DNA of 64,000 nt from Pristiophorus japonicus (Eukaryota). The number at the start of each line of letters is the position of its first letter. Position 1 is the stretch's first letter. The stretch is from contig NC_091979.1 of assembly GCF_044704955.1 (NCBI RefSeq), positions 165,850,001 to 165,914,000 of the forward strand, read 5' to 3'. The position numbers and the translations under genes are program-made. The notes beneath the pieces were generated by a model. That model was not told where the DNA came from. It made no database searches and was given only the letters and a program-made list of their open reading frames with translations. Below are positions 1 to 64,000 of the stretch, one piece after another.

Positions 1-34
1 GTTTTGCTCTCACTAACATTGAAAAAAAAAGTTA

Positions 35-827
35 GGGCTAGCAATTGCGTAGCGCCCCATTTGGGGCGATAACTTTTGCGGGAGCGCAAAAGTATCGCTG
101 GACGCTACCCAATTCCATCAGATACAAACTTTTGCTTTAGCACTCCAAGAGGGAAGTAGAGCACTAAATCAGGCACTACCACTTCCCTTGGAGCGCTATA
201 CCACGCAGGAGTGGCGATAGCGGTACAGTGCTGCACAATGTCCCTTAAAGGGAAGGGCATTTGCTGCAGGCTATGCATTAAATATACTTCCATACTCGCC
301 GACGGCAGTCACGATGCGCGACGATCATTCCTAAGCACGTTACCTTATTAATCTTGGCCAAAAAAAAATGGTCAGAAGGTTGTTACAAGAGTTTTCACTT
401 ACCTCACCGGTGATCCCTTGAAATACCACTCCCCAAGTGGCCGACCTACATTACAATGCTTCCTGCAGCTACCCAGTTGCAGAGCTGGTAGTGGACTATT
501 GCCCCCCGCCCCTCCGCCCCCCCCCCCCGGAGTCGCAAAGGAGGCCAATTTCTCTCAGAATTTTAAGAGCTTTCTCACTTCCTTGTTTGCTATCTGTGAG
601 AATTCTGCCTTTTGTTGGCTGCTTAGACAGCTTGCTGACGTCACAGCAGCTCGCATTGTGGGATTCGCACTATATTACGTTGATTTGAATTACACGTCGG
701 AAAACCCGAACTTCTCAACAGAGATTGAGAGATCTTATGCAAAGCTTACTTTGGGGCCAGTGGCAAACACCTTTACTTCACCACTGATCACAAATTCCAG
801 GTCAATATTTCATTTAAATTGCTACCC
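35..827. mobile_element. Non-autonomous DNA transposon (MITE), GGG-ended TIR, Harbinger-like
   Basis: Left end gggctagcaatt, right end aattgctaccc; CpG-rich interior. TSD imperfect (tta/ttc). Confidence 0.55.
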
Positions 828-947
828 TTCTGGAAACAAGATTATGGGAGCCCATTACCATATGAAACACTTTGCGTCGTACACATTAGTTTTGACCTAA
901 ATGAAGTCAAATAATGAAATTGAGATAAAAAGCAAACTGTGAATGTA

Positions 948-1116
948 GAAATAAAAGTAAAGGTTGTAGGAAATGCACTGTAGGTTAATCAGCATTTGAA
1001 AGAGAAAAATATTGTGCAACACTTAATCAGAGCACCAATTTCAATTGTTAACCCGTCTTTCTCTTTCAAATGCTGGTTTATGTGCTGTGCATTTCCAGCA
1101 CTTTCTGTTTTTATTT
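948..1116. repeat. Degenerate inverted repeat resembling Penelope-like terminal repeats
   Basis: ...ggaaatgcac..cagcatttgaaagagaaa is mirrored by tttctctttcaaatgctg..gtgcatttcc; similar to 20700-20765 and 30060-30115. Confidence 0.6.
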
Positions 1117-1470
1117 AAGTAATGAAATGCTTGCTGACATTATTGAGCTTCAAGATTAAATAAAGAACCATGGCAGCTATAATAGTGTTAGTATGCAAAC
1201 AAATCCATATCCCATTCCGTATTGGATCATAAAGAAGCTTCATAGATCAGTGCATAGGAATAACTCATACTGGACATTGTAATTGATTTATAGATGTTAT
1301 AGATATTACAGCAGATATTTCAGTTTATTCCATTTTTATATACATAAAGTACTCGCATATAGTCAGCCAGTAGAGGACCACGTTAATGCAATAATGCTTC
1401 GCACCATGCGGCTGCAGAACATTAATGCCCATTCCCAAGTGTTTGCCCAGAGTTCATTTTATTTATTTAT

Positions 1471-1512
1471 AATATATATATATATATATACACACACATG
1501 CATATATATATA
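1471..1512. repeat. (TA)n(CA)n microsatellite
   Basis: Read directly from the sequence. Confidence 0.9.
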
Positions 1513-1624
1513 AATTAAACCATTACTTATACAAAGCAGAGCTGAAAGTGTCCCATTAAAACTGTTGTGTGATAGCATCTGTGTTGTCTTTTGTCCTGAC
1601 ATGTCCACTTCTTCCTTTGAGTAG

Positions 1625-1864
1625 AAGTTGTTGAGAGTCCAGCGTCTGATGAAGAGGAGCCAGCAGTAGCTCTTAAGAAAGAGCATGTTCAAGAGCGTTG
1701 GTCTGCTGAGCACTTAGTGCAAGTAGAAGCTGTAGCCCAGGATACCAAATGTGTGGAGGTCACATCATCAAATGAAGACAGTGTGCCAGCTGAGATTCCC
1801 AATGGAAAGGGCATGACTCTTAGGGAGGTTGGGTCCCTGGAAGAAATGCCACCTTCTGTAGAAG
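1625..1864 (+). CDS. map2: Putative map2 cassette exon (240 nt, phase 1-1), acidic, in the position of the MAP2a-type insert exon
   Basis: Pyrimidine tract plus gag/tag acceptor at 1619-1624; donor GAAG|gtgtgt at 1865. Open frame EVVESPASDEEEPAVALKKEH...EEMPPSVE joins in frame to the exon at 3846. Size and position resemble mammalian MAP2 exon 8 (inference). Confidence 0.7.
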
Positions 1865-3226
1865 GTGTGTCTTCCTGTTGACTTCCACATAATGACAAAT
1901 GCCTTTTGAGAATCTTCTTACTTCCAAGTCTTTGTTTGTATATTGCTGGTAGATGTTCTGCTTGAAGGATAACTTAATTATTGTGCATAAATTGCTTTTG
2001 GCTGATCTGATGCTGGCTACAGGAGCAACAATGCTTTCCCACCACTGCTGCTGACACTTGAGTTATTTTGTTTCCATGATGTCACATGCTTTGCAGCTGA
2101 GTTGATTTTTTTTAAATGCACATGAGGCTTTTCGTTGCCTAAATGTTTGCCAGTTACATTGCTGAGATGTATCAATTCTTTTAAAGCTGATTCACCTGCT
2201 TTCTAGTTATTAGACCTATTAGTGATCAGAAGATTTTTTTTTAAGTTGCACTTCTGTATTTTCAGCTTATTTCAGGGATTATTTTAAAAGAGATTGTTTT
2301 GCTTCATGTTTTAGTGCTGACATCTTGCATTTATTGTTTTATTTGGACTATGGCAAGTGCTTATCATTAAAAATCACTTTCCAGTTTTAAAGATGGGCAG
2401 ATGGTAGCTAAGGATTAAGATGGTTATAGTGAGAAATTATTTTTCTATTTAACCGCACAGTTTGAGACATAATTAGGATTTTGTTAAAATTATCACAAGG
2501 GCAATATTTGTATCTATATAAAGAAGATTGTGTCCAGCAAGACAGTGATAGAAAGACTATCCAGCCTGGGGTAGAGGTGCATCACAGCATCAGGCCCTGC
2601 CACCATCTCTCTCCCAACCGCCTCCCCCACCCCCTCCCGCCTTCTTCCAATCGCATCCTCCTTTGTATCCAGGAGAAATCAAATAATTTTTCTGGCCAAT
2701 GAAGGGTCAGAGCCCTGAGTCTGCATCCACGTCTCCAAAGCAGATGAGATACAGTACAAGACATCCAGAGTGAAATTATGTGAGCAGTGTACAGAGTGGG
2801 AAATGTATGGAAGAGAGAGGAAACAGTGGCAAGGAGATATTCACAAAGACTGAGAAAAGAAATCAGTCAAAGATACAAAGATGACAGCAATGGAAAATAT
2901 GTGACAGCCACATACATCATAATAGTGAAAGAGAGAGAGAAAGAATGAGGAAAAGACCAACAAATCTCCATTGTATATACAAGCTTATCTTCTGTGAAAG
3001 CAGAGAGAGGGATAGAGAAAGATGAAGAGAGAGAAAACATTTTTTTTTTGTCCTTGAGTTAAATCACAAGAGATCAGCAAATATATCCAATGAAGTATTG
3101 TTAGCATCTTACATGGTAAAATAAACACAGATATTCATGTTTTAGAACGTTTCGAGTTTGGTTTGTACAACTTCTCCAGAATTAGTGTATTATTATATTA
3201 TTAATGCACTTACCTAAAAAGTGGTA

Positions 3227-3586
3227 CAGGTTGAACCTCCCTTATCCAGAACTCCCTTATCCGAATTCACTCCTCATTCAGAACCATTCCTGGCCACCGG
3301 GTGGCACATGCACAGAACTCCGACATGAACAAATTGAAGTCCTTCCTTGCTGCCGACTCCCGCAATCGCTGGCCTGACCCCGCGATCCACCGTCCCCCTC
3401 ACCCCACCCCCGCCCCACCCCGCATGATCTCTCCGCTACACTCCCAGCCCCAAGCCAGCCAGCCCCAATATTCCCTTGCTCAATACCTGTACCATCCAAT
3501 TTAATGTGACCATCCCTCGTCCGGAAAAATCTCTTATCCAAAACAGGCCAGGTCCCAAGAGTTCTGGATAAGGAAGGTTCAACCTG
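3227..3586. mobile_element. Tigger/pogo-like MITE (360 bp)
   Basis: 28-bp TIR caggttgaacctcccttatccagaactc / gagttctggataaggaaggttcaacctg (1 mismatch); left flank TA, right flank CA. TIR resembles the Tigger4/MER46 type. Confidence 0.8.
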
Positions 3587-3845
3587 CATCAGATTAGATT
3601 TCTTTATAACTACTAAGTAAGTCTGAGAGTCACTAGCAGTTTTGTGTATTAATATAGTTTAGGTCCAATATTATAGTAAAACTGTTTTCATCCACCCTAA
3701 ATATTATGCTTTAGAGTTAGACATTTGCACAACATTTCATTTTTATTCAACACACTTGCCTTTTTGGCAGGGGGTGGAAAGATATATAGAGTGGTTTTGC
3801 CTATCGATAACCATTAACTATATGCATGCAACCAAACTACTTTAG

Positions 3846-6800
3846 ATCTGCTTACAGCCACGAAGATGGACAAGCTGTCAACAGGTGGAGAATCCTCTGT
3901 TGCTAGTGGGGGAAGACCATCGTTGCATGAAGTGTCAGTGCCAGAGTTGAAAGATAAGACTATTGAACATACTGAACAACAAAAATCTGATCTGTCACCG
4001 TCTTCCACATTGGGTAAAGACAATGATGCTGTCAAAGGAATACCAGAGGAAGTTTTTACGAAACAGCATTCATTTTCAACAGATGTTTTGCAGACCAAAC
4101 CTGTTCCTGCATTACTCAAGAATGAACCATGTCCAGAAGACTTAGCTGCTTCTGGTGTTGAAACCATAACTAGCCACCATGAAAGTTCATTACTATCCAG
4201 TGTTCATGAAGACAAATGCATATCTATGGTGGCAGCAGAGAATACAGTTGTCCATGTGCAACCAAGCTCTGTCAAGAAAACAGATGAAATCATGAAACCC
4301 CAATACGATAAAACAGAAACACTGCCCAGCAAATCAGTTTTAGATGAAAGTAAAACAGCTCTTGGAAGACCTATCATTCAAGATTCAACAAAACAATCCA
4401 GTGCAGAGATTTCAGAGACAGGTTATTGTAAAGAAAAGGATGTTTCCCCAACTGTCACTATTGCTCCTGCAAAAGATTCATTAAAGGATAGTGAAGGAGC
4501 TTTGCGAAAAGAGCAATTGGTTGCAGGAACCTCAGCTACTGAAGACAAATATGTGTTGTATCAGCAAGAAATAAAAATAGATTCAGTTGCAACCACAGTT
4601 TCTGTTACAAAAGAGACAGAACAGCACATTCCTCAGGAAAAACCAGGAGTGCTTGAGGAATTGCATTTCGACAAAATTCCTGTAATCGCTTACAGTGCAG
4701 GTAAAGACAAAGCTGTAACTTCAGAAGACCCAACTAGTAAGGGAAAAGATATACCAGATACAATAAAACTGGTTGAACATATAGAAGATGTATTTTCAAT
4801 GCCAGAAGACAGATCAGAACCTGTTGAATACAGCTCCACAGAAAGTGCAGAACATCATTTAGAGCATTCGAAGGGGAAACCAGCAGTGGAAGAGACAATT
4901 TCCAGTACGATATTCTTATTACAAACTGAATCCTCTAAACATGTGTCTGAACAACTAACCACCAACCTTCCATTTAAGGAAATGGACCAAGCCGATCTTA
5001 AGGTAGCAGAAGTTAGGAAGTTAACTGATAGTACCTCTGCTCAGTCAGAAACTAAGAAAGAAGCTAATCTAAATGTACAACATAGCATGCAACCCACCAC
5101 AAGCGATGCAGACTCTACTCTTGAATTGATACAAGAGCCATGTGTTATGGACCAAAATATAGAAAAGTTGCATGTTACACATGCAAAAACTGAAGAAAAA
5201 AGCATTCAACAGGTATTTCCTCAAGAGAAAGAATCTGAAGCACAAAGTGTATGCCCATTGACTGATTCAAATGTCATTTCAGATAAAAATGCAGGAAATT
5301 CAATTAGTCCAATATTGCAAAACAGAAAAACTGACATTTTTAATATGAATTTGAAAGACAAGACAGGGATGGATCAGCCAGAAATGTCAAAGTATTTTGA
5401 AACATTTGTTTCAAAAGACGATGGTGCAAAAAGTAGCGAAAAACCCGAAGACGGTTATTACGAAATGACCATTACAAATGAAAACAATTCAAGACTTACT
5501 CATGTAGTGTCACAGCTCTCTGAGGCCCCACATGAAAAATCAAAAGTAGATACGCACATAGTCAAAAATAATATTTCAGCAGAAATAATTCATTATAGCA
5601 CACTTGCACTGGCATCTCTGCCTGTTGATGCACAGGCTAAATCCACTACAGGAAATGAAATTACTTTTCCTGCTCAACAGAGCCATCTGGAGAAAAAAGA
5701 CCTCTCCACAGCTATATCTCAACAACCTGATTCTAGCGCTGTTGTGAATATCGAAAAAGAATTACAAAAGCTGGTGCTGAATTTACCAACAACATCTTTA
5801 GATTCAATAGCACTGGAGGTGGAAACAGAGAGCCAAGGTCCCCCAGAATCTTTGTCGCCGCTGGCCTCTGACATTCTTGCCTGTACCAGGGGAATGAGCT
5901 TGGATGAATCGGCAGACTTTTTTCCAGTTACTACACCTGCTGAGGAGAAGACTGTTTGTTTTCCTGTTGAAGTGGAAAAAGCTAAAACTGTATCTGGCTA
6001 TGGAGAGAAATCAGCTGACGAAAGCCTGCATTTAGATACACAATATGCTTACCCGCTTACTTTGAAAGATGATTACAAAAATGACACTGTCGTGGTTCCT
6101 GACTTGCCTGAAATGTTGGATTTAGGTGTTACTCGAACTAGACTGAGCTCTGAGGGCACAGAAACAGAAATGGTTAGAAGAACATCCATGCCTGGAGAAT
6201 CTGCCACCGAAAATATTGCTTCTGGCTCAGAGGCTCAAATTGAAAGCATCAAACTAATTATTAAAAATGTTAGTCAAGCAGAGGAAATGGGCTACTGTGT
6301 TTTTGAATACTCGGCTCCATTACCAACTCCTGAGGAAGTTAAAAGTCCTCTAGCGGATGGCAGCATTTTCCTTCACCAAATCCGCACTGCTTCTCAGATT
6401 ATAGATGAGGAAAGTATCAGGAGGCAAATAGATGTTAATAAGCATAAAGAAGATTCACATTTTCGAATTACCACCGTGTCAGAAGACAGGGAATCAAAAA
6501 TAGCTACTATTTTGGAAGCACAGTCAGAAATCAAGACTGATGAATCAGTTTCGCTAAATGTTCTAAAGCAGGTTACTAAGACAGAGTCTGTACCAGTTTG
6601 TTTATGTGATGACTCTGAACTGAAAGAACTTAATCATCAAAATAAAGCCATGGCTATTGACACTCAGAAAATTACAATAGACTTTTCTCCAAAGTCTCCG
6701 GATTATGAAACTGAAAAGGCGAGTAAAAGTAACAATTTGTGCGATTTGCCTAGTGAGGTTACAGTGTCAGAAAAAGCTTTGAAAACAGAGTCTGTTGATC

Positions 6801-8273
6801 ACAAACTGTCTGAGAAAGATGCTTCTGTGCAAGAACCAGCTCAACCCAAGAAAACTTTAGAAGATGAACCAAGGCCTAGTTTTCCCAACGAAGTTACTGT
6901 GCCAGAAATAGGTTTAAAAATAGAGGCTGCTGATCACAAACTGTCCGAGAAAAGTGCTTCTGTTCAAGAACCAGCCCAACCCAAGAAAGTCTTGGAAGAT
7001 AAACCAAGGCCTACTTTGCCCAGGCAGGATACTGTGCTAGATGTAGATATAGATATAGATATAGAGACCATGGGTCACATATTTTGTGAGAAAGCTGCTC
7101 CTATTCAAGAAACAGATCAACCTAAGAAACTCTTGGAAGATGAATCTAGGCCCAGTTTGGCCAGTGAGATTGCAGTGCCAGAATCTGTTGATCATAAAGT
7201 GTCTGAGAAAGCTCCTTCTATTCAAGAGGCACCACAACCTCAGACGGTGGGAACTAAGTCACCCAGTGAGGCTATCTTATCAGAAGCAGGTTTAAAAACT
7301 GAAACTGTTGATCACAAAGTATCTGAGAAAACTGCTCCTGTACAAGAAGCCACTCCACCTGAGAAAATTATGGTAGATGCCACTGGGCCTAATTTGCCTG
7401 GTGAGGTTACTGTACCCGAAGTAGGTTTAAAAATGAAACCAATTGATCAAGTATCTGAGAAAGTCGTCCCTGCTCCAGAATCAGCTCAACCTAATAAAAT
7501 TAGGGAGGATGATACTAAGCCTGTTTTACCCAGTACGATTATTCCACCAAAAGAAGACTTAGAAACCATGCATTTTGATCACAAAATAATTGAGAAACCT
7601 GCTCCTGTGCAAGAAATTATTCAAACTGAGACAACCATGGAAGATACAACTATGCCTAGTTTATCTAGCAATGTTACAGGGTGCGTAATTAATCAGCCTA
7701 AGAAAATCACAGAAGGTGAAACTAGGATTATACCCAGTGAAGTTATTGTATCAGAAGTTTCAAAAATGGAGTCTGTTGATCACAGAACCTCTGAGAAAGC
7801 TGTTCCCGTAGAAGAACCAGCCGAAGCTGAGAAAACCATGAAAGACGAAGCTAAGTCCAATTTACTGATCAAGGTTACTGTGCCAGAAATAGTTTTACAA
7901 ATGGACCCTGCTGACTATGAAGTAGCTGAGAATGTTGTTCCTGTAGAAGAAACTGATGAAGAAAAAGGAATCGTAGAATCTGTCATTACAGTGGAAGATG
8001 ACATTATTACAGTTGTTCAGACCAAGTTGGAGGGAGGAGAGGACATGGGCCACAATGTGAGATTTGCCATGTCTGATGGTGGTGATGTTGAGGACGTTTT
8101 TACCCCTAATGAACAAACCCAGTTAACAGAAGAACAAGTTCATGAGCCACCTGTAAAAGCTGGCCAAATTGCACTTATCCCAGAGAAGATCGAGATCCCT
8201 ACGGACTTGAAAGAAGACGAGAGTATTGATGAATCAGCAATGGACACAGATAGCCTCTGGATGGATACTCAAG
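3846..8273 (+). CDS. map2: map2 giant projection-domain exon (4428 nt, phase 1-1)
   Basis: tttag|ATCTG gives DLLTATKM (human DLLTASKM). Conserved MAP2 motifs: MSKYFET, YSTLA, LDSIAL, LSPLASDIL, PDLPEMLDL, GYCVF, ESVITVEDDIITVVQT, VRFA, DSLWMDTQ. Donor AAG|gtgcct at 8274. Confidence 0.96.
6749..7960 (+). repeat. Coding tandem repeat, ~135-nt/45-aa unit, about 9-10 degenerate copies
   Basis: Units start at 6749 (PSEVTVSE..DHKLSEK..VQEPAQPKK) and 6884 (PNEVTVPE..DHKLSEK..VQEPAQPKK), exactly 135 nt apart. Further variants recur to ~7960. Confidence 0.92.
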
Positions 8274-8489
8274 GTGCCTGTAAAGCCTTAATAGCTATCA
8301 GCCATGATTAGATAGTAAAATCTCTTTATAAAAAAAAATAACATAAATAAGTAAGTACTGTCCTACAGTACACTCTAATCTTTAATGTTACTCAGTTTTT
8401 AAAAAGTAACATGAATTCAGTTTATGCTTTTTTTTCCTTATGATATCCCTGTTGCTATTAAAGTGATTTCTTGCACTCTAATTCTGCAG

Positions 8490-8693
8490 ATGAAGAGAGT
8501 ATCATAGTAACACAACCAGCTGCTGTTACTAAACAGGAGAAAGCAGAGAAGGAATTCAGCAGCCCATCTTTGGATAAACATAGGAAAGGAAAGGTGTTAA
8601 AAACGGGAAAAAACAGAGTTTCCACACCTGAAAGAAAAATAATTAAAAAAGATATCAGTGCAGTCTCCAAAGAAGACAAAAAGAAGAGAAAAG
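8490..8693 (+). CDS. map2: map2 exon (204 nt) DEESII...KKKRK
   Basis: ctgcag|AT acceptor, AAG|gttcat donor. EKAEKE, LDKHRK and RVSTPERK match MAP2. Confidence 0.95.
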
Positions 8694-8958
8694 GTTCATA
8701 CAATGGAAGCAATTTTTGTTTTCTCGTTGCATTTTTGTGATGTGAGGTGTTTGTACTGTGCCTATGTAACAGCATTATATTCTGAGATTTGACTGTAGAA
8801 ATTTTAGAGAATAAACAATAACCAGAAGTAGTAATATCTAATTTTCTAAATTGTTCTCTATTGTTTTCTTTAATGAAAAGTGGATGTTGAACATTCCACC
8901 TGACTTACCACATTGTTTCTGTCCTCATATATTTGCTCTTGTCTTTCCTCTCTAACAG

Positions 8959-9090
8959 CATATAAGAAGTCTGAACTTGCTAAAAAATCAGAAATTCAGA
9001 CCCGGTCTCCTTCCAGGAAAATCATTTTAAAACCAGCTGTAAGATATCATAGACCAGCTCACGTTCCTTGTACTAAACGGAAGCAGACAG
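8959..9090 (+). CDS. map2: map2 exon (132 nt) AYKKSELAKK...KRKQT
   Basis: ctaacag|CA acceptor, CAG|gtgact donor. YKKSELAKK and SPSRKIILKPAV match MAP2. Confidence 0.95.
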
Positions 9091-9701
9091 GTGACTGTTT
9101 AAACACCGCAATGTGGCTGGCAAACATGGACTTTACTTCATTGCTAGACTGGCTTTTTACCTGTGTTACTTTTTTTTCAGCCGCTGGGCTGTCGCAAGTT
9201 TATCTGTATTCAGCGCTTTTCATTTTTGTTTTCTACAGCAGTCATGATCACACATGCTTGTCGTGCACAAGCTTGCAAGTACAATGGTCTTAACCTTGAA
9301 GTGGTGACGTAATTCTTAATGTGGGAGTTTGTATAGATTGCTGTGTGCTGGTGGGAAAGTGTTGCAGCCTGCATCATGATATTCATTCACATTAATTTCT
9401 CTCGTGTTTAGAGGTATTCAGGTACAACTTGCATTACATGCAATATATGTTTTCCATTTGTTATTTAAGACGTGCTTTAATTTTTTTAAATTATGTATAC
9501 TAAGGTTTCCTCCCCACAGATCTTTTTTATTTGTTAGTTTGGATAATTTGTACTTCATTACTTTGCTTCCCATCTTATATGACAACAATGATTTTAAATG
9601 TCTTTTGCTTTCATATGCATCTTGATTTATATCCTGATCATAATGACACATTTATCTGGTCTATAGTGCTATATTCTAATATTAATATTCCTTTTGTCTA
9701 G

Positions 9702-9778
9702 TTCCTGGAAGTGTTGAAGGTGCATATATTATAGACCAGAAATTCTCTGTTGCTAAGCAACCCAAGGAGAGAATCACA
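9702..9778 (+). CDS. map2: map2 exon (77 nt, phase 1-0) VPGSVEGAYIIDQKFSVAKQPKERIT
   Basis: ttttgtctag| acceptor, ACA|gtaagt donor. C-terminal SVAKQPKERIT resembles human SVFKQAKDKVS. Not in the ORF track. Confidence 0.88.
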
Positions 9779-10620
9779 GTAAGTAAATTAGCTGAAAAAT
9801 ACAATGTGTTTTATGGAAGGTGGGACAACTTTTACAGTATTTGAAGTTTTCAGTTTAAAAAAAATAAAACAATTCACTTTTTTTGATAGATGTATATATC
9901 AAAGCCACAGATATTAAACTGTTCAGTATGATCCATACATATGATCTATTTTCTGAAAATAACCTCTTATTTTTGGATGTGTTTTGCCTTTTTTTCTAGT
10001 TTTCAGATTGTTTTGAGTTATTTCTAATTTGTAGATATAATAGATCTGCAGTGTGCCGTACACAGGATGGTTACTTGCCACTTGTAATCTGAGTACGCCA
10101 TCATACCGCCTTTGAAATTGATCACAAGTTCAGGATTTGTGCTAAATCCCAAACTTGCGAACTGTCAACTTCCGACTTCGCGTCAGCTTCGCTGTACGTT
10201 CACCTCCCCATTGAAATCAACGGCTGGCGAAAAGTTGTGCTAATTGCCCATCGACTGTGTATTAATTACCTTCAAAATGTTTACGGCTGGTGCAGACAGA
10301 CGCTGGAGCCTGTTGCACAGAGTAAGGGGAGGGGGGAAGGGATGACAATATTGTATTAATTTTGAGCTAGGTTTATTCCAAAGCGCATGAAAAGCATCCT
10401 AATTGATTTTTATAGTTCCTATAAAGAGGCCAGTAACATTTACCTATCTGCTAAAGTGCTCTTTAATTACTTTAATATCTATGTATTTAGGTTAAACTGT
10501 GCAAATCAAAATAACTACAATTTACTGTGTTAAATAATACTTCTTTTGGAACGTGCAGTGGGAATGGTAAAAATAAAAAAAGGTCAGCTGTTAATTACAT
10601 TAGCTTTATGATATTGGGAC

Positions 10621-13600
10621 TGTTGTGTTCCTAACACAGATGAGGCTGCACACAGGGAGGTTAAAGTAACAGTGACCTCATTCTTTATTAAGACACTCCA
10701 GAGTGAGGAACAGGCCTTAGGGGCTGGCTTATATACAGTGCTCCCAAGGGATGCTGGGATCCCTTGGGACTTCAGGTGATGAGCTCCGTGGTGGCGGAAC
10801 ATGGGAGTGCATGCTTTACAGATATACAACATCACTCCCGCCACCCCCCCCACCCCCCAAAGTCAAAGTGAAAACTATTTACAAGGTGAGGCGGTCGGGA
10901 GCCTTTCTTTGCCTGGTGGACCGCCTCGGTACAAATGTCTGTTCTGGTGTGTTGGCTGTGCCCTCGCTGGGCTGGCGTGTTGTTGGCCCTGCAGGGCTGC
11001 TGGGTGAGTCTGGCCTTGCTGGGCTGTTGGGCATGATGGGTTTGATTTCCTGGTCCGGGATGGTGTCGTTGATCCTTTAGGTGTGTGTTGCAGGCTCTAA
11101 AAAGGTGGTGTCTGCTGTGGGATGTTCAGAGCAATCTGTGAACCGCAACCTTGTTTGGTCCAGGTGCTTTCTGCAAACTGTCCATTGTCTAGTTTGACTA
11201 CAAACACCCTATTCCCATCTTTAGCTATTACCGTGCCCGCGATCCACTTGGGACCATGTCCATAGTTTAGCACATACACAGGGTCATTCAGATCAATTTC
11301 CCGTGACAGTGGCGCAACCATCATTTACATTTTGTTGCTGCCGCCTGCTCTCTACCTGATCATGCAGGTTGGGGTGAACCAGCGAGAGTCTGGTTTTAAG
11401 TGTCCTTTTCATGAGTAGCTCAGCCGGGGGCACCCCTGTGAGCGAGTGGGGTCTCGTGCGGTAGCTGAGCAGTACTCGGGATAGGCGGGTTTGGAGTGAG
11501 CCTTCTGTGACTCGCTTAAGGCTCTGTTTGATGGTTTGTACTGCCCGCTCTGCCTGCCCATTGGAGGCTGGTTTAAACAGGGCCGAGGTGACATGTTTGA
11601 TCCCATTGCGGGTCATGAATTCTTTAAATTCGGCACTGGTGAAACATGGCCCGTTGTCACTGACCAGTATGGCAGGCAGGCCGTGGGTGGCAAACATGGC
11701 CCTCAGGCTTTCAATGGTGGCGGTGCTTCCCGACATTATTTCACATTCAATCCATTTTGAAAAAGCATCCACCACCACCAGGAACATTTTACCGAGATAC
11801 GGGCCCGCTTAGTCGAAATGTATCCTCGACCATGGTCTGGAGGGCCAGGACCATAAATTAGTGGTGCCTCTCTGGGCGCGTTGCTCAAATGAGCACATAC
11901 ACTGCATTGCCATACACAGGACTCTTAAGTCAGAGTCGATACCGGGCCACCACACGTGGGATCTGGCTATCGCTTTCATCATTACTATACCTGGGTGTGT
12001 GCTGTGGAGATCCGAGATGAACGTCTCCCTGCCCTTGTTTGGTAGCACTACGCGGTTACCCCACAACAGGCAGTTTGCCTGAATGGACAGCTCATTCATT
12101 TGCCGCTGGAACAGCTTGATTGGCTCTTGCATTTCAACGGGGATGCTGGCCCAGCTCCCATGCAGTACAGTTTTTTTATAGGGACAGCAGAGGATCTTGG
12201 CTGGTCCAAGTCCTAATCTGGCGGGCTGTGACAGGTGATCTATCGTTTTCAAATGCTTCCATGACTATCAACAAGTCTGCGGGCTGCGCCACCATCAACA
12301 CTTTGCAGGCTGCGCCATTTCCACCCCAGTGGTGGGCAATAGTAGCCGACTAAGAGCATCCGCACAGTTCTCGGTGCCTGGCCTGTGGCGGATGGTATAG
12401 TTATATGCTGATAGATCGAGTGCCCACCTTTGTATGCGGGCTGAGGCATTAGTATTAATCCCCTTGTTTTCAGCGAACAGGGATGTGAGGGGCTTGTGAT
12501 CGGTTTCCAGCTCAAATTTGAGGCCAACCAGGGACTGATGCATTTTCTTTACCCCGAACACACACACTAATGCCTCTTTCTCAATCATGCTGTCGGCCCT
12601 CTCAGCCTTCGACAAGCTCCTGGAAACATAGGCGACAGGTTGCAACTTCCCCGCAACATTAGCTTGTTGTAATACACATCCAACTCCGTACGATGACGCA
12701 TCACATGCTAGCACAAGTCTTTTACATGGGTTATACAATACAAGCAGCTTGTTGGAGCATAAAATGTTTCTGGCTTTCTCAAAAACAATTACTTGGTTTT
12801 TTCCCCATACCCAGTTCTCACCTTTGTGCAATAACACATGTAGGGGCTTAAAAGGGTGCTTAACTCCGGTAGGAAGTTACCAAAATAGTTGAGGAGTCCC
12901 AGGAACGACCGCAGATCCGTGACGTTCTGTGGCTTGGGCGCGTTCCTGATAGCCTCTGTCTTGGCGTCTGTGGGCCGAATGCCGTCCGCCGCGATCTTTC
13001 TCCCCAAAAACTCCACTTCTGTTGCCATGAAGACGCATTTCGACCTCTTCAGCTGCAGCAATACGCGATCCAGTCGCTGGAGGACCTCCTCCAGTTTTGT
13101 AGGTGCTCGGCGGTGTCCCAACCTGTGACCAATATGTCGTCCTGAAAGACCACCGTGTATGGTACCGACTTGAGTAGGCTCTCCATGTTTCTCTGGAAGA
13201 TCGCTGCAGCCGACAGAATTCCAAACGGGCATCTGTTGTAGATGAACAGTCCCTTGTGCATGTTGAGGCCCTTCGAAGACTCCTCCAGCTCCTGTGTCAT
13301 GTAGGCCGGAGTCAGGTCAAGCTTGGTGAATGTCTTGCCTCCTGCCAGCGTCGCAAATAGGTCATCTGCCTTAGGTAGCGGATATTGGGTATTGGCCCTG
13401 TCGCGAGAAACGATTAATAGTTACTTTATAATCGCCGCAAATCCTGACCGCGCCAGCACTTTTGAGTATTGGAACAATCGGGTTGGCCCACTCGCTGAAT
13501 TCCACTGGGGAGATGATGCCCTCGCGTTGCAGCCTGTCCAGCTCGATTTCCACTCGCTCCCTCATCATGTGAGGTACCGCTCGCGCCTTGTGGTGAATGG

Positions 13601-15227
13601 GTCGTGCTTCTGGGACCAAGTGGATCTGCACCTTCGCCCCAGAAAAGTTTCCAATGCCTGGCTCAAAAAGGGAAGGAAATTTGTTAAGAACCTGGGTACA
13701 TGAGGCCTCATCGACATGTGATAGCGTTCGGATGTCATCCCAGTTCCAGTGGATTTTGCCCAGCCAGCTCCTTCCAAGCAGTGTGGGGCCATCGCCCGGG
13801 ACAATCCAGAGTGACAGTTCATGCACCGTGGCCTTGTAGATGACCTTGACCATGGCGCTGCCCAAGACAGTGATAAGCTCTTTGGTGTACGTTCTCAGTT
13901 TTGTGCAGATGAGGCTCAGGGCTGGTCTGATTGCCCTGTTGCACCACAGTCTCTCAAACATCTTTTTACTCATGATGGATTGGCTAGCGCCAGTGTCCAG
14001 TTCCATGGCTACGGGTAAGCCATTCAATTTTATGTTTAGCATTATAAGTGGACATTTCGTCGAAAATGTGTGCACCCCGTGTACTTCAGCATTTGCCTCC
14101 TCCCTCTCAGGCTCGAAATTGCTTTGATCTACCATGGACCGATCTTCCTCTGCCACGTGGTGGTTAGCAGGTTTTGCAGAGCTTGCAGCTCGTTTGCAAG
14201 CTCGTTGAAGGTGCCCCATTGTTCCACAGCTCTTGCAAACATACCCTTTGAAGCAGCATGAAAGGCTGAATGGAAGCCTCCACAATGCCAACAAGGTGTG
14301 AATTGCCTTGCATTCAACCTTTGTTGGGGACTCTGAGTCATCTGGGTCACCTGAGACCTGCTGGCAGTTGCAGATTCGTGGGTTCTGCCCTGTACATTTC
14401 TGCTCGTAAACACAGTTCCAGTTAATTTATGAACATTGCTAGCACTTGTGTGCTGAGACATTTGTTTGGTGTTATCACTGGTGGACATAAACGCCTGTGC
14501 TTTCGCAATGGCCTTACTGAAGGTCGGTGTCTCTACAGTCAAAAGTTTTCGTAGGATGGTCTCGTGGCCAATGCCCAGTACAAAAAAATCTCTGAGCATT
14601 TGCTCCAGGTAGCCATCAAACTCACATTGTCCTGCAAGTCGCCTAGTTCGGCGACGTAGCTCACCACTTCCTCACCTTCAGATCGCTGGCACGTGTAGAA
14701 CCGATACCTCGCCATCAGCACGCTCTCCCTCGGGTTAAGATGCTGCTGAACCAGTGTAAACAGCTCCTCAAACGACTTATTTGTGGGTTTCACTGGAGCC
14801 AGAAGATTTTTCATGAGGCTGTAGGTCGGTGTCCCGCAGACTGTGAGGAGGACACCTCTCCTTTTTGCAGTGCTTCCTACTCCGTCCAGCTGGTTGGCTA
14901 CAAAGTACTGGTCTAGCCGTTCAACATAGGCTTCCCAGTCCTCACCCTCCGAGACCTTCTCCAGGATGCCCACAGTTTGCTGCATCTTTGCGTTGGATTC
15001 ATATTCTCGTCGCAGTTGTTGTGTTCCTAAGACAGATGAGGCTGTACACAGGGAGGTTAAAGTAACAGTGACCTCAGTCTTTAATAAGACACTCCAGAGT
15101 GAGGAACAGGCCTTCGGGGCCGGCTTATATACAGTGCTCCCAAGGGATGCTGGGATCCCTTGGGACTTCAGGGGATGAGCTCCCTGGTGGCGGCACATGG
15201 GAGTGCATGCTTTACAGATACACAACA
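10621..15227 (-). mobile_element. Full-length Gypsy/Ty3 LTR retrotransposon, frameshifted gag-pol
   Basis: 211-bp TG..CA LTRs at 10621-10831 and 15017-15227 (10 differences by eye); 5-bp TSD GGGAC. PBS-like (t)gcgacgag next to the 5' LTR; PPT at 10832-10858. Fragments of gag, CCHC, protease LDTGA, RT FQDD, RNase H CDAS and integrase VSDNG, in PR-RT-RH-IN order. Confidence 0.96.
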
Positions 15228-15840
15228 GGGACCATCTGTTTTTGTATAGGCTTTGTGCCAAATAGCAGAAGACAAACCATTGTATAAATAAACAAAATGC
15301 ATATGATTTGTGTTTATTCATCACATTCACTTCTTTTGTGATTCACAATGCACATTATTAAATGAAAGTATGACTGTTTAACATCAATGAGAAGGTCATG
15401 CATACCCACAAACTAAGGAAAGGGTCTTCAATAATCAATTAGAGACAACAGGGGCAATTTGATGGACTTCTCCAAAGCTTAATGCTATCCCATCGGAGAT
15501 TTCTATTTTTCCTGATTGGCTTAGAGTCAGGAAGTGAAAGGAGCACCTCCTCTCGTGATTCCAAGTGAGCCCCTGGGATCCGTGGGCCACTACGCACAAC
15601 CTCACAGCATTTCAAAGCAACTTTTCGAAGAGGGCTTCACTCGAGGTAAATGCGTATTTCGTTTGGATGTCGGTGGCGTACTCCTTAGCTACGTCGCCGA
15701 GCGCAAGTTCAGGTCCATCATCTATCGATCAAAACAGGTGTGCCAGATAATATGGAATGCCTCGAGGTTAAGGGAAAAGAAGGTTGTAACTCAATTTTAT
15801 TTTGTGAATACTTGCACCCCTCTCACCATAAAGTAATATT

Positions 15841-16099
15841 GGGCTAGATTTTCGGGTCTTCTGTGCTCCGTTTTTTGCCCTGGAACGGCAGCAATGGTGA
15901 CGGTGAGGAGGTTGGGCCGGGTGGTCAGCCTTCAGCGCACCGCAGTGATCCTCGGGTCCAGTTTAGCGGTGGCACGGAGCAGCACCGCCCGGAAGAGTTG
16001 CGCCCGGCACAAACTGAGGCACAAACTGTTCCCAGGCGCTAACTTTCCCGCCCCGCCTCCATTATTGCCCCAAAAACATCAATGCTGAAAATCCAGCCC
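15841..16099. mobile_element. MITE, same family as 52396-52960
   Basis: TIR gggctagattttc / gaaaatccagccc; interior tgtgctccg..gcagcaccgcc.ggaagag..taactttcccgcccc is shared with the 52396 element. No clean TSD. Confidence 0.75.
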
Positions 16100-19000
16100 A
16101 AAGTGTTTCGCCATTTGCAGTGAGAGTTACATAGGAGATATACAGCAGTGCACTTCAGGAAAAATACAAGTATAGATTTTGTTAGATCAGGATATATCAA
16201 AATATTGAGATGTAAACATTATGCAAATCTGTTCTCCCTCCTCCATCACAATGATCGTAAACCATTAGGGAAACCTAAGGAAACTGTAACAAATCTTTCT
16301 TTCCAAAGATAAAATTATATTTGCTATAATGTAACAAGGGTTATTGGAATTTCAGGATTGAAATTCTCAACATATTTGTTGTTAATCTTCTGTGGTGTTG
16401 CTCACCGTCCAGAAAAAAATCCTTTCTCTTCCTGCAGCTGTCTCTACTTCCTTCCAATTCTTTGTTTTCTTTTTGCTATTTGTTTATCTTTCACGGTTTG
16501 TGTCTCTGTTTCTGTCTTTTTTTTTCTCAGTATGATCCTCACATACTTTTGTTGTTCCTATAGCACCTAGTCAGTTTTTATCCTTTTCCTTCTTTGTGTC
16601 AGTTTCTACTTCACTCTGTGTCCTCTCTGTCCTGTGTGATTTTAACTCTGTATGCCTCTCACCTTTTCTCTGTATGTCTCACTCTCTTAAATATTTATCT
16701 CTGTCTCTCCACCAATTGTGATGAGGGGTCCCAACTCTGTGACAGTTGCATAAATAATCACTTATCTCCCTGGCTGCAAAGGAATGAGTGGCATCAAGTG
16801 CGTTCTGGTGTTATTACAGGGTCCTAGACTGGGAGCGGCGGAGGGTTCGGATTCCTGCAAACTCAGACTCTACCAGAACTAACTCATACACACACAAAAG
16901 CACATTCACATTGATACTTAGGCAAGCACTTGCATTCACAATCAGGCATTCAAAACATATCTGCACGCAAGGAAGCATGTTCACACTCATACTTGGACAT
17001 TTAATTAAAAATATTTTTTCTGCACTGAAATATTCAATCTTTGTTCAGTTAAAATACATCAATTTAGAAGATGTCAGCAACTCCCTTTATCCATTCACCA
17101 TATTTTGTGTTCTTCTTCATATCTAAGTGTACAGTAATTAAACTGTGAAGTCACAAAGGACCTGCAGCAGAAACTGCAAATTGCTGAGACTAGTGCTCCT
17201 TGGCACTGTGAAGCGACATGGAAAAATAATTAGTAAGGCCAAGGAATGATAGCAGGCAGGCTGGTCGCTACTGTGTATGCCTTTTTGGAGTCGGATGGGC
17301 AGAAAGAGTAGGTTCGTGTCAGGCCTGGCAGAGACTTTGGGTGTTAATTGGGACCTGGCTGTGCAGGAGCAGAAACAAAATTAAGATGGGGGAAAAATGC
17401 TAAAATAAGGCTACCTTTGTGTTTTCTGGGGATTCGTCGCTAAGTACCATGGAGAGGAAATCAGTCTTATTGCAGGCTTATCTCTTTACCAAAGCCCTTC
17501 ATACAAGATTGTGGATGAAGCAGTTGGTGATGAATAAAGCTGGCATGTGAAACTGTTGGACTTCTAGAAAATTTGAAATGCTGCAATGTCAAGTGTATGA
17601 CCAGTACAAGTCCAACCACAATGCTGAAAGCAGAAGCCTGTTGTACAGCTGATGAGAAAACTCTGAGACTTGGGATGACAGCTGCTGGAAAGTGTACTCT
17701 GGAGGCTGGTATAAGAATTCGTGCCCATATATCCAGGGCTTGATGACTGCCATGCTTAGGTTACAGAGAGGCAAACAGCTAATGCTGAAGTTCCGAACCT
17801 CCATCTGGTGGAATTGCCATTTGATGGGTTACGGAATGTGTACATGCTGTGATCAGGAAGATGGTGGCAATACTCCCATACATTTTATGGTGAGTTGCAG
17901 TGTTGATCATGCTGCTCATCAGGAGGTTCTGGTACCTGCTCTCCAATTAGTGAGAGCCCAAACCTTTTGAGTTGTCTAATAACCAACTAGTGACTTTCCT
18001 GAGGAGGATAGGAAAGGTAAGTGGCATCTCCTTGGGTCAGGTAGCTCCATGATGATAAGCCAGGTGATAGAGGTTTACAACCAAATCACCCAATGTAGTA
18101 GATTTGGTAATCCAATAATATAGAGACTTTTGTTTTAAAAATGATAACCATGCATGAAAAGTAATGATCATGGCATATTTAATAATGAATGACAGAGTAA
18201 CCAAAAATAGTGCTTTTGAAGCATTTTAATGTAAACTTCCAGAGACAGCACATTTAATTGCTTTATGAATTGTAAACAATATTTGGGATTTTCAGGAACT
18301 TCCCAAATCATAACTCTTGAGTTCTGTTCATGACGTTGAAGGAAATAAAGAAAATAACCACACATATCTAACATTTTAGTGCATTATAATTTTTTTTCAG
18401 TTTGATTTTCTGAGTTGCCATGTACACGTTTCAGAAGCATTTTGCAGGTTTTTAAATGTAAAAAAAATATTTCTTCCTCACATAGTTAACTCACTGTAGT
18501 AATGGTCTGTTTTCTTCACATTTTTTGACCATCAAGGTAAAATACGAGTAGCAGGCTGTAGAACTATTAGCATATAATAATTATTAATATATAGCCCACT
18601 ATATGGTGCATCATTTAAAGCATATCCAAGCACTTTCCATCATAGTGATAGTAATAAACTGTGTTACTTACATTGTTATTGTGAACTATAGTTGCAAAGC
18701 CTCGATTGATAACACACAGCATGAGCACAAGCTGCAAAATGGAGAGAGTGCCATTATAACTGAGATTACATTTTATTAAGCCCCCCCAAGAAATGATTAT
18801 TAAAGTACTTTGTCACACTGGTATTGTGTAGTTTTTTTGAGCAGCTTAACCAGAACAAAAGTACTTTTAAAGATAAATTATAAAATCAACATCATTGCTA
18901 TAACAGCTTGTAAAATGAAACACAATTATCCAGAAATTGCACAGGCCTTGGCTATTAGAGTGTAGAAAATGACAATACTGTTTAAAGCCAATCATTTTAA

Positions 19001-19306
19001 TTACTGATTGCTGAAAATTTGTATCATATAATTTATTACACTATACAGAATATGAAAGCTTTGGGGAAAAAAGTTGTGCTCTTCAATTATCACATTAATA
19101 ATGATTAGCTGAGATTAGGTAGACAATCATCGTACCTTTAACATGGCTATTAGTGGTGCTGTAACATGTAGTTTCCAGTTATATTCATTAGAATATTAGG
19201 GCATGTCTATACACATTAATTTAAGTTTTTATGTTTTAATATTTTGATCCATTTTCATGTTCATTGTCTTATTTTTTTAATTTGCTTTATATTTTCTCAT
19301 GACAAG

Positions 19307-19480
19307 AAATCATCTTCACTAACAAAGATTCCTACCTCAAAATTATCCTCCCTCCTCCCTGAAAGACCCAATTCTACTTGTTCTGCTGCTAGAAAAGTCT
19401 TTGTTGACCCAGATTATTATCTCACACGACCCTCATCTGCTGGCCCTAGGGACTCATTGAATGAGCAACCTGTAAGAAAG
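19307..19480 (+). CDS. map2: map2 cassette exon (174 nt, phase 0-0), likely homolog of mammalian exon 13
   Basis: Long pyrimidine tract, caag| acceptor, AAG|gtaaga donor. KSSSLTKIPTS...TRPSSAGPRD resembles human exon-13 STLSKIPA...QPTSAGSTD. Confidence 0.82.
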
Positions 19481-21244
19481 GTAAGATGAAGAAATGGTCC
19501 ATGACAGTATTCTTGGTTCGTACTTACTCTTTGGTATTTCTGCTTGGAATGGAAATAGGATAATGTTATTTCAGTTAGGTTTTTTTTGTAATTGTCTGCC
19601 ACTGTTAAAATGACGGCAACATATTTAGGTTGTTATCCATGAAATATGTTCAGTATTCAGCCAGTTGTTTTACCTACACTCATTATTTTTGATAACCTTT
19701 AAACTTGCATTGCTGGAGTGTTGACCATTCAATTAAGATGACAAAGTTCTCATTGCAGTCTTGCCTGAGTCTGGCTTGCCTTTAAAGTGACAGATTCCCT
19801 GACTGGGCTCGATTACTTAAACTAGTGAATGAAAATCATTACTTCAAATAGAAAGTCGAGGATAGGTCCACAGGTGATACCTCTTCAATATTATAAACTA
19901 AACAATGCAAAAGTGGTGGGAGAAATTTGGGAATAAATTCATTTATCATCTTCCAAAAGTTGCTTTATGTTCTCAATCCAATTTGCCACGTCTGGCATTT
20001 CCAATGGTTTTAGTAGCTTAGAGATTGCTGCTGGTGATATTAGTAAGGGACACCTAATGCATTCTTACGAAATTCGTTTTTCCACTGTGTTAATGCAGAT
20101 ACCAACCAGTTTACTTTAAATGGGCTAATACCTCTGCTAAAATGATGGACATAGGAATTTATTAAGTGTTCATTCACTAATATCGGCTATAGTAATTTCT
20201 GAGCTCCTGTCTTTTTTGTTGTGAAAAACGTAACCTCTTTATTTTGCGTAATTTTAAAATAATACAAACAGCTAAATCTATTTTCCAATCTAGATCACTT
20301 TTTTTCCAGAGAAAAATCTCATTGCCCCCCGCTCCCCCACCCCAAAACCAGCACCACAACCACCACCATGGTATAACCTTGGTGAAACCAGTAACATCAC
20401 TCTTCCAACAAACATTAGTGAAATGTGATAACTGCATTAGATAACTCTGCAATACATTTTTCAGTACAATACATAGGCTTCCAGTTTACTGCTGGAATGC
20501 AGATTTCTGTGCAATCCATTACACTTAATTCTCCATATAGCATCTGAATACATGTTACAGTAGGGAGTCATTTAGTATCTCAGGAGCCAGGAAAGAAAGA
20601 ATGGTGAAAATAAATTCAGCACAAAGCCCAGAGGCTCTGAACAATGCGAGAAACAAACTCGTTGTACATTTACAAAAGCAAAATACTGCGGATGCTGGAA
20701 TCTGAAATAAAAACAGAAAATGCTGGAAATCTCAGCAGGTCAAGCAACATCTGTGGAGAGAAACAGAGTTAATGTTTCAGGTCTGTGACCCTTTATCAGA
20801 ACTGGAAAGGTTCGAGATGTAACAGATTCTTAAGGAAGTGCAGGGGCAGTGAAAGGGGGAGGGGAGGAAAGAACAAAAGGGAAGGTCTGTGATAGGGTGG
20901 AAGGCAGAAGAGATTAAGAGACAAAAGGGATGATGGGGAAAAAATGAGATGGTAATGGAATAAGTTAAACAAAAGATGAGTCTACATGGAGTGTGAATGG
21001 CAGAAACATCACCAGCTGCCATGAGAAAGAGAAAACTGCCGATGGTTCATTGGCCGTCTTAATTTCACTGCTCCCCTCTCTCACTCAAACCTATCTCCCT
21101 CTGAACTTGCAGCACTCCACTCTCTCAGATCCAACCCCAACATTGTCATTAAACATGCTGACAAGGGCGGCGCTGTTGTTGTTTGGTGATCGCCAAATTT
21201 CTGACACCTCCTCCTACCTCCCCCTGGACCATGTCCCCACTACC

Positions 21245-23857
21245 ATAAGAACATAAGAAATATGAGCAGGAGTAGGCCATACATCCCCTCGAGCCTGCTC
21301 CGCCAATTAATACGATCATGGCTGATCTGATCATGGACTCAGGTTCACTTCCTTGCCCTTTCCCCATAACCCTTTAATCCCTTATCAGTTAAGAAGCTGT
21401 CTATCTCTGTCTTAAATGTATTCAATGACCCAGCTTCCTCAGCTCGCTGAAGCAGTGAATTCCACAGATTTACAACCATCTGAGAGAAGAAATTCCTCCT
21501 CATCTCAGTTTTAAATGGGCGGCCCCTTATTCTAAGATTATGCCCTCTAGTTCTAGTCTCCCCTATCAGTGGAACCATCCTCTCTGCAGCCACCTTGTCA
21601 AGCCCCCTCATAATCTTATATGTTTCGATAAGATCACCTCTCATTCTTCTGAATTCCAATGAGTAGAGGCCCAACCTCCTCAACATTTCCTCATAAGTCA
21701 ACTCCCTCATCTCCAGAATCAACCTAGTGACCCTAGGATGCAAGCCATCAGGTCCAGGGGATTTATCCGCCTTTAGTCCCATTATCTTACTGAGTACCAC
21801 CTCCTTAGTGATCATGATTGTGTTAAGTTCCTCCCCCCAACCGTTATAGCCCCCTGACTATCCACTGTTGGGATATTGTTTGTGTCCTCTACCGGAAAGA
21901 CTGATACAAAATATTTGTTCAGAGTTTCTGCCATCTCCATGTTCCCCATTATTAATTCCTCTGCCTCGTCCTCTAAGGGACCAACATTTACTTTAGCCAC
22001 TCTTTTCCTTTTTATATATCTGTAGAAACTCTTGCTATCTGTTTTTATATTTCGTGCTGGTTTACTTTCATAGTCCATCTTCCCTTTCTTAATTATTGTT
22101 TTAGTCATTCTTTGCTGGCTTTTAAAAGCTTCCCAATCTTCCGGCCTCCCACTAGTTTTGGCCACTTTGTATGCCCTTGTTTTTAATTGGATACCGTCCA
22201 TTATTTCTTTTCTTTGACACCTTTTTCTCCTCACTGGAATATATTTTTCTTGAGAGTTGTGAAATATCTCCTTAAATGTACGCCACTGTTCATCAACTGT
22301 CTTACACTTTAATCTATTTTCCCAGTCCACTTTAGCCAACACTGCCCTCATACCTTCATAGTCTTGTTTATTTAAGCTTAGTATGCTGGTTTAGGATCCA
22401 ACTTTCTCACCCTCCATCTGAATTTGAAATTCAACCATGCTATGATCACTCATTCCAAGGGCATCCTTTACTAGGAGATTGTTTATTAATCCTGTCTCAT
22501 TGCACAGGACCAGATCCAAGATAGCCTGCCCCCTGGTTGGTTCCATTACTTAGTGCTCAAGGAACCCGTCCATTATGCACTCCATGAACTCTTCCTCAAG
22601 GCTACCCTGACCAATTTGATTTGTCCAAATCAGTATGGAGGTTAAAATCATCCATGATTATTGCTGTTCCCCTTTTACAAGCCCCCACTATTTCCTGATT
22701 TATACTCTGACCAACAGAGTTGCTACTGCTGGGTGCCTATAGACTACACCCACCAGTGACTTTTTCCCATTATTCCATATCTCCACCCAAACTGTTTCAC
22801 CATCCAGATCATTTGAGCCAATTATCGTTTCTCACTATTGCAGTGATTCCATCCTTTATCAATAGAGCTACCCCACCTCCTTTTCCTTTCTGTCTGTCCT
22901 TCCGATTGTCAAATACCCCTGAATATTTAATTCCCAGTCCTGGTCACCTTGCAACCATGTCTCTGTAATGGCTATCAAATCATACCCATTTGTATTTATT
23001 TGTGCCATTAACTCATCTATTTTGTTACGAATGCTACGTGCATTTAGACAAAGTGCCTTTAAATTTGTTTTTTTACTCTTTTGTTTCTGCTTGTTTCCTC
23101 TCTCCTTCAAACTCACTTTCTTTATTTTTGCTTTACTCCCCTCCCTACTGAATCTACTTTCAGGTTCCCATCACCCTGCCAAGCTAGTTTAAACCCTCCC
23201 CAACAGTACTAGCAAACCGCCCCGCAAGGATATTGGTCCCGGTTCTGTTGAGGTGCAACCCATCTGGCTTATACAGGTCCCACCTCCCCCAGAAGCAGTC
23301 CCAATGCCTCAGGAAACTAAAGCCCTCCCTCCTGACCATTTCTCCAGCCACGCATTCATCTGCTCTATTCTCCTATTTCTGTATTCATAAGCTCGTGGCA
23401 CTGGGAATGATCTGGAGATTACTACCTTTGATGTCCTGCTTTTTAATCTAGCTCCCTAAACTCTGCCTGCAGGACCTCATCCCTCTTTCTACCTATGTCA
23501 TTGGTTCTGATGTGGGCCACGACCTCTGGCTGTTCACCCTCTCCATCCAGAATGCCCTGAAGCCGCTCAGTGACATCCTTGACCCTGGCACCAGGGAGGC
23601 AACATCCTGGAGTCACGTCTGCGGCCGCAGAAACGCCTGTCTGCTCCCTTGACTATTGAATCCCCTACCACGATAGCTCTTCCATTCTTCTTCCTCCCCC
23701 ATTGTGCAGCTGAGCCAACTGTGGTGCTGTGGATTTGGCTCTGGCTGCACTCCCCAGAGCCACCATCGCCCTCACCGGTACTCAGAACAGAGTACCGGCT
23801 GGAGAGCGGGATGGACTCAGGGGACTCCTGCACTACCTGCCTAGTCCTCCTCTTCTG
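21245..23857 (-). mobile_element. CR1 LINE with RT deleted, inserted in the Penelope element
   Basis: (cataagaa)n tail at 21245; ORF1 esterase (AIVVGDSIV) and APE start (LNARSIRNK). ADKSPGPDGLHPRV is fused directly to C-terminal TRLILEMR at ~21729. Confidence 0.9.
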
Positions 23858-24619
23858 ACCGCACACCAAGCCATCATTTCCCAGATCATCACTGACCTCC
23901 CTCTCCTCTGGAGATCTTCCCTCGATAGCTGCCAACCTCATAGTTCCTCATCCATGCACAGCCCACTTCTACCTTCCTAAGATCTACAAGCAGATTGCCC
24001 TGGTTGACCCATCGTTCCAGCCTGTTCTTGCCCCACGGACCCTATTTCTTCCTATCTCGACTCTTTTTCTCCCCTTGTCCAGTCTCTTCCCACCTACATC
24101 CACGACTCTTCCGATGCCCTCCGCCACTTTAACAGTTTCCTGGCCCCAACTGTCTCCTTTTCACTGGATGCCCAATCCCTCTATACTTCTATCCCCTACC
24201 AGGATAGCCTGAGGGTGCTCCACTTCTTGCTTGATCAGAGGCCCAACCAATCCCCATCCATCACCATACTCCTCCGCCTTCCTGAACTTGTTCTAATAAG
24301 AACATAAGAAATAGGAGCAGGAGTAAAAACATTGAAAATAAGTGTAGGAGTAGGCCATTTGGCCCCTCGAGCCTGCTCCACGATTCAATAATACCATGGC
24401 TGATCTGATTATGGACTCAGCTCCACTTCCCTGCCCGCTCTCCATAACCTTTTACTCCCTTGTCACTAAAAAATCTGTCTATCTCCAGCTTAAATATATT
24501 CAATGACCCAGCCTCCACAGCTCTCTGGGGCAGAGAATTCTATAGATTTACAACCCTCTGAGAGAAGAAAATTCTCCTCATCTCAGTTTTAAATGGGCGG
24601 CCCCTTATTCAAAGACTAT

Positions 24620-27600
24620 GGGCTAGAACCTCCACTTTTTTTGCATGCTTAATGCCCACCTAACATCCATTTTACTGCTGAAATGACGTATAACGCCCAG
24701 ATATCGCCCATTTTGGTACAAAATGGAATCTGACGGGCATTTTTGGGAAACTTATCGGCGAGCGTTACTTTCCCCATCTGCTTAACGGCAGGAAAAAATA
24801 TTACCGCCCGCCCATTATTTTTGGGTGGAATCATCTGAATGGGTGAATTCAACGCCTATAATATTGCCCAGCGTTACTTTCCACACAGAATTAACGCCGA
24901 GATTCAATAATATCGTCCGCCCACTTTTTTTGGTCGTCAAGAGCACATCTGGCGAAAGTAACATCCAGGAGATCGCCCACCGTCACTTTCACCACCTCGC
25001 ACAAATATCGATCAGAATATCGCTCACCCAAAAAACGCCCAGGATAAGTGGAACTGTTCTGAACAAACGCCAGCGGTGTGGCTGGCATTTTTAAAATCGC
25101 ACTCTTACATGAGGAGCTGAGATCTGAACGATTTACCTGAAAGAACGTTGATGTGAGTGACAACGCTGACACACTGCTGTGTGTGTGCAGCTTAGACATC
25201 AATGGTGCCCATCAACTTGGTGCCAGTTAAAGTTTACGTTGATTGATGTTAAGTTGTATTTAACCCTTTCATGTTAAGGAATCACCAGAGTGTAACGGTG
25301 CAGCTATCTGAGACAATGCGCAACAAGATTATGTTCAATAACAAAACTGTTATACCAGCATTGGTCTGAAATCGTAAGTATCACAGCCAATAACACCCAA
25401 CCCCCGCCCATACCCCACTTTTTTCACCATTGACATCAATCAAATGTTCAACATGTCCAGCAACACAGAATGCAAAGGCAAAGCAGGAGCGTGGTCCCCA
25501 GCTCCCATACATTACAACAAATTGCATACACCCAGATGGAGATATAACACAGCCATCGCCTGCGGACATGCACCTCACTTTCCTTCCCCACTCCCCTTCT
25601 TCTCCCCATGACTCCCCCCTTCCCCTCCTCGCTCCACAGCGACTGGCCGAGCGGGAGGCACCGACAGGGCAACATTCTCTGATGCAGAAGCAGGATCTTG
25701 GTCCTTGCTCTCATCTGTCGTTCGCAGAGGTGGTGCGGAACCTAGGGGTGGAGTGCAGCACTCAGGGACCACTGGGAGGCTTGTGGCAGCAGTGTTCCTG
25801 GCTATCGCATCCAGGGCCTCCGCCATCCGCAGAATGTACTCAGTCGTGGTGGCCAGCTGTCGGGATATGCCCCCCAATGCTTCGATGAGCTGGTCACCAA
25901 TGTCTACAGTCCTCCTGGACTCTTGTACCATCTCTCCGCTGTCATGTGGCGCTCATGGAACAGACCTGCCGCATCCACGAGACCTCCACGGGGTCGGCGC
26001 CATCCTGGGGACAAATGGGGTGCCCTGTGGCGAGGTGCTTGGGACCGGTACCTCCAGAGTGGAGGCGGCAATGACCGGAGGACCACTAGATCGTCTTGAG
26101 GTGGAATGCCTTCTGGAGCATGGCGATGCAGGTTCTTCGAAGTCCGCGCTCTCATCCTTGGAGAACAGACCCAGCGGATTGACGGGTTAGAATCGGAGCT
26201 CCTCAGCACCAGATGTTGGATCGTCCGAAGAGTCGTGCTCCATGCCCCCACCTTCTGGCCACCGTGGTCTTGCCTTGGGACACGCTGCTGGCTGAGCTGC
26301 AAAACATAAATGAGGTTATTAGAGGAGAAGGGGGTGCTAGGATCACAAGGTGAGTCCAGCGCTACACACAGCATATGCACGACAAAAGCACCATCTCTCT
26401 TAAAATCATCGCAGACCTCACATTTCATGACCATCAACATATTTGCATTCCAATGATTTTCATTAGGCCATCATTATTTCTATGACAATTTTAGAAATCA
26501 TCTATCATATATGATTGTTCGGATATGAGTGGGTATGGCATCTATTGAATTTACATCACGCAGTTGTGTAAGCTTTACTCGCGTGGCATCACTTCAGGGT
26601 CTGCAGATGCGTCCATGGCTGTCCGGGGGTGCTTCCCCAGGAGTATGAGCACCCGCTCCTCCATCTCAGTGATGTCGCGAGGGACTGGTGGCGCCGCCCC
26701 CCCCCCATCCGTTTGCCTCTGCACGGACCTCGTCCATAGCTTCTTCTGTAAAAGGTGACAGGACGACATAGCATGAGATCATTGCGTGATATCTTTGCTA
26801 AGTACTGTCACAGAGACTGATACAACACATAACCGATGTAATCATGATTATTATGGAAATTATCATTCTTTACCTAAAGACGTGCACCGTGACCGCAGGC
26901 TTTGAGTAAAACATTCCCGATAAAAGTGAAAGATCTCACATCTGATGATAGTCACTCATGACTTTTACAAATCAAATTATATAAATACATAAGTACATGT
27001 AAATCAATGTAATGCTTACTCTTACGGATCCCCCAAGATCGTTGAATCGTTTGCGGCATTGGTTGCTGACACGAACTTCATTGGTCGCCGACGAGACCAC
27101 CTTGGCTATCTCGGTCCATATCCTCTGATATGCCTTTGGGGTGGGCTTCCCACACCCTCCCTGTGGCAAATCACCCCAGCATGACTTGACCTCCTGCAGG
27201 AGGGAGTCATTTGCCTTGTCCGAGAACCTGCTGGCTCCTTTGCGCCCTCCAATGTGCTCTTCTCCCACCTCACTGCTCTCTCCAGCGTCAGTCTCCACAG
27301 TGTGCTGTGGTGCCTCCTCTTCTCTCTCCATTATAGGCCAAATTTGGGCAAATATGTGGCTGGTAACAGCTACTTTTTGTTTGCCTACTTGCTGTGAAGC
27401 TCTAAAGTCTCCCTCCTTCCTCCCAAAGCAGCCACACCATACCCAGCCACGCTTTCAGTGCCTCTGAGCTCCCTCTCTCTCTGTCTCTTCTTCTGCGCAT
27501 GTCATGATGACTCTTGACCTCCTGAATCACGGGAATCTAGCGTTGCCATGCCGTTGTTAAGGACGGCCACACTTTACGGCAGAAGGTCAAAAAATGTTAC

Positions 27601-27736
27601 GCTACTGCCCATTTTATATCGCTCACGGTAACGCCCATTTTCAAAAATGGAGACGAGGTGCTTTGAGAATGGGCGAGAAGCCGGCGATCTGCCCACGCCA
27701 GAAGGGTGATAAGCACAAAAGTGGAGGTTCTAGCCC
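24620..27736 (-). mobile_element. PIF/Harbinger-type DNA transposon, 3117 bp, no recognisable transposase
   Basis: Perfect 20-bp TIR gggctagaacctccactttt / aaaagtggaggttctagccc; 3-bp TSD TAT; carries a Myb/SANT-like gene. Confidence 0.9.
25575..27331 (-). pseudogene. Three-exon Myb/SANT-like DNA-binding protein gene of the Harbinger element
   Basis: Exon 1 27331-27020 (RFSD..LLQEV..W..IW.EIA..VS....R...QCRKRFNDL); exon 2 26745-26583 (GGG motif, donor gcgagt); exon 3 from 26296 has an early in-frame TAA followed by a coiled-coil-like segment. Confidence 0.78.
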
Positions 27737-30254
27737 TATGTCCCCTAGTTTTAGTTTCCCCTATGAGTGGAAATATCCGCTCTGAATCCACTTTGTCAAG
27801 CCCCCTCATTATCTGATAAGTTTCAATAAGATCACATCTCATTTTTCTGAACTCCAGTGTGCATAGGCCCAAACTACTCAACCTATCCTCATAAGTCAAC
27901 CTTCTCATCTCAGGAATCAACCTAGTGAACCTTCTCTGAACAGCCTCCAATGCAAGTATATCCTTCTTTAAATACGGAGACCAAAACTGTATGCAGTACT
28001 CCAGATGTGGCCTCACCAATACCCTGTACAGTTGTAGCAGGACTTATCTGCTCTTATACTCTATCCCCCTTGTAATAAAGGCCAACATTCCATTTGCCTT
28101 CCTGATTACTTGCTGTACCTGCGTACTAACTTTTTGTGTTTCATGCACAAGGACCCCCGGGTCTCTCTCTACTGCAGCACTTTGCAATTTTTCTCCATTT
28201 AAATTATAATTTGCTTATCTATTATTTCTGCCAAAGTGGATAACCTCACATTTTCCCACATTATACTCCATCTGCCTAATTTTTGCCCACTCACTTAGCC
28301 TGTCTAAATTCCTTTGCAGATTTTTTGTGTCCTCCTCACAATTTGCTTTCCCTTTCATAAAACCATGCTGTCTCTGCTTGATTGAATCGTGCGTTTCCAA
28401 ATGTTCCGCTACTGCTTCCTTAATAATGGATGACAGATGTTACGCTAACTGGTCTATAATTTCCTGCTTTTTGTCTGCCTCCTTTTTTAAAGTGAGTTGT
28501 TCTTACATTGAACAACTTCTCCTTTCACTCCACTCACTTCCTCCAAATTAAAGGTGTTGCGATGAGAACCCAGTTGGGTCCTAGCTATGCCTGCCTTTTC
28601 GTGGGATATGTGGAACATTCATTGTTCCAGTCCTCAGGTCCCCTCCCTCAGCTCTTTTTCCAGTACATTGCTGACTGTATTGGTGCCATTTCCTGCTCTC
28701 TCATTTGAAAATTTCATTCACTTTGCATCCAATTTCCACCCTTCCCTCACCTTCACATGGTCCATCTCCTACTCTTCCCTTCCCTTCCTCGACTTCTCTG
28801 CCTCCATTTCAGGGAATAGGCTATTGACAAACATTCACTACAAGCCTGCTGACTCCCACAGCTACCTGGACTACACTTCCTCCCATCCTGCATCCTGTAA
28901 GGCCTCCATTCCATTCTCCCAGTTTCTCCGTCTCCGTCGCATCTGTTCTGACGATGCCATACTAGTGCCTCTGATGTGTCTTCCTTTTTCCTCAACCAAG
29001 GATTCCCCTCCACCTTGGTTAACATGGCCCTTGACTGTGTCCGTTTATTTCCCACACCTCTGCTCTCACCCTTTCCCCTCCCTCTCAGAACCACCACAGG
29101 GTTCCCCTTGTCCCCACCTTTCACCCCACCAGCCTCCATGTTCAACGGATCATCCTCCACCGTTTCTGCCACCTCCAGCGTGATCCCACCACCAAAACAC
29201 ATCTTCCCGTCCCCTCCCCTCAGCATTCGGAAGGGACTGCTCCCGCCGCGTCATCCTGATCCACTCCTCAATCACCCCCAGCATCCCCTCCCCTTTTCAC
29301 GGCACCTTCCTATGCAAACGCAGGAGATGCAACACCTGCCCTTTTACCTCCTCCCTTCCCACTGTCCCCTCCTCCCTTCCCACTGTCCAGGCCCCAAACA
29401 CTTCTTCCAGTTGAAACAGCGATTTACTTGTACTTTTTTCGCTTTAGTATGCTGTATTCGCTTCTCTCGATGTGGTCTCCTCTACATTGGGGAGACCAAA
29501 CACAGATTGGGTGACCGCTTTGCAGAACACCTCCATTCAGTCCATAAGTGTGACCCTGAGCTTCCGGTTGCCTGTCACTTTAATTCTCCGCTCCACTCCC
29601 ACTCTGATCTCTCCATCCTCGGCCTCCTACAATATTCCAGTGAAGCTCAACGTAAGCTCGAGGAACAGCACCTCATCTTTCATTTAGGCACTTTACAGCC
29701 TTCTGGACTCAACATCGAGTTCAACAATTTCAGACCATAACCTCTGCCCACATTTTTCTCCCTTTTTTTTTCCAACTCCAATCTTTTTTTTCTCTTTCCC
29801 ATGGCAACTGGTGATGATTCTGTCATTCACACCCCATGTGGACTCACCTTTTGTTTATTAACTTGTCCCATACCATCTCATTTTTGCCCATCATCCCTTT
29901 TGTCTTTTAATCTCTTCTGCCTTTCACCCTATCACAGACCTTCCATTTTGTTCCTTCCTCCCCTCCCCCTTTCACTGCACCTGCACTTTCTTAAGAATCT
30001 GTTACATCTCAAACTTTACCAGTTCTGACAAATGGTCTCACACCTGAAACGTTAACTCTGTTTCTCTGCACAGATGCTGGTTGACCTGCTGAGATTTATA
30101 GCATTTTCTGTTATTATCTTTGTACGTTTACCACCAAGAGTTCAAAATAGTCACAGATAGACATCATGTTAATGCTAACACTTCATAAATCTAGCTGCTC
30201 TGTAAGAATCTTGGGGTAAAATTTAACTTTGGTGAGTACGAATAATAGCAACAA

Positions 30255-30338
30255 CACCTGATGGCCAAATCCACAGAATAATGAGTTGACCATTTATACA
30301 GAGTCATCTTATTTTTCTGTAGATTTGGCCATCAGGTG
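30255..30338. repeat. Short imperfect palindrome (hairpin)
   Basis: cacctgatggccaaatc(c)acaga ... tctg(t)agatttggccatcaggtg. Confidence 0.85.
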
Positions 30339-30384
30339 ATGATGGTATTTTTGGTAGTAGCAACCATATGTGCTTTGTGGGTAC

Positions 30385-31617
30385 AGAAACAAAGAAAGTA
30401 GGTGCAGGAGTAGGCCATTCGGCCCTTCAAGCCTGCATCACCATTCAATATGATCATGGCTGATCATGCAACTTCAGTACCCCATTCCTGCTTTCTCTCC
30501 ATACCCCTTAATCCCTTTAGCCATAAGGGCCACATCTAACTCCCTTTTGAATATATCCAACGAACTGGCTTCAACAACTTTCTGTGGTAGAGAATTCACA
30601 GGTTCACAACTCTCGGTGAGTGAAGAAATTTCTCCTCATCTCGGTCTTAAATAGCTTACCCATTATCCTTAGACTGTGATCCCTGGTTCTGGACTTCCCC
30701 AACATCAGGAACATTCTTCCTGCATCTAACCTGTTCAATCCTGTCAGAATTTTATATGTTTCTATGAGATCCCCTCTCATTCTTCTAAATTCCAGTGAAT
30801 ATAAGCCTAGTCGATCCAGTCTTTCTTCATGTGTCAGTCCTGCCATCCCGGGAATCAGTCTGGTGAACCTTCGCTGCACTCCCTCAATAGCAAGAATGTC
30901 CTTCCACAGATTAGGAGACCAAAACTGCACACAATACTCAAGGTGTGGTCTCACCAAGGCCCAGTACAACTGCAGTAAGACCTCCTTGCTCCTATACTCA
31001 AACCCCCTCGCTATGAAGGCCAACATGCCATTTGCTTGCTGTACCTGCATGCCTACGTTCAATGACTGATGTACCATGACACCCAGGTCTCATTGCCCCT
31101 CCTCTTTTACTAATCTGTCACCATTCAGATAATAATCTGCCTTCCTTTTTTTTCAACCAAAGCGGATAACCTCACACTTATCCACATGATACTGCATCTG
31201 CCATGCATTTGCCCATTCATCTCACCTGTCCAAGTCCTTCTGCAGCCTCCTAGCATCCTCCTTGCAGCTCGCACTGCCACCCAGCTTAGTGTCATCTGCA
31301 AACTTGGAGATATTACATTCAATTCCTTTGTCTAAATCATTAATGTATATTGTAAATAGCACTGAACCTTGCGGCACCCCACTTGTCACTGCCTGCCATT
31401 CAGAAAAGGACCCGTTTATTCCTACTCTTTGCTTCCTGTCTGCCAACCAGTTCTCTATCCACGTCAATACATTACCCTCAATACCATGTGCTTTAATTTT
31501 GCACACTAATTTCTTGTATGGGACCTTTTCAAAAGCCTTTTGAAAGTCCAAATACACCACATCCACTGGTTCTCCCTTGTCCACGCTACTAGTTACATCC
31601 TCAAAAAAATCTAGAAT
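30385..31617 (-). mobile_element. CR1 LINE, 5'-truncated
   Basis: [34 protein letters not shown]; tail at 30385. Confidence 0.93.
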
Positions 31618-31738
31618 GGAAAGATATTGGATTTTTTAAATCCTGAAATAGATAAGACCAGGGATACCTTAGAGCAGATATTTTAAGCAGGCAGTTTTGT
31701 AAAATAATTAATAGCCAATAGTTGCAGTTGCTTGTAGT

Positions 31739-33984
31739 TGGAGAGTGACACAGTTAATTCAGAAACTAGGGTCCTGAACTTAAGGAAAGGTAACTTCGAT
31801 GGTTTGAGGCATGAATTGGCTAGAGTAGACTGGCAAATGATACTTAAAGGGTTGACGGTGGATAGACAATGGCAAAACATTTAAAGATCACATGGACGAA
31901 CTTCAGCAATTGTACATCCCTGTCTGGAGTAAAAATAAAACGGGGAAGGTAGCTTACCGTGGCTAACAATGGAAATTAAGGATAGTATTAAATCCAAGGA
32001 AGAGGCATATACATTGGCCAGAAAAAGCAGCAAACCTGAGGACTGGGAGAATTTTATAATACAGCAGAGGAGGACTAAGGGTTTAATTAGGAGGGGGAAA
32101 ATAGAGTATGAGAGGAAGCTTGCTGGGAACATAAAAACTGACTGCAAAAGCTTCTATAGATATGTGAAGAGAAAAAGATTAGTGAAGACAAACGTAGGTC
32201 CCTTGAAGTCAGATTCAGGCAAATTTATAATGGGGAACAAAGAAATAGCAGACCAGTTAAACAAATACTTTGGTTCTATCTTCACGAAGGAAAACACAAA
32301 TAACCTTCCGGAAATATCAAGGGACCGAGGGTCTAGTGAGAAGGAGGAAGTGAAGGAAATCCTTATTAGACAGGAAATTGGGTTAGGGAAATTGATGGGA
32401 TTGAAGGCCGATAAATCCCCGGAGCCTGATCGTCTGCATCCCAGAGTACTTAAGGAAGTAGCTCTAGAAATAGTGGATGCATTGGTGATCATTTTCCAAC
32501 AGTTTATCGACTCTGGATCGGTTCCTATGGACTGGAGGATAGCTAATGTAACACCACTTTTTAAGAAGGGAGGCAGAGAGAAGGCGGGTAATTATAGACC
32601 GGTTAGCCTGACATCAGTCGTGGGGGAAATATTGGAATCAATTATTAAAGATGAAATAGCAGCACATTTGGAAAGCAGTTACGGGATCGGTCCAAGTCAG
32701 CATGGATTTATGAAAGGGAAATCCCACACAGACAAATCTTCTCAAATTTTTTGAGGATGTAAATGGTAGAGTGGACAAGGGAAAACCAGTGGATGTGGTG
32801 TATTTGGACTTTCAAAAGGCTTTTGACAAGTTCCCACACAAGAGATTGGTGTGCAAAATTAAAGCACTTGGTATTGGGGGTAATGTACTGACGTGGATAG
32901 AGACCTGGTTGGCAGACAGGAAGCATAGAGCCGGAATAAATGGGTCCTTTTCAGAATGGCAGGCAGTGACTAGTGGGGTGCCGCAGGGCTCAGTGCTGGG
33001 ACCGCAGCTCTTTACAATATACATTAATGATTTGGATGAAGGAATTGAGTGTAATATCTCCAAGTTTGCAGATGACACTAAGCTGGGTGGCAGTGTGAGC
33101 TGTGAGGAGGATGCTAAAAGGCTGCAGGGTGACTTGGACAGGTTAGGTGAATAGGCAAATGCATGGCAGATGCAGTATAATGTGGATAAATGTGAGGTTA
33201 TCCACTTTGGTGGCACAAACACAAAGGCAGAATATTATTTGAATGGCGGCAGATTAGGAAAAGGGGGAGGTGTAACGAGACCTGGGTGTCATGGTACATC
33301 AGTCATTGAAAGTTGGCATGCAGGTACAGCAGGCAGTGAAGAAGGCAAATGTTATGTTGGCCTTCATAGCTAGGGGATTTGTGTATCGGAGCAGGGAGGT
33401 CTTACTGCAGTTGTACAGGGCCTTAGTGAGGCCTCACCTGGAATATTGTGTTCAGTTTTGGTCTCCCAATCTGAGGAAGGACATTCTTGCTATTGAGGGA
33501 ATGCAGCGAAGGTTCACCAGACTGATTCCCGGATGGCAGGACTGACATATGAGGAGAGACTGGATCGTTTATTCACTGGAGTTTAGAAGGATGAGAGGGG
33601 ATCTGATAGAAACATATAAGATTCTGACGGGACTGGACAGGTTAGATGCAGGAAGAATGTTCCCGATGTTGGGGAAGTCCAGAACCAGGGGACATAGTCT
33701 CAGGATAAGGGGTAAGCCATTTAGGACTGAGATGAGGAAAACTTCTTCACTCGGAGAGTTGTTAACCTGTGGAATTCCCTACCGCAGAGAGTTGTTGATG
33801 CCAGCTCATTGGATATATTCAAGAGTGAGTTCGATATGGCCCTTATGGCTAAAGGGATCAAGGGGTATGGAGAGAAAGCAGGAAAGGGGTACTGAGGTGA
33901 ATGATCAGCCATGATCTTATTGAATGGTGGTGCTAGCCCGAAGGGCTGAAAGGCCTACTCCTGCACCTATTTTCTATGTTTCTA
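31739..33984 (+). mobile_element. CR1 LINE, 5'-truncated, disrupted ORF2
   Basis: NYRPVSLTS, SQHGF, KFADD; tttctatg tail at ~33975. Confidence 0.94.
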
Positions 33985-34377
33985 AACAATATTATTCCAA
34001 TGGATCTCTGTGGCAAAAAGGAATCATAAAGATTTGACCTTGTTTGAAAGACACCATGAAACTATTATACCACAATGATGCTTCTTGGAGAAAAAGCTGT
34101 AAAGTGAGTTTTATTTTATTTTTATAAGATGTCATAATTTCAATTGTCATTTAAATTTCACGACAGTATATTTTTTGTTTAAAGTGGAATTTTCAATAAT
34201 GTGTTTCAGGAACTGCAGTAAAATACATTGCCTTATGAATATTATTCTAGTACCTGTAATCTAGGCTGAATCGACAGAAAACAGTCACTAAAATCAATTT
34301 GAGTTTTAGCAGCACTGCATGACACTGAATAGTAATCTGCTCCCTTTATATTTGGAGATCCAAATCCTTGCAGTTGT

Positions 34378-37206
34378 CTATGTGATGTAATTGGCATCAC
34401 GGAGACATGGCTCCAGGGTGACCAAGGCTGGGAACTCAACATCCAGGGGTATTCAACATTTAGGAAGGATAGGCAGAGAGGAAAAGGAGGCAGGGTGGCG
34501 TTGCTGGTTAAAGAGGAAATTAATGCAATAGTAAGGAGGGACATTAGCCTGGATGATGTGGAATCGGTATGGGTGGAGCTGCGGAATTCCAAAGGGCAGA
34601 AAACGCTCGTGGGAGTTGTGTACAGACCACCGAACAGTAGTAGTGAGGTTGGGGACAGCATCAAACAGAAATAAGGGATGTGTGCAATAAAGGCACAGCA
34701 GTTATCATGGGCGACTTTAATCTACATATTGATTGGGCTAACCAAACTGGTAGCAATGCGGTGGAGGAGGATTTTCTGGAGTGTATTAGGGATGGTTTTC
34801 TAGACCAATATGTCAAGGAACCAACTAGAGAGCTGGTCATTCTAGACTGGGTGATGTGTAAGGAGAAGGGACTAATTAGCAATCTTGTTGTGCGAGGTCC
34901 CTTGGGGAAGAGTGACCATAATATGGGAGAATTCTTTATTAAGATGGAGAGTGACACAGTTAATTCGGAAACTAGGGTCCTGAACTTAAGGAAAGGTAAC
35001 TTCGACGGTATGAGGCATGAATTGGCTAGAATAGACTGGCAAAGAATACTTAAAGGATTGACGGTGGATAAGCAATGGCAAACATTTAAAGATCACATGG
35101 ATGAACTTCAGCAATTGTACATCCCTGTCTGGAGTAAAAATAAAACTGGGAAGGTGGCTCAACCGTGGCTAACAAGGGAAATTAAGGATCGTATTAAAAC
35201 CAAGGAAGAGGCATATAAATTGTCCAGAAAAGCAACAAACCTGAGGACTGGGAGAAATTTAGAATTCAACAGAGGAGGACTAAGGGTTTAATTAAGAGGG
35301 GGAAAGTAGAGTACGAGAGGAAGCTTGCAGGGAACATAAAAACTGACTGCAAAAACTTCTATAAATATGTGAAGAGAAAAAGATTAGTAAAGACAAACAT
35401 AGGTCCCTTGCAGTTGGATTCAGGTGAATTTATAATGGGGAACAAAGAAATGGCAGACCAATTGAACAAATACTTCGGTTCTGTCTTCATGAAGGAAGAC
35501 ACAAATAACCTTCCGAATGTACTAGGGGACAGTGGGTCTAGTGAGAAGGAGGAACTGAAGGATATCCTTATTAGGCGGGAAATTGTGTTCAGGAAATTGA
35601 AGGGATTGAAGGCCGATAAATCCCCGGCGCCCGATGGTCTACATCCCAGAGTACTTAAGAAAGTGGCCCTAGAAATAGTGGATGCATTGGTGATCATTTT
35701 CCAACAGTCTATCGACTCTGGATCAGTTCCTATGGACTGGAGGATAGTTAATGTAACACCACTTATTAAAAAAGGAGGGAGAGAGAAAACAGGTCATTAT
35801 AAACCGGTTAGCCTGACATCAGTAGTGGGGAAAATATTGGAATCAATCATTAAGGATGAAATAGCAACGCATTTGGAAAACAGTGACAGGATCGGTCTAA
35901 GTCAGCATGGATTTATGAAAGGGAAATCATGCTTGACGAATCTTCTGGAATTTTTTGAGGATATAACTCGCAGAGTGGACAAGGGAGAACCAGTGGATGT
36001 GCTGTATTTGGACTTTCAAAAGGTTTTTGACAAGGTCCCGCACAAGAGATTGGTGTGCAAAATCAAAGTGCATGGTTTTGAAGGTAATGTACTGACGTGG
36101 ATAGAGAACTAGTTGGCAGACAGGAAGCAGAGAATCGGGATAAATGGGTCCTTTTCAGAATGGCAGACAGTGACTAGTGGAGTGCTGCAGGGCTCAGTGC
36201 TGGGACCCCAGCACTTTACAATATACATTAATGATTTAGATGAAGGAATTGAGTCTAGTATCTCCAAGTTTGCAGACGACACTAAACTGGGTGGCGGTGT
36301 GAGCTGTGAGGAGGATGCTAAGAGGCTGCAGGGTGACTTGGACAGGTTAGGTGAGTGGGCAAATGCATGGCAGATGCAGTATAATGTGGATAAATGTGAG
36401 GTTATCCATTTTGGGGGTAAAAACACGAAGGCAAAATATTATCTGAATGGCGGCAGATTAGGAAAAGGGAAGGTGCAACGAGACCTGGGTGCCATGGTTT
36501 ATTAGTCATTGAAAGTTGGCATGCAGGTACAGCAGGCGGTGAAGAAGGCAAATTGTATGTTGGCCTTCATAGCTAGGGGATTTGAGTATAGGAGCAGGGA
36601 GGTCTTACTGCAGTTGTACAAGGCCTTAGTGAGGCCTCACCTGGAATATTGTGTTCGGTTTTGGTCTCCTAATCTGAGGAAGGATGTTATTGCTATTGAG
36701 GGAGTACAGCGAAGGTTCACCAGACTGATTCCAGGGATGGCTGGACTGTCATATGAGGAGAGACTGGATCAACTGGGCCTTTATTCACTGGAGTTTGGAA
36801 GGATGAGAGGGGATCTCATAGAAACGTATAAGATTGTGACGGGACTGGACAGATTAGATGTGGGAAGAATGTTCCTGATGTTGGGGAAGTCCAGAACCAG
36901 GGGACATAGTCTTAGGATAAGGGGTAGGCCATTTAGGACTGAGTTGAGGAGAAACTTCTTCACTCAGAGAGTTGTTAACCTGTGGAATTCCCTGCTGCAA
37001 AAAGTTGTTGATGACAGTTCATTGGATATATTCAAGAGGGAGTTAGATATGGCCCTTTTGGCTAAGGGGATCAAGGGGTATGGAGAGAAAGCAGGAAAGG
37101 GGTACTGAGGGAATGATCAGCCATGATCTTATTGAATGGCGGTGTAGGCTCGAAGGGCCAAATGGCCTACTCCTGCACCTATTTTCTATGTTTCTGTGTT
37201 TCTATG
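34378..37206 (+). mobile_element. CR1 LINE, near-complete ORF2 with stops and frameshifts
   Basis: APE motifs MGDFN and SDH; RT motifs; (tttctatg)n tail. Confidence 0.95.
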
Positions 37207-37526
37207 AGCTTTGAGAAATTTGCTGTGCTTTGACGTATTTCTAGTTGTGCCTTACTAGTGAGTATGAAAGCCTCTGCTGGAACTTATATTGCTCACAGCA
37301 TTTTAAAACCTCAAAATGTTTTTATTGCAGGTGTGGGGGTGGGTGGAGGCAAGAGTGATTTAGGGGAGAATTGTTTATTCTCATAATTTTTCTTTCATTG
37401 AGTATTTCTAAATTTAATTTCCAAATGCATGGATGTTTGTCCCTGTTTCAGCTTGCTATTGTTGAAACCAATCAAGAAGCTTACATGGGACTTTCAGATA
37501 ATAATGACACAATTTGCTCTCTGTAG

Positions 37527-37665
37527 GATGCAATGAGGAGCCCAGAGAAGCGTTCTGCTCTGCCCAGACCTTCTTCAATCCTGTCCACTCGCCGGGCTCC
37601 ACCAGAAGAAAAAGATTTCATTCCAGCTACAAGCCCAGTTTATTCTGCACCAAGACGACCAACAA
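37527..37665 (+). CDS. map2: map2 exon (139 nt, phase 0-1) DAMRSPEKRSALPRPSSIL...RRPT
   Basis: ctgtag|GAT acceptor, CAA|gttagt donor. SPEKRSxLPRPSSIL is diagnostic of MAP2. Confidence 0.95.
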
Positions 37666-38047
37666 GTTAGTTTTGTACTTATTTTTGAAAACATAGGGAT
37701 AACTAATTTTGAACAATATACCCCATAATATCGAGTTTTCGATCATATGAGATATAAGCATTGTGAAGGAAAGTCAAAAAAGTGTTTACATTGCATTTTC
37801 TTTGCTGAATTAGGACATGATGCATACAATGTCAAAATTATTCTAGACATGCAACCTGCTCAGTATTTTATCAATACAATTATTTACAACAGTGACTACA
37901 CTCCAAAAGTACTTCATTGACTGTAAAGCACTTTGAGATGTCCGGTGGTCTGTTTTTCTTTCTTTCTTTATAATTATTTGTAGATAATTAATGTAGAGGA
38001 AAGCCAAACATAGTTCAGTTTCAAGACCTAACCAATTTGCTGGAGTC

Positions 38048-39293
38048 CTTTGACGATGTAATGAGCAGGGTGGATAAAGGGGAACCAGTCGATGTGGTGT
38101 ATGTGGATTTCCAGAAAGCATTCGATAAGATGCCACACAAAAGGTTATTGCACAAAATAAGAGCTCACGGGGTTGGGTAACACTTTCGCGTGGATAAAGG
38201 ATTGGCTGACTAACAGAAAACAGAGAGTCAAGATAAATGGGTCATTTTCAGGTTGGAAAACTGTAACTAGTGGGGTGCCACAGGGATCAATGCTGGGGCC
38301 TCAACTATTTATAATTTATATTAATGACTTGGATGAAGGGACCAAGTGTAATGTAGCCAAATTTGCTGATGATACAAAGATAGGTGGGAAAGCAAGTTGT
38401 GAGGAAGATGCTAATAATCTACAAAGGGATATAGATAGGCTCAGTGAGTAGGCAAAAATTTGGCAGTTGGAGTATAATGTGGGAAAATGTGAGGTTATCC
38501 ACTTTGGTAGAAAAAATAAAAAAGCAAATTATTATTTAAATGGGGAGAGATTACAAAATGCTGCAGTACAGAGGAATCTGGGGGTCCTTGTACATGAAAC
38601 ACACAAAGATAGCATGCAGGTACGGCAAGTAATCAGGAAGGCAAATGGAATGTTGGCCTTTATTGCAAGGGGGATGGAGTATAAAAGCAGGGAAGGCCTG
38701 TTCCAATTGTACAGGGCATTGGTAAGACCACACCTAGAGTACTGCGTACAATTTTGGTCTCCTTATTTGAGGAGGGATAAACTTATATTCGAGGCAGTTC
38801 AGAGAAGATTCACAAGGTTGATTTCTGAGATGAAGAGGTTGTCATATGAAGAAAGGTTGAGCAGGTTGGGCCTATATTCATTGGAGTTTAGAAGAATGAG
38901 AGATGATCTTATTAAAACATAAGATTCTGAGGGGTCGTGACAGGATAGATGCAGAGAGGATGTTTCCCCTCATGAGGGAATCTAGAACTAGGGGGCATAG
39001 TTTCAGAATAAGAGGTCGGCCATTTAAGACAGAAATGAGGGGGAATTTCTTCTCTCAGAGGGTCATGAATGTTTGGAATTCTTTACCCCAGGGAACTGTG
39101 GTGATTGGGTCTTTGAATACATTTAAGGTGGAGATAGACAGATTTTTGAATGATAAGGAAGTCAAGGGTTATGGGGAGCAGGCAGGGAAGTGGAGTTGAG
39201 GCCAGAATCAGATCAGTCATGATCTTATTGAATGGCGGAGCAGGCTCGAGGGGCCTAATGGCCTACTCCTGCTCCTATTCCTTATGTTCTTAT
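38048..39293 (+). mobile_element. CR1 LINE, 5'-truncated (different subfamily)
   Basis: GVPQGSML, KFADD, RPHLEYC; ttcttatg tail. Confidence 0.92.
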
Positions 39294-40399
39294 GACCAAT
39301 ATCACATATATATTTTTACCTCCCTTCAAGGATGGTTATTTGGTTAATTATGCTTATTTCAATTATTAATAAAACTACCCAGGGCATCTTTTAATGGTCT
39401 TTAATTCAACTAGACCAAATGGCAATAAGTATAAAATTATAAAATATAATCACTGAATGTTGTTTTTAAAAAAAACGTGTTTTCATATTGGTCTATTTTA
39501 ATCAGTTCAATGCCCTAATCTTTACTTTAGCTACCATTGTATTTTATCATTGTCAATAGCAAATCAAGCTTCTATTTGCTATAGTTAACATAGATAGTCA
39601 TAAAATCCGTAGCTTAAAAACAAATAATTTTTTGATGTGATCTAAGGGATGCAATCCTTTTTGATATTTACGGGGAAGCATTGAAGGTGACTGATGGGGC
39701 GCGGAGGGAAATCTGACAAGGTCAGGGACGCAGAGTCCTGCTGAACTTAACAGCAGTTCCTCATTATCATTTTTAGTGCCATTTCCTGCCTGGCAGCCAA
39801 TCAAAATGACAGCCTGGCCAGCGGCCGGGAGGGAAAGCCAGCGGCAGGCGGCCACAGCCAGGGACCCATGGAGACGGAACCCGGCAATCAGGAGGGGGAA
39901 GATGGTCGACGATTGGGGGGGGTGGAGAAGAGAGGACATTGTGGCAGACATCACACTCCTCCTGGCCCACAAGGAGTGCTGAGAAAATCACTTGCCTTGT
40001 GGAGTCGGTAGTTCCTGCCTCCTTTCGCCTGGGAAACCCGCACAGCAGCAGTGACTATTAAATTGGGCTCCCAGTTGCTTTGTGGGAGCCTGATTTTATA
40101 TTATAGAAGTTTCCCGTTTCTCCATGGCGGCACACTCGAACGCCACAACAACCACTAATGTAAAAATGGCATGCCTTGTTAAGGTCACGTTTCGCACAGT
40201 TGACCGTTTAATCCCATCTCCCCTCTCCCACCTGTTGTGGGGGATAATATTGAGGCCAATTAAGTTATGCTCCAGGTCTGTGTGACCCTCATTAAAATTG
40301 TGTAATTATTAAAATGAAATCCTGTAGTGAATATTACGACTTTAGTCAAGCTCTGCGGTCATCATACACCTTTAGTGTTAGGGAATGAAGCTGGGCAAG

Positions 40400-41329
40400 T
40401 GGAAGGAGTAGCACTGGGGGAGCATTTTTGTGGCAGTAATTATAATTCAGTTTTTGCATAATTATGGATAAGGACAGAAAAAACAGTGGTGTTCCACAGG
40501 ACTCAGTACTCAGTCCCTTATTTTTGTAGAACCTGCATAATAATGATTTGGACTTAAATGTAGGGGGCATGATAAAGAAATTTGCAGGTTATTCAAAAAT
40601 TGGTCGTGTGGTTGACAGTGAGGCAGAAAGCTCCAGACTGCAGGAAGATATCGATGAACTGGTCAGTTAGCTAGAAAAGTGGCAAATGGAATGCAATCCA
40701 GAAAAGTGTGAGGTAATGCATTTGGGGAGGAGCAACAAGGCAAGGGAACACACAATAAATGGGAGGATACTGAGAGGTGTGGAGAGGTATATGTCCACAG
40801 ATCCTTAAAGGTAGCAGGACAGATGGATAAGGTAGTTAAAAAGGCATACGGAATGCTTTCCTTTATTAGCCAAGGCATAAACACAAAAGCAAGGACGTGA
40901 TGCTGGAACTGTATACAACATTAGTTAGGCCACAGCTAGAGTACTGCGTGCAGTTCTGGTCACCGCATTACAGGAAGGATGTGATTGCACGAGAAAGGGT
41001 GCAGAGGAGATTTATGAGGATGTTGCCAGGACTGGAAAACTTTAGCTATGAGGTAAGATTGGATAGGCTGGGGTTGTTTTCCTTGAAACAGAGGAGGCTG
41101 TGGGGAGATTTAATTGAGGTGTATAAAATTATGAGGGCCTAAATAACGAAGGAGCTATTTCCCTTAGCAGAGGGGTCAACAACCAGGAGGCATAGATTTA
41201 AAATAGTTCATAGAAGGATTAGAGGAGAGATGAGGAAACATTTCTTTACACAGAGGGTGGTGGGAGTCTGGAACTCACTGCCTGAAAGGTGGTAGAGGCA
41301 GAATCACATTTAAAAAGTACAGGTACTTG
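40400..41329 (+). mobile_element. Older CR1 LINE; its 3' end resumes at 45812-45937 after the LTR insertion
   Basis: RPQLEYCVQFWSPHYRKD; CR1 3' UTR and tttctatgattct tail follow the LTR element. Confidence 0.85.
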
Positions 41330-44300
41330 TGTTAAGTATGTAATAACTCGATAGACTGAAGACTGTAAACTAACACAGGTACAAACCTGGCTCTGTTTTA
41401 TTAGGGCCCAAAGTGATTACATTACATGATGGCTTGCCTTTTATACCTGGGCCGCACACACATGCGTACAGCCCAATGACCTCCGACAGTGATGCCACCT
41501 GGTGGCTAGTAACCTCAAGCATACATACATGACAATATCCCTCTTTAAGATATTAGCAATAGTCTTTTTACAAATTGAGACGGTCTGGGGCTTTCCGCTC
41601 CCGAGTTGATCGTCTCAGTTCAACTCCAGCCTTGGGTGAGCGTTCTGAGTCTGTTATGACTGGGTGCTGGGTAGCCGATCTGATGCGAGTGGCAATGACC
41701 ATGTCAGGGATTGAAAGTCCAGATTCATTGATGACAGCGGAATCCTCTGATGACTGAGGGTAGGTTGGTTGGTCACTGATTGTGTCTTCCTCAGACTGTT
41801 CCGGTTCATCTGTGTGCCTCAGCTTTATCTGATCAACATGTTTCCTACATGTTTGCCCATTCTTGAGCTTGACGATCAACACTCTGTTACTCTCCTTGAC
41901 CATAACAGTACCAGCGATGCACTTAGGACCTTGCCCATAATTTAGTACATACACAGAAATGTCGCGTGACACAGCAACGCAATCATGATACCACTGCTGA
42001 CTTTGACGTCTGTATTCAACATGATCGTTCAAGTCAGGGTGGACAAGTGAGACCTCTCCATTAATAGTTCAGCAGGGGGGACCTCGGTAAGCGTATGGGG
42101 TCTTGTCCTGTAACTAAGCAATGTGCATGACAAGCGAGTCTGTAGTGAACCTTGAGTTACACGTTTCATACTCTGCTTGATGGTTTGGGCAGCACGCTCT
42201 GCTTGATCATTAGATGCGGGTTTGAATGGTGCTGACCTCACATGTTTGATACCATTGAGTTTCATGAACTCTTGAAACTTCAGACTAGTGAAGCAAGGTC
42301 AGTTGTCGTTTACAACGATGTCAGGCAGACCATGAGTGACAAATATGATACGAAGGCTCTCAATGGTAGCTATGGATGTACTGGATGACATGGTTATACA
42401 CTCTATCCACTTGGAATATGCATCCACCACAACTAAAAACATCTTTCCCAGGAAGGGACCTGCAAAGTCGATGTAGATCCTGGACCATGGTTTAGATGGC
42501 CACAACCACAGACTCAGCGGCGATTCCGCTGATGCTTTACTTAGCTACATGCAAGTGTTGCACTGATGCACACATGATTCCAGATCAGAGTCAATTCCAG
42601 GCCACCATACATGAAATCTGACAATGGCTTTCATCATGACAGTACCAGGACGAGTTATATGTAGATCATGTACAAATTTCTCTCTGCCTTTCTTAGGCAT
42701 AACAACACGATTATGCCACAGTAAACAATCTGACTGAATGGATATTTCGTCTTTGCAACGGTTGTAAGGTTTGGTCTCATCACCCATTTGCTTCGGTAGA
42801 ACAAACCAATCACCACTAAGGACACGACGTTTCACAACCGATAATATCGGGTCCTGGCTGGTCGAGGTCTTAACTTGTTGAGCCATGACTGGGGTTTCTT
42901 CACTTTCAAAAGCATCCATAACTAACAGTAGGTCTGCAGGTTGTGGCGTCTCCACCTCCAGTGTGGGCAACGGCAGACGGCTCAATGCATTGGCACAATT
43001 CTCGGTGCCAGGTCTATGACGAATGACATAATCATAGGCAGATAATGTCAGCGCCCACCTCTGGATGCGGGACAATGCATTGGTATTTATACCTTTGTTT
43101 TCCGATAAAAATGAAATGAGTGGCTTGTGATCTGTTTCCAGTTAAAACCGAAGACCAAACAGGTACTGATGCATCTTTTTTACCCCATACACACAGGCTA
43201 ATGCTTCTTTTTCTACCATGCTGTTGGCTCTTTCCGCCTTTGACAAACTTCAAACTTTTAGAAGCATATGCAACAGGTTGTAGGTTACCCGATTCATTTG
43301 CTTGTTGGAGCACGCAACCAACTCCATATGACGAAGCATCACAGGCCAATATTAGATGCTTACACGGATCATAATGTACCAGCAGCTTGTTAGAGCAAAG
43401 CAGATTAGTAACTTTCTCAAAAGCTCTATCTTGAGATGCACCCCAAACCCAGTTGTCGCCTTTTCTTAGCAGCAAGTGCAGTGGCTCTAATGAAGTGCTC
43501 AATCTTGATAGGAAATTACCGAAGTAGTTGAGTAGACCAAGGAATGAACGCAGCTCCGTCACATTCTGGGGCTTGGGTGCATTTTTGATTGCCTTGGTTT
43601 TCGAGTCCGTAGGCCTGATGCTGTCAGCAACAATTCTCCTCCCCAGGAATTCGACTTCCGGTGCCATGAAGACGCACTTCGAATGTTTCAGTCTGAGTCC
43701 CACTTTGTCTGGACGATGTAGAACCTCTTCCAGGTTATTCAGATGTTCAGCGGTGTCACGACCTGTGACCAGGATGTCATCTTGGAAAACGACGGTTCTA
43801 GGGACAGACTTCAGTAGACTCTCCATGTTCCTCTGAAATATGGCTGCAGCCGAGCTAATTCCAAAAGGACACCTGTTGTAGATAAACAGCCCTTTGAGTG
43901 TTGATGCACGTAAGTTTCTTTGACATCTCGACCAGCTCCTGTGTCACGTAGGCCAACGTCAGATCCAGTTTAGTGAATGACCTCCCCCCAACTAGCGTTG
44001 CAAACAGGTCATCAGTCTTGGGTAACGGGTATTGATCCTGTTTCGAAACTCGGTTGATCGTAACCTTGTAGTCTCCACAAATCCTGACAGTGCCATCACT
44101 CTTCAACACAGGAACAATGGAGATGTCCCATTCGTTAAATTCGACCGGTGATATGACCCCTTCATGCTGGAGTCTGTCCAGTTCGATTTCTACCATCTCC
44201 CTCATCATATACGGAACCACCCGAGCTTTATGAAGGATGGGTCTTGCATCCGAGTCCACAGGGATCTGCACCTTGGCTCCCGTGAAATTGTCGATGCCTG

Positions 44301-45811
44301 GTTCAATCAGCGAGAGGAACTTGTTCAGCACTTGAGCACATGGAGTATCATCCACCGATGACAGCGCTTTGATATCATTCCAATTCCATTTGATATTTTT
44401 CAAGTCAATTCCTGCCCAACAGCGTTGGACTATTGCCTGGAACAATCCATAACGGTAAATCATGAACCGCACCATCATACAACACCTTGACTACTGCAGT
44501 GCCAATCACCGTTATGAGTTCTTTCATGTACATACGCAACTTGGCATTGACTGGACTCAGCTTAGGCCCCTCAGCCTTGGTATCCCACAGTTTGTCGAAT
44601 ATCCTCTGGCTCAATATTAATTGACTTGCACCCATGTCCAATTCCATCGGTACCAGCACACCGTTAAGTTTCACATTAATCATATTTGTTAGGAACGAAT
44701 ACAGTCCATACACTTCCTCCTCTGGTATCTCGAATTGCACATCCGGATCCACGCTATACTGGTCATCATCCTCTGCGTGATGTGTAGTAGCACGCTTGCT
44801 CAGTTGCGGACACATACTCTGGAGATGCCCCAGTCTCGAACAGCCTTTACAAATGTACTGTTTAAACCGACACTGATGAGGCCGATGATTGCCCCCACAA
44901 CGCCAACATGGTGAAATCGGATTCATTCCCATTGGCAGCCACAGGTTTCGCATACACAGTTGAGTAGGCCCTGCCATATGCAGCTCTGCCAAACGACGAT
45001 ACAATCTTGTTTACAGCACTTGCCGAGTTCCGATTTTTCAATGATATCTGCTTTAAGTTTTTATCCGTCGTCATGTGTGCCTTGGCAATCGTGATGGCCT
45101 TGCTCAAATCCAGCGTCTCCGCCGCCAGTAGCTTACGCAGGATGACCTCGTGGTTGATGCCGATTACAAAGAAGTCCCACAGCATATCTCCCAACGCATT
45201 TTCGAACTTACACGGTCCAGCTAGACGTCTTAGGTCAGCAACGAATTCCGACACATCCTGGCCCTCAGAATGAACGTGCTTGTGGAATCAATATCGGGAG
45301 ATGATGATGCCTTCTTCTGGTTTGAAATGGTCACGTACCAGAGCACACAATGTTTCATAGTCCTTGTCCGTTGGACTTGCAGGCAAGAAAAGATTGTTTT
45401 GAGTCCATAGATTTTTGGAGCGCAAACCGTGAGGAAGACCGCCCTGCGCCTAACTGCGTCAGTGGGTTCCTCCATTTTATTGGCCATGAAGTATTGGTCC
45501 AGGCGAGCTACAAAATCTGCCCAGTCCTCTCCCTCCACAAATCTTTCCAGATTCTAATTGTGCTCATTTTTGCATGCGAAGGTTCTTAAGTTACCTCGTT
45601 GCCAAATGTTATGTATGTAATAACTCGATAGACTGAATACTGTAAACTAACACAGGTACAAACCTGGCTCTGATTTATTAGGGCCCAAAGTGATTACATT
45701 ACATAATGGCTTGCCTTTTACACCTGGGCTGCACACACGTGCGTACAGCCCAATGACCTCCGACAGCGGCGCCACCTGGTGGCTAGTAACCTCAAGCATA
45801 CATACATGACA
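41330..45811 (-). mobile_element. Second full-length Gypsy/Ty3 LTR retrotransposon, decayed, inserted in a CR1
   Basis: 205-bp TG..CA LTRs at 41330-41534 and 45607-45811 (10 differences by eye); TSD acttg/acttt; PBS-like tggcaacgag; gag CCHC, RT FQDD, RNase H CDAS and integrase fragments. Confidence 0.95.
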
Positions 45812-46941
45812 ACTTTGATGTGCACTACAGGGCTACGGACCTCGTGCTGGAGGGTGGGATTAGGCTGGGTAAATATTTTTCAACTGGCATGGATGAGCCG
45901 AATGGCCCCCTGTGCCGTAATTTTCTATGATTCTCTGATCTTGCTGGTAAAACATGGGCACATTGGAAATGCTGGAATTACCCATGTAGAATTCTTAAAG
46001 CGTGATCACAGTTTGAGTTGTTGATAAAGTGTTTGTTTTGTTTGTACTCGCAATTACATTTTGCTGAGTTTGAAGTTACGCATTAGTTGGCTATGCTGGG
46101 TAGCCTGTTGCTTTTGCACTTTCAAGTTCCCACACCCCGTTACTGCTCTGCTTTTAAATAGAACCATAGAAAGTGGTGAGGATGGGAATCCCATTCACTG
46201 CATGATTTAGATGAGAAAGACGAGTTCGTTAAAGGTCAACAAATGCAGGAGCAAGGACATTGGACCAGTCACTGCCCCATACCTCATATTTATAGAACCC
46301 CTCCATATGTACCTGGATATGTCAGAGCAGACCAGTAATTGCCACCATTGCTTCACAAAACAGGTTACATAATGTTGTATCACCTGCTGCTAGATGGCCT
46401 GAAGACAACGGCGTCAAAATTTCTCAGGGATTCCACTGGTTTCGTGCCATAACTATGGTGGCAGGCAGGCAGCCTCCCCAGGAAAATGACAGAGAGCAGG
46501 CAGTGCAGTTCCCGGTTGTCTTGTAAGGTGCAGGGTCTTAATTGAGGCAAAGGACAGCAAGGGAATGCATCCAGGTTTGGGTACTCCCTACGCCAGGAGT
46601 TCCTGCTGCTATTTTGACTATCCATTTAACCGCAAACTGCAACTCCTTATGAAGTACTGCCTCACTGGATTTTATGCTTTTTAACCAAACCCTCAGGACA
46701 TGCGTTCCATGTGCCAGGAGCTTATTCAAATTAGGAGACAGGACCCCTTTTGCAAAATTTGCAGTGATCCACTTTCTGAGCTGCTGACACTTAGCTGGAA
46801 TTATATTTGAGCAGTGTCAAAGCTATCTTGCTGACCCAGTGAATCCGATCTGGGTGGTGTTCAGTCTTGGGAGAATCTTGTCTGTAAGAGCAAGGCTTGG
46901 CTTTGAGCACTAGGCCACCAATTATTCAGGCATCTAACTTT

Positions 46942-48430
46942 TAAGAACATAAGACATAGGAGCAGGAGTAGGCCATACGGCCCAACGAGCCTACACCGCC
47001 ATTCAATAAGATCATGGCTGATCATCGACCTCAACTCCACTTTCCCGCCCGATCTCCATATCCTTTGATTCCCCTAGACTCCAAAAATGTCTCTATCTCA
47101 GCCTTGAACATATTCAGAATCAGCTTCCACAACCCTCTGGGGCAGAGAATTCCAATGATTCATAACCCTCTCAGTGAAGAAATTCTTCCTCATCTCTGTC
47201 TTAAAAGGCCTTCCCCTTATCCTGAGACTGTGACCCCTAGTTCTAGACACCCTAGCCAGGGGAAACAACCTCTCAGCATCTACCCTGTCAATCCCCTTCA
47301 GAATCTTGCATGTTTCAATGTGATCACCTCTCATTCTTCTAAATTCTAGAGAGTATAGCCCCATTCTACACAGTCTCTCATCATAAGACAGCCCTCTCAT
47401 CCCAGGAATCAAGCTAGTGAACCTTGTTGTACCGCCTCCAAGGCAAGTATATTCTACCTTAGATGAGACCAAAACTGTGCACAGTACTCCAAGTGTGGTC
47501 TCACCAAGGCCCTGTACAATTGTAGCAAGACTTCCTTATTATACTTCAACCTCCTTGCAATAAAGGACAACATGCCATTTGCCTTCCTTATTGCTTGCTG
47601 TACCTGCATGCTAGCTTTCTGTGTTTCTTGCACAAGGCCACCCAAATCTCTCTGAACACCAACATTTAAAAGTTTCTTACCAAGTAAAAAATATTCTGTT
47701 TTTCTATTCTTCCTACCAAAGTGAATAACCTCACATTTCCCATCTGCCACTTATTGCTCACTCACCTAGTCTATCTATATCCTTTTATAGATGCTTTGCA
47801 TTCTCCTCACAGCTTACTGCCACACCTAGCTTTGTATAGTCAGTAAACTTGGATACATTACACCCAATCCCTTCATCTAGGTCATTAAATAGATTGTAAA
47901 TAGCTGAGTCCCCAGCACTGATCCTTGTGGCAACCCACTAGTTACAGCCTGCCAACCTGAAATAGACCCATCTATCCCTACTCTGTTTTCTGTCCGTTAA
48001 CCAATCCTCTTTCCATGCTAATACATTACTCCAATCCCATGAGCTCTTATCCTGTGTAATTTCTTTTATGTGGCACCTTATTGAATGCCTTTTGAAAATC
48101 CAAACAACTACATCCATTGGTTCCCCTTTATCTACCCTGCTAATTACATTCTCAAAAAACTCTTAATAAATTTGTCAAACACGATTTCCCTTTCATAAAA
48201 CCATGTTGACTCTGCCTAATCATGTGCCCTGATACCACTTCCTTAACAATGGTTTCCAGCATTTTCCCGACGACTGATGTCAGGCTAACTGGCCTGTAGT
48301 CCCGTTTTCTCTCTCCCTCCTTTCTTGAATAGCGGTGTTACATTTGCAGAATCTAGGGAATAACCTCACATTTCCCTACATTATACTCCATCTGCCATCT
48401 TACTGCCCACTCACTTAGCCTATTTATATC
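46942..48430 (-). mobile_element. CR1 LINE, decayed
   Basis: Tail at 46942; RPHLEYCAQFW and GLYSLEFRRMRGD. Confidence 0.88.
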
Positions 48431-48736
48431 ATTTTGCAAATCCTCTATCCATTTTAATGTATTCAACTTGTGTATATGAACTACTTGGACCTTTAGTGAT
48501 CTCAATTAGAGAAACACGTACATAACAAAGGACTTTCAGGAATTCCTGCAGGCTAGAGTGCAGGCATGATTTTTTTTGTTTAAATGACTACAAGTTTGTT
48601 ACCTTGTAGACCTCAGGGCCCAAATTCAAACTGTTGCACTGAGAAAAAGGCTGTTTGTACTCTTTTTAAAAAAAAATGTTAATTCCTCTAATTGTTCGAG
48701 ATGTTTACGCTTATTTTAAGCAACTCTAGGCATATA

Positions 48737-49973
48737 GGGCTCAAGTTTCAGCCTGAGTTGCTCCTATTTTTTTTGAGCAACTAGCTTAGAATGGAGCATC
48801 TTAGAAATTGCAATTCTCGGCATTTAGTTTGCTCCAATTCTAGTGAGTTAGAATAGTCCCATTTGAGAACAGATTTTTTTTTCAAAAGGGAGAGTGTCCA
48901 GCCACTTTCGCCTGTTTTGCAAGTTTAGGCAGCGAAAACTTACTCCAAACTAACTTAGAATGGAGTAAGTGCAGATTTTTGTACGCTCAGAAAAACCTTG
49001 CCTACACTTAGAAATCAGGCGTAGAGAATGAGAGATGGGGGGGAGGGAAGTTTACAAACATTAAACACTTCACTTTTACAAATAAAGAGCCATCATCAAT
49101 AATAAATGATGAATCAATAAATCAACCAATAAATCAATCAAAAAAAATAACAAAAAAAAAATAAATTTTTAAAAATCAATAAATAAAAAATTAAGTTTCT
49201 ACTCACTGACTGCAGCACCAGGAGCCCTCCAACAGCGTGCTGGGACGGGGTCCCCCCAGTGTCTCTATCTCTGTTTCTGTCAGTGTATCTCTCTGTCTGT
49301 CAGTGTCTCTCTGTGTTCCTGACAGCCAGGGGGGAGGGAAGGGGAGGGGAGAGGAGGACGGGGGGGGGAGAGATGGGGAGGGAGGGGAAGAGAGGAGGGG
49401 GGAGGAGAGGAGGGGGGAGCAGAGGAGGGAGGGAGGAGGAGAGGAGGGCCGGGGGGAGGCGAGGAGGGGGGAGAGGAGGGGGGAGAGGAGCGAGGGGGGG
49501 CTGGCTGAACGGGCCCGGCCGACGAGAGGAAACCAGGCCGAAGACTTCGGGCGGGGCCCGCCCCCAGCAAGATGCTGGGCGGGCAGGCCCCGCCGAGGAC
49601 GTGGAGGGAGGGGGAATGGCTGAACAGGAGGGGAGGGGGGGAGCGGCAGCAGACCTGAATGGGGGGGGGGCGGAGCGGGAGCTGAATATGAAGAGGAGGG
49701 GGGCCCGAGTCCGATCTTCGCCGCCCCAGTGAGCCCATTCGGCCAGGGCTAGGGGCGGCATGCTTCAGTCCCCTCCCACGCAGCCTGGAGCTACTGCGCA
49801 TGTGCAGAGGTCCCGGCACTGTTTTCAGCGCCGGGACCTGGCGCCGCCCCCCACAGCTTGTGCTGCGCTGCGCCAAGGGCTTGCAACATTCCAGCAGCGG
49901 GGAGAATACCGAGGTAAGTTTTAGGCGCACTTTTTCTTCTACAAATTCTAAGCGGGGACGCAAACTTGGGCTC
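48737..49973. mobile_element. MITE, same TIR family as 62647-63711, with a purine-rich G-run interior
   Basis: Ends gggctcaagttt / aaacttgggctc; subterminal sequence is similar to the reverse complement of 63500-63700; GGA/GGG low-complexity tract at 49328-49700. Confidence 0.72.
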
Positions 49974-50871
49974 CTAAACTGGATTAGACTAGAACAAATA
50001 TGTATATGAAGCACATCACTTCAGGTCACATAAATACGTACAAAAGCCTTTTTACATTTAACACAAACTTGGGTTTTTTTAAAGTTATAAATTATTTAAT
50101 ATAGGATACCCCACAAAAGCAACAATGACAGTTCTGCAATGAATAGATCCAAACACAATACAACATCTACAGTGTGCAATATATAATAAAACCTTGAGGT
50201 GAAGAAATATTAAATCATGCAGAGACATGGGATAGTCTATAAGTATATCATAAAACATGGTAATAAATTTAGCCATATATAATGCGTGTTTCCACAAATA
50301 ATTACATTGCTTTGAATTTTACTGTAAGAACTTGCATCCATGAAGCTAGAGTAGGCCCAAAATAGTGCCAAAGAGTTGTAGTGATAACTTATATTTATTC
50401 TTTAGTTCCTGCATCATCATTGGGCCTTAGCATATTAAAGTGATTTTCACTCATTTATAGTCAACAGGTGGAAATATGTCTCCCTTAAAGTTGATCCTGT
50501 AGGGCCAAAACGGTACACAATATCGTTCAATTCATGATTCAGCACATCTTCGTTGCAGTGTATTAAGATTTATTGTGCCCATCCAAGTTTTTTTTTAAAT
50601 TATGGTGCTATTTTCAGCAAATTAAATGATAGTTAATTTGAAATAGCTGAAAATGTATACTTTATTTTTCTTTTTAACACACCACATTTTTGTCTTTTTT
50701 AATGCAGTCTGAAAAAATTAACTGAAAATAGCACATGGTACACAAATTGCAAGCATAATGATCATTTACATCAAAATACTTTGTAAATCTAACCATATTC
50801 ATTTCTAATGACTTACTTACCTCAAATGAATGTCTTTATCCATACTCTGTGTCTCCTCTACCCCCTTGTAG

Positions 50872-50943
50872 CTATAAGGACTGAACCAAGAAATGATCAA
50901 AGGGGCCATGGGATGACCAGATCGAGAGCACATGCTAGTGCAG
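50872..50943 (+). CDS. map2: Candidate 72-nt map2 cassette exon (phase 1-1) TIRTEPRNDQRGHGMTRSRAHASA
   Basis: Strong pyrimidine tract ending ccccttgtag; CAG|gtagcc donor; frame-preserving and stop-free between the 37527 and 51412 exons; TGCATG 66 nt downstream. Confidence 0.6.
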
Positions 50944-51411
50944 GTAGCCTGTAGTCAGTGGTGGCTCTGCTCCTACTGAACACTTTGAAAAAATTATCAA
51001 CTATTTTATGCATGACAACCTTGGTGTAACTCAAGTGGAGCATTCAGAACCATGATTAATGGATAATAAAAGTACTCTGCTTTTAAAATTGCCCAGAGCA
51101 TGAACAGACTTGAAGTGACCTTTCAGAATTTGATCCATAAATCTCTTGTGGACCAAGAAATAATGCCAAAAATCCAATTTTAAAGTATTTTTTGATTTTA
51201 ATGTTATCAAACTATATATCAGAGTTACTTATTTAATCAATTGATCAATGTTCCATAATAAATTCTGTTCTATGATGTGTTACATTAGTTAATATCATAT
51301 CTGACCAATTCCTTTACATATACTGGATAATATTTATGCATATAGGTACATATAAAGGCTATACTATCGCTTAAATTTTTTTTTAAATCATGTTTTATAT
51401 ATATTTTCAAG

Positions 51412-51740
51412 GATCTGAATCAGCTCGCTCCAGGACAGCAAGAAGTGGCACTGCCACACCATCCACTCCTGGATCAACTGCAGTCACACCTGGCACACCA
51501 CCCAGCTATTCCCGTACACCAGGTACCAGGACCCCTCGCACTCCCGGCACTCCTGGTACACATAAATCTCCCATTCTTGTGCCCACAGAACGGAAAGTGG
51601 CAATTATTCGCACTCCTCCAAAATCTCCCCTTACTCCAAAGCAGCTCCGTGTGATCAATCAGCCAATGCCAGATCTGAAAAATATCAAATCCAAAATTGG
51701 ATCAATTGACAACCTGAAGCATCAACCCAGAGGAGGGCAG
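51412..51740 (+). CDS. map2: map2 exon (329 nt, phase 1-0): Pro-rich region plus microtubule-binding repeat 1
   Basis: ttttcaag|GA acceptor, CAG|gtatga donor. Encodes [25 protein letters not shown] and [24 protein letters not shown] (tau/MAP2 repeat with KXGS). Confidence 0.97.
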
Positions 51741-52395
51741 GTATGAGACGAGAATATTTGTACTTCCATGAAGTAAGCTATGTGATTTGATGGCAATCAT
51801 GATCGTATCCATTCAAAGCTTTATTTGAAAAAAAAATTACATCAAAACATGAACCTTAAATCAACAACACTGCACTGTTTTTATTCCTAATAAGGGTGTC
51901 CTTTGATTTTAGAGCATTGTACATTATAATACTAGTACCAGACTTACAATTGCATATCTGGTAATAGAAGATGCAATGTCTCGAGTTTATTGCTGAAGGA
52001 AACAAGTATTGAGATTTCAACCAGCATTTGTATGAGAATGGGGAAGAAATTAAACTGGAGGGGATTCCATCATCGTCAAAAAAAAGATAGAGCTTTGAAG
52101 CTGAACTTGTAGCTTGAAACCCTCATGATAAGTAAAATAATGAGATCTCACAACATGCCCTCGCTCAATGTAATGTTGCAATGCATTGGTTTACGATTAT
52201 GACTTCTTCCTTAATTACATGACACTTAGAGATTCTGCAGTCTATCAGTGTTAGCACCACCATATTTCATAGCATGTAAGTAGCATGGGGTACTGAACAT
52301 CAAGATAAGTGGCTGCATAGAGAAGGAAATAATTTAGAGCTTTAGAAAGAATCAAAATAGTTTCTAAATATTTGGTAGCCTTTCTAAAATCTGTA

Positions 52396-52960
52396 GGGCT
52401 GGATTTTTCAGTCCTTTGTGCTCCGGGTTTTTCCCCGGAGCGGCGTGAAAGGCGACGGTGAGGTCTCCTGCGCCCCCTCGCCATCCTCCTGTTGGGTTTT
52501 ACGGCGGCGCAAGCAGCACCGCCGGGAAGAGCTGCGCTGGATGTGCAACGTCTCTGGTTGCGACAGCGGCAGTAGTTCTGAATCTTGCCTGATCCATCCA
52601 CCCGGAAGTGCACCCGCAATGACCGCCTGGGAAATCAGAGCGGTCCAGCATAGCCAATGGCACAGAGGAAGGTAAAGTGCTACAAAAGTAAGTGCAAGTG
52701 TTTATTCTTTTAACTTTTTTAGCAATTTGAGTTGTGGTGGCGTGGGCAATGTTTTGGGAATGGTTTTGTGGATTTTTTTTTAAGGTTTTCCGCCCCCGCA
52801 CTGCCCCCGCCCGCCCCCCCACCTTGCGCCATGAAAAGTGCCTTTAGCGCTGCGCTCCCTGACGCAGGGCCCAGATGCCCAAACTTACATACTAAAGCGC
52901 AAACTATTCCCGGACGGTAACTTTCCCGCCCCGAAAACAAAAAAGCCTAAAATCCAGCCC
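52396..52960. mobile_element. Harbinger-like MITE (565 bp)
   Basis: 12-bp TIR gggctggatttt / aaaatccagccc; 3-bp TSD GTA. Confidence 0.85.
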
Positions 52961-53174
52961 GTAGGATCTGGGAACAGATGGGGAAGAAGTCAGCATACTC
53001 TAAGGAACTAAACATGGTAAGACTGCATGACAGTACCATGCATCAAGATTACATGCCATAAAGTGCCACCTGTTAATCATGCTGCCCTTTTAGCGCTGAC
53101 CACAGTAAGCCCTGACAAACTTTACAGCTCTTTCATAGCATCTCAACACTTATTTAAGCTGCACCTTACATACT

Positions 53175-56075
53175 TTGATATTGAGGCTGAGCTGATAAGA
53201 GAGAACCAACATGGACTTGTAAAGGGTAGATCATGTCTAACAAACCTAATTGAATTTTTTCAGGAAGTAACTAAAGTAGTAGACCGGGGAATGTTTATAT
53301 GGACTTCCATAAAGCATTCGATAAGGTTCTACATAAGAGATTGTTATCTAAAATTAAAGCTTATGGAATTGAAGGTAAATTATTGATTTGGTCAGGAGGT
53401 TGGTTAGGTGGTAGAAGACAGAGAATAGGGAGAATGGGTATGTACTTGAATTGGAAGGAAATGACTTGTGGTGTCCTACAAGGATCTGTGCTGTGGTCTC
53501 AAATATTCACTATATTTATTAATGACTTAAATAATGCAATAGAGAGCTATGTATCCAAGTTTGCCGGTAACATCAAGATTGATGGTATAGTAAGTAGTGT
53601 AGACAGGAACATAAAATTACTAAGCGACATTGATAGATTAAGTGAGTGGATGAAACTGTGAGAGATGGACTTCAATGCAGGTAAGTGTGAGGCCATCCAT
53701 TTCGGGAAAAAAAAAGGATTGATCCGGTTATTATTTAAATGGTGAAAGCAAGGAACAGTGGAGGTCCGAGAAGATTTAAGGTCCATGTACACAGATCACT
53801 AAAATGTAGTGGTCAGGCACAAAAAAATAACTAAAAAGGCTAATGAAATGTTAGCCTTTATAACTAGACGGCTAGGGAGCGGAATTGGATTCCGCCCCAT
53901 TTGGGGACTGTAACCGAGTCGGGGCAGGACCTCCTGTGCCCGGCGCGGAAGTCCCGCCCCAGCCGTGAAATTCGGGTAAATTGGATTCAAAGACTGGCAG
54001 GCAGAAATATAATGGAGCAATGGATGGCATTTAAAGAGGAGATGGTTTGGGTACAGTCTAGGTACATTCCCACAAGGGGTAAAAGGGAGGGCAACCAAAG
54101 CCAGAGCTCCCTGGATGACTGAGAGTAGGATAAAGCAGAAAAAGATGTCAGTTTGATAATACAAAGGAGAATTAGGCTGAATATAATAAGTACAGTGGAG
54201 AAGATAAAAAAGGGGCAAAGAGATAGTACGAGAATAGATTGCTGGCTAACAAGGGAATCTAAAGGTCTCCTATAGGCATATTAACAGTGAACGGAACCAA
54301 AATGGAAATATATTGGTGGAGGTGGAAAGCATGGCTAAGTACTTGGCATCAGAGTTTACTAAGGGAGAGGACTTTGCCATAGCAATGATAAATGAGAAGG
54401 TTGCTGGGATACTGGATGAGATAAAAATAGATAAAGAGGAATGAGACCTGGGTGTCATGGTACATCAGTCATTGAAAGTAGGCATGCAGGTACAGCAGGC
54501 AGTAAAGAAAGCAAATGGCATGTTGGCCTTCATAGCAAGAGGTGAGTATAGGAGCAGGGAGGTCTTGCTGCAGTTGTACAGGGCCTTGGTGAGACCACAC
54601 CTTGAGTATTGTGTGCAGTTTTTGCTATTGAGGGAATGCAGCGAAGATTCACCAGACCGATTCCCAGGATGGCAGGACTGAGATATGAAGAAAGACTGGA
54701 TCGGCTAGGCTTATATTCACTGGAATTTAGAGGAATGAGAGGGGATCTCATAGAAGCATATAAAATTCTGATGGGATTGGACAGGTTAGATGCAGGAAGA
54801 ATGTTCCTGATGTTGGGGAAGTGCAGAACAAGTCTAAGGATAAGGGGTAAGCCATATAGGACCGAGATGAGAAGAAACTTTTTCACTCAGAATTGTGAAC
54901 CTGTGGAATTCTCTACCACAGAAAGTTATTGAGTCCAGTTCGTTGGATATATTCAAAAGGGAATTAGATGTGGCCCTTACGGCTAAAGGGATCAGCGGGT
55001 ATGGAGAGAAAACAGGAATGGGGTACTGAAGTTGCATGATCAGCCATGATCATATTGAATGGTGGCGCAGGCTTGAAGGGCCGAATGGCCTACTCCTGCA
55101 CCTATTTTCTATGTTTCTATGTTAAGGACTAGGAATGCTGGTGGTACTTCATGAATAAGTGACCCAGTCCGGATGGGGTGCATCCTAGGTTGCTGAGGGA
55201 ACAATCTTCCAGTCCTCCTTGGATACAGGAGTGGTGCCAGAGGACTAGAGGATTGCAAATGTTACACCCGAGTTCAAAAAAGGGGAGAATGATAAACCTG
55301 GCAATTACAGGCCAGTCAGTTTAATGTTGGTGGTGGGGAAGCTTTCAGAAACAATAATCCGGACGTAAATGAACAGACACTTGGAACGGCATGGACTAAT
55401 AAAGGGGATCCAGCATGGATTTGTTAAGAGCAATTAGTGTTTTGACTAACTTGATTGATGTTTTTGTTGAGCTAACAGGTGGATGAGGACAGTGTAGTTG
55501 ATGTTTTGTATTAGGACTTTCAAAAGGCGTTTGATAAAATACCACATATTAGGCTTGTTAGCAAAATTGAAGCCCACAGGATAAAAGGGGCAGTAGCAGC
55601 ATGGATACAAAATTGCTAAGGGATAGAAAACAGAGTTGTGCTGAATGGCTGTTTTTCAGATTGGAGGTAGGTATACAGTGGAGTTCCCCAAGGTTCAGTA
55701 CGAGGGCCAGTGCTGTTTTTGATGTACATTAATGACTTGCAAAACACAATTGAGCTAATTAGAAGGGATTCTTGCGCTGCGCTGGCATACGTAGGAGGAG
55801 CAGCACTACAACAATAAATGTGACCGAGAGATGTTACATATTAATATATCATATGGTAGTACATCTATGTGGAAATCACTGCCCCAGAGAGCTGTGAAGG
55901 CGGGATCAGTCAGAGATAGACAGAATCTCTGCTAGATAGAGTGAAGGTTTATGGGGAGCAGGCAGGGAAGTGGAGCTGAGCCCTACATCAGATCAGCAAT
56001 GATCTTATCAAATAGCAGAGAAGGCTCAAGGGGCCAGTAGGCCTGCTCCTGCTCCTATTTCTTATGTTCTTATGT
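53175..56075 (+). mobile_element. Cluster of old CR1 fragments with a younger CR1 3' end nested at 54441-55122
   Basis: NQHGLVKGRSCLTNL, MDFHKAFDKV and RPHLEYC; tails at ~55110 and ~56065. Confidence 0.82.
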
Positions 56076-56099
56076 TGTTAACCTGAGAATAGGACAGAA

Positions 56100-59000
56100 G
56101 CTGCATGCATAACATGTCATAATTCATATATGAATTGCTACTACATTACTTTACACATTACTCACGTGACGCAAGGGAGCGCTCTGCCTTACCACGGGTG
56201 GTGGCCGAGCGACTGTGGCTGCCGACCAGTGCCGCAGCGCATTCCTCAAGGTCAGTCAGGACGGTGAGCTGGGCAGGGCCTCCTCCCGTGCGCCTGTGCT
56301 CAGCTCAATTCTTAGATATTTTCCTCTGCAAATGTAACAATAGCATGCCATAAGCTAATTGACTAGGTACTATCATGGAAAGACACCAGTTTCCAATGTT
56401 TATAGAAACATAGAAACATAGAAAATAGGTGCAGGAGTAGGCCATTCGGCCCTTCGAGCCTGCACTGCCATTCGATAGATCATGGCTGATCATTCCCTCC
56501 GTACCCCTTTCCTGCTTTCTCTCCATACCCCTAAATCCCCTGAGCCATAAGGGCCATATCTAACTCCCTCTTGAATATATCCAATGAACTGGCATCAACA
56601 ACTCTCTGCAGCAGGGAATTCCATAGGTTAACAACTCTCTGAGTGAAGAAGTTTCTCCTCATCTCAGTCCTAAATGGCCTACCCCTTATCCTAAGACTAT
56701 GTCCCCTAGTTCTGGACTTCCCCAACATTGGAAGCATTTTTTCCGCATCTAACCTGTCCAGTCCCGTCAGAATCTTATACGTTTCTATGAGAACACCTCT
56801 CATCCTTCTAAACTCCAGTGAATAAAGGCCCAGTTGATCCAGTCTCCTCATATGACAGTCCAGCCATCCCTGGAATCAATCTGGTGAACCTTCGCTGCAC
56901 TCGCTCAATGGCAAGAATGTCCTTCCTCAGATTAGGAGACCAAAACTGAACACATTATTCCAGGTGAGGCCTCACTAAGGCCCTGTACAACTGCAATAAG
57001 ACCTCCCTGCTCCTATACTCAAATCCCCCAGCTATGAAGGCCAACATACCATTTACCGCCTGCTGTACCTGCATGCCCAGTGACTGATGTACCATGACAC
57101 CCAGGTCTTGTTGCACCTCCCCTTTTCCTAATCTGCCACCATTCAGATAATATTCTGCCTTCGTGTTTTTGCCCCCAAAATGGATAACCTCACATTTATC
57201 CACATTATACTGCATCTGCCTTGCATTTGCCCATTCACCTAACCTATCCAAGTCACCCTGAGCCTCTCAGCATCCTCCTCACAGCTCACACCACCACACA
57301 GTTTAGTGTCATCCGCAAACTTGGAGATATTACACTCAATTCCTTCATCTAAATCGTTAATGTATATTGTAAAGAGCTGAGGTCCCAGCACTGAGCCCTG
57401 CGGCACTCCACTAGTCACTGCCTGCCATTCTAAAAAGGACCCGCTTATCCCGACTCTCTGCTTCCTGTCTGCCAACCAGTTCTCTATCCACGTCAGTATA
57501 TTACCCCCAATACCATGCGCTTTGATTTTGCACAACAATCTCTTGTGCGGGACCTTGTCAAAAGCCTTTTGAAAGTCCAAATACACCACATCCACTGGTT
57601 CTCCCTTGTCCACTCTGCTAGTTACATCCTCAAAAAATTCCAGAAGATTTGTCAAGCATGATTTCCCTTTCATAAATCCTGAATTGATCCGATCCGACCA
57701 CTGCTTTCCAAATGCGCTGCTATTTCATCCTTAATAATTGATTCCAACATTTTCCCCACTACTGATGTCAGACTAACCGGTCTATAATTACCCATTTTCT
57801 CTCTCCCTCCTCTTTTAAAAAGTGGTGTTACATTATCTACCCTCCAGTCCATAGGGACTGATCCAGAGTCGATAGACTGTTGGAAAATGATCACCAATGC
57901 ATCCACTATTTCTCGGGCCACTTCCTTAAGTACTCTGGGATGCAGACTATCAGGTCCCGTGGATTTATCGGCCTTCAATCCCATCAATTTCCCTAACACT
58001 ATTTCCCACCTAATAAGGATATCCTTCAGTTCCTCCTTCTCACTAGACCCATTGTCCCCTAGTACATTCGGAAGGTTATTTGTGTCTTCCTTCGTGAAGA
58101 CAGAACCGAAGTATTTGTTCAATTGGTCTGCCATTTCTTTGTTCCCCATTATAAATTCACCTGAATCCGACTGCAAGGGACCTACGTTTGTCGTGTGCGG
58201 GAAGTGTATCTGCCTCCAGCTCCTGACGGACCGCATTGCGGCACTGGAGCTGCGGGTAGATTCACTCTGGAGCATGCACGATGCTGAGAATTACGTGAAT
58301 AGCACGTTTAGCGAGTTGGTCTCACCGCAGGTAAAGGGTACACAGCCAGATCGTAAATGGGTGACCATCAACAGGAAGAGCAGTGCAAGGAAGGTAGTGC
58401 AGGGGTCCCCTGCGGTCATCCCCCTGCAAAACAGATACACTGCTTTGGGTACTGTTCAGGGGGATGACTGTTCAGGGGGATGACTCTGCAGGTGAGGGCA
58501 GCAGCAGCCAAGTTCATGGCACCATGGGTGGCTCTGCTGCACAGGAGAGCAGGAAAAAGAGTGGGAGAGCTATAATGTTAGGGAATTCAATTGTAAGGGG
58601 AATAGATAGACGTTTCTGCGGCTGCAACCGAGACTCCAGGATGGTATGTTGCCTTCCTGGCGCAAGGGTCAAGGATGTCTTGGAGCGGGTACAGGACATT
58701 CTGAAAATGGAGAGTGAACAGCTAGTTGTCGTGGTGCATATAGGTACCAACGATATAGTAAAAAATGGGATGAGGTTCTACGAGACGAATTTAGGGAGCT
58801 AGGAGCTAAATTAAAAAGTAGGACCTCAAAGGTAGTAATCTCAGGATTGCTACCAGTGCCACGTGCTCGTCAGAGTAGGAATCGCAGGATAGCTCAGATG
58901 AATACGTGGCTTCAGGAGTGGTACAGAAGGGAGGGATTCAAATTCCTGGGACATTGGAACTGGTCCTGGGGGAGGTGGGACCAGTCCAAGCCGGACGGTC

Positions 59001-61457
59001 TGCACCTGGGCAGGACCGGAACCAATGTCCTCGGGGGAGTGTTTGCTAGTGCTGTTGGGGAGGAGTTAAACTAATATGGCAGGGGGATGGGAACCTATGC
59101 AGGAAGATAGTGGGAAATAAAATGGAGGCAGAAGCAAAAGATAGAAAGGAGAAAAGTAAAAGTGGAGGGCAGATAAACCCAAGGCAAAAAACAAAAAGGA
59201 CCACATTACAGCAAAATTCTAAAGGGGCAAAGTGTGTTAAAAAGACAAGCCTGAAGGCTCTGTGCCTCAATGCGAGGAGTATTCGGAATAAGGTGGACGA
59301 ATTAACTGCGCAGACAGTAGTTAACGGATATGATGTAATTAGCATCATGGAGACATGGGTGACCAAGGCTGGGAACTCAACATCCAGGGGTATTCAACAT
59401 TTAGGAAGGATAGGCAGAGAGGAAAAGGAGGCGGGGTGGCGTTGCTGGTTTAAGAGGAAATTAATGAAATAGTAAGGAGGGACGTTAGCCTGGATGATGT
59501 GGAATCGGTATGGGTGGAGCTGCGGAATTCTAAAGGGCAGAAAACGCTAGTGGGAGTTGTGTACAGACCACCGAACAGTAGTAGTGAGGTTGGGGACAGC
59601 ATCAAACAAGAAATAAGGGATGTGTGCAATAAAGGTACAGCAATTATCATGGGCGACTTTAATCTTCATATTGATTGGGCAAACCAAACTGGCAGCAATG
59701 CGGTGGAAGAGGATTTCCTGGAGTGTATTAGGGATGGTTTTCTAGACCAATATGTCGAGGAACCAACTAGAGAGCAGGCCATCCTAGACTGGGTGATGTG
59801 TAATGAGAAGGGACTGATTAGCAATCTTGTTATTCGAGGCCCCTTGGGGAAGAGTGACCATCATATGGTAGAATTCTTTACTAAGATGGAGAGTGACACA
59901 GTTAATTCAGAAACTAGGGTCCTGAACTTAAGGAAAGGTAACTTCGATGGTATGAGACGTGAATTGGCTAGAATAGACTGGCAAAGGATACTTAAAGGGT
60001 TGACGGTGGATAAGCAATGGCAAACATTTAAAGATCACATGGATGAACTTCAGCAATTGTACATCCCTGTCTGGAGTAAAAATAAAACTGGGAAGGTGGC
60101 TCAACTGTGGCTAACAAGGGAAATTAAGGATAGTGTTAAAGCCAAGGAAGAGGCATATAAATTGTCTAGAAAAGCAACAAACCTGAGGACTGGGAGAAAT
60201 TTAGAATTCAACAGAGGAGGACTAAGGGTTTAATGAAGAGGGGGAAAATAGAGTACGAGAGGAAGCTTGCAGGGAACATAAAAACGGACTGCAAAAGCTT
60301 CTATAAATATGCTAATAGGGTTTGTATCCACAATTGATGCATGCTTATAACAAAGATCATGTTTCGGATCTAATGCTTGACACAAACATCCCAAATACAA
60401 TCTCCATTGAAGATTGGGGGTGGTGGGAATCAGGATAGCTGGTGAACTCAGCAACGACAGGAGCTAATGTCCCGAAGTGTCCCAGGGCAGTCAATGAGTC
60501 AGGGCAGCTCTCCCCCAGTCCAGGCTGGGTCATAGGCAGTCCCTGTGTAAGTGACAGCAGCCGGAGAGACTGACTCAGTCTGGGTAAAGGTGACTGGACA
60601 CCTCAGTGCTCAGTCATGCTCCATCCACCAATGTAACCCAAAAGGAGAAGGTGCCAAAATTAGACTTAAAAAGGGCACAGGTTACAAGCCCTGTCCAGAT
60701 TTTAGCTGGGAATATATGCAAGAATAACCAGCTTAATTTCAATCTGGGAGATTTACATATTATGTGGATCATTATAATTTAAAATCTATTTCATATGAAC
60801 TTGCCGATACAACCAGGCTGTTCTAGCGCTTGCGGCACTGGTTGGACCCCCTCGCCTCATGGGATGCCGACGAGACCACGTCGGCGATTTTGCCCCAAAT
60901 CTTCTTGTCAGCCCGGGGTGGAGGTTTACCACGCCCACCCCGGGTTAATTGGGCCCACTGGGAGTGCACCTTCTGGACGAGGGCCTCATTGACCTCGTCG
61001 GAGAAGGGTTTGGCCCTCCTTCCTGCAACCTCCTCCACACTCTCCCCATAGTCCTCGTGCAACATCTCCATAATTTTTGATAGATTTCTGATGATAACTA
61101 ACTCCTGCACTTGACAAATCACCAATCCTTCACTCCTTCCTTCACAAAAGCTCCCCTCCATACCACAAACACTCTCTCTCCCTCCCTTTGCTTTCTGCAC
61201 ATGGATGACCCTTGACCTCCCAAATCACAGGAAAACTTGTTTGCAAAAAAAAAACGCATGCGCGGAAAGGCTGTTGCTAGGGAAGCCTTGCCTTCCACAT
61301 CCCTGAGGCCAATTTTTCATCACTAAGGCCCAATCCACATCACTGAGTTATCGCTGGGTTATCGGCGAGGAAAAAAAGCCAAAAGTAGCGATCTGAAAAT
61401 GGGCGATCTTCCAGCGATCCTGAAAGCTGAACCATCGCTAAGGCTGGAACATCACCC
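56100..61457 (-). mobile_element. Second Harbinger-type Myb/SANT element (partial), split by an inverted CR1
   Basis: Exon 1 ~61071-60800 (KPFSDEVNEALVQKV..W..IW.KIA..VSSA...R..NQCRKR*); exon 2 56325-56166 (RKISKN*AEHRRTGGGPA..LTDLEE) with ag/gtgagt sites and the same phases as the 24620 element. Only one candidate TIR end, near 61457. Confidence 0.72.
56402..60311. mobile_element. CR1 LINE with 5' inversion: 3' half on minus (56402-58192), 5' half on plus (58192-60311)
   Basis: Minus part has the tail and RT. Plus part has the ORF1 SGNH-esterase (HIGTND, DGLHL) and APE. The two halves are adjacent, non-overlapping parts of one element. Confidence 0.9.
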
Positions 61458-61464
61458 ATTTTTT

Positions 61465-62145
61465 GGGTGCTGGAGTGTTTGTGCACAAATATTTGAAGGT
61501 GGCAGGACAGGTTAACAAAGCATATAGGATACGGGGCTTGATAAATCGAGGCATAGAGTACAAAAGCCAGGAAGTTATGCTAAACCTATATAAAACACTG
61601 ATTTGGCCCTGGCTGAAGTATTGTGTACTATTCTGGGCACCACACTTTAGGAAGGATATGAAGGCTTTGCAGAGGGTACAGAAGTGATTTACTGGAATGA
61701 TTCCAGGATGAGGGATTACAGTTGCTTGGATAGACTGGAGAAGTTGGGGTTGTTCTCCTTGGAGCAGTGATGGTTAAGAGACGATTTGATAGAGATATTC
61801 AAAATAATGAAGGGTTTAGATATAGTAAATAAAGAGAAATTGTTTCCAAAGGCTGAAGGGTCAAAAACCAGAGGGCACAGATTTAAGGTGATAGGCAAAA
61901 GAACCAGAGGCAACATGAGGAAAAACGAGCAGTTAGGATTTGGAATGCACTGCCTGATGGGGTGGTAGATACAGATTTAATAGTAGCCTTCAAAAGGGGA
62001 ATTGGATAAATACTTGAAGGAGAAAAAGTTGCAGGGTTATGGGGAAAGAACAGGTGAGTGGGACTAACTAGATTGCTCTTCGAAAGAGCCGACCCAGAGT
62101 CGATGGGCCAAATGGCCTCCTTCTGTGCTGCACTATTTCTATGAT
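61465..62145 (+). mobile_element. CR1 LINE 3' fragment
   Basis: LYKTLIWPWLKYCVLFWAP and TRGHRFK; tttctatgat tail. Confidence 0.85.
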
Positions 62146-62646
62146 AACTAGGCGTGTTGCAGCTGTACTTTATGTACAAGCTCAGCAAAACAACTTGAAT
62201 GCAGTGAATATTTCTCTTTCAGGCACAGGAAAATTTTAACTTACCATCATGGTACATGTTACAGAAGTTACTCGTCATTCAACGTGGCATAAAAATACAC
62301 CATCTGGCCTGAAACTATTCCCCCCCCACCTACCACCCCCCAAAAAAAAAATTACATTATTTTATAATTCGCTAAGAGCTAGCTTGGGAACAGCTGTGAC
62401 CCGACTTAGAAACAAGAGATTTTGAATATAACTGAGTCCTGAGACAGCTTTTTTAACTATTGTCCAATGACACTAGGTATGCTGACTAGCAAGTTGGCAA
62501 TCAAACTCTAAAGGACAATCCTAGTACAAATAGGTTCCCCACATCTCACTCCTTCTCCTAGAGTCTTGTTAGAAATTGCCAGTTAAGGCTATCTCTGGTT
62601 ACTTCAATAATCAGGTTCGACTGCAAACCAATCTGGTGGGTATATT

Positions 62647-63711
62647 GGGCCCAAGTTTCCACAGGATAAAAAACGGGCGCCCCTCCGAGCTGGGCGCCCG
62701 ATTTTCGCGCCTAAAACGGCGCCAGAAAAAAAACGCGCTATTCTCAAGCGCTTTGCAGCTCCTTGTCTGTTTGGCGCAGCACCCAGGGGGGCGGAGCCTA
62801 CACTCGCGCCGATTTTGTAAGTGGGAGGGGGCGGGTACTATTTAAATTAGTTTTTTTCCTGCCGGCAATGCTGCGCGTGCACGTTGGATCGTTCGCGCAC
62901 GCACAGTGTGAAGGAAACATTGGCACTCGGCCATTTTTGTAGTTCGTTGTAGCTGTTTAATTTTTGAACATTTTTTAATAAAAGCACATTGCCATCAGCA
63001 CATCAGCACTGAGGCTTCTTGCAGCCTTCTCACTGTCTCCTTCCCCTCCCTCCCCTCCGCGGCAACAAACGGCAGTTTCCTGCCCCTCCTTCCCCTCCAC
63101 GGCAACAAACGGCGGTTTCTTCCCCCTCCCTCCCCTCCGCGGCGGCAACAAACCGCTGTCTCCTTCCCCCCCCTCCCCTCCGCGGCAACAAACGGCGGTT
63201 TCCTTCCCCACCCCCCGCGGCAACGAACGATGGCTGAAGCACTTTCACACAGGTAGGAAGATGGTTTATTTCATCTTTTCTTTGCTTATAAATGTTTATT
63301 CAGATTGGATTTATTTGTATAATATTTGTAGAAGTATAAATAAGGATTGATTGTAGAATTTAATGACTTCCCTTCCCCCCCCCCTCCCCCCCACCTCGTT
63401 CTGGACGCCTAATTTGTAACCTGCGCCTGATTTTTTAATGTGTAGAACAGGTTTTTTCAGTTCTACAAAAATCTTCACTTGCTCCATTCTACTTTATTTT
63501 GGAGTACGTTTTCACTGTGGAAACTTTGAAATCAGGCGTCAGTGGCCGGACACGCCCCCTTTTGAAGAAAAAATTCTGTTCCAAAGTAGAACTGTTCTAC
63601 CTCACTAGAACTGCAGAAAAAAAAATGTGGAGAATTGCGATTTCTAAGATAGTCCGTTCTCCACCAGTTGCTCCTAAAAATCAGGCGCAAATCATGTGGA
63701 AACTTGGGCCC
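62647..63711. mobile_element. Harbinger-like MITE (1065 bp) with internal ~40-bp minisatellite
   Basis: 17-bp TIR gggcccaagtttccaca / tgtggaaacttgggccc; 3-bp TSD ATT; about 5 copies of ccctcccctccgcggcaacaaacg at 63040-63230. Confidence 0.88.
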
Positions 63712-63752
63712 ATTGTGTTTAATCAGAGTTAAAAGACGAAATACAACACTTT

Positions 63753-64000
63753 GGGCTGAAAATTGCAGTCTCGCAAAAGCCAGTCTTTGGGATGCAATGC
63801 GCATGCGCTGAAAACCGTTTTTTTCCAATCTGTCAAGATTTCGCTGTACAGATTCTGCGCATCCCTGGGAGAAGGACATCTGCGTGGGCGAGATTGGGCT
63901 ATTAGTCCAACTCATGCCCAGTGAATGTCCTTCAAACTTTTACGCCTGATAAAAGCAGGCACCTAGCTTACTTTTACCAGCGTAACACCTTTAAAACATA
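63753..64000. mobile_element. Probable further GGG-ended MITE running off the window
   Basis: Starts gggctgaaaattgc and contains tgcgcatgcgc; the other end is not visible. Confidence 0.4.

Follow-up and report, generated by a model that had tools for sequence, protein, structure and literature searches.

The microtubule-associated proteins of the MAP2/tau/MAP4 family have projection arms, and according to two reviews microtubule spacing is set by the length of the arm (PMC12343504, PMC9525131). Imperfect repeats in such an arm are described as the KDM repeats of MAP4, whose activity tracks the length and not the sequence of the repeats (PMC7479186), and exon 4a of Big tau specifies a large, poorly conserved projection insert that is thought to give length and originated independently in several lineages (PMC9755724). 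The MAP2 gene of the sawshark Pristiophorus japonicus shares with the vertebrate MAP2A/B projection domain (PF08377) the exon, the conserved anchor blocks and a disordered acidic arm, and differs from it by an array of ten repeat units, by a longer interval between the GYCVF and ESV anchors (513-562 aa in elasmobranchs, 419-421 aa in 98 mammalian records) and by the motif LPRQD[T/N] instead of LVHQEA. The KDM repeats belong to a paralogue and have an unrelated 14-aa unit, whereas the shark units measure 45 aa and include one conserved junction; exon 4a of Big tau belongs to a sister gene and is alternatively spliced, and the study that describes it did not include cartilaginous fishes (PMC9755724).

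A second body of work concerns CaMKII. High-affinity ligands of this kinase follow a pattern with a basic residue at position -8, Leu at -5, a basic residue at -3, Gln at -2 and a hydrophobic residue at +1, the pockets for -5 and -3 are formed by the kinase residues I205 and E96, and in substrates P, D and E are disfavoured at the minus positions and an acid is preferred at +2 (PMC9336311). Activated CaMKII relocates onto dendritic microtubules, a movement that is blocked by I205K and E96K and increased by overexpression of MAP2B; that report leaves the microtubule-side partner open and itself says that MAP2 overexpression may act through microtubule stabilisation (PMC3444784). CaMKII moreover phosphorylates MAP2 at several unmapped sites, according to a review (PMC12343504). 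As a separate observation, a CaMKII kinase domain on the metagenome contig L017 was found to contain all 19 listed groove residues.

The reading that we favour, with a probability of roughly one half, is that an ancient tandem duplication in the MAP2 exon gave rise to what is now a likely disordered spacer, in which one conserved junction is a candidate for docking activated CaMKII.

The MAP2 exon and its repeat array

The analysed window is a stretch of 64,000 nucleotides of the sawshark genome, in which a 1497-codon open frame encloses the repeat array. The preliminary description had called the gene MAP2, and this is borne out by a Pfam match to PF08377 (E 1e-59) and by 100% identity of the exon to a named P. 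japonicus MAP2 record (P0002) that bears both the MAP2 projection domain PF08377 and the C-terminal tubulin-binding repeats PF00418. The features of the exon are compiled in Table 1.

Table 1. Features of the projection exon of sawshark MAP2 (window positions)
Feature	Position	Strand	Remarks
Giant MAP2 exon, projection domain of the high-molecular-weight isoform	3858..8273	+	Residues 327-1798 of P0002 at 100%; GT..AG joint to the following exon (contigs from X1, X3, X4); borders from sequence
Conserved 5' anchor block, starts GYCVF	6290..6480	+	Mean pairwise identity 0.92, 17 elasmobranchs
Non-repetitive linker, internal rate control	6481..6748	+	Mean pairwise identity 0.48 over 90 columns
Array, ten degenerate units, predicted disordered	6749..7960	+	Unit starts 6749, 6884, 7019, 7160, 7262, 7397, 7529, 7664, 7733, 7865
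Conserved island EDKPRPxLPRQD[T/N]VLD, candidate CaMKII docking/phosphorylation site	6995..7042	+	Crosses the unit 2/3 junction; Thr at 7031-7033
VPEIVL island, last unit, weakly PxIxIT-like	7880..7897	+	Invariant 17/17
Conserved 3' anchor block, starts ESVITVEDD	7976..8060	+	Mean pairwise identity 0.90 over 7970-8060

Translation of the array yielded 404 residues without a stop, and every indel within it is in-frame, as claimed for a frame that stays open despite indels. Ten units were resolved where about 9-10 degenerate units of 135 nt had been proposed; their lengths in order are 45, 45, 47, 34, 45, 44, 45, 23, 44 and 32 aa, so that seven units measure 44-47 aa and three are short, with a DNA identity of 57-82% between them. 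The best self-match of 20 residues in the sawshark interval was 18/20 at a lag of 45, the maximum in 30 shuffles being 9, and Tandem Repeats Finder called the period of 135 for the first 2.2 copies only. The location given earlier, between the GYCVF and ESVITVEDD blocks, is right, although the interval comprises 562 aa and the array only its last 404; likewise, the recurring DHK-SEK motif is present in the sawshark, but in its strict form DHKxSEK at just 4 of 9 matching sites. An AlphaFold2 prediction of the array gave no confident model (mean pLDDT 40.7, with 352 of the 404 residues below 50). The array contained no Pfam domain over the cut-off and had no Atlas match at 0.9 or above, and a PDB search returned one match at chance level (E 9.5). 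A transposon or satellite origin was considered and rejected, as the unit matched this locus only among the matches listed (at least five at the protein and at least three at the DNA level).

Contigs from four public sequencing runs, which carry no stated tissue and were presumed to be RNA, were compared with positions 3000-10000 of the window. A single contig of 5019 bases from run X3, about 92% identical, spans positions 3598-8271 unbroken and continues over three downstream GT..AG joints, overlapping contigs of run X1 cover the array with the same joints, and in run X4, which is nearly identical to the window, positions 7736-8271 are joined to the next exon. Because of these splice joints the array is regarded as part of processed transcripts. 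The projection exon, which distinguishes high-molecular-weight MAP2, is thus included in the spliced contigs of runs X1, X3 and X4, and the alternative outcome, an array that is spliced out, was not encountered in these contigs of no stated tissue.

With regard to its distribution, a profile of the sawshark units matched 5-9 times in each of 17 elasmobranch species and not at all in 27 bony-vertebrate MAP2 proteins, a set that includes coelacanth, lungfish, bichir, sturgeon, bowfin, teleosts, amphibians, a bird and mammals, one of the proteins being without the interval. This agrees with the proposal of a lineage-specific repeat, as does the absence of any self-repeat above shuffles in three mammalian intervals, the mammalian segment having been described as non-repetitive. 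The elasmobranch interval is about 90-140 aa longer than the mammalian one and falls inside the range of 259-758 aa observed in 24 bony-vertebrate proteins. Unrelated repeats with 16-20/20 identity were present in 7 of these 24 intervals. Tandem expansions in the interval of ray-finned fishes (Acipenser, Megalops, Ameiurus, Oncorhynchus and Synchiropus) resemble the shark array in position but consist of other, near-perfect unit sequences with lags of 18-42 aa and are sited after an intact LVHQEA; their near-perfect copies mark them as young, in contrast to the old shark array, which includes the motif. The MAP2 interval tolerates repeat expansion, with separate origins in elasmobranchs and several ray-finned fishes, as the KDM repeats of MAP4 (PMC7479186) and exon 4a of Big tau (PMC9755724) suggest for the family.

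MAP2 was found in 18 species of sharks and rays, and one record per species was used for the 17 whose sequences extend to both anchors, the record of Mobula birostris being too short. When the units were cut by alignment columns, all 17 species showed ten units in the same order and an array of 367-406 aa; no species had gained or lost a complete unit, and the most extensive change was seen in Hemiscyllium, where half of unit 6 is missing. A tree was calculated from 56 units, representing the seven full units, without the short ones, of eight of the 17 species. On this tree the position labels required 6 changes, the minimum, compared with 38.6 for shuffled labels; five of the seven position groups received starred support, unit 2 was recovered at 80/90 and unit 1 was split. 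A second way of cutting the units likewise resulted in a tree grouped by position, and dS between units was 0.41-0.73. Since the units group by position rather than by species and occur in the same order in all 17 species, the array is, as judged from these unit relationships, older than the split of sharks and rays, for which a divergence of 306 Ma (252-387) is given (PMC3692497). In rays the length is retained and the repeat signal is largely gone (8-11/20, with shuffle maxima of 9-10). Chimaera MAP2 was not found among the matches listed, one search comprising the best 120 of 2361.

A conserved island at the junction of units 2 and 3

The island that crosses the unit 2/3 junction has a mean identity of 0.93 among the elasmobranchs, a value that was reached in none of 5000 column shuffles, and 13 of its 16 positions are invariant in all 17 species. 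Compared with the start of unit 1, it differs by three single-base changes that replace Ser-Glu-Val by Arg-Gln-Asp. In all likelihood the island is a binding motif.

When numbered from the Thr, the invariant residues include Arg at -8, Leu at -5, Arg at -3, Gln at -2 and Val at +1, so that the five-pocket pattern of high-affinity CaMKII ligands (PMC9336311) is present in each of the 17 species. The full consensus R/K-x-x-hydrophobic-x-R/K-x-x-S/T-hydrophobic with Gln at -2 occurs in 12 species, in which position 0 is Thr; in the remaining five, the carpet sharks, it is Asn, which argues for docking rather than phosphorylation. The docking pattern was detected once in each of ten elasmobranch proteins tested, compared with 0.00-0.03 occurrences per shuffled protein. 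The closest described ligand is the densin-180 peptide, which carries the same residues at -8, -5, -3, -2 and -1 and, similar to the island of the five carpet sharks with Asn, combines Asp at -1 with a non-phosphorylatable residue, in its case Arg, at position 0 (PMC9336311). CaMKII binding of densin-180, GluN2B and Tiam1 was measured and crystallised (PMC9336311), whereas the shark island is a candidate from its sequence and is richer in proline. The prolines of the island (-4, -7, -9), its Asp at -1 and its Leu at +2 run counter to the preferences of the kinase. The CaMKII substrate groove is named only tentatively, at slightly less than even odds, as the partner of the island, with docking and not phosphorylation as the function that would matter. 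Another full CaMKII consensus, RS[S/A]LPRP, is located downstream of the projection exon in 8 of 10 elasmobranch and 14 of 24 bony-vertebrate proteins, some of them fragments, and in 97 of 98 mammalian records, and this site alone could account for the cell data of PMC3444784.

A second conserved island, VPEIVL, lies in the last unit, and an invariant run of six residues arose in 2 of 5000 shuffles. Calcineurin docks to the motif P-x-I-x-I-T (PMC4516873). The sequence P-E-I-V-L-Q/H fits this pattern only in a relaxed form that chance yields 1.3-1.8 times per shuffled interval, and VPEIVL as a calcineurin docking candidate is accordingly no more than a lead.

The LVHQEA motif of bony vertebrates

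A single LVHQE is present in 24 of 26 bony-vertebrate proteins, where it follows GYCVF by 162-316 residues; the shark site follows the same anchor by 207-247 residues. No five-letter words other than VHQEA and LVHQE are common to all 24 bony intervals, and the longer sequence KPDLVHQEAV is present in 98 of 98 mammalian records. When a 19-column profile of the LVHQEA region was run against whole elasmobranch proteins (about 2200 positions), the shark site took the first rank in 13 of the 17 and the second in the other 4. The reverse search with the shark profile placed the bony motif at rank 1 in 7 of 24 proteins and at rank 6 or better in 21. A window of 13 columns weakened the match (ranks 2-10, reciprocally 2-154), and the median rank was 1 in 45 of 75 profile settings and exceeded 14 in none, with reverse medians of 2-30. 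This match counts as one moderately strong test, because the 17 shark sites are near-copies of each other and the register was noticed by eye.

The bony motif resembles the shark island in a basic residue at -8 (in most species), Leu at -5, Gln at -2, an acid at -1 and a hydrophobic residue at +1. With His instead of Arg or Lys at -3 in 24 of 24 proteins and Ala at position 0, it conforms to the strict docking pattern in none of the 24. We consider a correspondence between the shark island and LVHQEA to be marginally favoured, in that the repeat may have been copied from a segment with the ancestral motif or one junction may have re-evolved a similar site. The position of the motif-bearing unit, which adjoins unit 1 in trees without starred support (94/83; 88/74), leans towards a new gain, and the scores of the other junctions, 8 of 9 of which fall between the 87th and 99th percentiles for the bony profile, lean towards descent from the ancestral motif. 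In the open-licence literature searched, no description of the shark MAP2 repeat, of the island or of the LVHQEA motif was found, a full-text search for VHQEA listed one paper, seemingly unrelated, MAP2 is not mentioned in PMC12443042, and the MAP2 reviews consulted name no partner for the motif.

Alternative readings and implications for the projection arm

According to the preferred reading, tandem duplication within the giant MAP2 exon would have produced the ten units common to sharks and rays, which would then have decayed as a disordered spacer, while the conserved unit 2/3 junction is a candidate CaMKII dock whose five pattern residues, from Arg -8 to Val +1, would occupy the known groove pockets. 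A less likely alternative accepts the same frozen spacer and assigns the island to another partner, for instance an SH3 domain that binds via KxxPxxP, the likeness to CaMKII ligands and to LVHQEA being coincidence. The class I SH3 pattern is present in the island in 17 of 17 species, the prolines at -9, -7 and -4 are invariant, and the conserved stretch extends beyond the CaMKII pattern into an acidic-hydrophobic tail; MAP2 is also reported to bind SH3 proteins through a proline-rich region (PMC9525131). However, an SH3 ligand leaves the invariant Arg-Gln-Asp and Val unexplained, the RPxL part is found at other, non-conserved junctions as well, and the bony profile, which contains no PxxP, still puts the shark site first or second.

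It is improbable that the whole array is a passive relic with an island conserved at the nucleotide level, for example as an RNA or splicing element. The contigs of runs X1 and X3 have no listed substitutions, synonymous ones included, at positions 6960-7031, in a small sample with positions 7032-7073 masked; yet the one freely varying residue of the island (-6: Thr, Ile, Ser) and the Thr/Asn change at 0 occupy sites at which a linear motif in a protein can accommodate substitutions, the distance of the island to either splice site exceeds 1.2 kb, and the bony motif resembles it at the protein level.

Outside the islands, mean pairwise identity among the 17 elasmobranchs was 0.49 for the array, compared with 0.48 for the linker and 0.90-0.92 for the flanking blocks. 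A comparison of the array with run X3 revealed 18 non-synonymous and 12 synonymous changes (pN/pS about 0.42, from the 30 listed differences out of 39), and four full units compared with one another gave dN/dS values of 0.34-0.94. As judged from these ratios, the array is under some purifying selection and not strictly neutral, which would fit selection that acts on its length and composition. Most of the array is very probably retained because of its length, charge and disorder and not because of its sequence, as in other MAP projection arms. The preliminary description, which was right about a repeat confined to one lineage and about a non-repetitive segment in mammals, missed both conserved islands and saw a tunable spacer or a multivalent DHK-SEK dock, a view that the restriction to elasmobranchs, the purifying selection and the control of microtubule spacing by arm length (PMC12343504, PMC9525131) would suit but that is very improbable and already largely refuted between species, given ten units without whole-unit changes in 17 species, units that group by position, rays that keep the length and largely lose the repeat signal, an array that diverges as fast as the linker, and DHKxSEK and DHKxxEK kept at 13 and 22 of 153 site-by-species cells, respectively.

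As an evolutionary finding the array is modest: an ancient repeat, now frozen, in an arm that tolerates length. Its fast-decaying units provide the contrast that exposes one conserved and apparently undescribed MAP2 motif, near-unchanged in bony vertebrates. A wider and doubtful extension of the preferred reading is that the projection arm of high-molecular-weight MAP2 of all jawed vertebrates carries an undescribed CaMKII dock, LVHQEA near residue 1120 in mammals and LPRQD[T/N] in sharks and rays, from whose segment the shark repeat arose, retaining one copy; the arm would then be a scaffold for PKA plus CaMKII and the dock the missing microtubule-side partner for activity-driven recruitment in dendrites. 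If this were true, the motif could be the partner of CaMKII that PMC3444784 leaves to be named.

Conserved motifs in MAP2

The interval between the conserved GYCVF and ESVITVEDD blocks of the projection domain contains a KPDLVHQEA-type motif that is nearly invariant from coelacanth and bichir through mammals (P0124-P0145 and P0026-P0123) and that was present in 24 of the 26 representatives and in all 98 mammal records. The part of the MAP2 literature examined names no partner of this motif. Upstream of LVHQEA, the teleost intervals carry a P-x-V-x-[V/I/L]-T stretch, whereas the mammalian intervals carry PDIS[I/V]T downstream of it. These PxIxIT-like stretches, together with VPEIVL in the last unit of the shark array, differ in place and are possibly calcineurin docking sites subject to turnover. 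Further downstream in MAP2, the sequence RS[S/A]LPRP[S/A]S matches the full CaMKII consensus pattern, and its conservation spans sharks through mammals.

Features of the window
Feature	Position	Strand	Remarks
RS[S/A]LPRP[S/A]S	region of 37527-37667		MAP2, residue 2003 of the Pristiophorus japonicus record P0002
Two broken LTR-retrotransposon-like elements	about 11290-15340 and 41570-45010	minus	in introns of MAP2; matches to integrase, protease, reverse transcriptase and RNase H
Several LINE fragments	21345-22390, 30604-32754, 34647-38922, 57239-60233		introns
Myb/SANT-like frame, weak	26972-27454

Intronic elements and transcript

Two of the intronic LINE fragments yielded reverse transcriptase and endonuclease matches. 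A contig of the public run X4, nearly identical to the window, is spliced at the joint of the giant MAP2 exon with the next exon, yet continues into the following intron (8692-8822).

Variation of the repeat arrays

In the Heptranchias array (P0004), unit 2 contains residues resembling unit 1 as far as the edge of the conserved island, a pattern that local gene conversion may have produced. The start of unit 2 is rewritten in all seven batoids, and its sequence, RVTVTVLEMES, does not vary between these species (ray orthologues of window 6884-6960). Young, unrelated tandem arrays with lags of 18-42 aa were observed in MAP2 of sturgeon, tarpon, catfish, salmon and dragonet (P0131, P0134, P0133, P0140 and P0136). 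Compared with the shark array, these ray-finned fish arrays are stronger candidates for variation in copy number.
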